A DNA stretch of 64,000 nt from assembly GCF_000143415.4 (NCBI RefSeq), contig NW_003314261.1:4270880-4334879 (forward strand), written 5' to 3'. This DNA comes from Selaginella moellendorffii (taxonomy: Eukaryota > Plantae > Lycopodiophyta). Under the pieces are notes generated by a model. It was not told the origin of the DNA and made no database searches. It saw only the letters and a program-made list of their open reading frames with translations. How positions within the stretch are numbered: the stretch's first letter is position 1; each line of letters starts with the position of its first letter. The position numbers and the translations under genes are program-made. Shown here piece by piece: positions 1 to 64,000 of this stretch.

Positions 1-3000
1 GTTAGAACTCGACCAATTACAAAGAAGCGTTGGATGCGGCTATCAAAGTGCATTTCAACGATAATCTATGAAAGAGGAACACGACGGGGTCGAGGTCCAT
101 GTTTAGCAAAGGGGCCAAACCAAGGGGAACATATAGCAAAGGGAAATTCAAAGAGTTTCTCTAAGAATGAGTCTTCGGGGTTCCGAAAAGGCAAATCCGG
201 TGGCCAGTGAGCGAGTATGTGGGGGAGTCAAGCAAAAAGAGATAAACCCATGGATAAAAAGGTCAAGTCATATAGCAGCGTGGGAAACAATATATGCTAC
301 AATTGTAGTAAAGTGGGACACTTTTCGAGGGAATGTCCCTACCCGAAGAAGGCCAAAGCTAATATGGCCATGAAGTCGGGTGAAGTCCAAATCAAGGTAT
401 GTGATCCAGTCCCTAACTCAAATTTTCTCATTACATGAGCAACTTTGGTAGAGAGTCGTTTGCGACATTTACTAGCCCTCCGAAGGAAGCTCGGAGGTAA
501 CTTTGTTAAGATCCTTATTGACACGGGTGCTTCAGATAATTTTGTGGTTGCAGACATAATCTGGCAAGGCGGACTAACGGTGCAGCGGTTGGGTGAACCA
601 AGGACTATAGAGTTTGTTCAAGGTAGCCAAAGCACCGATGAGGTACTTTGACAAACGAGAGTCGAAGTAGGGACATGGAAAGTGGACATGGATTTCACCG
701 TGTTGGACATGGCAGGATTTGACGTGATATTCGGGATGGATTGGTTCAATTGGTTTGTGGTAACCTTGCATAGACAAGGTAGGAACCTTGTGGTACTAGC
801 GAATGCCCAAGGAAGAAGATCTAGGGTGGAGGCCCAAGATCTAAAGGTAGGGCAAAGTAAGGCCAAAGATTCCTGCTTAAACCTGGTGTCCACGAGAGGA
901 CAACTCACTAAAGGAACTAAGGCAGCATTTTTGTGCTTACTCTTGGTGAAGAGTGACAAAAAGACAGGAACGGAAGAAATACTTTTAGTGATCCAGCGGG
1001 TGTTGGACCAATTCTAGGATACCATGCCGGAGGAGCTACCGGTGGGGTTGCCCCCCGCACGAATGATAGAACATAAGATTAAGTTGGTCGAGGGTGCTGA
1101 AGCGATGGTTCGTCCCCCCTATCGTTTGAACGAAAAAGAACTCGAGGAGCTCAAGCACCAACTAGAGGAGTTGGTGGACAAAGGGTATGTTAGGTTGAGC
1201 AAGTCGTGGTTTGGGGCACTGGTGTTATTTGTGAAAAAGAAAGATGGATCTATGCGCATGTGCTTAGACTACCAGTTGCTTAACAAGTATACAAAGAAGA
1301 ACAAATACCCTTTTCCAAGGATTAAGGACCTGTTTGATAAGTTGGGAAAGGCAAAATACTTCTCGAAGATCGACCTAAGGTCAGGATACTACTAGATCAG
1401 GGTAGCAGAGGAAGATGTCAAGAAGACAACTTGTCGAACAAGGTATGGGAGCTTTGAGTTTCTAGTGATGCCCTTCGGGCTATACAATGCGCCGGCAACG
1501 TTTTCGGCGTTGATGAACCATATCTTTATACTCTATCTGGATCACTTTGTGGTCGTCTATATTGACGACATCCTGATCTATAGCGAAACGCTAGAGGAGC
1601 ATGCCGAACACTTGATGAAGGTGTTTGAGAAATTAAGGGAACACCAGCTATATGCTAAAGAGAGCAAATGTGACTTTGCTCAACAAGAGGTAAAGTTTCT
1701 TGGGCATGTGGTGGGCAAGGATGGGCTCAAGGTGGACCCTGAGAAGGTCCAAGCAATCCAGGATTGGGAGTGACCATTAAATGTACACGAGTTAAGGGCA
1801 TTCTTGGAGCTATGCAACTATTATCAAAAGTTTATCAAACACTATTCGAGAGTAGCCCTACCCTTAACAGACCAAACAAGAAAAGAGAAGATGGTATGGA
1901 CAGTAGAATGCGAGGCGGCATTTGTCCACCTCAAAGGGAAGTTGAGGAAGGCTCCCGTGTTGGCATTACCGGACTTTGGTATGGACTTTGAGGTAGAAAC
2001 AGATGCTTTGGACTTTGCGTTGGGCGTAGTTTTGAAGCAAGGCAACCATCCAGTAGCGTTCTTCTCAAAGAAGTTAGATAAGGCTCAATGGAAGTGGCCT
2101 GCCCATGAGAAGGAATTGTTTGTGGTGGTCAAGGCGCTCAAGGAGTGGCGACACTACCTTGGGAGACACTTCAAGGTTTACACGGACAATGTGGCAACGA
2201 AACACTTTTTGTCACAGCCCGACCTGAGAGGGAAACATGGTCGATGGGCCAATGCTTTGGCCAAGTTTGATTATGAGATTCTGTACAAGCCTGGGAAGAG
2301 CAACATCATGGCGGATGTGCTAAGTCGAAAAGCGAGCTTGAAGTTAGCAATATTCAGTGCGACAACAACCTTTTGGGATGATGTGCAGATAGCATATGAG
2401 AACTATGGTCTAGCACAAGAAGTGTTGCTGAGGAATCTAGAGGCACGGGAAGCTCACTAGAGAGGTGAGCTACCAATGGAATAGAAAACAAGCTATGCAA
2501 AACACAATGGACTTATCTATTACAAGCAAACGAGGGTGTATATTCCAGAAGGGGAACTAAGGAAGGTAACCTTAAAAGAGTGTCATGACAAACCTTTTGC
2601 GGGACATGGCGGAGTGCCCAAGATGATGGGCTTACTCAAGAGGAAGTATCACTAGCTAGACGTGGCTAAGGATGTCCAAGACTATGTAAAGACATGTCCA
2701 ACATGTCAGCAGGTAAAAGCCGTGACTAAGGCAAGTGGGGGCTTGTTATAAAGCATCCCAATTCCAGATCGTCCGTGGAAATGTCTTATGATGGACTTCA
2801 TCACAGGACTCCCCCTAAGCAAGGGGTTCAATGCGATATTCGTGGTGGTGGACTGATTTTCGAAGATGGCACATTTCATACCCACCACAACAGAAGTGGA
2901 TGCAGAAGGTGTGGCGAAGCTATTCTTCGAATAAATGGTTCGAGTACAAGGAAGGCCAAAAGAGATTATCTCAGATCGAGATAAGATCTTCACCAGTAGG

Positions 3001-3066
3001 TTCTAGAGAACTCTCCTAGAACAGTATAGCACCAAGTTGAAATTCAACACAGCCTATCATAGACAG

Positions 3067-3113
3067 GTATTGGGTATTAAGTCAAGTTTGATGGCACTAA
3101 AACTTCATGACAA
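3067..3113 (+). other. 47-nt intron-like insertion in integrase motif HPQTDGQTER (acceptor mutated AG>AA in this copy)
   Basis: CAG|GTATTG...CATGACAA|ACAGAC; homologous to the intact GT-AG copy at 57080-57126. Confidence 0.75.
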
Positions 3114-3531
3114 ACAGACAAATGGAAAGGGTGAATAGGCAGCTGGAGGATTATTTGCGATGCTATGTCTCGGAAGACCAAACCGATTGGGTAAGTCATT
3201 TAGGACTTGCGAAAATGTGTTATAACAACTCACCACATTCGAGTATCCGGGTGAGTCCATGGGAAGTCATCAATGGGTGATGTATTGAAGGTCTTGTGGA
3301 ACTCGGCATGGCCAAGTATCATGGAGAGTTACCCGCCATGGAGGCATTTATGGCAGAAAGACTCAACATTTGGAATCTAGTGAGGGATTCTGTGAAACGG
3401 GCTCAACAAAGGCAAACCAAGTATGCGAACCAAAAGTGTCGGGATGTAGAGTTCCAAACTGGGGAGAAGGTGTGGCTGAACACCAAGAACCTTAGGTTAC
3501 CAAGTGGGATCAGCCGGAAGTTGACCCAAAG

Positions 3532-3583
3532 GTAAAAATACATGTATTCCTGTAAATGAATTGATCTTGAGTTCCTTAAGCAG
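3532..3583 (+). other. 52-nt GT-AG intron in integrase GPY/F motif
   Basis: AAAG|GTAAAA...TTAAGCAG|GTTCGCAGGGCCTTAC; removal restores KLTQRFAGPYEI. Confidence 0.85.
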
Positions 3584-6500
3584 GTTCGCAGGGCCTTACG
3601 AGATTGAGGCACGAATCAGTAAAGTGGCTTACCGTCTCCGACTGTTGCGAATGTGACTTCGGGTATCAAAAGTTACTTGTAGACCAGTCCTTACGGACAC
3701 TCTTTCCTTACTACCACGACGGCAGGAGGTCGGTATTGCTGGACTTGTTATCAGTCTCTGCCTAAGCTAGTTGAGAAACTAGTCCTCGCGTGTGCACTTA
3801 ACCAGATGAGCATAAGGAAGGAATTCCTAAGTGTCTATTTAGTCAAGCATACTTGACCTGGTTAGAGAAACTCATTCATTGACTTGCACATTGACTTGCA
3901 CCATGATATTGAGCTTGGTCCCTCAATATTTGCTAGATGATAGCTTACCGTATTTGCCAAACACCCTTGCTATCATGCCCTTTGTGTTAGTCTCAATTCG
4001 TCCCAAATGCTATTTATGGAAAGTGTCCAGATTTGCTCATTTGGCATATCTACGGAATGTAGAGATCGTCCTGAACACAATGGTGTTCATCCCGTGTCCA
4101 AATTCGCAATCTAGGGACACTCCATATTTAATAAGTTTCGAGCTCGTCCTAGAGACTAACTCCTGATACTAAGGGAAGCTTGGGGTGAAAGCCCAAAGCA
4201 TGTGTTCCTCAAGGGGGGGGATATGGGGGGTTCCAAATGTATAGTAGGGATAGTGGGTAGGTCGGGCATGGCCGACCAACCTGAAGCATAGTCTAGCTCT
4301 TGCTTGCATGCCTGTCCTTGTTCTGTGTCCGGCTTGGGTCTAAGCCCAAGTTCCATTCCATGCTAGCTGGTTGAGTACCCATGTCCTCACGTTAGGCCAC
4401 TGGTATGCCGAAATAGCGCTAGACTCCGTTTGGCTCCATTTTGCGTGCTGGTCCTGGCATTGGGATGCTGGTTGCTCTAAGATTGTTCCAAGTCTCTCCA
4501 AGCTCCTGTCCCTTCTCTCCTTCGGCTTTGCAATCGTTCCTTAGGTATGGTTTTTGTTACCTTTTTGTATCGTGATAATGTGAGCTTGCTCTTGGCTCAT
4601 AAGAAGGATTAAGAGGTTTCCATTTGCACGAGTTTGTGCTTGGGCTCATGAGTGAGGCATATTAGCAACTCAAGGTTACACTTTGAGTTGGTGGGATTAA
4701 TGTTAGCCTATCATTGGTTCCATAAGTTGTTATAGTGGTTCCATGGGTTGTTCCATGTACCATGGGTAAAAATAAACCTTCCCTAGGTTTGCTATGAATA
4801 GCAAATAGGCTGGTCTATAATTGTTTAGCACGGCACTAATGGATTTTTCTTAGGCATGATTACAAGTGGATTAATCAAGACTATAGGGAGGAGTTTATTG
4901 ATTCAAGTAATCATTGCCGTGCTCTCTCATAAACTTTTCTTAGATTTGACTGAAGGTAGTGCAAAAGCAAGTTTAAGGTTTGGTCAAAAAATGAGACCGA
5001 AAAAAGAGTCATCATGAACGGAGGGTCAAACACGTAAATCATTTTCTCTTCTTGGAAAAATGATTTGCAATGAGGTGTTAACTCATTGCTCATGTTCACA
5101 TTATGCAATCAAGAGTCCCTACCTTGATGCATGTTGGTTATGGTGGTCTTATAAATGGTGAGTTGTGGGATGGATAGTGGTGAAGCGTTAAACCATTTTG
5201 TCTAAGCTTGCTATTGAAGACGGGTTGCAATGTTCAATTCTTTTCTGGGGAACCTTGTTATTGCTCCTTGAGTAGCTTGGTGTTGGATTAGTGTTGAGTT
5301 TGGTCGGAAAGAGAGTGGCATGAGCTTGTCCGTGTTGTGAACAAAAGTTAGTAGTGTTAGGTGTTGTAAATCTCTATTAATGGGGTGTGGCATTTATGTT
5401 GCATTTTGTTGAATTGAGTTGGCACTTAATATTCACATAAACCTTTGTAGTAGTGACATAAGCATTGCTTATAGTGTTGCTTGATTGATGATTAAGTCAT
5501 TGTGATTTATATCATATCCATGTGATAGTGAGCAATGTGTTTACAAAGTTGCTTGGGTAAATGATGATTAACCCCAAAGTGGTTGATGGAGAAGTTGGTC
5601 TATTTACACGAAGTAGCATTATAGTAGCTTTGACTGGATTCTCAATGGTGGTCCATTATGCTAAGCTTAAGTTGGTACCTTATTTTCTTGAGTTTGCCCA
5701 TTAGGTGTTAGAAAAGGGTTATAGCATTCATTTGCTATGTCTTGTTAGTTTATCCGTTAAGACTTGGAGTAAATTGTTAGATGGAGAAAATGTGTAGTTG
5801 AGGCATTGACATCACTAGCATTTGTGTTAGTGGAAGTGGCATTGTTATTTTGAGTGATAAGGAATTTTCCTTGGACCTTGATTTTCCATGCCATTTTTCT
5901 TGTTAGTGTTTTGGCTTCATGTTGGATCTTGAAGGTGATTGAAGATGAGTATTAGTGCAATGTGGATATCTGAAGATGTGGTCTTTGTGATTAAGCCTTA
6001 GATGTTCATTTTGCACTTTGCAAATGTCGGTGTTAGATGACGAAAAACTGGGCAAAGATGTTCGATGCTTAAGCATACTATTGGGTCATAAGAATTTGTG
6101 TTAAAGTGAATCTATGTGAAGTTGTTAGTAGAAGGAAGTTGGTTGAGTTTTGAAAGTTTGCATTCTTGGATTGAGAGTCATTCTTTCTCTAGGATTGAAA
6201 TTTTCCACAAATTTTCTTAGGCTTTTCCAATGGTTGATCTGTTGATTACTTTGCTGAAAACCATTCCGTTTTCGTAAGCCAATACAAACTAGTGAAGTGG
6301 TTGGAGTTAACTTTGGTTAGCTTAGACTTTAGTAAGTAGTTTGTATGATGCAACCTGAAAAGGATACTAACTTTTGGAGCTAAGGCAATTGAGTTGGATA
6401 GAGTCTAGAGTTGGTGTAGGTGGCCGTTGCACTTTTCTAAGAAGGGTAACCCTTGTGCCTTTCTTCTATAGTGTTCTGCTTGGTGGTGGGTTGCATCTTG

Positions 6501-8611
6501 CATTTCATTAGACTCTATGAGAGTAGTCAGCTCTCACTAATCTTGACTTGGTCTTGGTGGCCCTGCGCCTTGGCTGAGGATGGTGATGTCTAACTTAGTT
6601 GTTTAAGGTTGAGATGTTGGTACCCGTACTATAACTTTGTCTGTGAGGAGGTTGTGTACCAATATGAGTCTATCTCATGGTTTTCACTTTAGTTTCAACT
6701 AAGTGTTGATTACACATAGCTAGCCTCTTCAAGGCATGCTCAGAGCTATGTCTAAATGCATTAGTGAGCTTATTGCAGTTGAGTTGGATTCGAATGGTCA
6801 TTTAGTTTATGCTTGTCTATGAACTTTTATCTCGTACCTGGGGTATCACGTTTATGTTGGACAAGTATATAACTTGATGACAAGAGTTGGTGTTTAGGTC
6901 TTGTGAAGGCAAGTTGAGGGGTGATTGTTAGTTGCTTTGTGACTAGTGATTACTTGTAGACTTAGTCGAGGACTATTGACACTTGCTTTTCTCGATGATG
7001 ATTTAGCAGTGATGGGCTTGCTTTACCAAATGGTGTTGCGGAGGATCATGTCATTAGACTTACATGAGTTTTTCATGTTGACATGTCAATTCTACCTCTG
7101 TCAATATCATTTGGTTGCATTTAGTTCGTAGTGTTGGATTTCATTGAGTCTTGGATGTAGTGATTCACTCCTTGGTGAAGTGTTATTTGTAGCTGAGTAT
7201 TGTTGAAGGATTGGTCTTGGATACTATAGTATCTTCGACTTTGGTTAGCTTAGTTGCTGAAGAGTTTGAGTTGTGATTCACTCTTGCTTTTTTTTAGCTT
7301 TGTTCTAGTGTTGATGGCATTGAAGTGATGCCTTGTCATTGAAAATATTGATGTTGAGATTTGAGTGAAATGAGATATCTCTCCAAAAGATTAATATTGA
7401 GTTTTATTAGTCTCGATAGCAATAGTGTTGATGATTTGGTTGTAGCTTTGTGTTGTTAGCATTCGCGCATTTGCTAGTTGGCAACTATGTTGATGTTCAA
7501 ACGAACTGAGTGGCAAGTTGAGTTAGTTGTGTTCTAAACGAGATTATTTAGTAGAGGGTTGAGCTTTAGCTTTTCCTTGAAAAGTGATTTAGTCATGAAC
7601 TATGTTAACTCTGCGAGAGGAAGAGTTAATGATCGATATTAAAATGTTGAGTTTTTGTTGGATTTGAGTTTGGGATATAGCGATCATTAGTGATTCTTTT
7701 TAGACTTGTTATAAAGTGAGTTACGTCTTGCTGTAGATGGATTCATGGAGGATCGTTTAGTGATCACTTGTTGAGCATCGCTTTATTATGCTTAGCTTTT
7801 GGATTGATGCAGATATGCTCTTCATTAGTTTTGCATTATGAAGTATAGCTTATGGATGTGTTAAAAAAGATATTGTGGGTTATACCATGATTTCTTCTTT
7901 AGCATTGAAGTTAGTTTATGCAAGACTTGTGATCATTATAGACAAAGACTTAGCTATAGGCTTCTTCAAGTTTTTGGTTCTTTAAGTTTTTATGCTTAAT
8001 ATTCCATTTATTAAAAGTTGTTGGGGAAGGCATTTTGGCTTTTAGCTTCGATGTTGAAGTTAGTATTTGCATCTAGCAATCATTAGCGATGCTTGACTAT
8101 CATCTAGGATAGTTGATTATCCTTGTCAAAAAGTTTTGCTTGATTATTGTTAGTATAGAATGATTTGCCGTTCTTCAAGATGGTGGAAAAGATGTTCAAT
8201 GCTTAAGCATACTATTGGGTCATGAGAATTTGTGTTAAAGTGAATCTATGTGAAGTTATTAGTAGGAGGAAGTTGGTTGAGTTTTTAAAGTTTGCATTCT
8301 TGGACTGAGAGTCATTCTTTCTTCAATGACGATTATGCATTTCTCTATTGATGGGATGATTAATGATTTTTCATGATGGTTAGTTATTTTTTTGATAGCT
8401 TATGGCTTTTTCGCAATACCACATGTTCTTTGTGGTTTGCTTTGGATTGGTTTCTTGGGTTTGAGACATCAGTATGACGTTGCTGACACTTGCTTAAGCA
8501 ACTTGAGTTCCTTGGTATTGTTGATTGGGATCTATTCAGATTGGCTGGTGCAATGGTTGGCATAACTAAGTGTTTGTTGGTCTTACCACATTCATTATGT
8601 TCTGTTGATTG

Positions 8612-8986
8612 TGTCAAGACCCCCAACAAGATCAAGACTGGAAAATGCTAAAGACAAAAGTGAAAACAAAGAAGAAGCCTTAGACTGGTGTTGATTCAGA
8701 TTGTGGAGAAATGGAACAAGGCTAACCTATATATACTATAGGTTGATGAAGCTCCACCACTCTTGGATCGAGGATGCCTAAATACAGCTGAGGTCGAGGA
8801 GGCGCCACATCATCATCAGGAATGTGACTCGAGACTCAGGAATCGGGAAGTGTCTCGAGAGTCAGGAATAGGGAAGTGTCTCGAGAGTCAGGAATAGGGA
8901 AGTGTCTCGAGAGTCAGGAATGTGGTCTGCAGGTCAGGAATCCGGCGAGAGTCAGGAATGTGGCAAGAATTGGGGGATTCCTGACA
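8612..8986 (-). repeat. 3' LTR of chromovirus (with extra copies of a 26-bp internal tandem unit)
   Basis: Matches 25755-26089; the GGAATAGGGAAGTGTCTCGAGAGTCA unit is expanded here. Confidence 0.95.
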
Positions 8987-8997
8987 GCACCCCCTCC

Positions 8998-11539
8998 TCA
9001 AGAACGAGTGGAACGAGGATGTGAACGAGAACGAAGAGGAGGATGAGATGAGTGGCGAGGGATGGGAGATGGAGAAAAAGAATGAGGACTGGGACGAGAA
9101 GGATAGCGGCGGTGGAAGTCCTGAACAAGGTCAGGAGAATGAATCAGGTTGTCCGCAGGTTCCCAAGTGCGTTCCTCAGGTCCGTAACCCTTCCAGTCCA
9201 CCAGATAGTAGAGTTTAGATCGTGAAATCTTGGAATCAAGGATGTCCTGAACCTCGTACTCAGACCCATCCTCGAGCTGCACTGGTGGAGGTGGAGGAAT
9301 GACCCGATTTGGAATAGGACTGGGAATATAAGGCTCAAGGAGAGAGGAGTGAAAAATGGGGTGAATTTGATATGAGGAGGGAAGTGCAAGGCAATAGGTG
9401 ACAGGATTAATGATGGCAGTGATAGGGAAAGGACCAAGGCGTTTGAAATCGAGTTTTGGACAGGGCCTGGTGGTGGAGATATTTCGCCTGAGGAGCCAGA
9501 CTTTATCCCCGATATTGTAAGGGGGACAATCCTGACGATGGACATTGGCAAATGTTTTATGAGATTCCTGAGCACGATGGAGGTGGAAGGAGATGGAGTT
9601 GTGGATTTCCTGAAGGTTGGAGATAAATGATTCAGAGCGGGGATTTGAACGAGAGGATTCAGATGGAGAAGGAAGTGAGAGATTGAATCAGGGGTTTCGG
9701 CCAGAGTTCGCAAAGAAGGGGGAAACTCGAAGAGAGGAGTGAACAGAGTTGTTATAGGAGAACTCAGCAAGGGGAAGGATATCGAACCAGTTATCCTGAT
9801 GATAGTTGATGAAGCACCTCAAGAATTGTTCCAACGTCTGAATCGTTCGCTCGGACTGCCCATCAGTTTGAGGATGATATGCCGAAGAGAGGTTGGCCTT
9901 CACTCCAAGCAGCTGCAAAAACCGTTGCCAGAAATGAGAGATGAACTGAGGCCCCCGATCCGAAACCACATCTGTAGGAATCCCATGAAGTCGGAAAATT
10001 TCCCTGAATACCAGTTTTGCCATGTCCTCGCCCGAAAACTCCTTGGTACATGGCAAGAAGTGCGTCATCTTTGTGAAGCGATCCACCACGACTAAAATGC
10101 TGTTGAAGCCTCCAGAACTCGGAAGATCACTCAAGAAATCCATAGAGATGGATTCCCAAGGACCTGAAGGGACCGGAAGGGAACGAAGCAAACCTGAAGG
10201 AAGGTGGCGAGGTACCTTATTCCGGGCACAAGTGTCACAGGAGGTAACAAAAGCTTTGATGTAGTCGTCCATGTGAGGCCACCAAAAGTCCCGTGCAACT
10301 AGCTCATAGGTTTTCGCAATGCCGAAGTGACCAGCAGTCGGGCTATCGTGGCACGCCATCAGGATCAACCTTCGAGCATCACCTTCAGGAACGTAAAGCT
10401 GCTCCCCACGGTACAATAAGCCATCTAAGAACTCAAACTCGTAATTGATCTCCGCAGGCTGGAATTTCCGAGAATGGAAAGCGACCGGATGAAGTTCGTG
10501 ATCCGCTCCGAGTTGAGATAGCACAGCACCAATGGCAAAGTCGGAGGCGTCAGCCTCGATGAAGAAAGGTTGTGAGGAATCAGCATGGATCAAGACAGGA
10601 GCAGAACTGAAGGCCGCCTTGAGTGTGTCGAAGGCCTGCTGGGTAGCAGCAGACCAAGAGAAGGGAACATCCTTGCGAGTGAGATGTGTGAGAGGAAGGA
10701 CAATGTCAGAGTAGTGATCAATGAAGTTGCGGTAGAAGTTGGCGAAGCCAAGGAAAACCTGAACGTCTGACATTGATTGTGGAGGCTCCCATTCGAGAAT
10801 AGTCTTGACTTTAGCAGGATCCATCGTGATACCCTCAGGAGTGACAATGTACCCAAGGAACTCCACAGACTGCTGATCAAAGGAACATTTCTCAAGCTTC
10901 GCGTATAGGCCGTGTTCTCGCAGCTTCGCTAGCACCTTGCGAACATGTTCGTCATGCTCCTCCTGAGTTTTTGAGTAGATGAGGATGTCATCGAGGTAGA
11001 CGATCACCATCTGATCAAGAAACTCCCGAAAAACGTCGTTCGCCATGTGTTGGAAAACCGCTGGAGCATTTGTCAAGCCAAATGGCATGACAGTGTACTC
11101 GAAGTGGCCATAGCGGGTTCGGAACGCAGTCTTCCATTCATCACCAGGCCGGATCCGGATCAGGTTGTATGCTCCACGGAGGTCGATCTTGGTGAAGAAG
11201 CGGGCACCGCCGAGGCGTTCCAACAGGTCCGAGATCAGGGGCAGCGGATAACGGTTCCGAACAGTCACCTTGTTCAAACCTCGGTAGTCGATGACTAGCC
11301 GCAAGCTCCCATCCTTCTTCTTGACAAAGAAGACAGGTGCTCCAGCCGGGGACTGCGAATGCTGAATGTAGCCCGAGGCAAGGTTCTCATCCACGTACTC
11401 TTTGAGGGCCTTAAGCTCGGACGGGGATAACCCGTAGATAGGCCCCCACGGAGGTGATGCTCCTTCCTGTAAATCAATGGGACAATCATAAGGCCGATGA
11501 ACAGGCAGTACACTAGCTTTTTTCTTGTCAAACACATCC
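8998..11539 (-). pseudogene. pol: pol 3' part: RT, internally deleted RNase H, integrase, chromodomain
   Basis: YLDDIL, EADASDFAIG, HDSPTAGH..CDTC, SDRGPQF, HPQTDGQSE; CGA>TGA stop at 9688; chromodomain YEVQDILD..YLVDWKGY..TWEP. AEINYE joins directly to FEFLDGLLY, indicating a deletion of the RNase H C-terminal half. Confidence 0.93.
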
Positions 11540-12228
11540 AAGCTCTATTTCGTTAAAGTGGGATTTATTCAGTAAAATGGGACTAGGTACAAATTTTCAA
11601 GTATTTGAAAATGACGTGAAATTATATATTTTTTGTCCAGGGGCTAGACATATCTGGGGCATGGTGACTAGCGCGGTGACTTTGTGTCCAGACTGAGTCC
11701 ATCTGGTTGTATAAAAAATCTCATTGTCAAGGTGAACAAGCCGAATCTGAAGCTAAAGAAGAGCGATGGCATGCGCGCACACACTATTTGTTTGTTCATT
11801 GAACGTGTGGTGAGCTTTCCAAGATGAACGTCATTCCTATTAGCCAAACATATAACTTAATGGTGAGAACATTTAGATATTATTCAATGTTATCTTTTTC
11901 TAACGAATCTAATTGTGAAGGTGTAGCAAGAGGCATTGCTAGTCTGGAGAAGTCATTTAACTCATTTGACCCTTAGTGTATTTTCATGAAACTAAATAAC
12001 ATTCATATTATTAAGGAATTTCTCTAGTACCTTTTTTTTACGACATAGAGGCTTGCATTTCTTTCAAAGGTGATTTAGTAAAAGGCCTGAGGGCACATGC
12101 CATTCTATTTCTCAGACCGGTATTAAGATATACTAGTGCAAAGGGCCACATGCCATCACGCCTCCTCTGATTCAGATTCGGATTGTTCACCTTGAAATAA
12201 AATACATTAGAAACTTAGTAAAGGAATA

Positions 12229-15200
12229 TTAATGAATCTCACCTTGAACCCGGGTTATGAATGCTCTTGCTGCATCTCTTGCATGGTCTGGCAAGGTGAT
12301 GGTGGCACTCTGCTTCCGCATCCAACCATGCACAACATTATCCACCGATATGCTCATGCTGGGATCCCTTGGATTCAGCACCCATCTCTTTTCTAGGCAA
12401 TCCTTCGTATATCCGGAACTTGGCTTGAACCACTCCACAGTTACATTGAAGGAGTTAGTTTCCGCGTCCTCCTCTGCATCAGTGATGCAGCGCCCCACCC
12501 ATATCATTTGTTTTTTATTACTGGGTCTGACAAGCACGACCATTCCTTTGCAGACCTGTACTGGATTGAATGCTGAATCCGGCTTCTTGTTCCTCGGCCC
12601 ACAATAGTGATCCTCAACATCGTTATCTGTCACTGCATTTCCAGAGGACATTGTTCCGCTACTATCTGGTGCTCTGGGTTCTAGCCAAAAGGACTCTTCC
12701 AATTCTTCATATACAACCGGCCCATTTTGGATAGCAGATATAATCTTCTCCCAGTATTCGAGCAAAGGCTTGCACCTCTGAAAATAGGATTCTCCACCAA
12801 ACACCAACCCCCTCTTCCAGAAGGCAATATGCTGTCTAATCCCGGCCACTATACTTTCCTGGTCTTTGAGTCCATCCGGGTGCATCGGCCGTGGGGAACC
12901 CTGAGGAATCATAGGTTCCCCAGTTATGGGATCTCTCTTGAAGAGTTCAATGCCGTCCACTGGCAGCCACACTGTGTCCCATTCTCTCATCTTGTACCTC
13001 ATCACTGGAGCACCGTCACGCATGCTGAAATGAAACTGAAGAGGCTTGGAGTGGCCAATCAGCGTTTCGGATCCGTCCCTGATGTAGCCTCTTACAAACC
13101 CCTTAAAGTCTGGAACCTCTGTCACAAGTGCAGCTTCAACAGTGCCTTTGATGCAATTTTGGAATTCATCGTAGAGTTGTGGGAGGGTGAGGACATTGGA
13201 TTGCCGGAGGGACTCTGCCAGGTGACTGAACATGGCATCGACGTCTTCATGAGTGTGCCCAACCATGAGAAAGCCAAGTGTAACCGTTTCAAATATGCCT
13301 TTGGCAACAAGCATCGCCAAGTACGCGAAGACGTACATGTTTTTGTTCTCACTGCCAGCATTGTCTGTTTGGAGCAGAAGATGGGGTGGAAGGCCACATC
13401 GGCCAAAAGAACTTCCTTGAGATTCTGCTTCGTTTGGATGAGACTGTGCATTCACCGGGCGACCAGCCTCGTCGTAATGGCATGAGGCCTCACGTGATAA
13501 CCCTACAATCTGACGGCCAACATATTCACTGGGATGGCATGGGGCCCCACGCGATACTGCAAGCCTTTGCTCCTCCTCCAGCTGAACCCTGTATGGGGTT
13601 CGATCGACAAGGGCCTTATGCAAGGGTTGGCCGTTCAGCTCAGTCTGCGCACTTTGCAGAGACCTTAAGTGTTTTGCTAAGGACGCAATCATCATGTTTG
13701 CACCCCCGCCACCCCATAGAGGTACAAAGAAGTTCCCATAGTTCTGGGCACCATGCCCATGAGCGATTATGCCAAACAGAGACACAGGCAGCTGCATGGA
13801 TGAAGAGATTGCCTTGGGGGCAGGATTGAGTCGAGGTAAGCACGTCTTTTTCTGATCCATTTTGTCGTGGATGATGCAGAGGTAAGAATCAGGTCTCTCC
13901 ATGGAGAGAATCCTGTTATGATAATATGCAGTCCTGCAGCTTCTCTGCTCGATGTTGTGGTCGAGCCGCCTTCTAACCAACGTCTCTCGCTCTTGAGCGA
14001 TGCAAGAATTCTTTGACAAAGCCATTTTGATAGCAGTGCATTCGTCACACTTTGAAAAGCTGGAGTACTTTCCTATACTCACATCCCTGAACTTGTTGCT
14101 CCACAATCTACTAAATCTAGATTGGCTCAGCTTCATGTAGCCATTACTCTGGAGTTCCCAATTCACATCTTCCAATATGGCCCCCTTGGTATACATGGAA
14201 GGGAGAACTCGTTGGGTGTCTCGTGTTCCATCTTCCAAGAGGCGGGTTTTATGTGGTTGCTGCTCGCTACATGTCTCGACAAACCTCTTGAAGATTGCCT
14301 CTCCATATACAACATGACCCCTGGTTTTGTGCGTACCGTCGTTCCCATGGACTGCCTGTTGAACCCTTTGTTCCTCGAACTCAGTTTTGATTCTGTAGAA
14401 TGTGGTTCGAGGGACTCCATAAATGATTCTCCATGCCTTCATGCAGACCAAACCCCTCTGGAAGACCATGCCCCCCACCTGATGTTCTGAAGCATCAACA
14501 GATGACCGTAATGCCTCATACACAAAATTGCGAGCTGCCTTCCAGGACAATGTCTTGTATCTTGCTCTCTCCTCTTCAATAGCATCCCAATCAGCATGTT
14601 GACAGCACCTCCTCTTGCAACAAGCAACTGTCGAGACCATTCGAACCTCCATCGCCATTTTCTGCCTTTTCGGTTCGTTGCTCAGATCCCTTTGGCTGTG
14701 CTGTAGGAAGGTGTACTTTCTTTTCCCATGAAGAGATGTTCTGTCATCAGTTGTAGTGGTGTTTGATTGTGAATCCTTTACATTCTCAAACACTAAATGC
14801 CTCAATTTCCACCGCACAATGCTTCCAATAGTCAGACTGTTTTCTTCTGTGTCAACAACCTCTAAAATTGCAACTTCAATATCATCCCAGCCCAATTCTT
14901 GATTAGCAACCGCATCTCTTGGATCGACAACTGTGGCTAAGCCCTCAGCTACCACCTCCCCCTCGGGGTTGTTTAGAAACACCTTTGCCTGAATCCATGT
15001 AGCACGGTTCTTAAGATCCACGGAGGGAACATGCGTCGCACTTGCGCTGTCCCCAACATCTGCTTTCTTCTGCAGATTTTTCAAGGCAACAACAACATTT
15101 ACCCCGACGACCATCTCTCCTCGTTCAATAGCGACCACATTCCCATCGAAGACAGTCTCTACTGATACAGCAGCATTGCCTTCCCCAAGCCTTTGACAGT

Positions 15201-15297
15201 GTATAACAAAGTTCCGATCCATAGACACAAGGGTCCCTTTTGCAACTCTCTTCCCACCATTCAAAATGTAAACCTTTTCCCCAACCCTGAAGGCCAT
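12229..15297 (-). CDS. Intact 1022-aa DDD transposase (Sola1/DUF7869-like)
   Basis: HDKMDQKKTCLP, QTDNAGSENKN, FLMVGHTHEDVDAMFS; FSKCDEC...H zinc motif; uninterrupted ORF inside the TIRs. Confidence 0.9.
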   Translation of the reverse strand: MAFRVGEKVYILNGGKRVAKGTLVSMDRNFVIHCQRLGEGNAAVSVETVFDGNVVAIERGEMVVGVNVVVALKNLQKKADVGDSASATHVPSVDLKNRATWIQAKVFLNNPEGEVVAEGLATVVDPRDAVANQELGWDDIEVAILEVVDTEENSLTIGSIVRWKLRHLVFENVKDSQSNTTTTDDRTSLHGKRKYTFLQHSQRDLSNEPKRQKMAMEVRMVSTVACCKRRCCQHADWDAIEEERARYKTLSWKAARNFVYEALRSSVDASEHQVGGMVFQRGLVCMKAWRIIYGVPRTTFYRIKTEFEEQRVQQAVHGNDGTHKTRGHVVYGEAIFKRFVETCSEQQPHKTRLLEDGTRDTQRVLPSMYTKGAILEDVNWELQSNGYMKLSQSRFSRLWSNKFRDVSIGKYSSFSKCDECTAIKMALSKNSCIAQERETLVRRRLDHNIEQRSCRTAYYHNRILSMERPDSYLCIIHDKMDQKKTCLPRLNPAPKAISSSMQLPVSLFGIIAHGHGAQNYGNFFVPLWGGGGANMMIASLAKHLRSLQSAQTELNGQPLHKALVDRTPYRVQLEEEQRLAVSRGAPCHPSEYVGRQIVGLSREASCHYDEAGRPVNAQSHPNEAESQGSSFGRCGLPPHLLLQTDNAGSENKNMYVFAYLAMLVAKGIFETVTLGFLMVGHTHEDVDAMFSHLAESLRQSNVLTLPQLYDEFQNCIKGTVEAALVTEVPDFKGFVRGYIRDGSETLIGHSKPLQFHFSMRDGAPVMRYKMREWDTVWLPVDGIELFKRDPITGEPMIPQGSPRPMHPDGLKDQESIVAGIRQHIAFWKRGLVFGGESYFQRCKPLLEYWEKIISAIQNGPVVYEELEESFWLEPRAPDSSGTMSSGNAVTDNDVEDHYCGPRNKKPDSAFNPVQVCKGMVVLVRPSNKKQMIWVGRCITDAEEDAETNSFNVTVEWFKPSSGYTKDCLEKRWVLNPRDPSMSISVDNVVHGWMRKQSATITLPDHARDAARAFITRVQGEIH

Positions 15298-15659
15298 TCT
15301 GAAAGTGCAGAAAAGAAGTTAAGACCATACAAAAAATGATTGGAGAATGGCCTAAATCATAACATACCAAACAACCTCAATAGCATGAGGCCACATGCCA
15401 TTATTCAAACATGCTATTGACACCCACATGAAATTTCGCATTCACAAAATTGGCATGAGGCCTCATGCCATCTTGATATACACACAGCTGCAGGCAAGTA
15501 AAAACATACATGACAATACGCTAGCCATGAAATTGCAAGGGCCCAAGATGGCATGTAGCCTCATGCCATTTCTAAATGTGGTCCTAAACCATTCCATGGT
15601 GAACATACCAGGAAGCACAAGTGCCGAATATCAAGAGGAAGCGGTAGCCACACCAAAGA

Positions 15660-15760
15660 CAGTGCCGCTCGCAACACCGCAACTACTCGTAGCGCCGCTC
15701 GCAACACCGTAACTGCTCGTAGCGCCGCTCGCACAAACTGCCACTCGCATAAACTGCCGC
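15660..15760. repeat. GC-rich ~30-bp tandem repeats upstream of the transposase
   Basis: GCGCCGCTCGCAACACCGYAACTRCTCGTA repeated about 3 times. Confidence 0.7.
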
Positions 15761-16592
15761 TCGCAATGGCGCTCGCAATGCCGCAACCGCTTGTAGACGC
15801 ATAAACCACAGCTCACAACGCCGCTTACACAAGCAGCGCTCACTGCGCTCAGCGGAACCAAGAACACGGCGCACAAAAATGATAGACCTAGGAATGAGTT
15901 CGAGAATTCAAAAATAACACACGCTTGAACGTCACATCAAATCCTCTGACAAACCAGATCTTATGATTCCTCTGACAAATTTCAAACTGAGTAGCTTCTA
16001 GACTTTGCTGTCGGAGGTTGAACTTTGTCACATCATGTCCTTGCCTCGATCCAGCTGTGCCATGTCAGTGATTCGAACTTTGCCATGCCATGTCAGCGAT
16101 CCGCGCCAAGATTATTCGCCGTGTAAAGGAATAATTATGCTGTGTGTGTACGTCCATTTATGGCAATATAAGGCCACATGCCATTCAAAGAATAATGCTA
16201 GTCGAGCATTTTTTGGTGCATTTTTGGGTTCAAAATTGCATGAGCCCACACGCTATAAAGTTTACCTGTACCAAAAATAGAAACAGCTTTATTTACTTGG
16301 GAATTTATATGGTTGAGGCATTTTTAAACTTACAAACACATGCCCTACTTACATTCCTTTGGTTGCTTAAAATTCAAAAATATTATAAACCTTTCTTTTT
16401 GCATTTTCAATGTTTTCAATTATGGTTTTTGATTTTCGTAGGACCAGCCTAGTAATCTATTTGCATCCCGTCATGTTTATAGCTAGCTTTCGTTTGTCCC
16501 CTTCGCTAGCCTGAGATACATCTGCTCGGCATCTGCCTCTTACAGCATTTGCCCAGAAAGGGCATCTTTCTTCACGCAGCATTTGCCACATG

Positions 16593-16624
16593 TTTAGGGT
16601 TAGGGTTTAGGGTTTAGGGTTTAG
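16593..16624 (+). repeat. Interstitial plant telomere repeats (telo-box cluster)
   Basis: TTTAGGG TTAGGG TTTAGGG TTTAGGG TTTAG; also at 35830-35855 and degenerate at ~36700. Confidence 0.85.
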
Positions 16625-17875
16625 CAATTCAGTAGCTTGATAAACATGCAAATACAGAACTTGATGCAAAATCCTTGGATATGTCACAATGCCCCTAGGA
16701 CCATAAACACATTTCAATAGAGAGGGTCCTTTCATTTCATAACTCCTTACGTAGATCTTGGTGAAACCAGAGTTAGTGAAGTTGGTTTCTTGTGATCCCA
16801 CATCTGATTGTGATGTCCCTTTGCAGTGTCGATGGAAAGGTCAATGCACACCAAACTGTAGAATCTTGGAGCAAAATAACGGTCGGATCTATGGCAAATG
16901 CCCCTGAAACATTGTAAGGCTCGTGTGGTTTCATGTGGTGTCCGATCGAGATGCTTCTTTGCAGGGTCATCAAGAAGGACATTGTATACCATTCTGTAAA
17001 ATCTAGTTGCGATCTAACGGTTGGATCTCCAGGAAACTCAAAACAATCTCGCGCGACTCAGAATATTCTAGGAATATACTCCTATGTGCTCCTGAAAATG
17101 GCATGCGGCCCCACGCCATTCAAGAGATAACGCCAGATGACGCCGAGCATTTTTTGGTGCATTTTTTGGGATCAAAATTGCATGAGCCCACATGCTTGAA
17201 TGTCACATCAAATCCTCTGACAATTTATTTAGCTGAACATCTGGCATTTTTGGAAATACAAGATGCTTTGGAATATCCAATCATGCATGGTATAAATATA
17301 GCGAGGGTATTAAATGATATCCCAATCATAATCTTTCTTTTGGATTTCGCGTGCATGCAGTCCGAGGAATGATGACGTTGCGGATTTCTTTTGGATTTCA
17401 CGCATGCGCGCGCCGATCCAGAAATTAATGGTGGCGCCCAAGTCCGAGAAATGATGACGTGGCGGGATTACCAACCGTCGTGACATTTCGTGCGTGTGAG
17501 GTTAGGTTTTGCATTTTGCTTCGTACTCGCGCTCGCATCGCGCTCCCACTCGCGCTCGCATCGCGCTCCCACTCGCGCTCCCACTTCTCTACAGGTTTCT
17601 CGTGTGCATCGGCGTCCACTCGCGCTTGCATCACACTCGCGCTCGCATCGCGCTCGTGTGCATCGGCGTCCACTTCAAGACACACCCAGTTTGTAACTTC
17701 GCCGCCAACTCCGCCGCCCACTCCGCCACCCACACGCAGCCCACTTGGCGTCCCGGGAGATTTCAGCGCCACTCTCCAACTGTAAGTGGCAGAGTAGCCT
17801 TGCTGCTACGATCCGCTGCACACACAGTGCACATTCGCCAGCGAGTCCGGTTGTCACGCCTCCATTCGGCTTCAA

Positions 17876-20800
17876 ATGGTAAGTCTTTTAGGCCAAGTAG
17901 AAAATGGCATGAGGCCACATGCCATTCAGTAGCAACATTGGCATGCACCGATTGGGCTCTCGAGTGCAGTCCGGTTACAGATGGCGTGTAGCCTCACGCC
18001 ATCTTAGGATGCAGCCTCAAGACATCTGATGCAGTGGTGAATGGCGTGTGGCCTCACGTTATTTCCAGCTACTAGCTTTTCATCTGTCAGCTCTAATTGT
18101 TGTGCATTTCTGAACAGGCGAGGAATTGCGTTCTTCTTCCAGCCACTGTCAATGTGGATGCAGAGAAGGGGGAGGAGCTCACCAGTTGGACTTTCGGGAT
18201 GGAAGGCGAGGATCTGAGGCTGTACAACACAGATGGTGGGAGAAAAGAATGCATGGGGATCCTCATCCAAGTGACAGACACTCCATGCAGTTCCATGCAA
18301 GAATATGGACTGGCACTTGTGGTAGAGACAGCGTCTGCCTTCAAGATCCACCTTGCACATCCTAGCGGCTTCCCGGAGGGGGGCAGCGGCTATGAGGAAT
18401 TCCTAGAGGGAGCTAGGGAGAGGTTGTCCAGGAGGCCCACAATTTCAAAGACGCTGCGGGTCTATGAAGATCACATGGAATCCACGGATCTCACCTACGG
18501 CGATGTTCAAAAACTATATTCCAACATTGAGCCGTTGAGAGTGACTCCAGTTCGCAAAGCAAAGGGGAAGGGGGTCGATCTGGAAACTACCTCGAAGCAG
18601 AAAAGGGTGGTCAAGCTCAAGCCGACGTCCGACTCTCCTGCTCCAAAAAAGAAGCTACTCAGTGATGCCATTGCCTCGGGTTCGAACACTACACCCACCA
18701 AAAAGAAGAGCCGCAAAGAGCAGAAAGAGCAAGAAGAGGCAGCAAAAATCGTCGCAGATAATAGTACTTGTTACTATTCCAACAAAGTATATACAATCGA
18801 CGTGAGCCGTATCGACATCCAAAGCAAATACAACCACAGGCTAGTATCTGATGAGTGGGTGGAGAAATTGAAGCAGAAGATGCTGGCAAGTCCAGTAACA
18901 CCCGACATCGCAGACGTGATCCCCTACTACCAAAAAATGAAGGGCGAGATGAGGTTTCCAGACTTGATCAATAGGAAGGTGTTGGACGATCAGAACATCC
19001 GGTTCTATGCCGTCTCCGGGCAGCATTCTAGCTTGGCGATGCAAGAGATAGTTGTGGATATTATGGTGGGTGAGGAGGTGAAGAAAGTCTTCAAGACAAG
19101 AGTTGTCCGCCTGATAAAAGGCAACTCGCCCCTCCGATCTATCATATACATCTCCCACGCGCAGAATGTCAAGCAAGAAACGTGCTACAAATCGGGTCTG
19201 CACGAGACATTGGCACGAACACGGAAGCTCTGGGTTCAACTGAAGAAGCCACAAAAACCAGGACAAGGACGTGCACTAGCAACTAGCGCCTGGCAGGTAA
19301 GCCTCGTTGTATGTGGCATAGCATGTGGCCTCACGCCATTTCCATTGCAGGAATTCTCGAGTCTTCTCTCGAAAACACTGGGGGTCAATGACACACTCAG
19401 CATCCATAACATTCTACTCGCGACAAAAGTTGTTTTTGACAAATAGGTAGATGTGCTGAGGAGGTACCATGACGGGGAGTTGCCAAACTCAATGGGTGTG
19501 GAGGACGGCCGGAAGCCCAATGATTTGAAGCTGAACGCCTTGCGTTTCTCGCGGTCTCTAGACGACGACGACCTTCTGACAGTGGCTAATGCTCTTCTAC
19601 GTGGTGAGGTTGTCTTCAACAAGACCAAAATGACTCCCGGCCATATTGTGACATACAAGGACTTGTGCATGACTCTGAGAGCTCGTGCGCTATTGAAGGA
19701 TTGGATCTTCGAGCAAGTGGCCGTGGAGAGGGTGAGCATCGACACCACGCAAGAGATGATGGAAGCGCTGGAGTTGTCAAATGAAGACATCGACGAGTAC
19801 GTGAAGGGGGCCCCCAAGTTCATCGATCTGCTGCGGGATGCCACGAAAAGTAAAGCTGAGAAGTTGGATCAGTATCCAAATTTCATTAAGATTGATGTCG
19901 ACCGCCGGCTTCAGAAACAGCTCGACCCCGCAGCAGAGGCCTATCGAGAACCTTACCGGGTATACTTGAATTCGGATGAGGATCAAAGGTGGAGGAGCAT
20001 CGTTTCCCACGGAGATGAGCAGGTCAAGAACATCTTTTGTGTGATGGACTTCACAAACGAGGAGATCACTCATGTAGACGAAGTCAGCTCCATCATTGAC
20101 TTAATGGTGGGACTTGCGGAGGTGGAATCTTCAGTCCACTATATGATCTACGACTCCGAATCCTATCACAAGTTCTGGAAGGCCTTGAACGAGGTGAAGG
20201 CTCGGTTGAAAGGCAAGGAGATGCGGGAGATCCATGGGATAATGGTTAAGAAGAAGATACCGACGAATGTCCGCATCTTCACACTCGCCCTTGTTATTGG
20301 TCCTGCAGTAGAGTGGGACTGGAGTGACTTCCCAGCTTCGTTCGACAAGGCCAATCGAATTGATCTGAGGGAGGTCAATTTACCCGTGCCTGAGGAACTG
20401 AAGACGGCTATGGAGCTTTCGAATCCAAAGAAAGCTCCAGGTGTAGCATGGGAAATGCTCAGCTGGGTCTTCAACGCAATAGCGGGTGGGTCACCTGCTT
20501 CTGACTCCAAGGGCAAATGCGTTGTCGAGTACAACTGCGGCGGACTATTCTTTCGAGCCGCACTACTCAAGGGTGTCCCGTGTGTTGCGGTGACAAACTC
20601 CATTGAAGAGATGACTTCAATGGAGCATATAATTACAGTTGCCAAAGAAAAACAGTATCTTCTCTGCGAACCTGGTGAGTACGCACTTTAAGTTTAAATG
20701 TTATCTCACAAGCTCTGTATGCAGGAGCGTGGCCACCCCCAGATGCTGAAACGGTGTTAACAGCTACTGTTGAAGATACCCATGTTGGGCCGAGCTCACA

Positions 20801-23498
20801 ACCTGCACAAGGTAAGGTCACGTGAGGCCTCACGCCATTTTGATTATAGATCGTTGTGAATATTCAGACACGAGGACTGAAAAGCGCACTGGTGGCGCAT
20901 CGAAGAAGGACAAACAGAAAAGCAATAGGAAAAAAGGAGGTACAAATTATATTTGCAATGGCGTGTGGTCTCATGCCATTCCTTGCAGGAGAAACTTCTT
21001 CAAAGGCAAAACAGGCAAGCACCAGCCAAGCTCAAACTGACAGTGGTCATAAAAAGCGAAAGCACGTTGGACAGTCGTCGAGATCAAAGGCGTTTGATTC
21101 GAAAAGGAAGAAGGGCAACGAAAAGATGATAGGTAATGCCTCGCGGTTATGGCGTGTGTGCTCATGCCATTCATTGCAGATCAAGGGCTGAGTGAAAGCA
21201 GGCAGTCACCACCTCATGACTCAGATTCCTATGGCAGACTCCCCTTCCCCAATCTCAATGGAGAGGTACAATGGATGAGGGAAGCTTTTCAAGGCAGGGC
21301 CACGTTTTTCTCATCTCGTCGTCTTCGAAGGGTGCAAGAACGTGCAGAAACCATGTTAAGACAGTCGGGTGAGGATACGGTCCTAGGTCACGCACTAAAA
21401 CAGGCTATGGATGTCTTGTATTTTGAGATGGAGATTCGGCCAGATGATTTTCCCAAGATGGTCCTGGAAGAACAAGCCATCCAGCCTGAGCAGCCTATGG
21501 AAGAAATGCAGGAGGGGGATGAGGAGCCAGAGAAAGATAATGAGCAAGAAGAGCAGAAGGACGAAGAGGAGGACAAAGAAGAGGAGGACGAAGAAGAGGA
21601 GGACGAAGAGGACTTGGATGGTCCTCACAATGGTGACGATCACAATAACGACGACGACGATGATGACGACGATGGCCAGCCTGAGGTGGCCAAAGAGCGG
21701 CGGAGGAAGGTCATACAAGACAAACCATCAGGTAAATAATAATACATCCATTCCTAACCTTTTACCATTTCTAACATTGTCCATGTAGGTCGCAGAGCAA
21801 ATGGTAAGTAGAGATTATTCAGTTGAATTTACAAACTCTAGCCTTTAGTGTCGAGGAAGGATAGTGCCAAGCAAGGGTCGAAACGTATGTCCAATCCTTC
21901 AGAATCAGCAGTGCGCTCAAGTGATATCGGTCCTAGTTCCTCAATAGCAGTTGATGGTAAATACAGTATAGTCGATTCAATGTGCTAATGAGTTTGTTTT
22001 TAGTAGCACGGGAGGATACCATCTCAATCGAAGGGAGATATTTGGACATGCATATGGATCCGCCAGTGGACTCTACTTGGCTGCAAGAGTCATCAGAGCT
22101 GGTGGAGGCTACTATCCATATCAACGCCAAGCAAGCTGACCACGCTCCACTTGATGCTGCCCATACCACTGAGTCAATCTTGTCCACGTATCCAACTGAC
22201 GGTGACCAGGCGCCATTGGACCCACATGAGGCCGCCCCAGCCGCCGAGCCGGTCGTATCCTCATTTCCAACGGACTCAACGTGTGCCCAATCGTCTGACT
22301 ATGCGCCGTTGGAACCTCCCTACACCGCCCCTGCTGCCTGTTCGGTCATGTCCACTTTGCCAACGGAGGCACAAGCTGAAATGGCGTGTGATCACATGCC
22401 ATCGGAACCACCCCATGCCACTGTTGAGCCAGTTGTACCAGAGTCTACAGCTGAAATGGCATGTGCCCACACGCCATCGGATGCGATTGACCCCACATTG
22501 CAGAGGAGAGTATTTCCGCCCTTCACGTTTCCTCGACCAAAACCCTCTCAACGACCATCGGGAGCAACATTCGCTAATATTGTAGATGGTAAAATTGACT
22601 TGTACCATTTTTTATGCTGACGCATTTCATTTCAGAGTCACGGCGAAGGTACTGTATCGTTTTTGATCTGAACGGTGTCCTTTTCTCCCATGAGCGTGGC
22701 TCGTCCTCGAATGTCATTGCACCCTCCAAAGCCTGCGGTCGCAAGTTGGTCAAAAGAGACAGATTCACATTAATCACACGGGAGAAACTGCGGGATCTAA
22801 TAATGACCATGCGACACTTAAAACAGAGGGCCGGGTTCAATTTGCAATTGGGAGTTTAGACATCCATGATGCGCCACAATGCATTAACGTTGCTACAGAT
22901 GATGCACGATCAGACGCGAGTAATATTACCATTTGACTTTCTCCTAACACAGGAGGATTGCTTGACTATGGTCCATGTGAGGGGTAGCAAGCCCATCTTC
23001 GTCAAGCCAGAGGCTGTAGTGATGAACCGGACTGCTAGCTCAAGTGAAATCCTCATCATCGATGACTCGCCGATTAAAACTGCAGCGAACACGCACACAT
23101 ATGCAGTGCACCCCATCTCTTGCAGTATGGAAACTAGGGAGAAGAAACCGTATGTTCTGGGGGACCTTGCAAAACGGCTTGGAGCGATGGTGATAGAGAA
23201 CCGGCCAGTCCAGGAGGTGGCTGCAGAAATCAACCAAATGGCAGATGGAACGGTATATCAGAAGCCATTTGATCGGACAGACACCAGTCATCATTTATGG
23301 CATGTATATTGTCTAGCCAAGCACTATCCGTATCTCCATAATCTGCTCAACCGGATGGGTTCTTCGACCACTAAACATGAGCGTGGACGTATTAGAGAAG
23401 AGAGGGCATTACTATTGGGTTTAAATCCTGATAGTGTGGAGAGTGATGAAATTCCAAGATTATTGTATAGGCGTTGGAGGCAAAAAATAACAGTCTGA
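17876..23498 (+). CDS. Multi-exon transposon cargo gene: ParB/Srx-like + degenerate N4C/N6A MTase-like fold + acidic linker + FCP1/NIF HAD phosphatase-like (lesions in this copy)
   Basis: ATG|GTAAGT at 17876, intron 17879-18117 joins in frame to ARNCVL. Further GT-AG introns at 19297-19350, 20675-20724, 20812-20867, 20940-20988, 21133-21179, 21732-21788, 22589-22635 and others. Motifs AVSGQHS; KCVVEYNCGG..AALLKG; VFDLNGVL, IIDDSPIK. TAG stops at 19444 and 22857. Confidence 0.75.
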
Positions 23499-23940
23499 GA
23501 TGGCATGTATTTATTTAAAAATGTAACTTATTATGGCATGGGGTTCCATGCAATTGTATTAATATTAAAAGACAATTCTTTGAGAGGATTTGCATTATAC
23601 TAGAAGTGTTACAGCATGTTATTGGAAGTCTACGAAGTTGTTTTATTAATAATGGGAAAGTAAAGATTGAATGGGGACTTGGGCTCCACCTAGACTCGGA
23701 GCAACTGAGCCAATATTAAAAGGATGGAAAGAAATTGGACGACGATGACAAGGAGAAGAGAGAGGTGAAGCAGTGGCAGGGGGAGGAGAAGTGATTGAGT
23801 AGACATTTCCTTGTTTAAAATAAAATGGCATGTGCCTCAATGCAGTTGAATTTTGTTATATTTATATACTATATAAAGGTTTGGAAACCTTATTTTACAA
23901 GTGGGATAATGACAATTCCCACTTTAACGAAATAAAGCTT

Positions 23941-24710
23941 ATCCCCAAAATCATGATACTTCTCAGGAAGACTGACAGGAGAAACATGCAAAGCAAAAAG
24001 AAAAAAAGGTTCTTCATGAAGGAGTTCTTTCATAGTGATTGTGGAGATAGGAGGAGGGGTACGACTAAATGGAATGATGAGATGAGGATACTGTCCAGTG
24101 TAAGATGGAAGAGAGGAAAAAGAAGAGGATGAAAACTGCGTAGAGTCAGGAACAGAACCCCGACTTGAGTTTAGGGAACTTTTCCTGATTCGGACTCGAT
24201 GAACACCAGGGGAAGCCGTGGGAGATGGTGATGTGGGAGAGATGAGCTGTAAGTCCTTCCAACAAATCTGAGGCTGATGTAGTTGGAACCAAGGAAGACC
24301 GAGCACCACAAAGGAAGACTTGCTGTTGATGATGTTGAAGGCGATATCGGTGACGGTGGACCCGATGTGTACTCGAACGGGCAACGTTTCCCTAAGTCCA
24401 GAAGATGGAGACACAAAATGCCCGCCGATGCCTTCAACCCTCAGATCCCGTATGGTAGGAGAAAGAGGAACGTGATGTCGGGCAGCAAAGTCTGTGTCCA
24501 TGAAGCAGGAAGTTGCACCCGAGTCCAGTAGCGCCAAAGCCTTGAGTCCTGATTGTCCGGTGAAAGAAAGGAGACATGGGACACGGAAGTTGCGGGAATT
24601 GGTGGTGGCTTTGATGAAAGGTGGTGAGGAGCTTGATAAGGAAGAAAAGTGATTTTTATTTGGGGAGTCCAAACAGACAGCTCCTACTCTGTTTGGACAG
24701 GGTCGTTTCC
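23941..24710 (-). pseudogene. pol: pol 5' part (aspartic protease) of chromovirus
   Basis: ALLDSGATSCFMD...VVLGLPW; continues into RT after removing the DNA transposon. Confidence 0.9.
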
Positions 24711-24711
24711 C
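24667..24711 (-). promoter_or_regulatory. -1 ribosomal frameshift signal (G GGA AAC + 11-bp stem)
   Basis: Gag frame TCG GGA AAC, pol in -1 frame (GGG AAA CGA); downstream stem GTCCAAACAGA/TCTGTTTGGAC. Confidence 0.85.
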
Positions 24712-25658
24712 GACTGCAACAGAAGTGGACTCTGAGGCAGAGTGAACTCGAGCAATCGGGGAGGCTTCCTGGGACACACAGCTGCTTTGTGATTAGGATC
24801 AGCACAGTAGAGGCAAAGATTATGAGATATTCGACGTTGCCTCTCAGCAGGACTCAACTTCCCTCTAATGAGTCGAGGAGTACCAGAAATATCCATCGGG
24901 ACCGGAGTAGTAGGTTCAGGACTATGCCCCGAAGACTCAAGCTGGGATTCCTGAGTCTGGGACGGAAAAACAGCGGCGCGGCGACTTTCCTGACGACGTT
25001 CAAAGAGACGATTGTCACATCGAACAGCTTTGTTGATGGCGTCCGACAGGTCCTTGGGATCCTCCATGGTGAGCAACAAATCCTTGACACCGTTGTTGAG
25101 GCCGAAACGAAATTGGTCAATCAGGGCCCACTCATCCCACTGAGTGTCCAAGGCAAGGAGTTGGAACTCTGCAGCGTAGATCGAGGTAGGACGAGACCCC
25201 TGAGAGAGACCTCTCATCTTTGTGGTAGCAGCCCGAACCTGATCCGTCTCTCCAAAACATGCTTCGAGCTTCTCTTTGAACAATTGAAGATCCGTCAGCT
25301 CCGGAACCACGACCCCTTTCATGCTCTTCTCCAGAAGAGGAGAAAACCATGACAAAGCTGCACCCTCGAGCAACGTCCCAATCGCGCCGATTTGAGACTC
25401 GGGAGTGGGGTACCACCGATGTTGAAGTGCAAAGATCAGCTCCATTTGGTTCAAAAATCCACGAATCTCCGAACGCTTGCCTGAAAATTTCGCCGGGAAA
25501 CTCACCTTCGGTTCAGGAACTTTGCTGGATCCTTGAGCCGAAAGTAAAGCAAGCTCCTGCTGCATGCGAAGAAGGGTCGCCTTCAGCTCGGTATTCTCAG
25601 ACTGGATTTTTGCAAGGACTTCGGCAAAGAAATCAGGATGGCTTGGAGACTCCATTGG
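24684..25658 (-). CDS. gag: Gag of chromovirus (PEG10/Tcn1-like capsid + CCHC knuckle)
   Basis: PAKFSG, QFRFGLNNGVKD, PVPMDIS, CLYCADPNHKAAVC; first ATG (MESPSH) taken as start. Confidence 0.9.
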   Translation of the reverse strand, partial: PMESPSHPDFFAEVLAKIQSENTELKATLLRMQQELALLSAQGSSKVPEPKVSFPAKFSGKRSEIRGFLNQMELIFALQHRWYPTPESQIGAIGTLLEGAALSWFSPLLEKSMKGVVVPELTDLQLFKEKLEACFGETDQVRAATTKMRGLSQGSRPTSIYAAEFQLLALDTQWDEWALIDQFRFGLNNGVKDLLLTMEDPKDLSDAINKAVRCDNRLFERRQESRRAAVFPSQTQESQLESSGHSPEPTTPVPMDISGTPRLIRGKLSPAERQRRISHNLCLYCADPNHKAAVCPRKPPRLLEFTLPQSPLLLQSGNDPVQTE

Positions 25659-25736
25659 CAAGAAGAAAGAAAAGAAAAGGGGGAAAAAGACAAAGGCAAT
25701 CAAATAATCAAAATGAGCTAAAAGAAAAGCAAAAAA

Positions 25737-25752
25737 CCACAATCTGAATCAA
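25737..25752 (-). promoter_or_regulatory. Self-priming-type PBS complementary to the R region of the LTR
   Basis: 16-nt perfect inverted match to 25845-25860, which lies just downstream of TATATATA (25882-25889) in element orientation. Confidence 0.85.
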
Positions 25753-25754
25753 AC

Positions 25755-26089
25755 TGTCAAGACCCCCAACAAGATCAAGACTGGAAAATGCTAAAGACAA
25801 AGAGAAAAAGCTAGTGAAAACAAAGAAGAAGCCTTAGACTGGTGTTGATTCAGATTGTGGAGAAATGGAACAAGGCTAACCTATATATACTATAGGTTGA
25901 TGAAGCTCCACCACTCTTGGATCGAGGACGGCCTAAATACAGCTGAGGTCGAGGAGGCACCACATCATCATCAGGAATGTGACTCGAGACTCAGGAATCG
26001 GGAAGTGTCTCGAGAGTCAGGAATGTGGTCTGCAGGTCAGGAATCCGGCGAGAGTCAGGAATGTGGCAAGAATTGGGGGATTCCTGACA
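25755..26089 (-). repeat. 5' LTR of chromovirus
   Basis: Matches 8612-8986. Confidence 0.95.
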
Positions 26090-27994
26090 GATTGTTGCTT
26101 GAGTTAGTTCTGATAGATTTGGATGTTATTTCCTTTGGGTGATACATTCGCGAGCATTGTGCTTGTCAATCAATAATACTTTGTGTTCTTTGAGTTATCT
26201 TTGGTAAGTTGTTTGACATACTGTTTACAACCTTCGGTATTTAAGTTTTATCATTGCGTTTCCTTGATGATAAACTAGCTATTGAATTTTGTAGAATGGT
26301 CAATCCTCTATTTACCAACTATAGTGATTTTGGTGGTTCCTATACTGTAATACTGGTTTATCGGATAATAACTTACTTGGAATACTTTTGTGTTCTAACC
26401 TAAGCTTTATTCATTGTTAATTAAATCTTTAAGATATCATTGTCTAACTTTGATATAGTCCATATATTAATCTTTGAGTTTGGGCCAGTATAGGCAGACT
26501 GGCTTCGGCACTTCGTGTGCATGTTGAAATCTCTAGTCATGGAGTAACTACTGTCGACTAGTCACATAACCCGCCTCTTTATCGATGTTCTTTATTCTGT
26601 TCAAAGGGCGTGGCCGTGTAAACAACTCTAACTGCCTGTTGATAGTAGTCTATCTAAACCTTACTGACAGGTCTGGTTTCTTTGCTCAAGAGGGTTGGGG
26701 CCTCTAGCTTCTCTCTCTATGTCCTTGTGGGCAGGGGCATATCACACTTTTGTAGCTGGGTGACACCCAGAGCAGCAAGGGTGGTTGACTCCGTTGGTCA
26801 TTTCCTTGTCGGTAACGACCGGAAGGTGTCTGAGCTGGTAGCGCCTCTGCGTTAGACAAAGAGGTTGCCCCGTAACTCATTTAAGTTGGTGCATTTCTCA
26901 CATAGTGTGAATCCCGTGAAATTTTTCTAGAGTTGTTTCCTTGGCGGTATTCTAGACTCAAGTATGCATCGACGAGGACGTTGATTTTCCCCAAGGGGGG
27001 GAGAGTGTCGCGAATATGACTTCGGGTATCAAAAGTTACCTATCGACTAGTCCTTACAGACACTCTTTCCTTACTGCCATGACGGCAGGAGGTCGGTATT
27101 GCTGGACTTGTTATCAGTCTCTACCTAAGCTAGTTGAGAAACTGGTCCTCGCGTGTGCACTTGACTAGATGAGCATAAGGAAGGAATTCCTAAGTGTCTA
27201 TTTAGTCAAGCATACTTGACCTGGTTAGAGAAACTCATTCATTGACTTGCACTTGCTAGTGTTGGGAACCCTTGCAATATTGAGATTGGTCCCTCAATAT
27301 TCGATAAATGATAGCTTACCGTGTCTGCCAAACACCCTCATTATCATGCCCTTTGTGTTAGTCTCAATTCAGTCTCAAATGCTAATTATGGAAAGTGTCT
27401 ACATTTGCTCATTTGGCATATCTACATAATGTAGAGATTGGCCTGAACATAATGATGTTCGTTGTAGTGGCCAATAACGAGCCCGTATAACAAAGTGAGG
27501 CAGAACACGTGGAGGGATGACTCGGCAAGGAGATCTGATGTGGCGGGGAGGGGTTTGTTATAGAGGATCGGGCGGCAGATCAGCGGGGGACTTCTTGGGA
27601 TGCAGCAGGGTAGCGATAAAGGACATGGCGGGAGCTAGGGCTGGGGGGAGGATGGGCTTGGGAACGGCGTGACGAGCAAGGGCAATCAAGATCTGAGCAC
27701 AATAAGGGCTTTGACCTAGTGTGGAATCCAATAAGCCTCGCCTAGGCTTACGCCCATTTTATGGTGGAGATGAGGGGCAACTCATCACATCTAGGCCAGG
27801 CATACTAGAGCCTTTTCAATTCCATTTCTGGCATGACTAAAATTTTGAACATGAGGGCTTGCGTAGTAACATGCCTGTGTGGAGGACACACATGGCCAAA
27901 AGGACTTTCTTGGCTAGGACAGCCAGTGTGACCAAGAGGTTTGGTCACAAGGCATGGCATCCAAAGGTTGGAGCCACCATACATCCAGCCAAGG

Positions 27995-28190
27995 GTTGAG
28001 AAATGAGCTGAGCCGAGGAGGCCAATGGTGGGGGGGATCTTGGAGATCTACCCTAGGTGCTAGGAATGAGCTGAGCCGAGGAGGCCAGTGGTGGGGGGAT
28101 CTTGGTGATCTACCCTAAGCGTTGAGGAATGAGCTGAGCCGAGGTAGCCAATGGTGGGGGGATCTTGGTGATCTACCCTTGGTGCTAGTG
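27995..28190. repeat. ~61-bp tandem repeat x3
   Basis: GAATGAGCTGAGCCGAGGAGGCCAATGGTGGGGGGATCTTGGTGATCTACCCT repeated three times. Confidence 0.85.
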
Positions 28191-28513
28191 ACGTGCTTGG
28201 GCCATGGCACCTTTCTCGTCTGGCATGAACTGAAAGCATGGCATCTTCGCTGTCATGAGGACGGGCATCTGGCCACGAAGGGGACTCAAATGCTCCACTC
28301 CGCTCTGGGAAAGGGAGGATGCGTCTGACCGGCTGTCTGAAGAACCACGAGTGGAGGCGACCACTGAGAGGCTGCTGGAGAATGCTGACGTTGCACTCTT
28401 GAAGGACCCCCAGGTCACACGGCGATTAGTAGTAGCGGAAATGCTACAACGAGAAAGGAGCTTTTCTACCCAGAAGTTTCAGCTATTTCAGAAATTTTGG
28501 CTAGGCTGTCGCA

Positions 28514-29035
28514 ATGCATTTCTCCGAGAGTGATTGGATAGCATGCTGCGGCAGCTCCAAATTCGCCAAAGAGATGGCCAAGGTCAGGCCTTTCAAGAAT
28601 CTCACCAAGGCGATCGAGATGTCGCGGCAGATATGGTGGAATCAGGTGGATGTTCCTGGATGGCTAGAAGCTTTTAGAGCTCATCTAAGGATTGGAGTGC
28701 TCAGCAGCAAGTCCACAATAGACTGGTGTGCCGAGGAGCAAGCTACAGCATTGAGCAGTGCAAATGATCGAGCACTCAAGGATCTAGCCGAGTGGAATCA
28801 GCTCTACGAATCAAAAAAATTTGGCTTCGTGTTCCTTGTTTGTGCAACTGGAAAGAGTAGCTCAGAAATTTTGCAGTTTCTCAAGGGACAAATCACAAAT
28901 AGACTCTTGGTTGAGCTCCAAGTTGCTGCAAACGAACAACAAAAGATCACAAAACTACAGTTGTCAAAGCTCGTCTCACAGAACACTGCTCCTAGCGGTG
29001 ACAAGAACACTTCCAAGTTGAGCCTTTTGGAGTAG
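28514..29035 (+). pseudogene. TTL: Intronless OHCU decarboxylase domain of the plant TTL (allantoin synthase) gene, lacking the HIU hydrolase half
   Basis: DWIACCGSSKFAKEM, WLEAFRAH, EQATA, LAEWNQLY..KFGFVFLVCATGKS, ELQVAANEQQKITKLQL match the plant TTL N-terminal domain. Confidence 0.88.
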
Positions 29036-29519
29036 AGACTTGATCATGAAAAAGCTCTCGGCTCTCCTTTAAGCTGCAAAGAATCTGGTACTTTTCGAAC
29101 TGGTGAAGTTTCGTCATTGGCTCACGTCAAGTATCCTATATACAAAATGGGAGAAGACTTTGAGCTCTATTTGAAGATTTTCGAGTGTGCAGCACACAAC
29201 AACAAAGTGGCAGGGAGATAGATTATGCATGGCCCTGGAAGGGGAAGCACAATGACTTTTTATGGCCCATCGGAGTGGAGTTGAAGAGGAATCTTGGGTG
29301 GAGGCAATTCAACGTGGCTGCTGCCTCTTCCAGCTTGGACAGCCTGCTGAACGTGCCTTCCTCACGATGAGGGATCGCAAATTCAAGAGAGGTGAGTCCG
29401 TGCAACAGTACTGGGCAGCATTGATTCGAGTAACTAGGATGCTAAATAGTGACGCAGCAATGGCTGAGGGCATGGCAAAGCAGACGTTCTATATCAGAAA
29501 TGAGGTAGGAGACCACTAA
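29036..29519 (+). pseudogene. Decayed retrotransposon gag fragment in frame after the OHCU domain
   Basis: PIYKMGEDFELYLKIFECAA; FKRGESVQQY...AKQTFY resemble gag capsid motifs. Confidence 0.55.
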
Positions 29520-30409
29520 GACTACAAGGGGAAACGCGTGGAAGCGTCTCCATTTTATCGGGGGGAAGAACCGCTATAGCTATAGCAGCCAATAACGAGC
29601 CCGTATAACAAAGTGAGGCAGAACATGTGGAGGGATGACTCAGCAAGGAGATCTGACGTGGCAGGGAGGGGTTTGTTATAGAGGATCGAGCGGCAGATCA
29701 GCAGGGGACTTCTTGGGATGCAGCAGGGCAGTGATAAAAAGCTCTATTTCGTTAAAGTAGGATTTATTCAGTAAAATGGGACTAGGTACAAATTTTCAAG
29801 TATTTGAAAATGATATGATACTTTCGTGAAATTATATGTTTTTTGTCCAGGGGCTAGACATATCTGGGGCATGGTGACTAGCGCGGTGACTTTGTGTCCA
29901 GATTGAGTCCATCTGGTTGTATAATAAATCTCATTGGCAAGGTGAACAAGCCGAATCTGAAGCTAAAGAAGAGCGATGGCATGCGCGCACACACTATTTG
30001 TTTGTTCATTGAGCGTGTGGTGAGCTTTCCAAGATGAACGTCATTCCTATTAGCCAGACATATAACTTAATGGTGAGAACATTTAGATATTATTCAATGT
30101 TATCTTTTTCTAACGAATTTAATTGTGAAGGTGTAGCAAGAGACATTGCTAGTCTGGAGAAGTCATTTAACTCATTTGACCCTTAGTGTATTTTCATGAA
30201 ACTAAATAACATTCATATTATTAAGGAATTTCTCTTGTACCTTTTTTTTACGACATAGAGGCTTGCATTTCTTTCAAAGGTGATTTAGTAAAAGGCCTGA
30301 GGGCACATGCCATTCTATTTCTCAGACCGGTATTAAGATATACTAGTGCAAAGGGAAAAAGGTATTTGGTGATCAAGTAAATGGCATGAGGGCACACGCC
30401 ATTATAAGC

Positions 30410-30667
30410 CTAAGCGCTAGTGGACACCTCCTTTTTGGTACTCTCAGCGGTACTATCATCCTTCTCCGGGTCAGTTGTTTTGCTTTGGATTGTTGTCTTT
30501 AACGTTACTGAGGCGTTTTTGATAGTTGTTAATATTGCCGTTTGTTCAGAAAAATGATCACCTGGAGTATAGTACGGGGAGTTTAGAAGACTTATATATT
30601 CTACATCTTCACCTATCTCCTTCTTCGTCTCCTTTTCTGCCTCACTTACAGATTTTGTGCTTGCCAT
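30410..30667 (-). CDS. Small 85-aa hypothetical ORF present only in transposon copy 2
   Basis: MASTKSVSEAEKETKKEIGEDVEY...; protein-like composition, flanked by palindromes; no recognised domain. Confidence 0.35.
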   Translation of the reverse strand: MASTKSVSEAEKETKKEIGEDVEYISLLNSPYYTPGDHFSEQTAILTTIKNASVTLKTTIQSKTTDPEKDDSTAESTKKEVSTSA

Positions 30668-31380
30668 GAGAATGCTCTTCACCCTAAAATATGGAGTTTG
30701 TTGTGTTATAAAAGGAAACCAACACACACGCTGCAAGGGAATGATGGTACATAAAGCACGTAAGCCTACAATATGGGTTTATGTGCCATTAATATGGGCC
30801 ACATGCCATATTATTAGATTTATGCACGTGTGATTGGTAAATGCATATGTCACATCATCTTTGTTTTACCTCACACACTATATCAGGCCTAATGAACCAT
30901 ATCACATGTGCGCACATGCTATATATATGGAGAAGTATTATGCAAGGATAGAAAAATTCAATGCATGATTGTGGAGAGCAATGGCATGAAGCCACATGCT
31001 AAATAACATTTTAGAGAAAGAATTAAAATAGAAACATGCAAATAGTACTGAGTGGACCAAGACTTAGAAGTGCACAATTGAATGAGGTATTTCTAATAAA
31101 TATTTCACTCACCTCATATAGGAATGGCTACCACTCTCAAATGGCATATCGCCTCATGCCATCACCACGCAATTTGTTATAACAATCCGATGAATTCATA
31201 TTCGGCTTGTTCACCTTGAACTTTAAGTAAGATTTGCTAGAACAACTAAGAATTTATACTTGTTATTTGTATCATCTCACCTAGGAATGGCGTAAGGCCA
31301 CATGCCATCACGCCTCCTCTGATTCAGATTCGGATTGTTCACCTTGAAATAAAATACATTAGAAACTTAGTAAAGGAATA

Positions 31381-34300
31381 TTAATGAATCTCACCTTGAA
31401 CCCGGGTTATGAATGCTCTTGCTGCATCTCTTGCATGGTCTGGCAAGGTGATGGTGGCACTTTGCTTCCGCATCCAACCATGCACAACATTATCCACTGA
31501 TATGCTCATGCTGGGATCCCTTGGATTCAGCACCCATCTCTTTTCTAGGCAATCTTTCGTATATCCAGAACTTGGCTTGAACCACTCCACAGTTACATTG
31601 AAGGAGTTAGTTTCCGCGTCCTCCTCTGCATCAGTGATGCAGCACCCCACCCATATCATTTGTTTTTTATTACTGGGTCTGACAAGCACGACCATTCCTT
31701 TGCAGACCTGTACTGGATTGAATGTTGAATCCGGCTTCTTGTTCCTCGGCGCACAATAGTGATCCTCAACATCGTTATCTGTCACTGTATTTCCAGAGGA
31801 CATTGTTCCGCTACTATCTGGTGCTCTGGGTTCTAGCCAAAAGGACTCTTCCAATTCTTCATATACAACCGGCCCATTTTGGATAGCAGATATAATCTTC
31901 TCCCAGTATTCGAGCAAAGGCTTGCACCTCTGAAAATAGGATTCTCCACCAAACACCAACCCCCTCTTCCAGAAGGCAATATGCTGTCTAATCCCGGCCA
32001 CTATACTTTCCTGGTCTTTGAGTCCATCCGGGTGCATCGGCCGTGGGGAACCCTGAGGAATCATAGGTTCCCCAGTTATGGGATCTCTCTTGAAGAGTTC
32101 AATGCCGTCCACTGGCAACCACACTGTGTCCCATTCTCTCATCTTGTACCTCATCACTGGAGCACCGTCACGCATGCTGAAATCAAACTGAAGAGGCTTG
32201 GAGTGGCCAATCAGCATTTCGGATCCGTCCCTGATGTAGCCTCTTACAAACCCCTTAAAGTCTGGAACCTCTGTCACAAGTGCAGCTTCAACAGTGCCTT
32301 TGATGCAATTTTGGAATTCATCGTAGAGTTGTGGGAGGGTGAGGACATTGGATCGCCGGAGGGACTCTGCCAGGTGACTGAACATGGCATCGACGTCTTC
32401 ATGAGTGTGCCCAACCATGAGAAAGCCAAGTGTAACCGTTTCAAATATGCCTTTGGCAACAAGCATCGCCAAGTACGCGAAGACGTACATGTTTTTGTTC
32501 TCACTGCCAGCATTGTCTGTTTGGAGCAGAAGATGGGGTGGAAGGCCATATCGGCCGCAAGAACTTCCTTGAGATTCTGCTTCGTTTGGATGAGGCTGTG
32601 CATTCACCGGGCGACTAGCCTCGTCGGAATGGCATGAGGCCTCACGTGATAACCCTACAATCTGACGGCCAACATATTCACTGGGATGGCATGGGGCCCC
32701 ATGCGATACTGCAAGCCTTTGCTCCTCCTCCAGCTGAACCCTGTATGGGGTTCAATTGACAAGGGCCTTATGCAAGGGTTGGCCGTTCAGCTCAGTCTGC
32801 GCACTTTGCAGAGACCTTAAGTGTTTTGTTAGGGACACAATCATCATGTTTGCACCCCCGCCACCCTATAGAGGTACAAAGAAGTTCCCATAGTTCTGGG
32901 CACCATGCCCATGAGTGATTATGCCAAACAGAGACACAGGCAGCTGCATGGATGAAGAGATTGCCTTGGGGGCAGGATTGAGTTGAGGTAAGCACGTCTT
33001 TTTCTGGTCCATTTTGTCGTGGATGATGCAGAGGTAAGAATCAGGTCTCTCCATGGAGAGAATCCTGTTATGATAATATGCAGTCCTGCAGCTTCTCTGC
33101 TCGATGTTGTGGTCGAGCCGCCTTCTAACCAACGTCTCTCGCTCTTGAGCGATGCAAGAATTCTTTGACAAAGCCATTTTGATAGTAGTGCATTCGTCAC
33201 ACTTTGAAAAGCTGGAGTACTTTCCTATACTCACATCCCTGAACTTGTTGCTCCACAATCTACTAAATCTAGATTGGCTCAGCTTCATGTAGCCATTACT
33301 CTGGAGTTCCCAATTCACATCTTCCAATATGGCCCCCTTGGTATACATGGAAGGGAGAACTCGTTGGGTGTCTCGTGTTCCATCTTCCAAGAGGCGGGTT
33401 TTATGTGGTTGCTGCTCGCTACATGTCTCAATAAACCTCTTGAAGATTGCTTCTCCATATACAACATGACCTCTGGTTTTGTGCGTACCGTCGTTCCCAT
33501 GGACTGCCTGTTGAACCCTTTGTTCCTCGAACTCAGTTTTGATTCTGTAGAATGTGGTTTGAGGGACTCCATAAATGATTCTCTATGCCTTCATGTAGAC
33601 CAAACCCCTCTGGAAGACCATGCCCCCCACCTAATGTTCTGAAGCATCAACAGATGACCGTAATGCCTCATACACAAAATTGCGAGCTGCCTTCCAGGAC
33701 AATGTCTTGTATCTTGCTCTCTCCTCTTCAATAGCATCCCAATCAGCATGTTGACAGCACCTCCTCTTGCAACAAGCAACTGTCGAGACCATTCGAACCT
33801 CCATCGCCATTTTCTGCCTTTTCGGTTCGTTGCTCAGATCCCTTTGGCTGCGCTTTAGGAAGGTGTACTTTCTTTTCCCATGAAGAGATGTTCTGTCATC
33901 AGTTGTAGTGGTGTTTGATTGTGAATCCTTCACATTCTCAAACACTAAATGCCTCAATTTCCACCGCACAATGCTTCCAATAGTTAGACTGTTTTCTTCT
34001 GTGCCAACAACCTCTAAAATCACAACTCCAATATCATCCCAGCCCAATTCTTGATTAGCAACCGCATCTCTTGGACCGACAACTGTGGCTAAGCCCTCAA
34101 CTACCACCTCCCCCTCGGGGTTGTTTAGAAACACCTTTGCCTGAATCCATGTAGCACGGTTCTTAAGATCCACGGAGGGAACATGCGTCACACTTGTGTT
34201 GTCGCTAACATCTGCTTTCTTCTGAAGATTTTTCAAGGCAACAACAACATACCCCGACGACCATCTCTCCTCGTTCAATAGCGACCACATTCCCATTGAA

Positions 34301-34447
34301 GACAGTCTCTATTGATACAGCAGCATTGCCTTCCCCAAGCCTTTGACAGTGTATAACAAAGTTCCGATCCATAGACACAAGGGTCTCTTTTGCAACTCTC
34401 TTCTCACCATTCAAAATGTAAACCATTTCCCCAACCCTGAAGGCCAT
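31381..34447 (-). pseudogene. Disrupted transposase of copy 2
   Basis: Colinear with 12229-15297 but with a frameshift near 34250 and several stops. Confidence 0.92.
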
Positions 34448-34599
34448 TCTGAAAGTGCAGAAAAGAAGTTAAGACCATACAAAAAATGATTGGAGAATGG
34501 CCTAAATCATAACATACCAAACAACTTCAATAGCATGAGGCCACATGCCATTATTCAAACATGCTATTGACACCCACGTGAAATTTCGCATTCACAAAA

Positions 34600-34827
34600 T
34601 TGGCATGAGCCCTCATGCCATTAGTGGTACCACTAATGGCATGAGGCCTCACGCTATCTTTGGCCCCTGCTAGCCTGTTGCTATATTCCTTTTGCCTTGC
34701 TGCAACTGTATATATTTTTGTGTGTATGACTAGTCACCCATACAAAAATATATACAGTTGCAACAAGGCAAAAGGAATATGGCAATAGGCTAGCAAGGGC
34801 CAAAGATGGCATGAGGCCTCATGCCAT
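34600..34827. repeat. Nested loopless inverted repeats (192-bp and 58-bp palindromes)
   Basis: Arms symmetric about TGACT|AGTCA (34731/34732) and about GGT|ACC (34628/34629). Confidence 0.9.
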
Positions 34828-35164
34828 CTTGATAAACACATAGCTATAGGTAGGTAAAGAAACTATTGGCAATATGCTAGTGATGAACTTGCAAGCCCCA
34901 AGATGGCATGAGCCCTCATGCCATTAGTGGTACCGTAGCGCTGCTCGCACCACCACAACTGCTCGTAGCGCCGCTCGCACAAACTACCACTCACATAAAC
35001 TGTCGCTCGCAATGGCGCTCACAATGCCGCAACCGCTCTTAGACGCATAAACCACAACTCACAACGCCGCTTACACAAGCAGCGCTCACTGCGCTCAGCG
35101 GAACCAAGAACACGGCGCACAAAAATGATAGACCTAGGAATGAGTTCGAGAATTCAAAAATAAC

Positions 35165-37092
35165 ACACACTTGAACGTCATATCAAATCCTTTGACAAAC
35201 CAGATCTTATGATTCCTCTGACAAATTTCAAACTGAGTAGCTTCTAGACTTTGCTGTCGGACGTTGAACTTTGTCACATCATGTCCTTGCCTCGATCCAG
35301 CTGTGCCATGTCAGTGATTCGAACTTTGCCATGCCATGTCAGTGATCCGCGCCAAGATTATTCGCTGTGTAAAGGAATAATTATGTTGTGTGTGTACGTC
35401 CATTTATGGCAATATAAGGCCACACGCCATTCAAAGAATAATGCTAGTCGAGCATTTTTTTGTGCATTTTTGGGTTATGAGCCCACACGCTATAAAGTTT
35501 ACCTGTACCAAAAATAGAAACAGCTTTATTTTCTTGGGAATTTAAGTGGTTGAGGCATTTTTAAACTTACAAACACATGCCCTACTTACATTCCTTTGGT
35601 TGCTTAAAATTCAAAAATATTATAAACCTTTCTTTTTGCATTTTCAATATTTTCAATTATGGTTTTTGATTTTCGCAGGACCAGCCTAGTAATCTATTTG
35701 CATCCCATCATGTTTATAGCTAACTTTCGTTTGTCCCCTTCGCTAGCCTGAGATACATCTGCTTGGCATCTGCCTCTTACAGCATTTGCCCAGAAAGGGC
35801 ATCTTTCTTCACGCAGCATTTGCCACATGTTTAGGGTTTAGGGTTTAGGGTTTAGCAATTCAGTAGCTTGATAAACATGCAAATACAAAACTTGATGCAA
35901 AATCTTTTGATATGTCACAATGCCCCTAGGACCATAAACACATTTCAATAGAGAGGGTCCTTTCATTTCATAACTCCTTACGTAGATCTTGGTGAAACCA
36001 GAGTTAGTGAAGTTAGTTTCTTGTGATCTCACATCTGATTGTGATGTCCCTTTGCAGTGTCGATGGAAAGGTCAATGCACACCAAACTATAAAATCTTGG
36101 AGCAAAATAACGGTCGGATCTATGGCAAATGCCCCTGAAACATTGTAAGGCTCGTGTGGTCTCATGTGGTGTTTGATCGAGATGCTTCTTTGCAGGGTCA
36201 TCAAGAAAGACATTGTATACCATTCTGTAAAATCTAGTTGCGATTTAACGGTTGGATCTCTAGAAAACTCAAAAAAATCTCACGCGTGTCAGAATATTCT
36301 AGGAATTACTCCTATGTGCCCCTTAAAATGGCATGCGGCTCCACGCCATTCAAGAGATAACGCCAGATGATGTTGAGCATTTTTTGGTGCATTTTTTGGG
36401 ATCAAAATTGCATGAGCCCACACACTTGAACGTCACATCAAATCCTCTAACAAACCAGATCTTATAATTCCTCTGACAAATTTTAAACTGAGTAGCTTTT
36501 AGACTTTGCTATCGGACGTTGAACTTTGTCACATCATGTCCTTGCCTCGATCCAGCTGTGCCATGTCAGTGATTCGAACTTTGCCATGCCACGTCAGCAA
36601 TTCGCACCAAGATTATTCACCATGTAACTGCTCGGCATCTGCCTCTTACAGCATTTGCCCAGAAAGGGCATCTTTCTTCAGGCAGCATTTGCCACATATT
36701 TAGGGAGGGTTTAGGGTTTAGCAATTCAGTAGCTTGATAAACATGCAAATACAAAACTTGATGCAAAATCCTTTGATATGTCACAATGCCCCTAGAACCA
36801 TAAACACATTTCAATAGAGAGGGTCCTTTCATTTCATAACTCCTTACGTAGATCTTGGTGAAACCAGAGTTAGTGAAGTTAGTTTCTTGTGATCCCGCAT
36901 CTGATTGTGATGTCCCTTTGCAGTGTCGATAGAAAGGTCAATGCACACCAAACTGTAGAATCTTGGAGCAAAATAACTGTCGGATCTATGGCAAATGCCC
37001 CTAAAACATTGTAAGGCTCGTGTGGTCTCATGTGGTGTCCGATCGAGATGCTTCTTTGTAGGGTCATCAAGAAGGAAATTGTATACCATTCT
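35165..37092. repeat. Internal tandem duplication (~1.25-kb unit plus a partly deleted second unit)
   Basis: CTTGAACGTCAYATCAAATCC starts at ~35170 and again at ~36425; downstream blocks repeat. Confidence 0.85.
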
Positions 37093-37752
37093 TTATTTAG
37101 CTGAACATCTGGCATTTTTGGAAATATAAGATGCTTTAGAATATCCAATCATGCATGGTATAAATATAGTGAGGGTATTAAATGATATCCCAATCATGAT
37201 CTTTCTTTTGGATTTCACGTGCATGCAGTCCGAGATATGATGACATTGCGGATTTCTTTTGGATTTCACGTGCATGCATGCGCGCGGCGATCCAGAAATT
37301 AATGGTGGCGCCCAAGTTCGAGGAATGATGACGTTGCGTGATTACCAACCGTTGTGACATTTCGCGCGTGTGAGGTTAGGTTTTGCATTTTGCTTCATAC
37401 TCGTGCTTTCATACTCGCGCTCGCACACTCGCGATCACGCTCACATTCGCGCTCATCTACCTTCTCTACAGGTTTCTCGTGTGCATCGGCGTCCACTCGG
37501 GCTCGCATCACGCTCGCATCGCGCTCGTGTGCATCGGCGTCCACTTCAAGACACACCCAGTTTGTAACTTCGCCGCCAACTCCGCCGCCCACTCCGCCAC
37601 CCACACGCAGCCCACTTGGCGTCTCGGGAGATTTCAGCGCCACTCTCCAACTGTAAGTGGCAGAGTAGCCTTGCTGCTACGATCCGCTGCACACACAGTG
37701 CACATTCGCTAGCGAGTCCGGCCTCGATTGTCACGCCTCTATTCGGCTTCAA

Positions 37753-40700
37753 ATGGTAAGTCTTTTAGGCCAAGTAGAAAATGGCATGAGGCCACATGCC
37801 ATTCAGTAGCAACATTGGCATGCACCGATTGGGCTCTCGAGTGCAGTCCGGTTACAGATGGTGTGTAGCTTCATGCCATCTTAGGATGCAGCCTCAAGAC
37901 ATCTGATGCAGTGGTGAATGGCGTGTGGCCTCACGTTATTTCCAGCTGCTAGCTTTTCATCTGTCAGCTCTAATTGTTGTGCATTTCTGAACAGGCGAGG
38001 AATTGCGTTCTTCTTCCAGCCACTGTCAATGTGGATGTAGAGAAGGGGGAGGAGCTCACCAGTTGGACTTTCGGGATGGAAGGCGAGGATCTGAGGCTGT
38101 ACAACACAGATGGTGGGAGAAAAGAATGCATGGGGATCCTCATCCAAGTGACAGACACTCCATGCAGTTCCATGCAAGAATATGGACTGGCACTTGTGGT
38201 AGAGACAGCGTCCGCCTTCAAGATCCACCTTGCACATCCTAGCGGCTTCCCGAAGGGGGGTAGCGGCTATGAGGAATTCCTAGAGGGAGCTAGGGAGAGG
38301 TTGTCCAGGAGGCCCACAATTTCAAAGACGCCGCGGGTCTATGAAGATCACATGGAATCCACGGACCTCACCTACGGCGATGTTCAAAAACTATATTCCA
38401 ACATTGAGCCGTTGAGAGTGACTCCAGTTCCCGAAGCGAAGGGGAAGGGGGTCGATCTGGAAACTACCCCGAAGCAGAAAAGGGTGGTCAAGCTCAAGCC
38501 GACGTCCAACTCTCCTGCTCCAAAAAAGAAGCTGCTCGGTGATGCCATTGCCTCGGGTTCGAACACTACACCCACCAGAAAGAAGAGCCGCAAAGAACAG
38601 AAAGACCAAGAAGAGGCAGCAAAAATCGTCGCATATAATAGTACTTGTTACTATTCCAACAAAGTATATACAATTGACGTGAGCCACATTGACATCCAAA
38701 GCAAATACAACCACAGGCTAGTATCTGATGAGTGGGTGGAGAAACTGAAGCAGAAGATGCTGGCAAGTCCAGTAACACCCGACATCACAGACGTTATCCC
38801 CTACTACCAAATAATGAAGGGCGAGACGAGGTTTCCAGACTTGATCAATAGGAAGGTGTTGGACGATCAGAACATCCGGTTCTATGCCGTCTCCGGGCAG
38901 CATTCTAGCTTGGCGATGCAAGAGATAGTTGTGGATATTATGGTGGGCGAGGAGGTGAAGAAAGTCTTCAAGACAAGAGTTGTCTACCTGATAAAAGGCA
39001 ACTCGCCCCTCCGATCTATCATATACATCTCCCACGCGCAGAATGTCAAGCAAGAAACGTGCTACAAATCGGGTCTGCACGAGACATTGGCACAAACACG
39101 GAAGCTCTGGGTTCAACTGAAGAAGCCACAAAAATCAGGACAAGGACGTGCACTAGCAACTAGCGCCTGGCAGGTAAGCCTCGTTGCATGTGGCATAGCA
39201 TGTGGCCTCACGCCATTTCCATTGCAGGAATTCTCGAGTCTTCTCTCGAAAACACTGGGGGTCAATGACACACTCAGCATCCATAACATTCTACTCGCGA
39301 CAAAAGTTGTTTTTGACAAATAGGTAGATGTGCTGAGGAGGTACCATGACGGGGAGTTGCTAAACTCAATGGGTGTGGAGGACGGCCAGAAACCTAATGA
39401 TTTGAAGCTCAACGCCTTGCGTTTCTCGCGGTCTCTAGACGACGACGACCTTCTGACAGTGGCTAATGCTCTTCTACGTGGTGAGGTAGTCTTCAAGAAG
39501 ACCAAAATGACTCCTAGCCATATTGTGATATACGAGGACTTGTGCACAACTCTGAGAGCTCGTGCGCTATTGAAGGATTGGATCTTCGAGCAAGTGGCCG
39601 TGGAGAGGGTGAGCATCGACACCACGCAAGAGATGATGGAAGAGCTGGAGTTGTCAAATGAAGACATCGATGAGTACGTGAAGGGGCCCCCAAGTTCATC
39701 GATCTACTGCGGGATGCCACGAAAAGTAAAGCTGAGAAGCTGGATCAGTATCCAAATTTCATTAAGAGGGATGTCGACCGCCGACTTCAGAAACAGCTCG
39801 ACCCCGCAGCAGAGGCCTATCGAGAACCTTACCGGGTATACGTGAATTCGGATGAGGATCAAAGGTGGAAGAGCATCGTTTCCCGTGGAGATGAGCAGGT
39901 CAAGAACATCTTTTGTGTGATGGACTTCACAAACGAGGAGATCACTCATGCAGATGAAGTCAGCTCCATCATTGACTTAATGGTGGGACTTGCGGAGGTG
40001 GAATCTTCAGTCCACTATATGATCTATGACTCCGAATCCTATCGCAAGTTCTGGAAGGCCTTGAACGAGGTGAAGGCTCGGTTGAAAGGCAAGGAGATGC
40101 GGGAGATCCATGGGATAATGGCTAAAAAGAAGATACCGACGAATGTCCACATCTTCACACTCACCCTTGTTATTGGTCCTGCAGCAGAGTGGGACTGGAG
40201 TGACTTCCCAACTTCGTTCGACAAGGCCGATTGAATTGATCTGAGGGAGGTCAATTTACTCATGCCTGAGGAACTGAAGATGGCTATGGAGCTTTCGAAT
40301 CCAGAGAAAGCTCCAGGTGCAGCATGGGAAATGCTCAGCTGGGTCTTCAACGCAATAGCGGGTGGGTCACCTGCTTCCGACTCCAAGGGCAAATGCGTTG
40401 TTGAGTACAACTGCGGCGGACTATTCTTTCGAGCCGCACTACTCAAGGGTGTCCCGTGTGTTGCGGTGACAAACTCCATTGAATAGGTGACTTCAATAGA
40501 GCATATAATTACAGTTGCCAAAGAAAAACAGTATCTTCTCTGCGAACCTAGTGAGTATGCACTTTAAGTTTGAATGTTATCTCACAAGCTCTGTATGCAG
40601 GAGCGTGGCCACCCCCAGATGCTGAAACGGCTTTAACAGCTGTTGTTGAAGATACCCATGTTGGGCCGAGCTCACAACCTGCACAAGGTAAGGTCACGTG

Positions 40701-43700
40701 AGGCCTCACGCCATTTTGATTATAGATCGTTGTGAATATTCAGACACGAGGACTGAAAAGCGCACTGGTGGCGCGTCGAAGAAGGACAAACAGACAAGCA
40801 AGAGGAAAAAAGGAGGTACAAATTATATTTGCAATGGCGTGTGGTCTCATGCCATTCCTTGCAGGAGACACCATGCCATTCCTTGTAGGAGACACTTCTT
40901 CAAAGGGAAGGCACGAGGATGTACAGAAGGCAAAATAGGCAAGCACCAGCCAAGTACAACGGACGAGAGGTACCAATCATTTTTATTATACGTGAATTCT
41001 CATGCCATTGCTTCTTGCAGCTCAAATTCCAAAGAGACTAGGGCAAGCAGCGCAGAGGTTTGATGGCGTGTGGCCCCACGCAATTAACTAATGTTCTTGC
41101 AGATCGCGTCGAGGAAATCGAACAGAACAACGTGCCTCTAGTGGAGGAGGGGGAGGCCTCGGAGAGTGATAAGGAGAGTTCCGAAACAGGTACGATCATG
41201 ACATATGGCCCCATGCACTTATCTAAGTTTGTATTTCAGGGGAACGAGTTGAACCAATGGAAAACTTTATGAAAGGTAACTTAAAAATATTATGGGATGT
41301 TGCATGTGTTGATGCAATAATATACAGTTCAAGTGCCAAGGAGACGTCGTGAACCTCGAATTAGGCTACCTGCAAAACAGCTTTCAGACGCTGTAGACAA
41401 AGAGATGGACAACCGACCAGGACAGAGGAGGAAGGGTAAAAGCATTTGTGTGCTTATTGCGTATGTCCTCATGCTATTTCTGTAGAACGGGCCTATAAGA
41501 AACGAAAGCGAAAGGGAATTGAGGAGCAGGCACCTGAGGATGCGGAAGGCACGATAGAGCCTCCAAGGACGGGAAGTAAAGCGTCATGGTTATTGCGTGG
41601 GTCCTCATGCCATTTTTTGCAGATCAAGCTCAAACTGACAGTGGTCATAAAAAGCGAAAGCACGTTGGACAGTCGTCGGGATCAGAGGTGTTTGATTCGA
41701 AAAGGAAGAAGGGCAACGAAAAGATGATATGTAATGCCTCGCGGTTATGGCGTGTGTGCTCATGCCATTCATTGCAGATCAAGGGCTGAGTGAAAGCAGC
41801 CAGTCACCACCTCCTGACTCAGATTCTTATGGCGGACTCCCCTTCCCCAATCTCAATGGAGAGGTACAATGGTTGAGGGATGCTTTTCAAGTCAGGGCCA
41901 TATTTTTCTCATCTCGTCGTCTTCGAAGGGTGCAAGAACGTGCAGAAACCATGTTAAGACAGTCGGGTGAGGATACGGTCCTAGATCACGCACTAAAACA
42001 GGCTATGGATGTCTTGTATTTTGAGATGGAGACTCGGCCAGATGATTTTCCCAAGATGGTCCTAGAAGAACAAGCCATCCAGCCTGAGCAGCCTATGGAA
42101 GAAATGCAGGAGGGGGATGAGGAGCCAGAGAAAGATAATGAGCAGGAAGAGCAGAAGGACGAAGAGGAGGACAAAGAAGAGGAGGACAAAGAGGAGTTGG
42201 ATGGTCCTCACAATGGTGACGATCACAATAACGACGACGACGATGACGACAATGGCCAGCCTGAGGTGGCCAAAGAGCAGCGGAGGAAGGTCATACAAGA
42301 CAAACCATCAGGTAAATAATAGTACATCCATTCCTAACCTTTTACCATTTCTAACATTGTCCATGTAGGTCGCAGAGCAAATGGTAAGTAGAGATTATTC
42401 AGTTGAATTAAAATACAAACTCTAGCCTTTAGTGTCGAGGAAGGATAGTGCCAAGCAAGGGTTGAAATGTATGTCCAATCCTTCTGAATCAGTAGTGTGC
42501 CCAAGTGATATCAGTCCTAGTTCCTCAATAGCAGTTGATGGTAAATACAGTATAGTCGATTCAATGTGCTAATGAGTTTGTTTTTAGTAGCACGGGAGGA
42601 TACTATCTCAATCGAAGGGAGATATTTGGACATGCATATGGATCCGCTAGTGGACTCTACTTGCCTGCAAGAGTCATCAGAGCTGGTGGAGGCTACTATC
42701 CATATCAACGCTAAGTAAGTTGACCATGCTCCACTTGATGCTGCCCATACCACTGAGTCAATCTTGTCCACGTATCCAACTGATGGTGACCAGGCGCCAT
42801 TGGACCCGCATGAGGCCACCCCAGCCGCCGAGCCGGTCGTATCCTCATTTCCAACGGACTCAACGTGTGCCCAATCGTCTAACTACGCGCCGTTAGAACC
42901 TCCCTACACCGCCCCTGCTGCCTGTTTGGTCATGTCCACTTTGCCAATGGAGGCACCAGCTGAAATGGCGTGTGATCACACGCCATCGGAACCACCCCAT
43001 GCCACTGTTGAGCCAGTTGTACCAGAGTCTACAGCTGAAATGGCATGTGTTCACACGCCATCGGATGCGATTGACCCCACATTGCAGAGGAGAGTATTTC
43101 CGCCTTTCACGTTTCCTCGACTAAAACCCTCTCAACGACCATCGGGAGCACCATTCGCTAATATTGTAGATGGTAAAATTGACTTGTACCATTTTTTATG
43201 CTGACGCATTTCATTTCAGAGTCACGGCGAAGGTACTGTATTGTTTTTGATCTGAACGGTGTCCTTTTCTCCCATGAGTGTGGCTCTTCCTCGAATGTCA
43301 CTGCACCCTCCAAAGCCTGCGGTCGCAAGTTGGTCAAAAGAGACAGATTCACATTAATCACACGGGAGAAACTGCAGGATCTAATAATGACCATGCGACA
43401 CTTAAAACAGAGGGCCGGGTTCAATTTGCAATTGGGAGTTTGGACATCCATGATGCGCCACAATGCATTAACGTTGCTACAGATGATGCACGATCAGAGG
43501 CGAGTAATATTACCATTTGACTTTCTCCTAACGCAGGAGGATTGCTTGACTATGGTCCATGTGAAGGGTAGCAAGCCCATCTTCGTCAAGCCAGAGGCTG
43601 TAGTGATGAACCGGACTGCTAGGTCAAGTGAAATCCTCATCATCGATGACTCGCTGATTAAAGCTGCAGTGAACACGCACACATATGCAGTGCACCCCAT

Positions 43701-44082
43701 CTCTTGCAGTATGGAAACTAGGGAGAAGAAACTGTATGTTCTGGGGGACCTTGCAAAACGGCTTGGAGCGATGGTGATAGAGAACCGGTCAGTCCAGGAG
43801 GTGGCTGTAGAAATCAACCAAATGGCAGATGGAACGGTATATCAGAAGCCATTTGATCGGACAGACACCAGTCATCATTTATGGCATGTATATTGTCTAG
43901 CCAAGCACTATCCGCATCTCCATAATCTGCTCAATTGGATGGGCTCTTCGACCACTGAACATGAGCGTGGACGTATTAGAGAAGAGATGGCATTACTATT
44001 GGGTTTAAATCCTGATAGTGTGGAGAGTGATGAAATTCCAAGATTATTATATAGGCGTTGGAGGCAAAAAATAACAGTCTGA
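37753..44082 (+). pseudogene. Cargo gene of copy 2 (more exons than copy 1; intact phosphatase exon, frameshift and stops upstream)
   Basis: Colinear with 17876-23498; extra exons at ~40955-41625; GVWTS intact; frameshift at ~39685, stops at ~40232 and ~40484. Confidence 0.8.
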
Positions 44083-45355
44083 GATGGCATGTATTTATTT
44101 AAAAATGTAACTTATTATGGCATGGGGTTCCATGCCATTGTATTAATATTAAAAGACAATTCTTTGAGAGGATTTGCATTATACTAGAAGTGTTACAGCA
44201 TGTTATTGGAAGTCTACGAAGTTGTTTTATTAATAATGGGAAAGTAAAGATTGAATGGGGACTTGGGCTCCACCTAGACTCGGAGCAACTGAGCCAATAT
44301 TAAAAGGATGGAAAGAAATTGGACAACGATGACAAGGAGAAGAGAGAGGTGAAGCAGTGGCAGGGGGAGGAGAAGTGATTGAGTAGACATTTTCTTGTTT
44401 AAAATAAAATGGCATGTGCCTCAATGCAGTTGAATTTTGTTATATTTATATACTATATAAAGGTTTGGAAACCTTATTTTACAAGTGGGATAATGACAAT
44501 TCCCACTTTAACGAAATAGAGCTTTAAAGGACATGGCGAGAGCTAAGGCTGGGGGGAGGATTGGCTTGGGAACGGCGTGACGAGCAAGGGCAATCAAGAT
44601 CTAAGCACAATAAGGGCTTTGACCTAGTGTGGACTCCAGTAAGCCTCGCCCGGGCTGACGCCCATTTTAGAACCGCTACATTGACCCGTGTCCAAATTTG
44701 CAATCTAGCACCATTCCATATTTAGTACGTTTTGAGCTTGTCCCAAAGACTAACTCCTGATACTAAGGGAGGCTTGGGGTGAAAGCCCAAAGTGTGTGTT
44801 TTTCAAGGGGGGCTTGTGGGGGGTTCCAAATGTATAGTAGGGATAGTGGGTAGGTCGAGCATGGCCAACTAACCTGAGGCATAGTCTAGCTCCCACTTGC
44901 ATGCCTGTCCTTGTTCTGCGTTCGGCTTGGGTCTAAGCCCAAGTTTCATTCCATGATAGCTGGTGGAATACCCATGTCCTCACGTTAGGCCACCGGTATG
45001 CTGAAATAGCACTAGACTCTGTTTGGCTTCGTTTTGTGTGCTGGTCCTAGCATTCGGATGCTGGTTACTCTAGGACTGTTCCAAGTCTCTCTATGCCCCT
45101 ATCCCTTTGCTCCTTGGGCTATATGCTTGGGAGTTGTTCCGTGGTTTAGTTCTGTCACTCCTTGGCTCCATACTTGGGAGTTTGGCACTATTCCTTTGTT
45201 CAATGGCCCAAGGCCTTAATACTCGGGTTCCACACCACGTTCCTTTGGACACATGGCATCTGTCATGTGGCACAAAGAGGGTTTAAGTTCCGCTTTGTGG
45301 TGTTATCCTATGGTAAATCACCATAGGATAAAGGGTAAAAACCACATGAGCTACA

Positions 45356-47880
45356 CCCCCCTTTAAGAAAGATTGATGTCTTTGTTAATGCATACTCTAG
45401 TCCAAACCACCACAAAAAAAAAACTTTAGAAAAACTTTATGGTGTTCACACTTTGTGAGAAATGCATCAACTTAAATGAGTTAGGTGGCAATCTCTCTAT
45501 TTAACGCAAATGTGCTACAACTTAGATGCCTTCTAGTTGTTATCAACAAGAAAATAACTAATAGAATTAGCCACCTTTGCAAGGTTGGGGCCTCTGGCTT
45601 CTCTCTATATATCACATGTAAGTAGGGGCATATCATCTTTTATAAATTAGATGACACCTAAAGCATAAGCAAAGAATCCAAACCCATCTGTAAAGTTTAG
45701 ATAAACTATTATAAACAAGTAGTTAGAGTTGTTTACATAGTTATACCCTTTTTAATGAAATAAGGAACATCAAGAAAGAGGTGAGTAATATGACCAGTTG
45801 AAATTAGCTATCCCATGACTAAAGATTTCACTATGCACATTAAGTGCTAAAGCCAGTCTATCTATATTGGCCAAAACCCAAGATCAAAAGATGGATAATA
45901 TTAAAGTTATAAACAATGATATCTTAAAGACTTAATTATCAGTAAATAAATTTTTAGATTAGAACACAAAAGTATTCCAAATAAGTTATTATTAGATAAA
46001 CCAAAATTATAGTATAGGAACCACCAAGATCATTATAGCTAAAAGTCATAGGATTAACCATTCAACAAAATTTATTAACAAATATATCATCAAGAAAACT
46101 CAATAATAAAGTTTAACTACCAGATACTATAGATAGCATGCCAAAAAAATTTAAAAAAACAACTAAGAAAACATAAAGTATCATTGACAAATAAATGTAT
46201 CACCCAAAAGAAATAACATTCTAATCTATCAGAATCAACTTAATCAATAATTCATAAAACAAAATGAATGTTGTAAAGAAAAAAAAACTTATTAAAGTGA
46301 ATCATCACTTAAAGCTCTTTAGCAACAAAATTAACCAGATTGAAGATACCTTACTTAGTATTTGAGACAATCCTTTGAAAATACTCAGCTACAGATAATA
46401 TATTATTAAGGAATGAATCACTACATTCAAGATTCAATGAAATCCAACATCATGAATTAAACACAACCAAATAATATTGATAGAAGTAAAATCTAAAAGT
46501 TTATCTAATAAAGCAAGCCCATCATTACTAAATCATCATTAAGTGAAGCAAGTGTCAGTAATCCTCAAAAAAATATATAAATAACCACTAATAGCAAAGC
46601 AACTAATAATCATTTGTCAACTTACCATCACAAAACCCAAACATTAAACTAATGTCACCAAGTCATATACTTGTTCAACAAGAAGGTAACACTCCAGGTA
46701 TAAGATATAAAAATATGGGCAAGTATGAACAAAATGACCATTTGAATCCAATAAAACCACAATAAATTTACCAATATGTTTAGCTAATAGCTTGAGCATA
46801 TCCAAAGAGGCTAGATAACGTGATTAACACTTAGGTGAAACTAAAGTAAAGACTATAAAACAGACTTATATAAGCACAACCTCCTAATGGATAAAATTAT
46901 AATATAGATATTAACACCTTAACCGTAAATAACTAAGTTAAACATCACCATCTCAGCTAAGGCACAAAGCTATTAAAACCAAATCAAGATTAGTGAAAGC
47001 TCATTACTTTCATAGAATTTAACAAAATGCAAGGTGTAATTTACCATCTAATATAATGCTATAGAAAAAAGGCAAAATGTCATCTTTTTAGAAAAGTGCA
47101 ATTGCCATTTTTCTACACCAACTTTAGACTCTATTCAACTTAATTGTTTTAGCCCAAAAAGTCAATATCTTTTTTAGATCATATCATATAAATTACTTAC
47201 TAAAGTTGTACAACTAGCTTATAAAACAGAATGGTTTTCGAGCAAAATAATTAATAAATTAGCCATTAGAAAAATTTAAGAAAATTTATAAATAGTTTTC
47301 CATCCTAGAAAAGAATGACTTTAAATCCAGGAGTACAAACTTTCAAGACTCAACTAACTTCCTCCTACCTATAATTTCACCTAAGTTCACCTTAACATAA
47401 ATTTTCATGATTTAACAATATGTTTACACATTGAACATCATGCCTATATTTTCAACATCAAACATCAATATCTATAAAATACAAATAAATACTTAAGACC
47501 CAATCATGAAGACTATATCTTTAGATATCCATATTGCACTAATATTCCAAGATCTAATGTGAAGCTAAAACATTAACAAGAAAAATGATATGAAAAAGCA
47601 AACTCTAAGGAAAAACACCTTATCACTCAAAACAATAATGTCACTTCCACTAACACAAGTGCTAGTAATGTCAATACATTAACTTCATACCTTCTCCATC
47701 CAACAATCTACTTCAAGTGCTAATAGGTTTATAGCAAATAAATGTTATAACTTTTTCCAACACTTTAATGGGCAACTTCTCAAGAACCAATATATCAATT
47801 CAAGCTTAGCATAAAAGACCACTATTGAGAACTAAGTCAAAGCTACTTTAATGTTACTACTTTATAAGTAAACTAGCTTT
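45356..47880 (-). mobile_element. Older, AT-shifted inverted copy of element A internal region (starts at its PPT)
   Basis: Reverse complement resembles ~5590-7300 and ~26100-27000. Confidence 0.75.
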
Positions 47881-49580
47881 TGTGAGACACAAAATCCCTA
47901 GACCCCAAAGTGTGCCGGAAGGGTGCCACGAGGTAGTGGCCGAAGCAAAAGCCAAACAAACATAACACGTTTGGACCAAAAGCTTCGACTTGAAAGGTCG
48001 AGAGCGGGAGCGGAACTCCCAACAAAAGTGCTCGAGGAACAAGCATGAAGTGAGCAATAAGCAAGGCCCCAAAAAGGGACCTAAAAGGACCAATATATGA
48101 CACATGGAAGTGTCCGAGATGGACCTTAGATGGAGTCCAAGATGGACCCAAGATGGAGTCCGAGATGGACCCGAGATGGAGTCCGAGATGGAGTCTGAGA
48201 TGGACCCGAGATGGACCCGAGATGGAGTCCGAGATGGAGTCTAAGATGGATTCCGAGATGGACCCGAGATGGAATCCGAGATGGAGTCTGAAGTTGAGAC
48301 TGAGACCGAGACCAAGACCGGGACCGAGACCGAGACTGAGATACGGACCGAGACCGAGATGCGGACCGAGACCGAGACCGAGCCCGAGCCCGAGGCCAAG
48401 TCCGAGTCCAAGTCCGAGTCCCAATCCCAGTCCGAGTCCGAGTCCAAGTCCGAGTCTGAGTTCAAGTCTGAGAGGGTGAAATGCTAAAGCATTCATCTCC
48501 CAGACCCTAGAGGGTTTGGTGAGCTCCAAAAGTATAGAAGGGGGAGGACTCCAATGGAGCTAGTTTGGCCAGGAAAGGCCAGTTTGGCCCAGGAAGGCCG
48601 TGCCCAAGTGTTGGGTGACGGGATAACCACTGGGAGGTCCAAGACTAGAATGAATACGGACTGTTGGCTCTTCAAAGCCGACCTCAAGCGGCTCGAGAAG
48701 ACTCTCGCGCTTCCTCCTGGATCATGCCAACTTTCGGTGCCGATAACGGGTACGTCACGTTACGTAGAGCCCTCCTGTTTTTAGCCATTCTTTCCAGAAT
48801 TTTGTCATGTCAATCGTCCCGGGGGAACTAGAGCCGTCTCTTGAACACTTCACCAAGCTACCCCGCTTGTACTTACTTGGATACCTGGTGTGGCTCAACG
48901 AAACCTCGCTCTAAGCCCATGGCTAGAGCACCAAAAGGTAGAAGGTGGGGAGAGTACCCATGAGGCTTGCGTAAGGCCCCAGTGTTCCAAAATATTGTCC
49001 CAAAGTCCCAGACTATGGAAAGGAAGAGGAGTGGCCCTCTGGTGTAGTGACCAATGGTACAGTCATGTGGTGAGGAAGTCCTAGAGGACAGTGGGAGTTA
49101 GTGGTCGGGCCTACGAGCCTTGTCCCAGTGGCAGTATGGGCAAACACGGCCATGGACAGAAAAGGGATTTGGTGGGGACTGCAAAAGGGATATTGGGGAA
49201 GGCTGTTCTTTATGTCTGCAGGCATTTTAAGGATGCTAAGGAGTGGATCTTGGATGGTCACTCTTGGATGGATAGCCCATTCTTTGAAAGATGGGACTGT
49301 GATGTAGGTCATATTGGATCACCGGTGTGACCAAGGTGAAGGGGCATAGCCTTAATGTAACGAGCTAATATGTCGGTGGTACCTTGGGGTGTTGGTCATG
49401 GGATCAGACATGTGAAGCACTTGGACCAAGTGCAAAGGTTGAGTGGCATGAATGCCATTCTTGGGGCTAGTAAGCCCCAAGTCCTGAATGGGACTTATGG
49501 AGGTTGTGAATGAGACTCCTCCAAGTGGTCGGAAGTGCGATTAAGTGACTAAAGTAGAATGGAAAAATTAGTCACTTACA
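47881..49580 (+). repeat. LTR family B (5' LTR) followed by tRNA-iMet PBS
   Basis: TGTGAGACAC...CACTTACA then ACTTGGTATTAGAGC; contains 6/12-mer GAGTCC/GAGACC arrays. Confidence 0.85.
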
Positions 49581-51030
49581 ACTTGGTATTAGAGCTGTTC
49601 CTTAGTCTGACTTTTATTGGTGCTCAAGTATATCACCATTGATATTGGCATCGGAAGGTCTTAGGAGTGAACTTATCCTTGAGGAGTAACATGTCGAGAG
49701 GACATGGCTCTCTACTCAAGTTTATGCATGAACTTGGGCGCGATGTGGTGGATAGAAAAGGGGCCAGTAAGGGAATGACTTCGGGATCTTGGAAACAGTG
49801 TAAGGTTTTCCTCATTGAGTTGAGGATGTGATCCAGATGAGCATTTGGCACAGCAAATGGGCTAATGTAGTTGTGGTAAACAATTATAGTTGGGATCACG
49901 GGAAAGATGCAAACCCCAAAAGGAGTCACAAGATGCAAACTCCAAAACAATAAAGGAGTCACAAGATTACCCTCATATAGTTGGGGCTAGTGCTCATAAA
50001 TTTGAGACCGATATTGATGACTATGGGCGGCTAAATACAGAAGAGGACACAAATCCTTGAAATGGTAGCTAGGGCTACCTCTAATAAATGCTGGAACAAC
50101 CCAAGGAATTGGGGGTGTACTCAGAGGATGAGTTGGTATTCTCATCACATGGACAAGTGGTCCTAAGGGGCAAAAGGTTACCCCAAGAGAACAAATCAAG
50201 TGTCGAAGTAACATTTGCAAAGATGGTCCTTATGAGTAGGACTTGAATACAAGAAGTTGTATTCTAGTGAGCTGGCACCTCAAAGGTAGGACTTAACAGG
50301 TTGTCGGATGACAAAGTCCAAAAAACCTAAATGACTCAAATAGAGTCAAGGAATAATCATAAAGGATTAATGGAAGCATTTGGACTGAGGTGTGTTATAC
50401 CCCACGAAGGATGGGGGGGATCATAGGATCCAAGTATGAGAACAGAGGGTATCTCATCGAAGGCAGAATGTGCCATGCTAAAGTCGTGGGTAAAGTGTTT
50501 CCCAAAAGAAAGCAACTTTGGCATAGAGTTGTGTGTGAACACTATGGTGCAATGCTAACTGATAGTTGGCATGAGAGATGACTGCTTTGGTGTTGGCAAA
50601 GACCCTGACATAAGTGGCGAGTGGGTTTATGAGAACCCCTTCCTAGAGGAATCCTAATGGAAATGGGAATGGCATGGCCTAAGCTGAAAGGCATGCAATT
50701 GGAGTGTGGTGCCCAGATAATGATGGAGGTGTGGAAGCACTAAGCAATGAGTTGTAGGATTTGACAACTATGGGGCAACTAAGCAAGAGGTGCAAGGTAA
50801 TTGGTTAAACGAGTAGAAGGTAGCTACCCAAAACTTCTTAATGGTATAAAGAAGTTAAATATACCCTTATGGGGGGATAAATTGCTTATGTGCCGATGTA
50901 GTAAGTCAATGTCGTAAAAGGGAATGCTCATTGTCAAAGAAGCCATCATTGGGACACCTAAACACTCTAGAACACCAGGAGTTAGTGTTTGATGTCACAA
51001 GGGCAATAGATAATGCCCAAGGGACTAAGT

Positions 51031-52429
51031 TGTGAGACACAAAATCCCTAGGCCCCAAAGTGGAGCCAGAAGGGTGCCACATGGTAGTGGCTGAAGCGAA
51101 AGCCAAACGAGTGTAACATGTTTGGACTAAAAGCTCCGACTTGAAAGGTCAAGAGCGGGAGTGGAACTCCCAACAAAGGGCTCGAGGAACAAGCACGAAG
51201 CGAGCAATAAGCGAGACTCCAAAAAGGGACCCAAAAGGACCAACACATAACATGTGGAAGTGTCCGAGATGGAGTCCAAGATGGAGTCCGAGAAGGACCC
51301 GAGATGGAGTCTGAGGTCAAGACCGAGACTAAGACCGAGACCGGGACCGGGACCGAGACCGAGACCGAGACCAAGGCCGAGGCCGAGACCGAGCCCGAGC
51401 TCGAGTCCGAGTCCGAGTCCAAGTCCAAGTCCGAGTCCGAGTCCGAGTCTGAGAGGGTGAAAGCCCAAAGTGTTCGTCTCCCAGACCCTAGGGGGTTTGG
51501 TGAGCTCTAAAAGTATAGTAAGGGGGAGGACTACAGTGGAGCCAGTTTGGCCTAGGAAGGCCGGACCCAGTGTTGGGTGATGAGCTGCCCACTGGGAAGT
51601 CCAAGACTAGAGTGAACACGGACCAACAAGCAGGGTAACTTGGTGAAGTGTTCAAGAGCCGGCTCTAGTTCCCCCGGGAGATCGACTGGCCAATGCTCCC
51701 AGTCCAAGTGTGGGTGGCATTACCTACTTGGATACCTGGTGTGGCTCAACGGAACCTCACTCTAAACCCATGGCTAGAGCACCCAAAGGCAGAAGGCGAG
51801 GAGAGTACCCACGAGGCCCGCATAGGGCCACGGTATTCCAAAATGTTGCCCCAAAGTTCCAGACTATGGAAAGGAAGAGGAGTAGCCCTCTAGTGTGGTG
51901 ACAAGGGACACAGTCACACAGTGAGGAAGTCCTAGAGGACAGTTGGACTTAGTGGTCGGGCCTGTGGGCCTTGATCCAGTGGCAATGTTGGTGAACACGG
52001 CCATGGACAGGAAGGGACTTGGTGGGGACCGGAAAGGAGACATTGGGGAAGGTTATTCCCCATTTCTGTAGGCATCCTGAGAATGTTATAGAGTGGATCT
52101 GGGATAGCCACTCATGGATGGATGGCCTAGTCTTTGAGAGACGGGATTGTAATGTAGGTGGTGTTGGACCACCGATGTGACCAAGGTGAATGGGCATGGC
52201 CTAGCATAACGGGCTGATATGTCAATGGTACCTTGGCATGTCGGTCATGGGATCAAACACGTGAAGCACTTGGACCAAGTGCAAAAGTTGAGTGGTGTGG
52301 ATGCCATTCACGGGGCTAGCAAGCCCCAAGTTCTGAATGGGATTTATGGATTTTGTGAATGAGACTCCTCCAAATGGTCAGAGGTGCGGTTAAGTGACTA
52401 AAGTAGAATGGAAAAATTAGTCACTTATA
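51031..52429 (+). repeat. Solo LTR, family B
   Basis: Homologous to 47881-49580, flanked by 5-bp TSD TAAGT (51026-51030, 52430-52434). Confidence 0.88.
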
Positions 52430-53436
52430 TAAGTCCCTAGCGAATGATGGATAGAAAATGCTATCCAAATGTCCAAGGTTATGAAGATAGGAGAAGTCCA
52501 TCTACCCAAATTGAACAAAGCCCAAAATGAAATTTTAGCAAGGCTAGTGATGGGCATATAAAGGCTCATATGTAACAACATTAATCCTAGTGTGTGGGAT
52601 TATAAGGTGAGCATACCCGGATTAAGAAACCACTCCCTAGGCTATCGGGTAGGTTCATCCCCAAGAATATTTACCAAGGCATGGTAGAAAGTGCAAAACT
52701 ATCCTCCTAGTTTGGAAGCGAATAACAAAAGGAAATATGTGAAGCCAAAAGTAAGTAGTAAGGGGATAGAACCAAACCATAAGAATTGAAGAGCATAACC
52801 AAGGGTGGTTGTGTTAGTTGGGAGTGGAGAATCAAGTGGGCGCTCAAGCATATTATTACTAGCAACTGTGGTGCCATGAAAAGTCTAAAACATAGAATTA
52901 TCCATGCTAAACCATATGGCAATTAAAAAGCTTGTGAAGGGAGAGGCCTTAGCAAGCTAAGAAACAAAGTTCCTTCAAGGTTTCCAAAAACAATTCTATG
53001 TAGTATAGTACCTAGAGAGCCAAGTGTAAATGGTTTATAACACGCGCGAGATTAGAGTGGCACAGCAAAAGCGTGGTCTTAAAGCTTGCCATAAGGCAAT
53101 GCTATCAAGGTTGGGGAAGTAGTTCCCAAGTGTTTAAAGGGATGACTTTGAACGAAAGTCGATGGTCAAGGACTTTCACACTTATGCATGAAACCATGTT
53201 ACATTAGTCAGATGACTTGCTAAACAAAAGTGGCAAGTCAGGGGAATGAAGCCCCTAGTTGAAGGTGCTAATTTCAAAAGGGGTGGCCCATGGGGCTGAG
53301 CATGGAAAAGTTCATGCATGATCATAGACTTGTCAAGTGAGAGGACTTAGCAATTTGGAGGGACTAGGTTCCTAAGCTATGATCTGTAGCACGCTTTGAG
53401 TATAAATTGGTGCACCGGCATAGGGAGTCACGCCAC

Positions 53437-54537
53437 TATAAGGAAGAAACTCCCCGAGGTGTTGTAGGCTAAAAGATCCCCAAAAGCATGACCAAAATGA
53501 CAAAGAGTTCATTGGATGGGACCGAGTCGAAGATCAAGTCCAAGACCGACTCTGAGACCAAGTTCGAGATGGAGTCCGGGATCAAGTCCGAAGCCGAATC
53601 GGAGACCAAGTTCAAGACCAAGTTTGAGACCAAGTTTGAGATAGAGTCCGAGATCCAAATTGGGTCCGAGATCGAGTCCGAGGTTAAGTCCGAAGTCAAG
53701 TTCGAGATCAGGTCCTAGATCGAGTCCGAGACCGAGTCCGAGTACTAATATGGGTGTCAAGGGGTGAAAGCCCAAAGCGTGTGTCTCCCGGGGGAGGGGG
53801 GGCTGCAGGGGGTTCCAAAAGTATAGTAGGGATAGTGAGGTTCAGGAACCAGCCTTGAAGGAACTCTCCAGTGGTGCTTCCAAACTGACTTGAGGTTGAG
53901 ACTGGGGCTGAAGGGCCTTGAGTGGGAGTGAGCATGGGCTTGGGTGGTGCCGGAGGGGCCACCTAGGGAAGTGCTCAAGAGCAGCTCCCACTCCCGAAAG
54001 GGAAACCGACTGCGGTGCTCCCGGCTCACGTGGAGTGGTGCCCCACTTGAGTACCTTGTGGTTCATTAGTCCTCGCCCTTCCTAGGGGCTTGGGCCTTCC
54101 CTTCGGGATGGAAGTGGGGGGGTAGAGGTACCTATACTAGGCCGTTAGGCCACGGTGTTTCGCCCCGATGTCCCGAAGCAAGTGTTACACCCAAGGCTTG
54201 GGATTTAGAGGGTCCCATGATCAAGTCTTGTTGTACCAAGGGGTGTTAGGAACCTGGAGGCTTGATGTGCTTGACTGCTTGTGCCTGCGGGGAGTGTAGC
54301 CGAACCTTAAGTCCAATCTAACCTGGGGAGGGGGATTGGGAGGGATTTGGGAATTCGTGGATGGAAGGCTAACTCTCCGTTGCTCGTGCAGTGAGTAGCT
54401 GAAACCAAGTAGGACCAAGTAGGAGCTGGTACAATAGGCAAAAACCTTGGCGAGGGAACTTAGCGCAAGCCAAGGCAGTGTTGGTTGGGTAGACGAGGTA
54501 AGCTGGCAAATTGGAAAGGAAAAATTTATGGCTTACA
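53437..54537 (+). repeat. LTR of family C followed by tRNA-iMet PBS, internal part missing
   Basis: Inverted homolog of 55166-55824; ends CTTACA then ATTTGGTATCGGAGC. Confidence 0.8.
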
Positions 54538-54770
54538 ATTTGGTATCGGAGCGTAAATCTCTATCAATGGGGTGTGGCATTTATATTATATTTTATCAAA
54601 TTGAGTTAGCCCTTGATACTCACTTAAACCTTTGTATTAGTGACATAGGCATTACTCATAGTATTGTATAATTAATGATCAAGTTATTATGATTTCCATA
54701 GTATATTCCCATGATTGTGAATAATGTGTTTACAAAGTTTCTTAGTTAAACAATGATCAACCCAAAGTGG

Positions 54771-55165
54771 GCATCCATCTCGGACTCTGTCTCGGTCCAT
54801 CTCGGACTCCTTCTTGGTCCATCTCAGACTCCATCTCGGTCCATCTCGGACTCCATCTCAGGTCCATCTCAGACTCCATCTTGGACTCCTTCTCAGACTC
54901 CATCTCAGGTCCATCTTAGACCCCATCTCAGGCACTCCCACGTGTCATGTGTTCATCCCTTTGGGTCCCTTTTTTAGAGCCTCGCTTATTGCTTGCTTCG
55001 TGCTCATTCCTTGAGCATTTTGTTGGGAGTTCCACGCTCACTCTCGACCTATCAAGTCGGAGCTTTTAGTCCAAACGTGTTACGCTCGTTTGGCTTTTGC
55101 TTCGGCCACTACCACATGGCACCCTTCCGGCTCCACATTGGGGCCTAGGGATTTTGTGTCTCACA
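54771..55165 (-). repeat. Partial family-B LTR inserted in the family-C 3' LTR
   Basis: Reverse complement of the first ~400 bp of 47881/51031. Confidence 0.85.
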
Positions 55166-56609
55166 CACTCCACATGAGTCGGAAGCACTGCAATTGGTTT
55201 CCCTCTCGGGAGTGGGAGCTGCTCTTGAGCACTTCCCTGGGTGTCCCCTCCGGCACCACCCAAGCCCATGCTCACTCCCACCCAAGGCCCCTCGGCCCCA
55301 GTCTCAACCTCAAGTCAGTTTAGAAGCACCACTGGAGAGTTCCTTCAAGACTGGTTCCTGGACCTCACTATCCCTACTATACTTTTGGAACCCCCTACAG
55401 CCCCTCCCCCCCCGGGAGACGCACGCTTTGGGCTTTCACCCCTTGACCCGTATTAGTACTCGGAGTCGGTCTCAAACTCGATCTCGGACTTGATCTCGGA
55501 CCCGACTTCGGACTCGGTCTCGGACTTGATCTCGGGATGATCTCGGACTTGACTTGGGACTCGACCTCGGACTTGGTTTCGGACCCGATTTGGATCTCGG
55601 ACTCTGTTCGCAAGCTCGGTCTCAAACTCGGTCTTGAACTCGGTCTCGAACTCGGTCTCTGATTTGGCCTTGGACTCGATCCTGGACTCCATCTTGAACT
55701 CGGTCTTAGAGTCGGTCTTGGACTCGATCTTCGACTCGGTCCCATCCAATGAACTCTTTGTCATTTTGTTCATGCTTTCGGGGATCCTTTAGCCTACAAC
55801 ACCTTGGGGAGTTGGTTCCTTACAACTCCACCTCCCATAGAAAAAGTTTGATGCCCTCATCGAACATCTCTTTTTATCTTACGACTTGTTGACCATGTCT
55901 CCGAGGGCATCCCCCCACTTAGCGGTGTGCCTAAGTTAGCCTCCCTGGCCAAGAGCCCATGACAACAGAATATAGATGTCCCTATACCCCTCACCTCACC
56001 ACGCCCTAGTATGGTGGGTCGGGACTTGAACCTAGCCTTGCTTTACTAAGGGGTTGGGACTCGAATCCAACCTCTGTAGAATACGTCTATAGATTTGACA
56101 TCCCTGCGGGGAGTCGAGCGTAGTGCCCTACATTGAGTCGACCTAGCTAACCTATGCTAATTAGCTTACCTTCGGCACGCCTTCGGGTCCCAACATATGC
56201 CACTGCTCAACTTTGCAAATTGATACTTTAATTGAACTTTGCATAAGTACATAGAGTTCTGCCTTGTAGAAATTCCTTCACTAGATCTCGCACATTCGCT
56301 AGGTTCTCCTCCGGTTCCCATGTTGCTTCGCAGTGTGGAAATCCTTTCCACTTCACATGGAACTCTCTCACCTCGCATCCTTATCACTTGCTCTTGCACA
56401 CATTGAGGATGGCCTTGACTTTGTATTCCTCTTCCCCTTGGATAACCTCAGGTAAAGGTCTTATTTGGTCCTTGCGAAGTGGATCCTCAAAGTACGGCTT
56501 GAGTAAGTTCATGTGGAACACTAGGTGCATCTTCCCCATCTCTCGAGGAAGTCAGAGACGGTAAGCCACTTTACCGATTCTTGCCTCAATCTCATAAGGC
56601 CCCGCGAAC

Positions 56610-56661
56610 CTATTTAAGGAACTCAAGATCAATTCATTTGCAGGAATATATGCATTTTTAC
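56610..56661 (-). other. 52-nt GT-AG intron in integrase GPY/F motif
   Basis: AAAG|GTAAAA...TTAAATAG|GTTCGCGGGGCC. Confidence 0.85.
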
Positions 56662-57079
56662 CTTTGGGTCAACTTCCGGCTGATCCCACTTGGTAGCCTG
56701 AGGTTCTTGGTGTTCAGCCACACCTTTTCCCCAGCTTGGAACTCTACATCCCGACACTTCTGGTTCGCGTACTTGGTTTGCCTTTGTTGAGCTCGTTCCA
56801 AGGAATCCCTCACTAGATTCCAGATGTTGAGTTTTTCCACCGTGAATGCCTCCACTGTAGGTAATTCTCTATGATACTCGGCCACGCCGAGTTCCACAGG
56901 ACCTTCAATAGCTCGCCCATTGATGACTTCCCATGGACTCACCCTGATACTCGAATGTGGTGAGTTGTTATAACACATTTCCACAAGTCCCAAATGACTT
57001 ACCCAATCAATTTGGTCTCCCGAGACATAGCATCACAAATAATCCTCTAGCTGCCTATTCACCCTTTCCGTTTATCCGT

Positions 57080-57126
57080 CTGTCAAGAAGTGTTAGTGCC
57101 ATCAAACTTGACTTAATACCCCATAC
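57080..57126 (-). other. 47-nt GT-AG intron in integrase HPQ(T)DG(Q)TER motif
   Basis: ATAG|GTATGG...CACTAAC.ACTTCTTGACAG|ACGGA; branch-point-like CTAAC. Confidence 0.88.
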
Positions 57127-58879
57127 CTATCTGTGGGTGATAGGCTGTGCTGAATTTCAACTTGGTGCGATATTGTTCCAGGAGAGTTCTCCAGAACCGA
57201 CTAGTGAAGATCTTATCTCGATCTGAGATAATCTCTTTTGGCCTTCCCCGCACTCGAACCACTTGTTTGAAGAACAGCTTCACCACACCTTCCGCATCCA
57301 CTTCCGTTGTGGTGGGTATGAAATGTGCCATTGTCGAAAATCGGTCCACCACCACGAATATCGCATTAAACCCCTCGCTTGGGGGGAGTCCCATGATGAA
57401 GTCCATCGTAAGACATTTCCACAGACGATCTAGAATTGGGATGCTTTGCAACAAGCCCCCACTAGCCTTAGTCATGGCTTTGATCTGCTGACATGTTGGA
57501 CATGTCTTTACATAGTCTTGGATGTCCTTAGCCATATCTAGCCAGTGATACTTCCTCTTGAGTAAGCCCATCGTCTTGAGCACTCCACCGTGTCCCACAA
57601 GAGGTCCGTCATGACACTCTTCTAAGACTACCTTCCTTAGTTCCCCTTCTGGAACATACACCCTCGTTTGCTTGTAATAGATGAGTCCGTTGCATTCCAC
57701 ATAGCCCGTTTTCTCTTCCGTTGGCAGCTCACCTCTCTGGTGAGCTTCTCGTGCCTCTAGATTCCTTAGAAACACTTCTTGTGCTAGACCATCATTCTCA
57801 TATGCTGTCCGCACATCATCCCAAAAGGTTGCTGTCGCACTGGATATCGCCAACTTCAAGCTTGCTTTTCAACTTAGCGCATCTGCCACGATGTTGCTCT
57901 TCCCAGGCTTGTACAGGATTTCGCAATCAAACTCGGCCAAAGCATTGGCCCACCGACCCTGTTTCCCTCTCAGGTCGGGCAGTGACAAGAAGTGTTTCGT
58001 TGCCACATTGTCCGTGTAAACCTTGAAGTGTCTCTCAAGGTAGTGTCGCCACTCCTTGAGCACCTTGACCACTACAAACAGTTCCTTCTCGTGGGCAGGC
58101 CACTTCTTTTAAGCCCTGTCCAACTTCTTCGAGAAGAACGCTACTGGATGGTTGTCTTGCTTCAAAACTGCGCCTAATGCAAAGTCCGAAGCATCTGTTT
58201 CTACCTCAAAGTCCTTACCAAAGTCTGGTAATGCCAACACGAGAGCCTTCCTCAACTTCCCTTTGAGGTGGACTAATGCCGCCTCGCATTCCGCTGTCCA
58301 TACCATCTTCCCTTTCCTGTTTGGTCCGTTAAGGGTAGGGCTACTCTCGAATAGTGTCTGATAAACTTTCGGTAGTAGTTGCATAGCCCCAAAAATGCCC
58401 TCAACTCATGTACATTCGATGGTCGTTCCCATTCCTGGATCGCTTGGACCTTCTCCGGGTCCACCTTGAGCCCATCTTGGCCCACCACATGCCCAAGAAA
58501 CTTTACCTTTTGTTAAGCAAAGTCACATTTGCTCTCTTTAGCATACAGTTTGTGTTCCCTTAGTTTCTCAAACATTAAGCAACCAAAGGGAACGATGTGA
58601 GAGACGGTCCATAGGATTCAAATATAGAGGGAAAGGGCCCATGAACAAGAGTGCACCCCTTTTTCCAATTGGTTAAGGGTCTTGGGATATCTAGGGTTAA
58701 ACGTCCTTGGGTTTGAATAATATTGGGTTGGGTGACTTCCCAGGAAGTCTAGACTCAGGAGTTTACAATTTACAACACCTAACACCACTAACCTTGTTCA
58801 CAATATAAACAAATTTATGTTTTTTTTTTTTTACCAACTTAAAACTAATCCTATACCAAATTACTTAAGGAGGAATAAC

Positions 58880-60324
58880 AAGGTTCTTTAGAAAGAATCA
58901 AACATTGTAACCCAAGTCTTAAGCAAAATGGTTTAGTGTTTCACCACTATCCATCTCGTGACTCACCACTTGTAAGACCATTATAACTAATATATATCAA
59001 AGTAGTGACTTTTGGTTGCATGATATGAATACGAGCAATAAAATTACATCTTGTTGCCAAATCATCTCGAAGAATAGAAGATAATTTATATATTTGATCT
59101 TTTGTCCCTAACAAGTCTCTTTTTAAACTCGACCAAACCTCAAGTTTGCATTTGCACTACCTTTAGTCTATTCCAAGAAAATTTTATAAAAGAGTATGGT
59201 AATGACTATTTGAACTAATAGACTAATCCTTATAGTCTTGATTGATCCACTTATAATCATTCCTAAGAAGGATCCACTAGTGCCTTGATAAACAACTACA
59301 ACCCAACTTATTTGCCACTTATAACAAACCCAAAGGAGGTTTACTTTTACCTACAGCATACAGAACAACTCACAATAACCAACGATAGGCTAACATTAAT
59401 CTTACTAACTCAAAGTATATTTTTGAGTTGCTAATAAGCCTCACTCATAAGGCTAAGCACAAACATATGCAAATGATACATCTTAATCCTTTTTATGAGC
59501 CCCAACACAAGCTCATACAATATGGTACAAAAAGATAACTAAAATCCATACCTAAAGACGAAGTTATAGCACCCAAACGTACACCCAATTAGTTCGTTAT
59601 TTTCATCTTTTCGTATACAGCAAGACAAGTTGCCCAATTTCATTGTCTCATTGGATAATACTTGCTAAGACTCATCCTTTAATACCAAATGTAGTACATT
59701 TGGTTTTCACTCTTTATCTTATGGTGATTTACCATAGAATAACCAAACTCTTCATGTGCTACATGCCACATGCCACATATCCAAAGACAACAAAGTAGAA
59801 CTCAAGTTTTAAGGTTTTGGGCCATTGAATGAGGGAACAAAGCCAAAGTATACAACTTAGGAGCAAAGGAAGTAGAGCACAAAATAATTCTTAAGCCTAT
59901 AGCCCAAGGAATAAAGGGATAGGAGCATGGAGTGGTGTAGGAATAGTCCTAAAGCATCTAACATTCTAATATTAAGACTAACACATAAATAGAGTCAAAC
60001 ATAGTTTAACATTATTTCAGCATATCAGTGGCATAAAACAAGGATATTAGTACTCCATCAGCTAGCATGGTATAGAATTTGGGTTTAGACCCAAGTTAAA
60101 CACAGAATAAGGACAAACACATAAGTAGGAGCTAAATTATGCTTCATGTTGGTCAGCCATACCTGATTTACCCACTATCTCTACTATACATTTGGAACCC
60201 CCCACACTAAAATTGATAAAGTGTCCAACAATATTGACCTCCTGCCGTTGTGGTAGTAAGGAAAGAATATTTGAAAATACTTGCCAACAAGTAATTTTTT
60301 ATACCCATAATCACATTTGCAATA
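58880..60324 (-). mobile_element. 5' LTR (59690-60324), PBS and start of the internal region of the inverted element-A copy
   Basis: Reverse complement of 3643 onward and of 44800-45355; CTACA followed by TTTGGTATTAAAG. Confidence 0.75.
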
Positions 60325-61020
60325 TATATATTGACAATGTTTTTCCAATGTTGATTATGCTAAATTGAGAATCACCTTTCCATATCTTGTGGCAATATAA
60401 ACCATTTTTGGGAGTAATATCCTCATCTTTGCACTCTTTCGAGCTTATATAGTGAATATAACACTTGTTCTAGAAAATAAAAATATCCAATTCAATTAAA
60501 GCTTATTTGATTAGACTCTATTCTTTCTTCATAAATCTCTAAACCTTTATATATGCATAATTTTTGAAGGATCAGTCTATTAAATGTCATGCTAAACTGC
60601 ATAAATTGAAAAACCCCCTAATTGAAATTAATAAAAGGTTCAATAATACCAACTTCTTGCCATCATGGTAATAAGGAAAAAATATTTGAAAAGACTTCCC
60701 AACAGGTAACTTTTGATATTCATAGTCACATTCACAACACACATATTGATAATGTTTTTCCAATGTTGATGATGCTAAATTGAGAACCACCTTTGCATAT
60801 TTTATGGCAATATAAACCATTTTTAGGAGTAATATCCTCATCTTTGCACTCTCTTAAGCTTATATAGTGAATGCAACACTTGTTCTGGAAAATAAGAACA
60901 TCCAATTCAATTAAGGCTTATTTGATTAGACTCTATTCTTTCTTCATAAATCCCTAAACCTTTACATATGTATAATTTTTTAAGGATTATTTTATTAAAT
61001 GTTATGCTAAACTTCATAAA
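60240..61020. repeat. ~420-bp tandem duplication spanning the LTR/flank junction
   Basis: 60240-60605 is repeated at ~60660-61020. Confidence 0.8.
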
Positions 61021-61849
61021 CTTGCAATCCAACTTGTCGCAACACTTGATATGATCCCTTTCACTAAGCAAGGAACCCCTTAAACAAACCATATACCTTA
61101 AAATTAGGAAAATGAACTAATACTAAATTATCCACTTCATACTCCTCAGGTGGATGATGATGGAAATTATAATGTCATTATTGCCCCACTTATATGTAAC
61201 TTAAATATTTAATATACTTCAATTGAACCAAAATACTCATCAAATACTGATATCAAAACTAACATCATTAATCACAAAGGTAAACTTAACTCTATTGGTA
61301 ATATCAAATCATGACTATATAAGAATTTATATAGTGAAGTACCAATAAAACTTTATACCCTTAAAAAATATATATATTAAAAAGAAAATAAATAATTATC
61401 CCAATCCAAATGCTAAAAATTAAGATACTTTGCTATCATTCCTTTAAAGGTCCAAATGAGCCATTTCACTAAACTAGCTATTTATGGATAATGAATACTT
61501 ATGAAAGTGTGTTATATCCTCAATTAAGATGTCAAAACATTAAATATCTTAGCCATAAAAGTGGGATTATTATCCAAAAAAATCCACTCTAGACAAAAAT
61601 GTTGGAACACCATTCAATTGAAGATTAAAGTATTTAACAACAATCTCATATGCATCAGCAAGAGCACTAACTTCTAATCAATGAATCAAGCAGTTAAGAT
61701 AGTAATGACATAGTTGACTATAGAAAAAGCCTTATTAAATTAAATGCCATCAACTCAAATAAATAAAAAATTACAATTAACTCCAATTATCCTTTCGCAG
61801 AATAAAAGGGCCCACTTCCCACAGCTGTAGCTTCTTTCTTCATCACCAT

Positions 61850-63600
61850 CACCTTAAAATATTGCTCTTTACCTTGCTTGTGGTACTCTCCTCTTTTACC
61901 TTGCCCCTAGTACTCTTGCTGCTTATAGAGACTTCTAAAAAAATCCCTATGCACCATCTATTGGACGAGCTCCTCACCAAGATTTTGAAAACCATTATGA
62001 AGCACAAGAATCTTGACAAGTTTCCCAGCAGCCTTGGCCTTAGAAATTCCCTCTTCAGCTGGTAGAAGAAACATCTGCAGAGGCTTGTTCTTGTATACTG
62101 TAGCTCTTGCCTTCACAATTGCTGATAGACTATTGCAGAAAATCTGATGCACCACTATCAGAGTCTTGATTTAGAACCTATGTGGCTATAATCATTAGGC
62201 TTGTTCTTCCACTGCACACCCTATCAATGGGATTGCCAAGCTGAAATATTTACCCATACCAAGCCATGACTTCCTCCCATGTCTCTATGTGATCCTTGTT
62301 TTTCTTCTCCATCAAAAGACATACACAGAGCATTTATTTTATCCTCCCCCTCTACTTTGTTGTTTTGTGCTGCACATTCAAAAGCTGGAGATAAATGTTA
62401 AAATCTTCACCAAGCTTGTAGGTTAGGTATTTCACATGGAAGATCTTTTGATTAGGCTACCCAAGTGTGCAACTTAACAGACATTAGCACCTCCCTAATC
62501 TTGTCACCATCCCATCCCTAGCGAGCCAGTATTCCACCATCCCCAAAGCATAATTCCACACTTGCTAGATCCAAAGAGCCTACTGCTGTTGTGAGCATGC
62601 TTTTCCATGCAAATTGTCACCTCCATGTCTACACCAGTGCATGGTCTCTCAAGCTTTGCAGTCTCAAAATAGATTCTGGGAACTTTGAAAGTGTCGTTAC
62701 GTAACAGCACCTTGTTCTCTTGGTGAAGGAACTGCCTCACAAAATCTGCTGGCACCTTCCCATCTAGTTCTTGAGCTGCCCCAAAAGCAGCCAGCTTCTC
62801 AAACCCCAGACCGATCTTTGAGTGATCACCTTGTCCTTTGCTGATAAGCATGTCTTGACAGGAGTCTGAGTCAGTCATAAAATAGTGATAGAGCACTTTG
62901 AGTACAGCAGGTTCCTCAAGCCTTATCCAGTGTTCTGAGAAGAAGTCATCAATGTTCTTGAGTTCCAATTGGCTTTTATTCGTCAACCAGGCTAAACCAT
63001 ATTCCACCAACTGAAGCGATGGGTCCTTGATCTTGATGAGAGTCGAAGAAGATCCAAACATTTGGTGGTAAAGTATCACCTTGAATTCTTGCATGGCAGC
63101 AAGATCGCTAGGAACAACAGATCCTACTTAGGAACAGAGGACCTCTCCTTGCCATTGGAAGTTGCCATGTGATCATGGTGTAGAGCCTATGCATCCACAA
63201 AGACAACAGGGTGTCAATAAGTTTGAAATCAAGTGTCAAAAATACATCCCAACCATGTATACAATGTTTGACTTCATAAAGACGCAAATTGCCACAACTC
63301 AACATGAAATTCAGCAGATTCTGCTAGTAAAAGTTACCAGAATTTGACTGGAACTTGTGACACTCCACATCACATTACCATGTATAGAAGTCACCACCTC
63401 ATGAACTGTGACACTCCATGTCACTCAAGAAGCCACTACAGCTAGCAAATTCAATCAGTGCCTTTCATCTCTACCAAACTTCAGGTGTGTGCCCAAGCAG
63501 GGCTTATGGATACATTTCAACAAGAAATGACTTACGGCGTCTCAGATGAGCTCCAAAACCACACCCTGCCACCTGACACTTCTTGCTCTCCATGTTAAAC
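61850..63600 (-). pseudogene. Decayed coding region, possibly Crinkler-like (NTPase/restriction-endonuclease-fold) family
   Basis: 196-aa ORF 62504-63094 with QLVEYGLA..IRLEEPAV..GLGFEKL; neighbouring frames are broken by stops and frameshifts. The family call is tentative. Confidence 0.35.
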
Positions 63601-63724
63601 TATGAAGAATATTCGCAAAGCCTAAATAAAGGTGTGGTAAACGCTACCCAGGGCTAGGGCTTCTTCATTCCAGGTAAGAAAGAGCAATGTAGGGTCGCGC
63701 TAGCTAGGGAAGATCAAGGTCACC

Positions 63725-64000
63725 ATGGATCTCTTACCGCCGCTGCTAAGATTGTGGCCGCCGCCGCTCCTACTGCCACTGCTCCTCGTTCTTGTGGGTT
63801 TCATCCACTGCCAGACCGACTTGGAGTGCCTCAGCGAGTTCCGCCTCTCGGTCATCGATCAATCGGGCTACCTGAGCTCCTGGTCTGCCAACAGCAGCTC
63901 CAGCAGCTCCATTTGCAACGCTGTGGGCGTCCAGTGCCTCCACCCATCCGAGGCCAAGATCTATTCCCTATCCCTCCGCGCCGCCGGCCTCTCGGGCTCC
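63725..64000 (+). CDS. LRR receptor-like kinase N-terminus (BIR/LRR-X-like), runs off the window
   Basis: Manual translation: signal peptide MDLLPPLLRLWPPPLLLPLLLVLVGFIHC, LRR N-cap QTDLECLSEF..D..GYLSSW..ICNAVGVQCLHPSEAKIYSLSLRAAGLSGS; high GC3. Confidence 0.88.
   Translation, partial: MDLLPPLLRLWPPPLLLPLLLVLVGFIHCQTDLECLSEFRLSVIDQSGYLSSWSANSSSSSSICNAVGVQCLHPSEAKIYSLSLRAAGLSGS

What the first reader, a model, noticed from the sequence alone, without database searches (positions are those of the whole stretch)
12082..23554. 22-bp palindrome ATGGCRTGWGGCCWCAYGCCAT dispersed through the element and concentrated in tiny introns
Copies in element 1 start at 12082, 13477, 13534, 15380, 15450, 15548, 17098, 17904, 17981, 18041, 19318, 20817, 20958, 21149, 22381, 22456 and 23533, plus degenerate ones. 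A perfect ATGGCATGAGGCCTCATGCCAT is at 34806-34827. The 8-bp arms are conserved and the 6-bp centre varies at constant length, as expected for a dimeric protein operator. It fills about 40% of several ~50-nt introns (19297-19350, 20812-20867, 20940-20988, 21133-21179) and most of the extra copy-2 introns (~40970-41622). The flanks are unrelated, so this is not tandem expansion. An alternative is that it acts as an RNA hairpin marking or regulating these introns, or seeded intron gain.
Basis: seen in the sequence. Interest (0 to 1): 0.88.

Follow-up and report, generated by a model that had tools for sequence, protein, structure and literature searches.

The report
Plant transposon's private palindromic landing sites
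A 12-15 kb plant jumping gene carries 22-30 copies of its own 22-letter mirror-image DNA word, packed into predicted introns and spacers; these are likely landing sites for a protein with the predicted fold of bacterial ParB that the element itself encodes, an idea already proposed for algal transposons but untested.

Summary
The palindrome is real: 22 and 30 matrix hits in two copies (11540-23940, 29739-44524) of one DNA transposon with terminal inverted repeats and 4-bp target duplications, none in the other 36.8 kb. The spacer is always 6 bp, lone half-sites are not enriched and the arms do not covary, which fits a double-stranded site for a dimeric protein, not an RNA hairpin. The element encodes a Sola-like DDD transposase and, opposite it, a predicted 1,642-codon spliced gene with a ParB-fold domain (Z 11.5), a weak methyltransferase-like part and a NIF/HAD domain. 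Sites avoid coding DNA; in 7 of 9 tiny introns the right arm sits where the branch point should be. The 'extra' copy-2 introns lie in a segment that copy 1 likely lost, and several copies arose by local duplication, so intron seeding is not supported. Splicing is supported by frame and homology only: the RNA runs laid showed almost no reads. Related elements carry different palindromes. The same gene layout is in print for Ectocarpus Sola1-1_Ec32 and red-algal PAG3, and this scan noted ParB-plus-palindrome transposons on other genomes. Binding is untested; the transposase is the main rival binder.

The parts
11540..23940 (.). Transposon copy 1 (12,401 bp); terminal inverted repeats of about 24 bp; 4-bp target duplication ATCC
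   Evidence: the empty site restores the reading frame of the interrupted Gypsy pol gene
29739..44524 (.). Transposon copy 2 (14,786 bp); 4-bp target duplication TAAA; 95-98% identical to copy 1, more decayed
   Evidence: an uninterrupted homologue of the target lies at 27615
12156..15297 (-). Transposase gene (DUF7869, DDD triad in HDKMDQ, QTDNAG, HEDVD); predicted 52-nt intron 12191-12242 near the 3' end
   Evidence: Pfam PF25273 E 3.6e-42; alignment
15299..15608 (-). Predicted 310-nt 5'-UTR intron of the transposase gene holding palindromes 15380, 15450, 15548
   Evidence: sequence only; not tested by RNA
17876..23498 (+). Accessory gene ORF2, predicted 11 exons, 1,642 codons, two internal stops in copy 1 (codon 426 shared with copy 2, codon 1431 private)
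   Evidence: for copy 2
18781..19176 (+). ParB-fold domain of ORF2; motif SGQHSSLA where ParB has GERRxRA
   Evidence: AlphaFold model pLDDT mostly 84-95 here; Foldseek Noc E 7e-5; VIA-align ParB Z 11.5, rmsd 2.0, 93 aligned
19960..20674 (+). Possible degenerate N4/N6 DNA methyltransferase-like region (weak; bounds approximate)
   Evidence: no direct family hit; Atlas hits to N6_N4_Mtase clusters at 0.84, lead only; 21-residue match E 0.01 to homologue P0055, which hits PF01555 E 0.0039 and MTase_II E 6.4e-5
22650..23096 (+). NIF/HAD phosphatase-like domain at the end of ORF2 (motif DLNGV); mapped from copy 2
   Evidence: PF03031 E 1.4e-5, above cut-off, on copy 2 43183-44079
17879..18117 (+). 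Predicted intron 1 of ORF2 (239 nt) with palindromes 17904, 17981, 18041
19297..19350 (+). Intron 2 (54 nt) with palindrome 19318; best-supported intron
   Evidence: exact 18-residue gap in two Riccia homologues; spliced vs unspliced score 200 vs 179 and 183 vs 162
20812..20867 (+). Predicted intron with palindrome 20817; acceptor either 20849 (38 nt) or 20867 (56 nt), same frame
20940..20988 (+). Predicted 49-nt intron with palindrome 20958
21133..21179 (+). Predicted 47-nt intron with palindrome 21149
11766..23846 (.). Palindrome array of copy 1: 22-bp sites starting at 11766, 12082, 12135 (half, at a deletion junction), 13477, 13534, 15380, 15450, 15548, 16235, 17098, 17177, 17904, 17981, 18041, 19318, 20817, 20958, 21149, 22381, 22456, 23533, 23825
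13477..13555 (.). Two palindromes inside the transposase coding frame, in a hypervariable loop that is absent from coral and sponge homologues
   Evidence: alignment A1 columns 1001-1095
22381..22477 (.). Two palindromes in a 75-bp duplication within a proline-rich exon of ORF2
40951..41624 (+). 674-bp segment present only in copy 2: six predicted phase-1 introns (40970, 41058, 41190, 41276, 41436, 41576), five with the motif, and in-frame micro-exons
29976..44430 (.). Palindrome array of copy 2 (30 matrix hits plus 40987), including the perfect copy 34806-34827

Best explanation
The 22-bp palindrome is a private tag of one Sola-like plant DNA transposon family and is likely the double-stranded binding site of a dimer of the element's own accessory protein, which has a predicted ParB-fold domain. 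Shown: the tag is confined to the element, strictly dyad with a 6-bp spacer, placed about every 0.1-1.8 kb from end to end and kept out of conserved coding DNA. Inferred: copies spread by small direct and inverted duplications of spacer and exon-intron units and were kept where they cost nothing; in the 45-55-nt introns the right arm (CTCAY) likely doubles as the branch site, which lets a 22-bp site fit. Inferred: the bound protein would coat the whole element and bring its other domains (methyltransferase-like, NIF/HAD-like) to it, so as to keep cognate copies expressed or mobile against host methylation, as VANC does for VANDAL elements. Whether it loads and slides like ParB is open, because the arginine motif is not kept.
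For: Confinement 22+30 vs 0. Spacer 6: 14 and 20 hits; spacers 4, 5, 7, 8, 9: 0 in both copies. Lone half-sites 0.48-0.61/kb inside vs 0.34-0.46/kb outside. No covariation at 6/17 (odds ratio 1.17, p 1.0; 18 paired vs 17.6 expected) or 9/14 (11 vs 12.0) in 33 sites. Half-site positions 5-6 are CA 44, CG 21, TG 2 of 68, although methyl-C decay should give CA and TG alike (sites are not independent and detection favours the consensus). Density 11.3/kb in ORF2 introns, 2.8 in other non-coding DNA, 0.48 in coding DNA. Largest gap smaller than random placement of clusters, p 0.024 and 0.007. ParB, Noc, KorB rank above sulfiredoxin and SbnI (Z 8.8-11.5 vs <=8.2). Branch-like words lie at -15 to -17 in 5 of 6 motif-free tiny introns; the motif's A16 lies at -15 to -19 in 7 of 9 motif-bearing ones, all 7 with CTCAY, and the 2 without it sit further up and have a separate branch-like word. 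The element decays as methylated DNA: C>T 6.1% CG, 3.3% CHG, 1.2% CHH. Relatives have other palindromes and never this one (0 in 499,727 bases). Same proposal in print for algal elements.
Against: No binding data. The GERRxRA motif is replaced by GQHSSLA and no helix-turn-helix was demonstrated after the ParB fold. No ParB-like gene was found beside any of the 80-82 related transposase loci, including palindrome-bearing ones with up to 10 kb upstream, though the closest ones end 0.1-2 kb upstream while the domain lies 3.5 kb away in the window. Between the two copies the motif is not significantly better kept than other non-coding DNA (10/396 vs 107/3824). ORF2 has a stop at codon 426 in both copies. 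One of three control stretches of the window also gave a 4-copy palindrome cluster. RNA runs X8-X10 show the element nearly silent.
Confidence: 0.55

Rival explanations
1. The transposase itself binds the palindromes, to compact the long element for transposition or to activate its own copies.
For: Palindrome clusters occur beside related transposases where no ParB-like gene was detected. The transposase has N-terminal regions with weak TNP1/EN/SPM hits (E 0.05 here; 3 of 24 members, best 6.6e-4). AtMu1 transposase and TnpA act as sequence-specific activators (10.64898/2026.08.24.746577, sections read).
Against: The palindrome does not resemble the terminal repeat, whose core recurs with one mismatch in relatives L003 and L006 although L003 has a different palindrome. 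In that preprint TnpA and AtMu1 bind at the termini, while these sites are element-wide and densest in ORF2.
Confidence: 0.22
2. The copies are a neutral by-product of local duplications and have no function now.
For: About 8 pairs share flanks; relatives' palindromes lie in decayed tandem repeats; no extra conservation between the two copies.
Against: Most flanks are unrelated while the 22 bases are kept; fixed spacer; CA/TG asymmetry 44:2; avoidance of conserved coding DNA; even cover of the element.
Confidence: 0.08
3. A host transcription factor that binds as a dimer reads the palindrome and switches the element on in some cell type.
For: Plant DNA transposons carry host factor sites (PMC13547354, passages). 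No whole genome was available to see whether the motif occurs at host genes.
Against: Each related family has a different palindrome, which fits co-evolution with an element-encoded reader. A YY1-like reading (motif recalled) fits only 10 of 42 half-sites.
Confidence: 0.08
4. The palindrome works as an RNA hairpin that marks or regulates these introns, or is a tiny mobile unit that created them.
For: Strong enrichment in introns (11 vs 2 in exons of ORF2, p 6e-8); the right arm overlaps the predicted branch site, so a hairpin could affect splicing; 2 of 9 motif introns fold the full 8-bp stem.
Against: No compensatory changes; A-C mismatches (8) are as common as G-U (6); 7 of 9 introns do not form the full stem; 19 of 30 sites are outside ORF2 introns; inner G10/C13 are kept though they could not pair round a 2-base loop; the position of intron 2 appears ancient (13 of 18 homologues break off there, read by eye); the extra introns come with in-frame exons in a block bounded by a 4-base microhomology.
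Confidence: 0.07

Closest known systems
Sola1-1_Ec32 of Ectocarpus (PMC12477816; passages read)
   Same: Giant Sola1 element with an accessory gene on the strand opposite to the transposase, encoding a ParB-like domain plus an N4/N6 DNA methyltransferase domain, proposed to bind and modify its own sequence.
   Different: 21.5 kb brown-algal element, 1,104-aa protein; the main text has no occurrence of 'palindrom' (supplements not read). Here: land plant, predicted 1,642 codons or more with a NIF/HAD domain, methyltransferase only weakly recognisable, and a defined element-wide palindrome array.
PAG3 of red-algal Plavaka (EnSpm/CACTA) transposons (10.1101/2025.02.11.637652; section 8 and passages read)
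   Same: ParB-like N-terminal domain; inverted repeats beside the gene proposed as its binding sites.
   Different: Other superfamily; 2OG-oxygenase effector; repeats form tandem arrays next to the gene, not single sites spread through introns, UTRs and two coding loops.
VANDAL/VANC anti-silencing system of Arabidopsis (PMC5735166; section 9 and passages read)
   Same: Family-specific short motifs in introns and intergenic DNA, multiplied by local repeats; accessory gene with repeated exon-intron structure.
   Different: Mutator superfamily; 8-9-bp non-palindromic motifs; unrelated protein; binding and demethylation were shown there and not here.
Bacterial ParB/Noc/KorB with their DNA sites (PMC7333895, passages; structures)
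   Same: Fold of the N-terminal domain (Z 11.5).
   Different: GERRxRA not kept; helix-turn-helix not shown; no ParA; eukaryotic spliced gene with extra domains.
Spm TnpA and AtMu1 transposase as activators (10.64898/2026.08.24.746577; sections 3 part 1, 6, 7 read)
   Same: Element-encoded proteins that bind family-specific clustered motifs and activate cognate copies.
   Different: Binding at termini; no ParB fold.

Membership tests
Sola superfamily | 4-bp target-site duplication | tested here: met
   ATCC and TAAA, both checked against the empty site; feature from PMC10741241 passage
Sola superfamily | DDD transposase | tested here: met
   three conserved aspartates in HDKMDQ, QTDNAG, HEDVD
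Sola superfamily | Terminal inverted repeats of 11-1124 bp, size 2-15 kb or more | tested here: met
   about 24-bp repeats; 12.4 and 14.8 kb
Sola superfamily | Homology to reference Sola1/2/3 transposases | not testable with these tools
   no transposon reference library; DUF7869 has 0 papers in the library; the link DUF7869-Sola1 is recalled
ParB-accessory transposons (Sola1-1_Ec32, PAG3 type) | Accessory gene with a ParB-like domain | tested here: met
ParB-accessory transposons (Sola1-1_Ec32, PAG3 type) | Fused DNA-modifying domain (N4/N6 methyltransferase or 2OG oxygenase) | tested here: inconclusive
   only indirect hits; single-sequence model unusable, pLDDT 34
ParB-accessory transposons (Sola1-1_Ec32, PAG3 type) | Inverted repeats in the element near the gene | tested here: met
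ParB CTPase clamps (ParB/Noc/KorB) | N-terminal ParB fold | tested here: met
   Z 11.5, rmsd 2.0, 93 aligned
ParB CTPase clamps (ParB/Noc/KorB) | Arginine-rich GERRxRA motif | tested here: not met
   GQHSSLA; G, Q, H nearly invariant in 25 aligned sequences
ParB CTPase clamps (ParB/Noc/KorB) | Helix-turn-helix DNA-binding domain after the fold | tested here: inconclusive
   helices follow in the model but exon 3 was not modelled with an alignment and profile searches gave nothing
ParB CTPase clamps (ParB/Noc/KorB) | CTP-dependent loading and sliding | not testable with these tools
   needs biochemistry
VANC-type anti-silencing system | Family-specific motifs in non-coding parts of the element | tested here: met
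VANC-type anti-silencing system | VANC protein (DUF1985/DUF287) in a Mutator-like element | tested here: not met
   no such Pfam hit in the ORF2 pieces scanned; transposase is DUF7869
VANC-type anti-silencing system | Binding causes loss of methylation | not testable with these tools
   needs transgenic plants and methylomes
Introner-like intron-generating elements | Whole introns similar to each other and inserted at unrelated sites (definition recalled) | tested here: not met
   similarity extends into exons in the related pairs, all introns after 20675/40551 are phase 1, most sites are not in introns

The most novel reading that the evidence does not exclude
A land-plant transposon has turned a bacterial-type ParB/parS module into an element-wide self-marking system: the protein loads at the palindromes, spreads over the 12-15 kb between them and shields or re-marks the element against host silencing, and the site has been squeezed into 45-55-nt introns by making its right arm the splicing branch point, so that one word is read both as DNA by the protein and as RNA by the spliceosome.
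Probability: 0.2. Interest if true: 0.85.

Novelty: new variant of a known kind. Interest (0 to 1): 0.55.

Why it matters
[quoted passage not shown] This element gives a sharply defined 22-bp site, a candidate reader, sister families with different sites for specificity swaps, and homologues in a liverwort genome (Riccia). If binding and spreading hold, it would be a second, unrelated route to sequence-specific anti-silencing in plants beside VANC, and a possible tool for targeting chromatin. The overlap of site and branch point is a clear case of dual coding that minigenes can test.

Tried and rejected
Whole-genome scan: no genome held, so enrichment against host introns could not be tested. 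RNA: no RNA holder listed; 7 runs laid in two calls; raw RNA runs X8, X9, X10 (about 12% of each read) gave no spliced joint and almost no reads on either gene, and contig runs X1 and X12 showed no joint at an intron; this neither confirms nor refutes splicing. Rfam: no match in copy 1. Full-length ORF2 homologues: two 'longer' searches found none; the representative search gave 23 hits, 2 of them spurious repeats (P0037, P0039) that I left out of the alignment. Single-sequence fold of exon 3 failed. Sequence-profile searches against solved structures found no ParB. Viral contigs: no relative; prokaryote genomes: 2 loci, not pursued. A homodimer prediction and a wide fold search were not obtained. 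YY1-type and TCP-type host sites (motifs recalled) were considered; the first was counted and fits poorly, the second was only judged by eye. De novo palindrome test on relatives: 7 of 49 loci examined (>=3 kb, 6 near-duplicates dropped, 25 shorter ones not examined) had >=4 copies and at least 2 more than the best of 3 shuffles; 1 of 3 window control stretches did too, so the test is suggestive only. The 12-bp motif counted (11 of 14 loci with 5-11 matches vs 0-3 in shuffles) was chosen after seeing those loci. Literature: 10 searches; none listed a paper on this palindrome or on a land-plant Sola element with a ParB-like gene; the library lacks most subscription papers, and no supplements were read.
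Full report
Observation. The pattern has 43 matches against 0.08 expected. A position matrix built from the 33 best matches finds 22 sites between 11540 and 23940, 30 between 29739 and 44524, and none in the remaining 36,813 bases. The consensus half-site is ATGGC(A/G)TG followed by (A/T)G, so the centre is partly conserved. The spacer is strictly 6 and lone half-sites are not enriched.

The element. The two intervals are copies of one DNA transposon, 95-98% identical, with terminal inverted repeats of about 24 bp and 4-bp target duplications that agree with the empty sites. The minus-strand gene is a DUF7869 transposase with a DDD triad; its nearest named relatives are from the liverwort Riccia. 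These features match the Sola description (PMC10741241, passage), but no reference Sola protein could be compared. TTTAGGG repeats and decay in CG, CHG and CHH contexts point to a land plant. Public contigs cover the whole element with several different end junctions, so it is a repeated family; the tool warns that depth is no copy number.

The second gene. Removing ten GT-AG introns chosen by eye before translation gives one frame of 1,642 codons with two internal stops, whereas the unspliced 20600-22700 stretch has 22-32 stops per frame. Intron 2 has independent support: two Riccia homologues align with an exact 18-residue gap and score higher against the spliced form. All eight later introns are phase 1 with exon lengths divisible by three; the six extra introns of copy 2 follow the same rule for 12 of 13 exons, and the one exception (37 nt) is 20 bases longer in a public contig. 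RNA did not test this: three raw RNA runs showed no joints and almost no reads. The N-terminal part has a family of 21 usable homologues at 24-37% identity; its model matches ParB, Noc and KorB better than sulfiredoxin, but the arginine motif described for ParB (PMC7333895) is replaced by GQHSSLA. A methyltransferase-like region is suggested only indirectly; a NIF/HAD domain passes the Pfam cut-off.

DNA site or RNA hairpin. In 33 non-redundant sites the variable pairs vary independently, only 2 of 9 motif-bearing tiny introns fold the full stem, and the reciprocal methyl-C change that would break position 5 is rare (2 against 44). This favours recognition of double-stranded DNA by a dimer. 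Against selection, the two copies differ in the motif about as often as in other non-coding DNA, as expected if both are decaying; the test has little power.

Placement. Density is 11.3 per kb in ORF2 introns, 2.8 in other non-coding DNA and 0.48 in coding DNA. The four coding sites lie in a hypervariable transposase loop and a proline-rich duplication. Clusters cover the element more evenly than random. Both genes have a predicted first intron with three sites. In tiny introns without the motif a branch-like word sits at -15 to -17 (5 of 6); in 7 of 9 with the motif, its CTCAY lies at -15 to -19; the other two have CCCAY, sit further up and carry a separate branch-like word. Branch use is predicted; shared ancestry of some introns could add to the pattern.

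Origin of the copies. Flanks are unrelated on average, but about 8 pairs are direct or inverted duplicates, among them intron pairs whose likeness runs into the exon. The extra copy-2 introns lie in a 674-bp block bounded by a 4-base microhomology; public contigs show both forms, the short one at depth 93-99 and the long one at 5.5-6.6. A deletion in the lineage of copy 1 is the simpler reading because the block keeps the frame. Thirteen of 18 homologous gene calls break off at the place of intron 2 (read by eye), so that intron likely predates the motif. Intron seeding is therefore not supported.

Relatives. Among 80 metagenome loci with a related transposase the window's palindrome never occurs, but several carry their own: 8 copies of a 16-bp palindrome upstream of the L003 transposase, 3-4 of a 22-bp one in L004, 5 in L063, 5 in L058, 4 in L041, and a 12-bp one in a group of related loci. 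In four of five loci tested they lie in decayed tandem repeats whose cores are more alike than their flanks (cores were picked by likeness). Only 7 of 49 loci passed the blind test and one control did too. No ParB-like gene was found beside them, which is the main result against my reading, tempered by short contigs and decayed copies.

What is known. An Ectocarpus Sola1 element has the same two-gene layout with a ParB-like plus N4/N6 methyltransferase protein (PMC12477816); red-algal PAG3 has a ParB-like domain beside arrays of inverted repeats (10.1101/2025.02.11.637652); both papers propose self-binding without a test. VANC is the proven model for motif-guided anti-silencing (PMC5735166). 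Earlier notes of this scan report ParB-fold genes with intron palindromes in fungal hAT and protist elements (13 findings in at least 2 genomes for one word set); they are unchecked and led me to the two algal papers, after the ParB fold had been found here.

Verdict. The feature is real and most likely an array of binding sites for the element's own ParB-fold protein (0.55), with the transposase as chief rival (0.22). It is a new land-plant variant of a proposed but untested kind; the NIF/HAD fusion, the element-wide single sites and the overlap with the branch point were not found in the papers read. Interest 0.55.

Noticed in passing
window 17779-17818 and 37650-37689: A 40-base stretch upstream of ORF2 is matched by hundreds of RNA reads that then leave on both sides; the flanking letters look like large-subunit rRNA (recalled), so the element may hold a captured rRNA fragment. 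Rfam gave no match.
   Followed up: partly
window 16592-16624, 35829-35855, 36699-36720: Short TTTAGGG (plant telomere/telobox-like) arrays in the spacer between the two divergent genes.
   Followed up: no
window 20675-22635 and 40551-43219: Fourteen successive introns of ORF2 are all phase 1 with symmetric exons, some of only 15-36 nt; this suits exon duplication or cassette splicing of the disordered middle of the protein.
   Followed up: partly
window 8612-26090: Copy 1 sits inside the pol gene of a Gypsy retrotransposon with LTRs at 8612-8987 and 25755-26090.
   Followed up: partly
window 27470-29738: A unit with 151-bp direct repeats carries an OHCU decarboxylase-like frame (28505-29035, PF09349 E 4e-24); copy 2 is inserted in its right repeat.
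   Followed up: no
window 34600-34934: Copy 2 has nested inverted duplications around four palindromes and has lost the donor of the predicted transposase 5' intron.
   Followed up: partly
L058:7085-8086: A frame beside a related transposase has a methyltransferase motif-I-like stretch by eye; no Pfam or PADLOC hit.
   Followed up: partly
L003:5307 and L006:2394: The core of the terminal repeat recurs with one mismatch downstream of related transposases.
   Followed up: no

Follow-up and report, generated by a model that had tools for sequence, protein, structure and literature searches.

The window analysed here, a 64,000-nucleotide stretch of the Selaginella moellendorffii contig NW_003314261.1, contains scattered open reading frames (ORFs) at 17876..23498 on the forward strand. 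They raise the questions of whether they are parts of one gene and what such a gene would do for the mobile element in which it lies.

The ORFs are included in a DNA transposon, and two copies of this transposon were observed in the window. Copy 1 (11540..23940; 12,401 bp) has terminal inverted repeats (TIRs) of about 27 bp at 11540..11566 (+) and 23914..23940 (−), and is flanked by the 4-bp target site duplication (TSD) ATCC. Copy 2 (29739..44524; 14,786 bp) is flanked by the TSD TAAA and shares these TIRs, which are 27-28 bp long and present at both termini of each copy. The TSDs thus differ per insertion, and TAAA is single at a paralogue of the empty site of copy 2 near 27620. Copy 1 splits a Gypsy chromovirus-type LTR retrotransposon (8612..26091, −; gag, protease, reverse transcriptase, integrase and chromodomain; TSD GATTG), the LTRs of which mismatch at 2 of 324 aligned positions; copy 1 is a recent insertion within a young Gypsy element. 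The element is a cut-and-paste TIR DNA transposon with two genes, a divergent DUF7869 transposase and a cargo gene, and both copies in the window are decaying. Their differences are concentrated at CG (12%) and CHG (7%) over CHH (2%) sites, which indicates that the element is a methylation target; its CpG content is not clearly higher than that of the adjacent Gypsy DNA.

The transposase ORF (12229..15297, −; 1,022 aa) has no stop in copy 1 and matches Pfam DUF7869 with the E-value 3.7e-42; its counterpart in copy 2 contains 4 stops and a 2-bp deletion. It has extra N- and C-terminal regions, the N-terminus shows a weak match to Transposase_23, and a candidate DDD triad was picked by eye from the motifs of such enzymes. 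No match was obtained in a PDB sequence search, no relatives were found in viral contigs or prokaryote genomes, and DUF7869 was named in no paper in a literature search. Compared by description only, the element is Sola-like: it shares with Sola the 4-bp TSD (PMC10741241), the candidate DDD transposase, a size in the reported range, and short TIRs inside the reported range of 11-1124 bp (PMC10741241, PMC9033089). Sola is reported in moss, while the parts of the same reports that describe Sola do not mention a second gene or internal palindromes (PMC10741241, PMC9033089). Mutator elements are unlike it, with TSDs of 7-12 bp against the 4-bp TSD and short TIRs observed here. The TIR transposon in which the cargo gene lies, with its divergent transposase and dispersed palindrome, had not been recognised in the first-pass annotation of this DNA.

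As modelled, the cargo, or accessory, gene of copy 1 (17876..23498, +) has 11 exons, and two of its 1,643 codons are premature stops. The exons are 17876-17878 (ATG only), 18118-19296, 19351-20674, 20725-20811, 20868-20939, 20989-21132, 21180-21731, 21789-21803, 21849-21956, 22004-22588 and 22636-23498. All ten introns are GT-AG in copy 1 and also in copy 2, and introns 3-10 are in phase 1. The spliced frame contains only the 2 stops, at 19444 and 22857. Stops number 83 and 93 when the spliced sequence is read in its alternative frames, and 56-93 per frame when it is left unspliced; this control is partly circular because the exon junctions were picked by eye. Independent support comes from a homologue in Selaginella, whose alignment runs through the site of intron 2 and lacks its 18 codons, and from two metagenome loci (L003 and L004), each with a GT-AG intron at the matching position. 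The proposal of the first-pass annotation that the scattered ORFs form one spliced gene is therefore upheld by the ten GT-AG introns, the 1,643 codons, and the same order of parts in the relatives P0034 and L004 described below.

The cargo gene of copy 2 (37753..44082, +) is about 700 nt longer through extra phase-1 micro-exons (around 40890-41730), and carries 5 premature stops and a frameshift; a family contig across the micro-exon site has the shorter form of copy 1. The same annotation had described the lesions of the two copies as mostly complementary. This applies to 6 of the 7 lesion sites in the shared coding sequence (private lesions are 1 stop in copy 1, and 4 stops and a 1-bp deletion in copy 2), but not to the stop at 19444, which both copies share. 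The position is Trp in aligned homologues, and the stop is absent from high-depth family contigs of one sample. Since it is the sole one of 27 copy 1 differences shared with copy 2 and lies in a low-rate context (2.7%), descent or conversion is favoured, with the caveat that the copies are unlike in micro-exon content. Copy 1 differs from the family contig by 22 non-synonymous and 4 synonymous changes, and a comparison of the two copies gives a pN/pS of 0.62 in the cargo gene and 0.98 in the transposase; these values reflect decay and say little about past selection.

An annotated protein of Riccia sorocarpa (P0034, 1064 aa) combines a ParB-like motif with matches to N6_N4_Mtase and NIF in one chain, and L004 matches the gene architecture at about 25% identity. 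The four-part architecture is preserved at this identity. L004 contains no transposase match in 7.5 kb, and the link between cargo and transposase comes from the window family only. Homologues were also found in Selaginella and Calypogeia. The full HMMER search returned 20 matches, none reaching 1e-10; three of the 20 (P0008, P0010 and P0014) were repetitive, unrelated proteins and were removed. In a word-index search, exon 2 and the last exon hit nothing among longer proteins, and P0004 was the sole match of the methyltransferase alignment. One of the five metagenome loci (L005) was a bacterial false match. Relatives of the ParB part were not found in viral contigs, nor relatives of the L004 methyltransferase ORF in phage records.

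The protein begins with a beta-rich region (18118..18540, +) that is kept in relatives and is modelled with pLDDT mostly under 60. It is followed by a ParB/Srx-fold domain (18769..19188, +), for which residues about 200-360 of the model mostly have pLDDT 59-94. The eight top rows of VIA-align (Z 9.9-6.3) are ParB, KorB, PadC, sulfiredoxin, SerK, SbnI and Atu1540, with the next at Z 4.1; PadC reaches Z 9.9 (rmsd 3.0, 99 residues) and KorB Z 9.2. SerK, SbnI and Atu1540 belong to the ParB/Srx grouping. In Foldseek against PDB the best match is Noc (1.1e-3), with none at the 0.001 level, and a structure search gave three viral matches with E-values up to 0.001. The ParB/Srx fold proposed earlier is thus recovered in the predicted model, and DNA-site binders (Noc, KorB and ParB) are among its top matches. 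Pfam revealed no ParB or methyltransferase family in the window ORFs or the 20 HMMER matches, PDB sequence searches with the read-through protein, the ParB profile and the HAD domain were blank, and a PHROGs search gave nothing useful. SGQHS replaces the GxxR motif, which carries the nucleotide-binding arginine of ParB: at the arginine position, 17 of the 18 motif-bearing rows (of 19 in total) have Ser and one has Thr, so that a CTP clamp is doubtful. The next region (19351..19947, +), which includes the stop at 19444, is conserved and probably helical; the single-sequence model that covers it (pLDDT 32) was set aside.

The domain at 19948..20660 (+) resembles beta-class N6/N4 methyltransferases, with the motif order of that class and the SAM-binding motif near its C-terminus. 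Among sequences matched by the family profile, M.RsrI (residues 169-269) ranks first at E 0.0014, a place that it shares with a designed protein of no relation; the N6_N4_Mtase match of P0034 (E 5.8e-4) is under the Pfam cut-off, and the Atlas lead for the domain is 0.85. The alignment A5, in which methyltransferase pieces were laid over the ParB part, was excluded. The usual motifs of such enzymes are D/N/S-P-P-Y/F and FxGxG. The catalytic motif is found in none of the 5 covering rows, only its Asp being kept (5/5), and the SAM loop is partly kept in 5/5 but departs from FxGxG. The domain is likely to be catalytically dead. A low-complexity linker of about 510 aa (20725..22588, +), encoded by phase-1 exons, changes from K/R-rich through D/E-rich to P/S-rich. 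The last exon (22636..23498, +) encodes a NIF/FCP1-like HAD domain, with DLNGV and IIDDSP, and a C-terminal tail. It is interrupted by the stop at 22857 in copy 1, and the copy 2 exon (43219-44082) is open at that position. Pfam NIF is above the cut-off in copy 2 (E 1.4e-5), L004 (E 2.1e-16) and P0034 (E 1.9e-5). The FCP1/SCP family of CTD phosphatases uses the catalytic motif DxDx(T/V), typically DxDxT; both copies and L004 have DLNGV (DxN) instead, and phosphatase activity appears doubtful. Together, the catalytic motifs degenerated across the family suggest that the three domains are probably not working enzymes. The earlier domain assignments (ParB-like, methyltransferase-like and CTD-phosphatase-like) all hold, that of the methyltransferase more weakly.

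A close parallel in domain order is with phage loci in which a ParB fold precedes a beta-class amino-methyltransferase-like domain (PMC4738411, PMC13229309). ParB, Noc and KorB share with the window protein the fold and the presence of palindromic DNA sites nearby. Unlike the ParB and phage systems, to which its identity is about 10-19%, the window protein has lost the arginine and methyltransferase motifs, and is encoded by an intron-rich eukaryotic gene in which an acidic linker and a NIF domain are part of the fusion. A eukaryotic ParB-HTH Dam fusion is described from chlorophytes and chytrids with another methyltransferase group (PMC4738411). Among non-seed land plants, Marchantia likewise has an amino-methyltransferase fold of prokaryote type in MpDN4MT1, but this is an active host gene with an intact TSPPY motif, and the term ParB has 0 occurrences in the text available from that report (10.1101/2021.02.12.428880).

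The 20-bp palindrome TGGCRTG-N6-CAYGCCA occurs at 34 sites, all 34 inside the two copies (shuffle mean 0.05); with a looser pattern, 44 of 44 sites are inside the copies. In copy 1 it is distributed over 12083..23553, for example at 15451, 15549, 17099, 17905, 17982, 19319, 20959, 21150, 22382, 22457 and 23534. Non-coding DNA holds 14 of the 18 copy 1 sites and makes up 35.5% of the element (p 3e-4). The palindromes cluster near promoters and in introns, not at element ends, and are absent from the TIRs. Half-sites occur in both the CpG form and the TpG/CpA form. The spacer is constant: 13 and 21 sites have a spacer of 6 bp, and no other length is found at more than 2. Positions 8 and 13 pair in only 11 of 26 sites. 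For these two reasons a dimer site on DNA fits better, and the RNA-hairpin reading was rejected; Rfam gave no match in copy 1. In the distant lineage, L004 has 9 copies of a different, 22-bp palindrome (0 in 200 shuffles), all within an upstream array or the intron region, and L003, left out when this motif was defined, has 2 copies in the conserved intron. Neither palindrome is present in the other lineage. Many sites sit in short introns of duplicated micro-exons, and their number may therefore be partly due to passive duplication.

The favoured explanation, which falls a little short of probable, is that the cargo protein is a trans-acting accessory that binds the palindromes of its own element and counters silencing, like VANC but built from unrelated parts. 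The protein would bind the 20-bp palindromes as a dimer and prevent silencing. ParB and Noc recognise palindromic sites, and the ParB-like fold with the helical region may recognise the palindrome in a comparable manner. The methyltransferase-like domain could bind or shield DNA, without catalysis, at CpG and TpG/CpA half-sites, and the NIF/FCP1-like domain and acidic linker could engage RNA polymerase II or chromatin factors. Decayed copies such as copies 1 and 2 would depend on protein supplied by intact ones at other places in the genome; copy 1 was mobile recently despite its broken cargo, which fits supply in trans.

Few cases of sequence-specific anti-silencing by transposons have been described, in flowering plants, and a recent survey finds the evidence confined to context-specific cases (PMC12973397). 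In Arabidopsis VANDALs, also TIR transposons with an accessory gene, VANC binds short motifs that lie in introns, intergenic regions and tandem arrays and differ between related elements (PMC5735166). VANDALs are Mutator-like and the VANC motif is 9-bp and non-palindromic (PMC5735166), in contrast to the 4-bp TSD and 20-22-bp palindromes here. VANC does not share the ParB-, methyltransferase- and FCP1-like domains, and no VANC-type Pfam match was found in the window ORFs, the 20 HMMER matches or P0034. Anti-silencing, which is a proposal for the window element, is demonstrated for VANC (PMC5735166). Protein and site are matched in two lineages with different palindromes, and specificity is testable by a swap. 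Even if the protein proves to be no more than an uncharacterised cargo, the two-gene element is an undescribed transposon, Sola-like and recently mobile.

A broader version, rather unlikely as it stands, is that in non-seed land plants, transposons are equipped with a eukaryotic self-recognition system resembling parS-ParB. The ParB/pseudo-methyltransferase/CTD-phosphatase-like protein would evolve together with a 20-22-bp palindrome particular to its lineage, withstand methylation of that palindrome and activate its own family only. The protein would descend from a phage ParB-methylase locus, a phage-type module reused as a plant chromatin tool, and the same device would recur in the related ParB-like domains of mobile elements from animals and fungi, Starship DUF3723 among them. 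DUF3723 is conserved as an accessory gene in Starships, fungal mobile elements that use a tyrosine recombinase (10.1101/2021.12.13.472469). A language-model search scored the ParB-like part at 0.95 against DUF3723 clusters, a feature similarity with no alignment, and suggests a fold for this accessory family; Pfam DUF3723 had no match in the window ORFs or the 20 HMMER matches.

Instead of countering silencing, the protein might bind the palindromes in a mechanical role comparable to that of ParB on parS, in which it loads and bridges along the element and pairs TIRs 12 kb apart for the transposase. The ParB-type fold, the palindromes along the whole element and TIRs of only about 27 bp are consistent with this, and in maize the accessory factor TnpA is needed for transposition (10.64898/2026.08.24.746577). 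The replaced arginine (Ser 17/18, Thr 1/18) makes the clamp doubtful, the palindromes lie near promoters and in introns, not at the ends, and the FCP1-like domain is left unexplained, so that such a role is unlikely.

It is also improbable that the palindromes serve the transposase or a host factor, the cargo being a passenger or serving some other purpose, for example the choice of targets or timing in the germline. A transposase does not always need a helper to bind and activate its own element, and the AtMu1 transposase alone activates cognate copies (10.64898/2026.08.24.746577); the extra terminal regions and weak Transposase_23 match of the window transposase would suit this, and a broken cargo did not keep either copy from moving or persisting. 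Against it, the motif is absent from the TIRs, where transposases usually bind, the L003/L004 palindromes lie in the cargo's own introns and upstream array, and the four-part architecture is kept at such low identity.

An active methyltransferase with an unusual site, guided by the ParB-like domain and protecting the element by marking it with 4mC or 6mA, is highly improbable given the missing D/N/S-P-P-Y/F motif and the divergent SAM loop. The M.RsrI match, the first Asp and the partly kept SAM loop point towards it, as do the working prokaryotic-type 4mC methyltransferases of Marchantia (10.1101/2021.02.12.428880) and phage ParB-like proteins that activate DNA-modifying enzymes (PMC13229309).

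An artificial fusion, produced by joining exons by eye from ORFs that are in fact independent genes or remnants of decay, is hardly credible. In its favour, no cargo transcript was seen in two raw RNA runs of one study, sampled at about 12% each, and most database homologues span a single part. On the other side, both copies retain intact splice sites, the parts are not separated by a gap with a start or promoter, P0034 is one annotated chain with three domains, L004 has the same order and intron, and many short homologues end at the conserved intron, as gene calling without splicing would produce. The exception in the two RNA runs is one 40-bp piece along the cargo gene, with foreign flanks; a further run, X13, yielded nothing. 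A 59-nt RNA contig (X2, depth 4) joining 18045 to 18118 across GT..AG was rejected as too weak, with a short side of 29 nt; it uses the predicted acceptor at 18118 and a different donor.

The cargo locus, an accessory gene with ParB-like, methyltransferase-like, linker and NIF/FCP1-like parts, is present twice in the window. We conclude that it is genuine: an accessory gene, apparently undescribed, from a Sola-like plant transposon that bears a lineage-specific palindrome. The family could nevertheless be listed in Repbase, in the wider subscription literature or in the supplementary files of PMC12973397 and PMC4738411. Literature searches returned no papers on DUF7869, nor on DUF3723 with ParB. 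Judged by titles and the beginnings of abstracts, all matches listed for ParB, methyltransferase and transposon in ferns were unrelated, and those listed for ParB/CTPase contained nothing on such an element. The papers recovered for Sola and moss were reviews and surveys.

Both copies are TIR transposons with TIRs of ~27 bp. Copy 1 (11540-23940) is flanked by the TSD ATCC and copy 2 (29739-44524) by TAAA, and an empty-site paralogue was found for copy 2. The transposase ORF (1,022 aa; DUF7869, E-value 3.7e-42) is oriented divergently to the cargo gene, open in copy 1 and disrupted in copy 2. Sola is described with a 4-bp TSD and a DDD transposase in the available portion of PMC10741241; the window element, with its 4-bp TSD and candidate DDD transposase, would fit this description. 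The transposase has additional regions at its N- and C-termini (12232-12633 and 14740-15297); the N-terminal one includes two similar stretches with a weak Transposase_23 match (E-value 0.0027). A short telomere-like TTTAGGG/TTAGGG run lies in the intergenic region (16594-16624). Taken with the homologues and the CHG signal described below, a TTTAGGG run points to a non-seed land plant as the probable host.

Copy 1 is inserted in a Gypsy element. The LTRs of that element show 2 differences over 324 aligned positions and three indels, while copy 1 itself has 27 listed differences in 2 kb from the family contig, assembled from read data. Thus, copy 1 is likely to be an older copy that carried damage before its recent move. 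The two copies diverge by 2.6%, chiefly at CG and CHG, the pattern that would be expected of plant DNA methylation. The Gypsy element (8612-26091) is young and chromovirus-type, with near-identical LTRs and the TSD GATTG.

The palindrome TGGCRTG-N6-CAYGCCA, allowing up to one mismatch, was found at 34 sites (copy 1, 13; copy 2, 21) and nowhere else in the window (0.05 sites expected in shuffled sequence). The pattern was derived from the very sites counted, and therefore more weight falls on the fact that they are confined to the element. Spacer length does not vary, whereas bases at inner positions are frequently unpaired. With looser matching, 14 of 18 sites in copy 1 are non-coding (p = 3e-4); they lie in introns of the cargo and transposase genes, between the two genes, and in the subterminal part of the left end. 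In the intergenic region of copy 2, an inverted repeat with 96-bp arms and no spacer (34636-34827), absent from copy 1, carries the palindrome at each end, and local duplications around 36419-37092 and ~940 extra bases at 30355-31296 hold additional palindromes. L004, a metagenome locus with a cargo-gene relative, has a different palindrome, GGCTYRAACTTAAGTTYRAGCC, at 9 sites (0 in 200 shuffles), in an upstream tandem array of ~100-bp units and the intron region; the conserved intron of L003, another such locus, holds two copies of it. The L004 array (positions 1-900) contains several palindromes beyond the 22-bp one. Neither palindrome crosses between the window copies and L003/L004, and the mostly coding loci L001 (1.6 kb) and L002 (1.2 kb) have no site of either. 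Each half-site of both motifs varies between CpG and TpG/CpA.

The ParB-type fold assigned to the cargo protein is that of proteins such as ParB, Noc and KorB, which bind palindromic DNA sites. We infer each functional step of the preferred reading, a tentative one given slightly less than an even chance: the cargo protein would be a trans-acting, sequence-specific helper, binding as a dimer to the palindromes of its own element, and the bound protein would counter silencing of that element. VANC, the anti-silencing protein of Arabidopsis VANDAL transposons, targets non-coding motifs and tandem arrays with turnover between lineages, according to the available text of PMC5735166, and the overall motif pattern of the window and L004 agrees in these three respects. 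An architectural role of the cargo protein, uniting the element ends, is considered unlikely. The accessible part of 10.64898/2026.08.24.746577, where a transposase activates its own copies unaided, counts against the helper reading. The palindromes could also be sites of the transposase or a host factor, which is about as doubtful as the architectural role. L004 has no transposase match in 7.5 kb, and the cargo-transposase link therefore rests on one family, which also counts against the helper reading.

The proposed domain assignments held. For exon 2, a model built from an alignment has good confidence at residues ~200-360, and its top eight structural matches are all ParB/Srx-type: PadC (Z 9.9, rmsd 3.0, 99 residues), KorB (Z 9.2) and Pnob8-like ParB-N (Z 8.8), down to Z 6.3 for the eighth and 4.1 for the ninth match. 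Foldseek agreed weakly against PDB (best Noc, 1.1e-3) and gave three phage ParB/GmrSD-type matches at E <= 0.001 in a viral library. A language-model search with 18757-19296 ranked unnamed sponge and mollusc clusters very high, DUF3723 almost equally, and ParB_N slightly below; the animal clusters hint at related ParB-like domains in animals. No helix-turn-helix emerged from the analysis, which counts against the helper reading. The methyltransferase-like domain is supported more weakly, by a fairly strong Atlas lead, M.RsrI (E-value 0.0014, equal to the score of an unrelated designed protein) and N6_N4_Mtase, matched by the Riccia sorocarpa protein P0034 at 5.8e-4, below the Pfam cut-off. NIF exceeds the Pfam cut-off in copy 2, L004 and P0034. 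In the family alignment, the Arg after GQH is absent in 18 of 18 rows having the motif, the Asp is never followed by PPY (5 of 5 rows), and DxN replaces DxD in the NIF/FCP1-like domain. At all three predicted active sites the family departs from the usual motif. That the methyltransferase-like domain is an active 4mC/6mA writer is quite improbable. Phage ParB-like proteins partner DNA-modifying enzymes, according to the available parts of PMC4738411 and PMC13229309, which suggests where the ParB-methyltransferase pair may have come from. Of 20 matches in a full HMMER search, the best no lower than 4e-10, 17 were retained; the named ones belong to Selaginella moellendorffii, Calypogeia fissa and Riccia sorocarpa, and the remainder are unnamed assembly proteins. 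Homologues in these three species include KAL3675584.1, CAM6105388.1 and EFJ30523.1.

The first-pass annotation had joined scattered ORFs into one spliced gene. In copy 1, the coding sequence begins with a lone ATG (17876), ends with the stop at 23498 and is assembled from 11 exons across ten GT-AG introns. Its 1,643 codons include premature stops at 19444 and 22857; the remaining spliced frames contain 83 and 93 stops. In copy 2, none of the 10 splice pairs is disrupted. The junctions were chosen by eye, and therefore outside support counts: a Selaginella homologue alignment bridges intron 2 without its 18 codons, and L003 and L004 have a GT-AG intron at the identical codon. The annotation of P0034 gives a single protein of 1,064 aa that contains the three parts, and L004 has the same domain order at ~25% identity. 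Separate genes are considered very improbable. As a further point against the helper reading, two raw RNA runs of one study (~12% of each) contained no reads spanning the predicted junctions.

The lesions had been described as mostly complementary: six of seven sites in shared coding sequence are private to one copy, whereas the stop at 19444 is in both. Aligned homologues have Trp there, and contigs at depth 74-98 (two runs, one sample) lack the stop; a family form open at this position is thus likely. Copy 2 has extra phase-1 micro-exons at 40863-41730 (81, 37, 87, 36, 108, 90 and 108 nt), absent from the family contig; the 37-nt one disrupts the reading frame. In the shorter form of copy 1, a 4-bp microhomology marks the point where two of these exons are fused.

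The RNA reads matching the cargo region (198 and 120 in the two runs) fall nearly all on one 40-bp piece at 17779-17818, ~60-100 bp 5' of the cargo ATG and likewise present in copy 2. These hundreds of reads have foreign flanks. The piece resembles the 3' terminus of large-subunit rRNA, a likeness for which Rfam gave no confirmation. Between the copies, an ORF with an OHCU decarboxylase domain (28505-29035; E-value 4e-24) is probably a piece of a host gene. Two decayed Gypsy pol copies, 90% alike, lie in opposite orientation (650-3643 and 56550-58574), and tandem units of 11-12 bp and 6 bp (GAGATGGAGTCC and GAGACC types) form several related blocks, present in both orientations, at 47880-55822.
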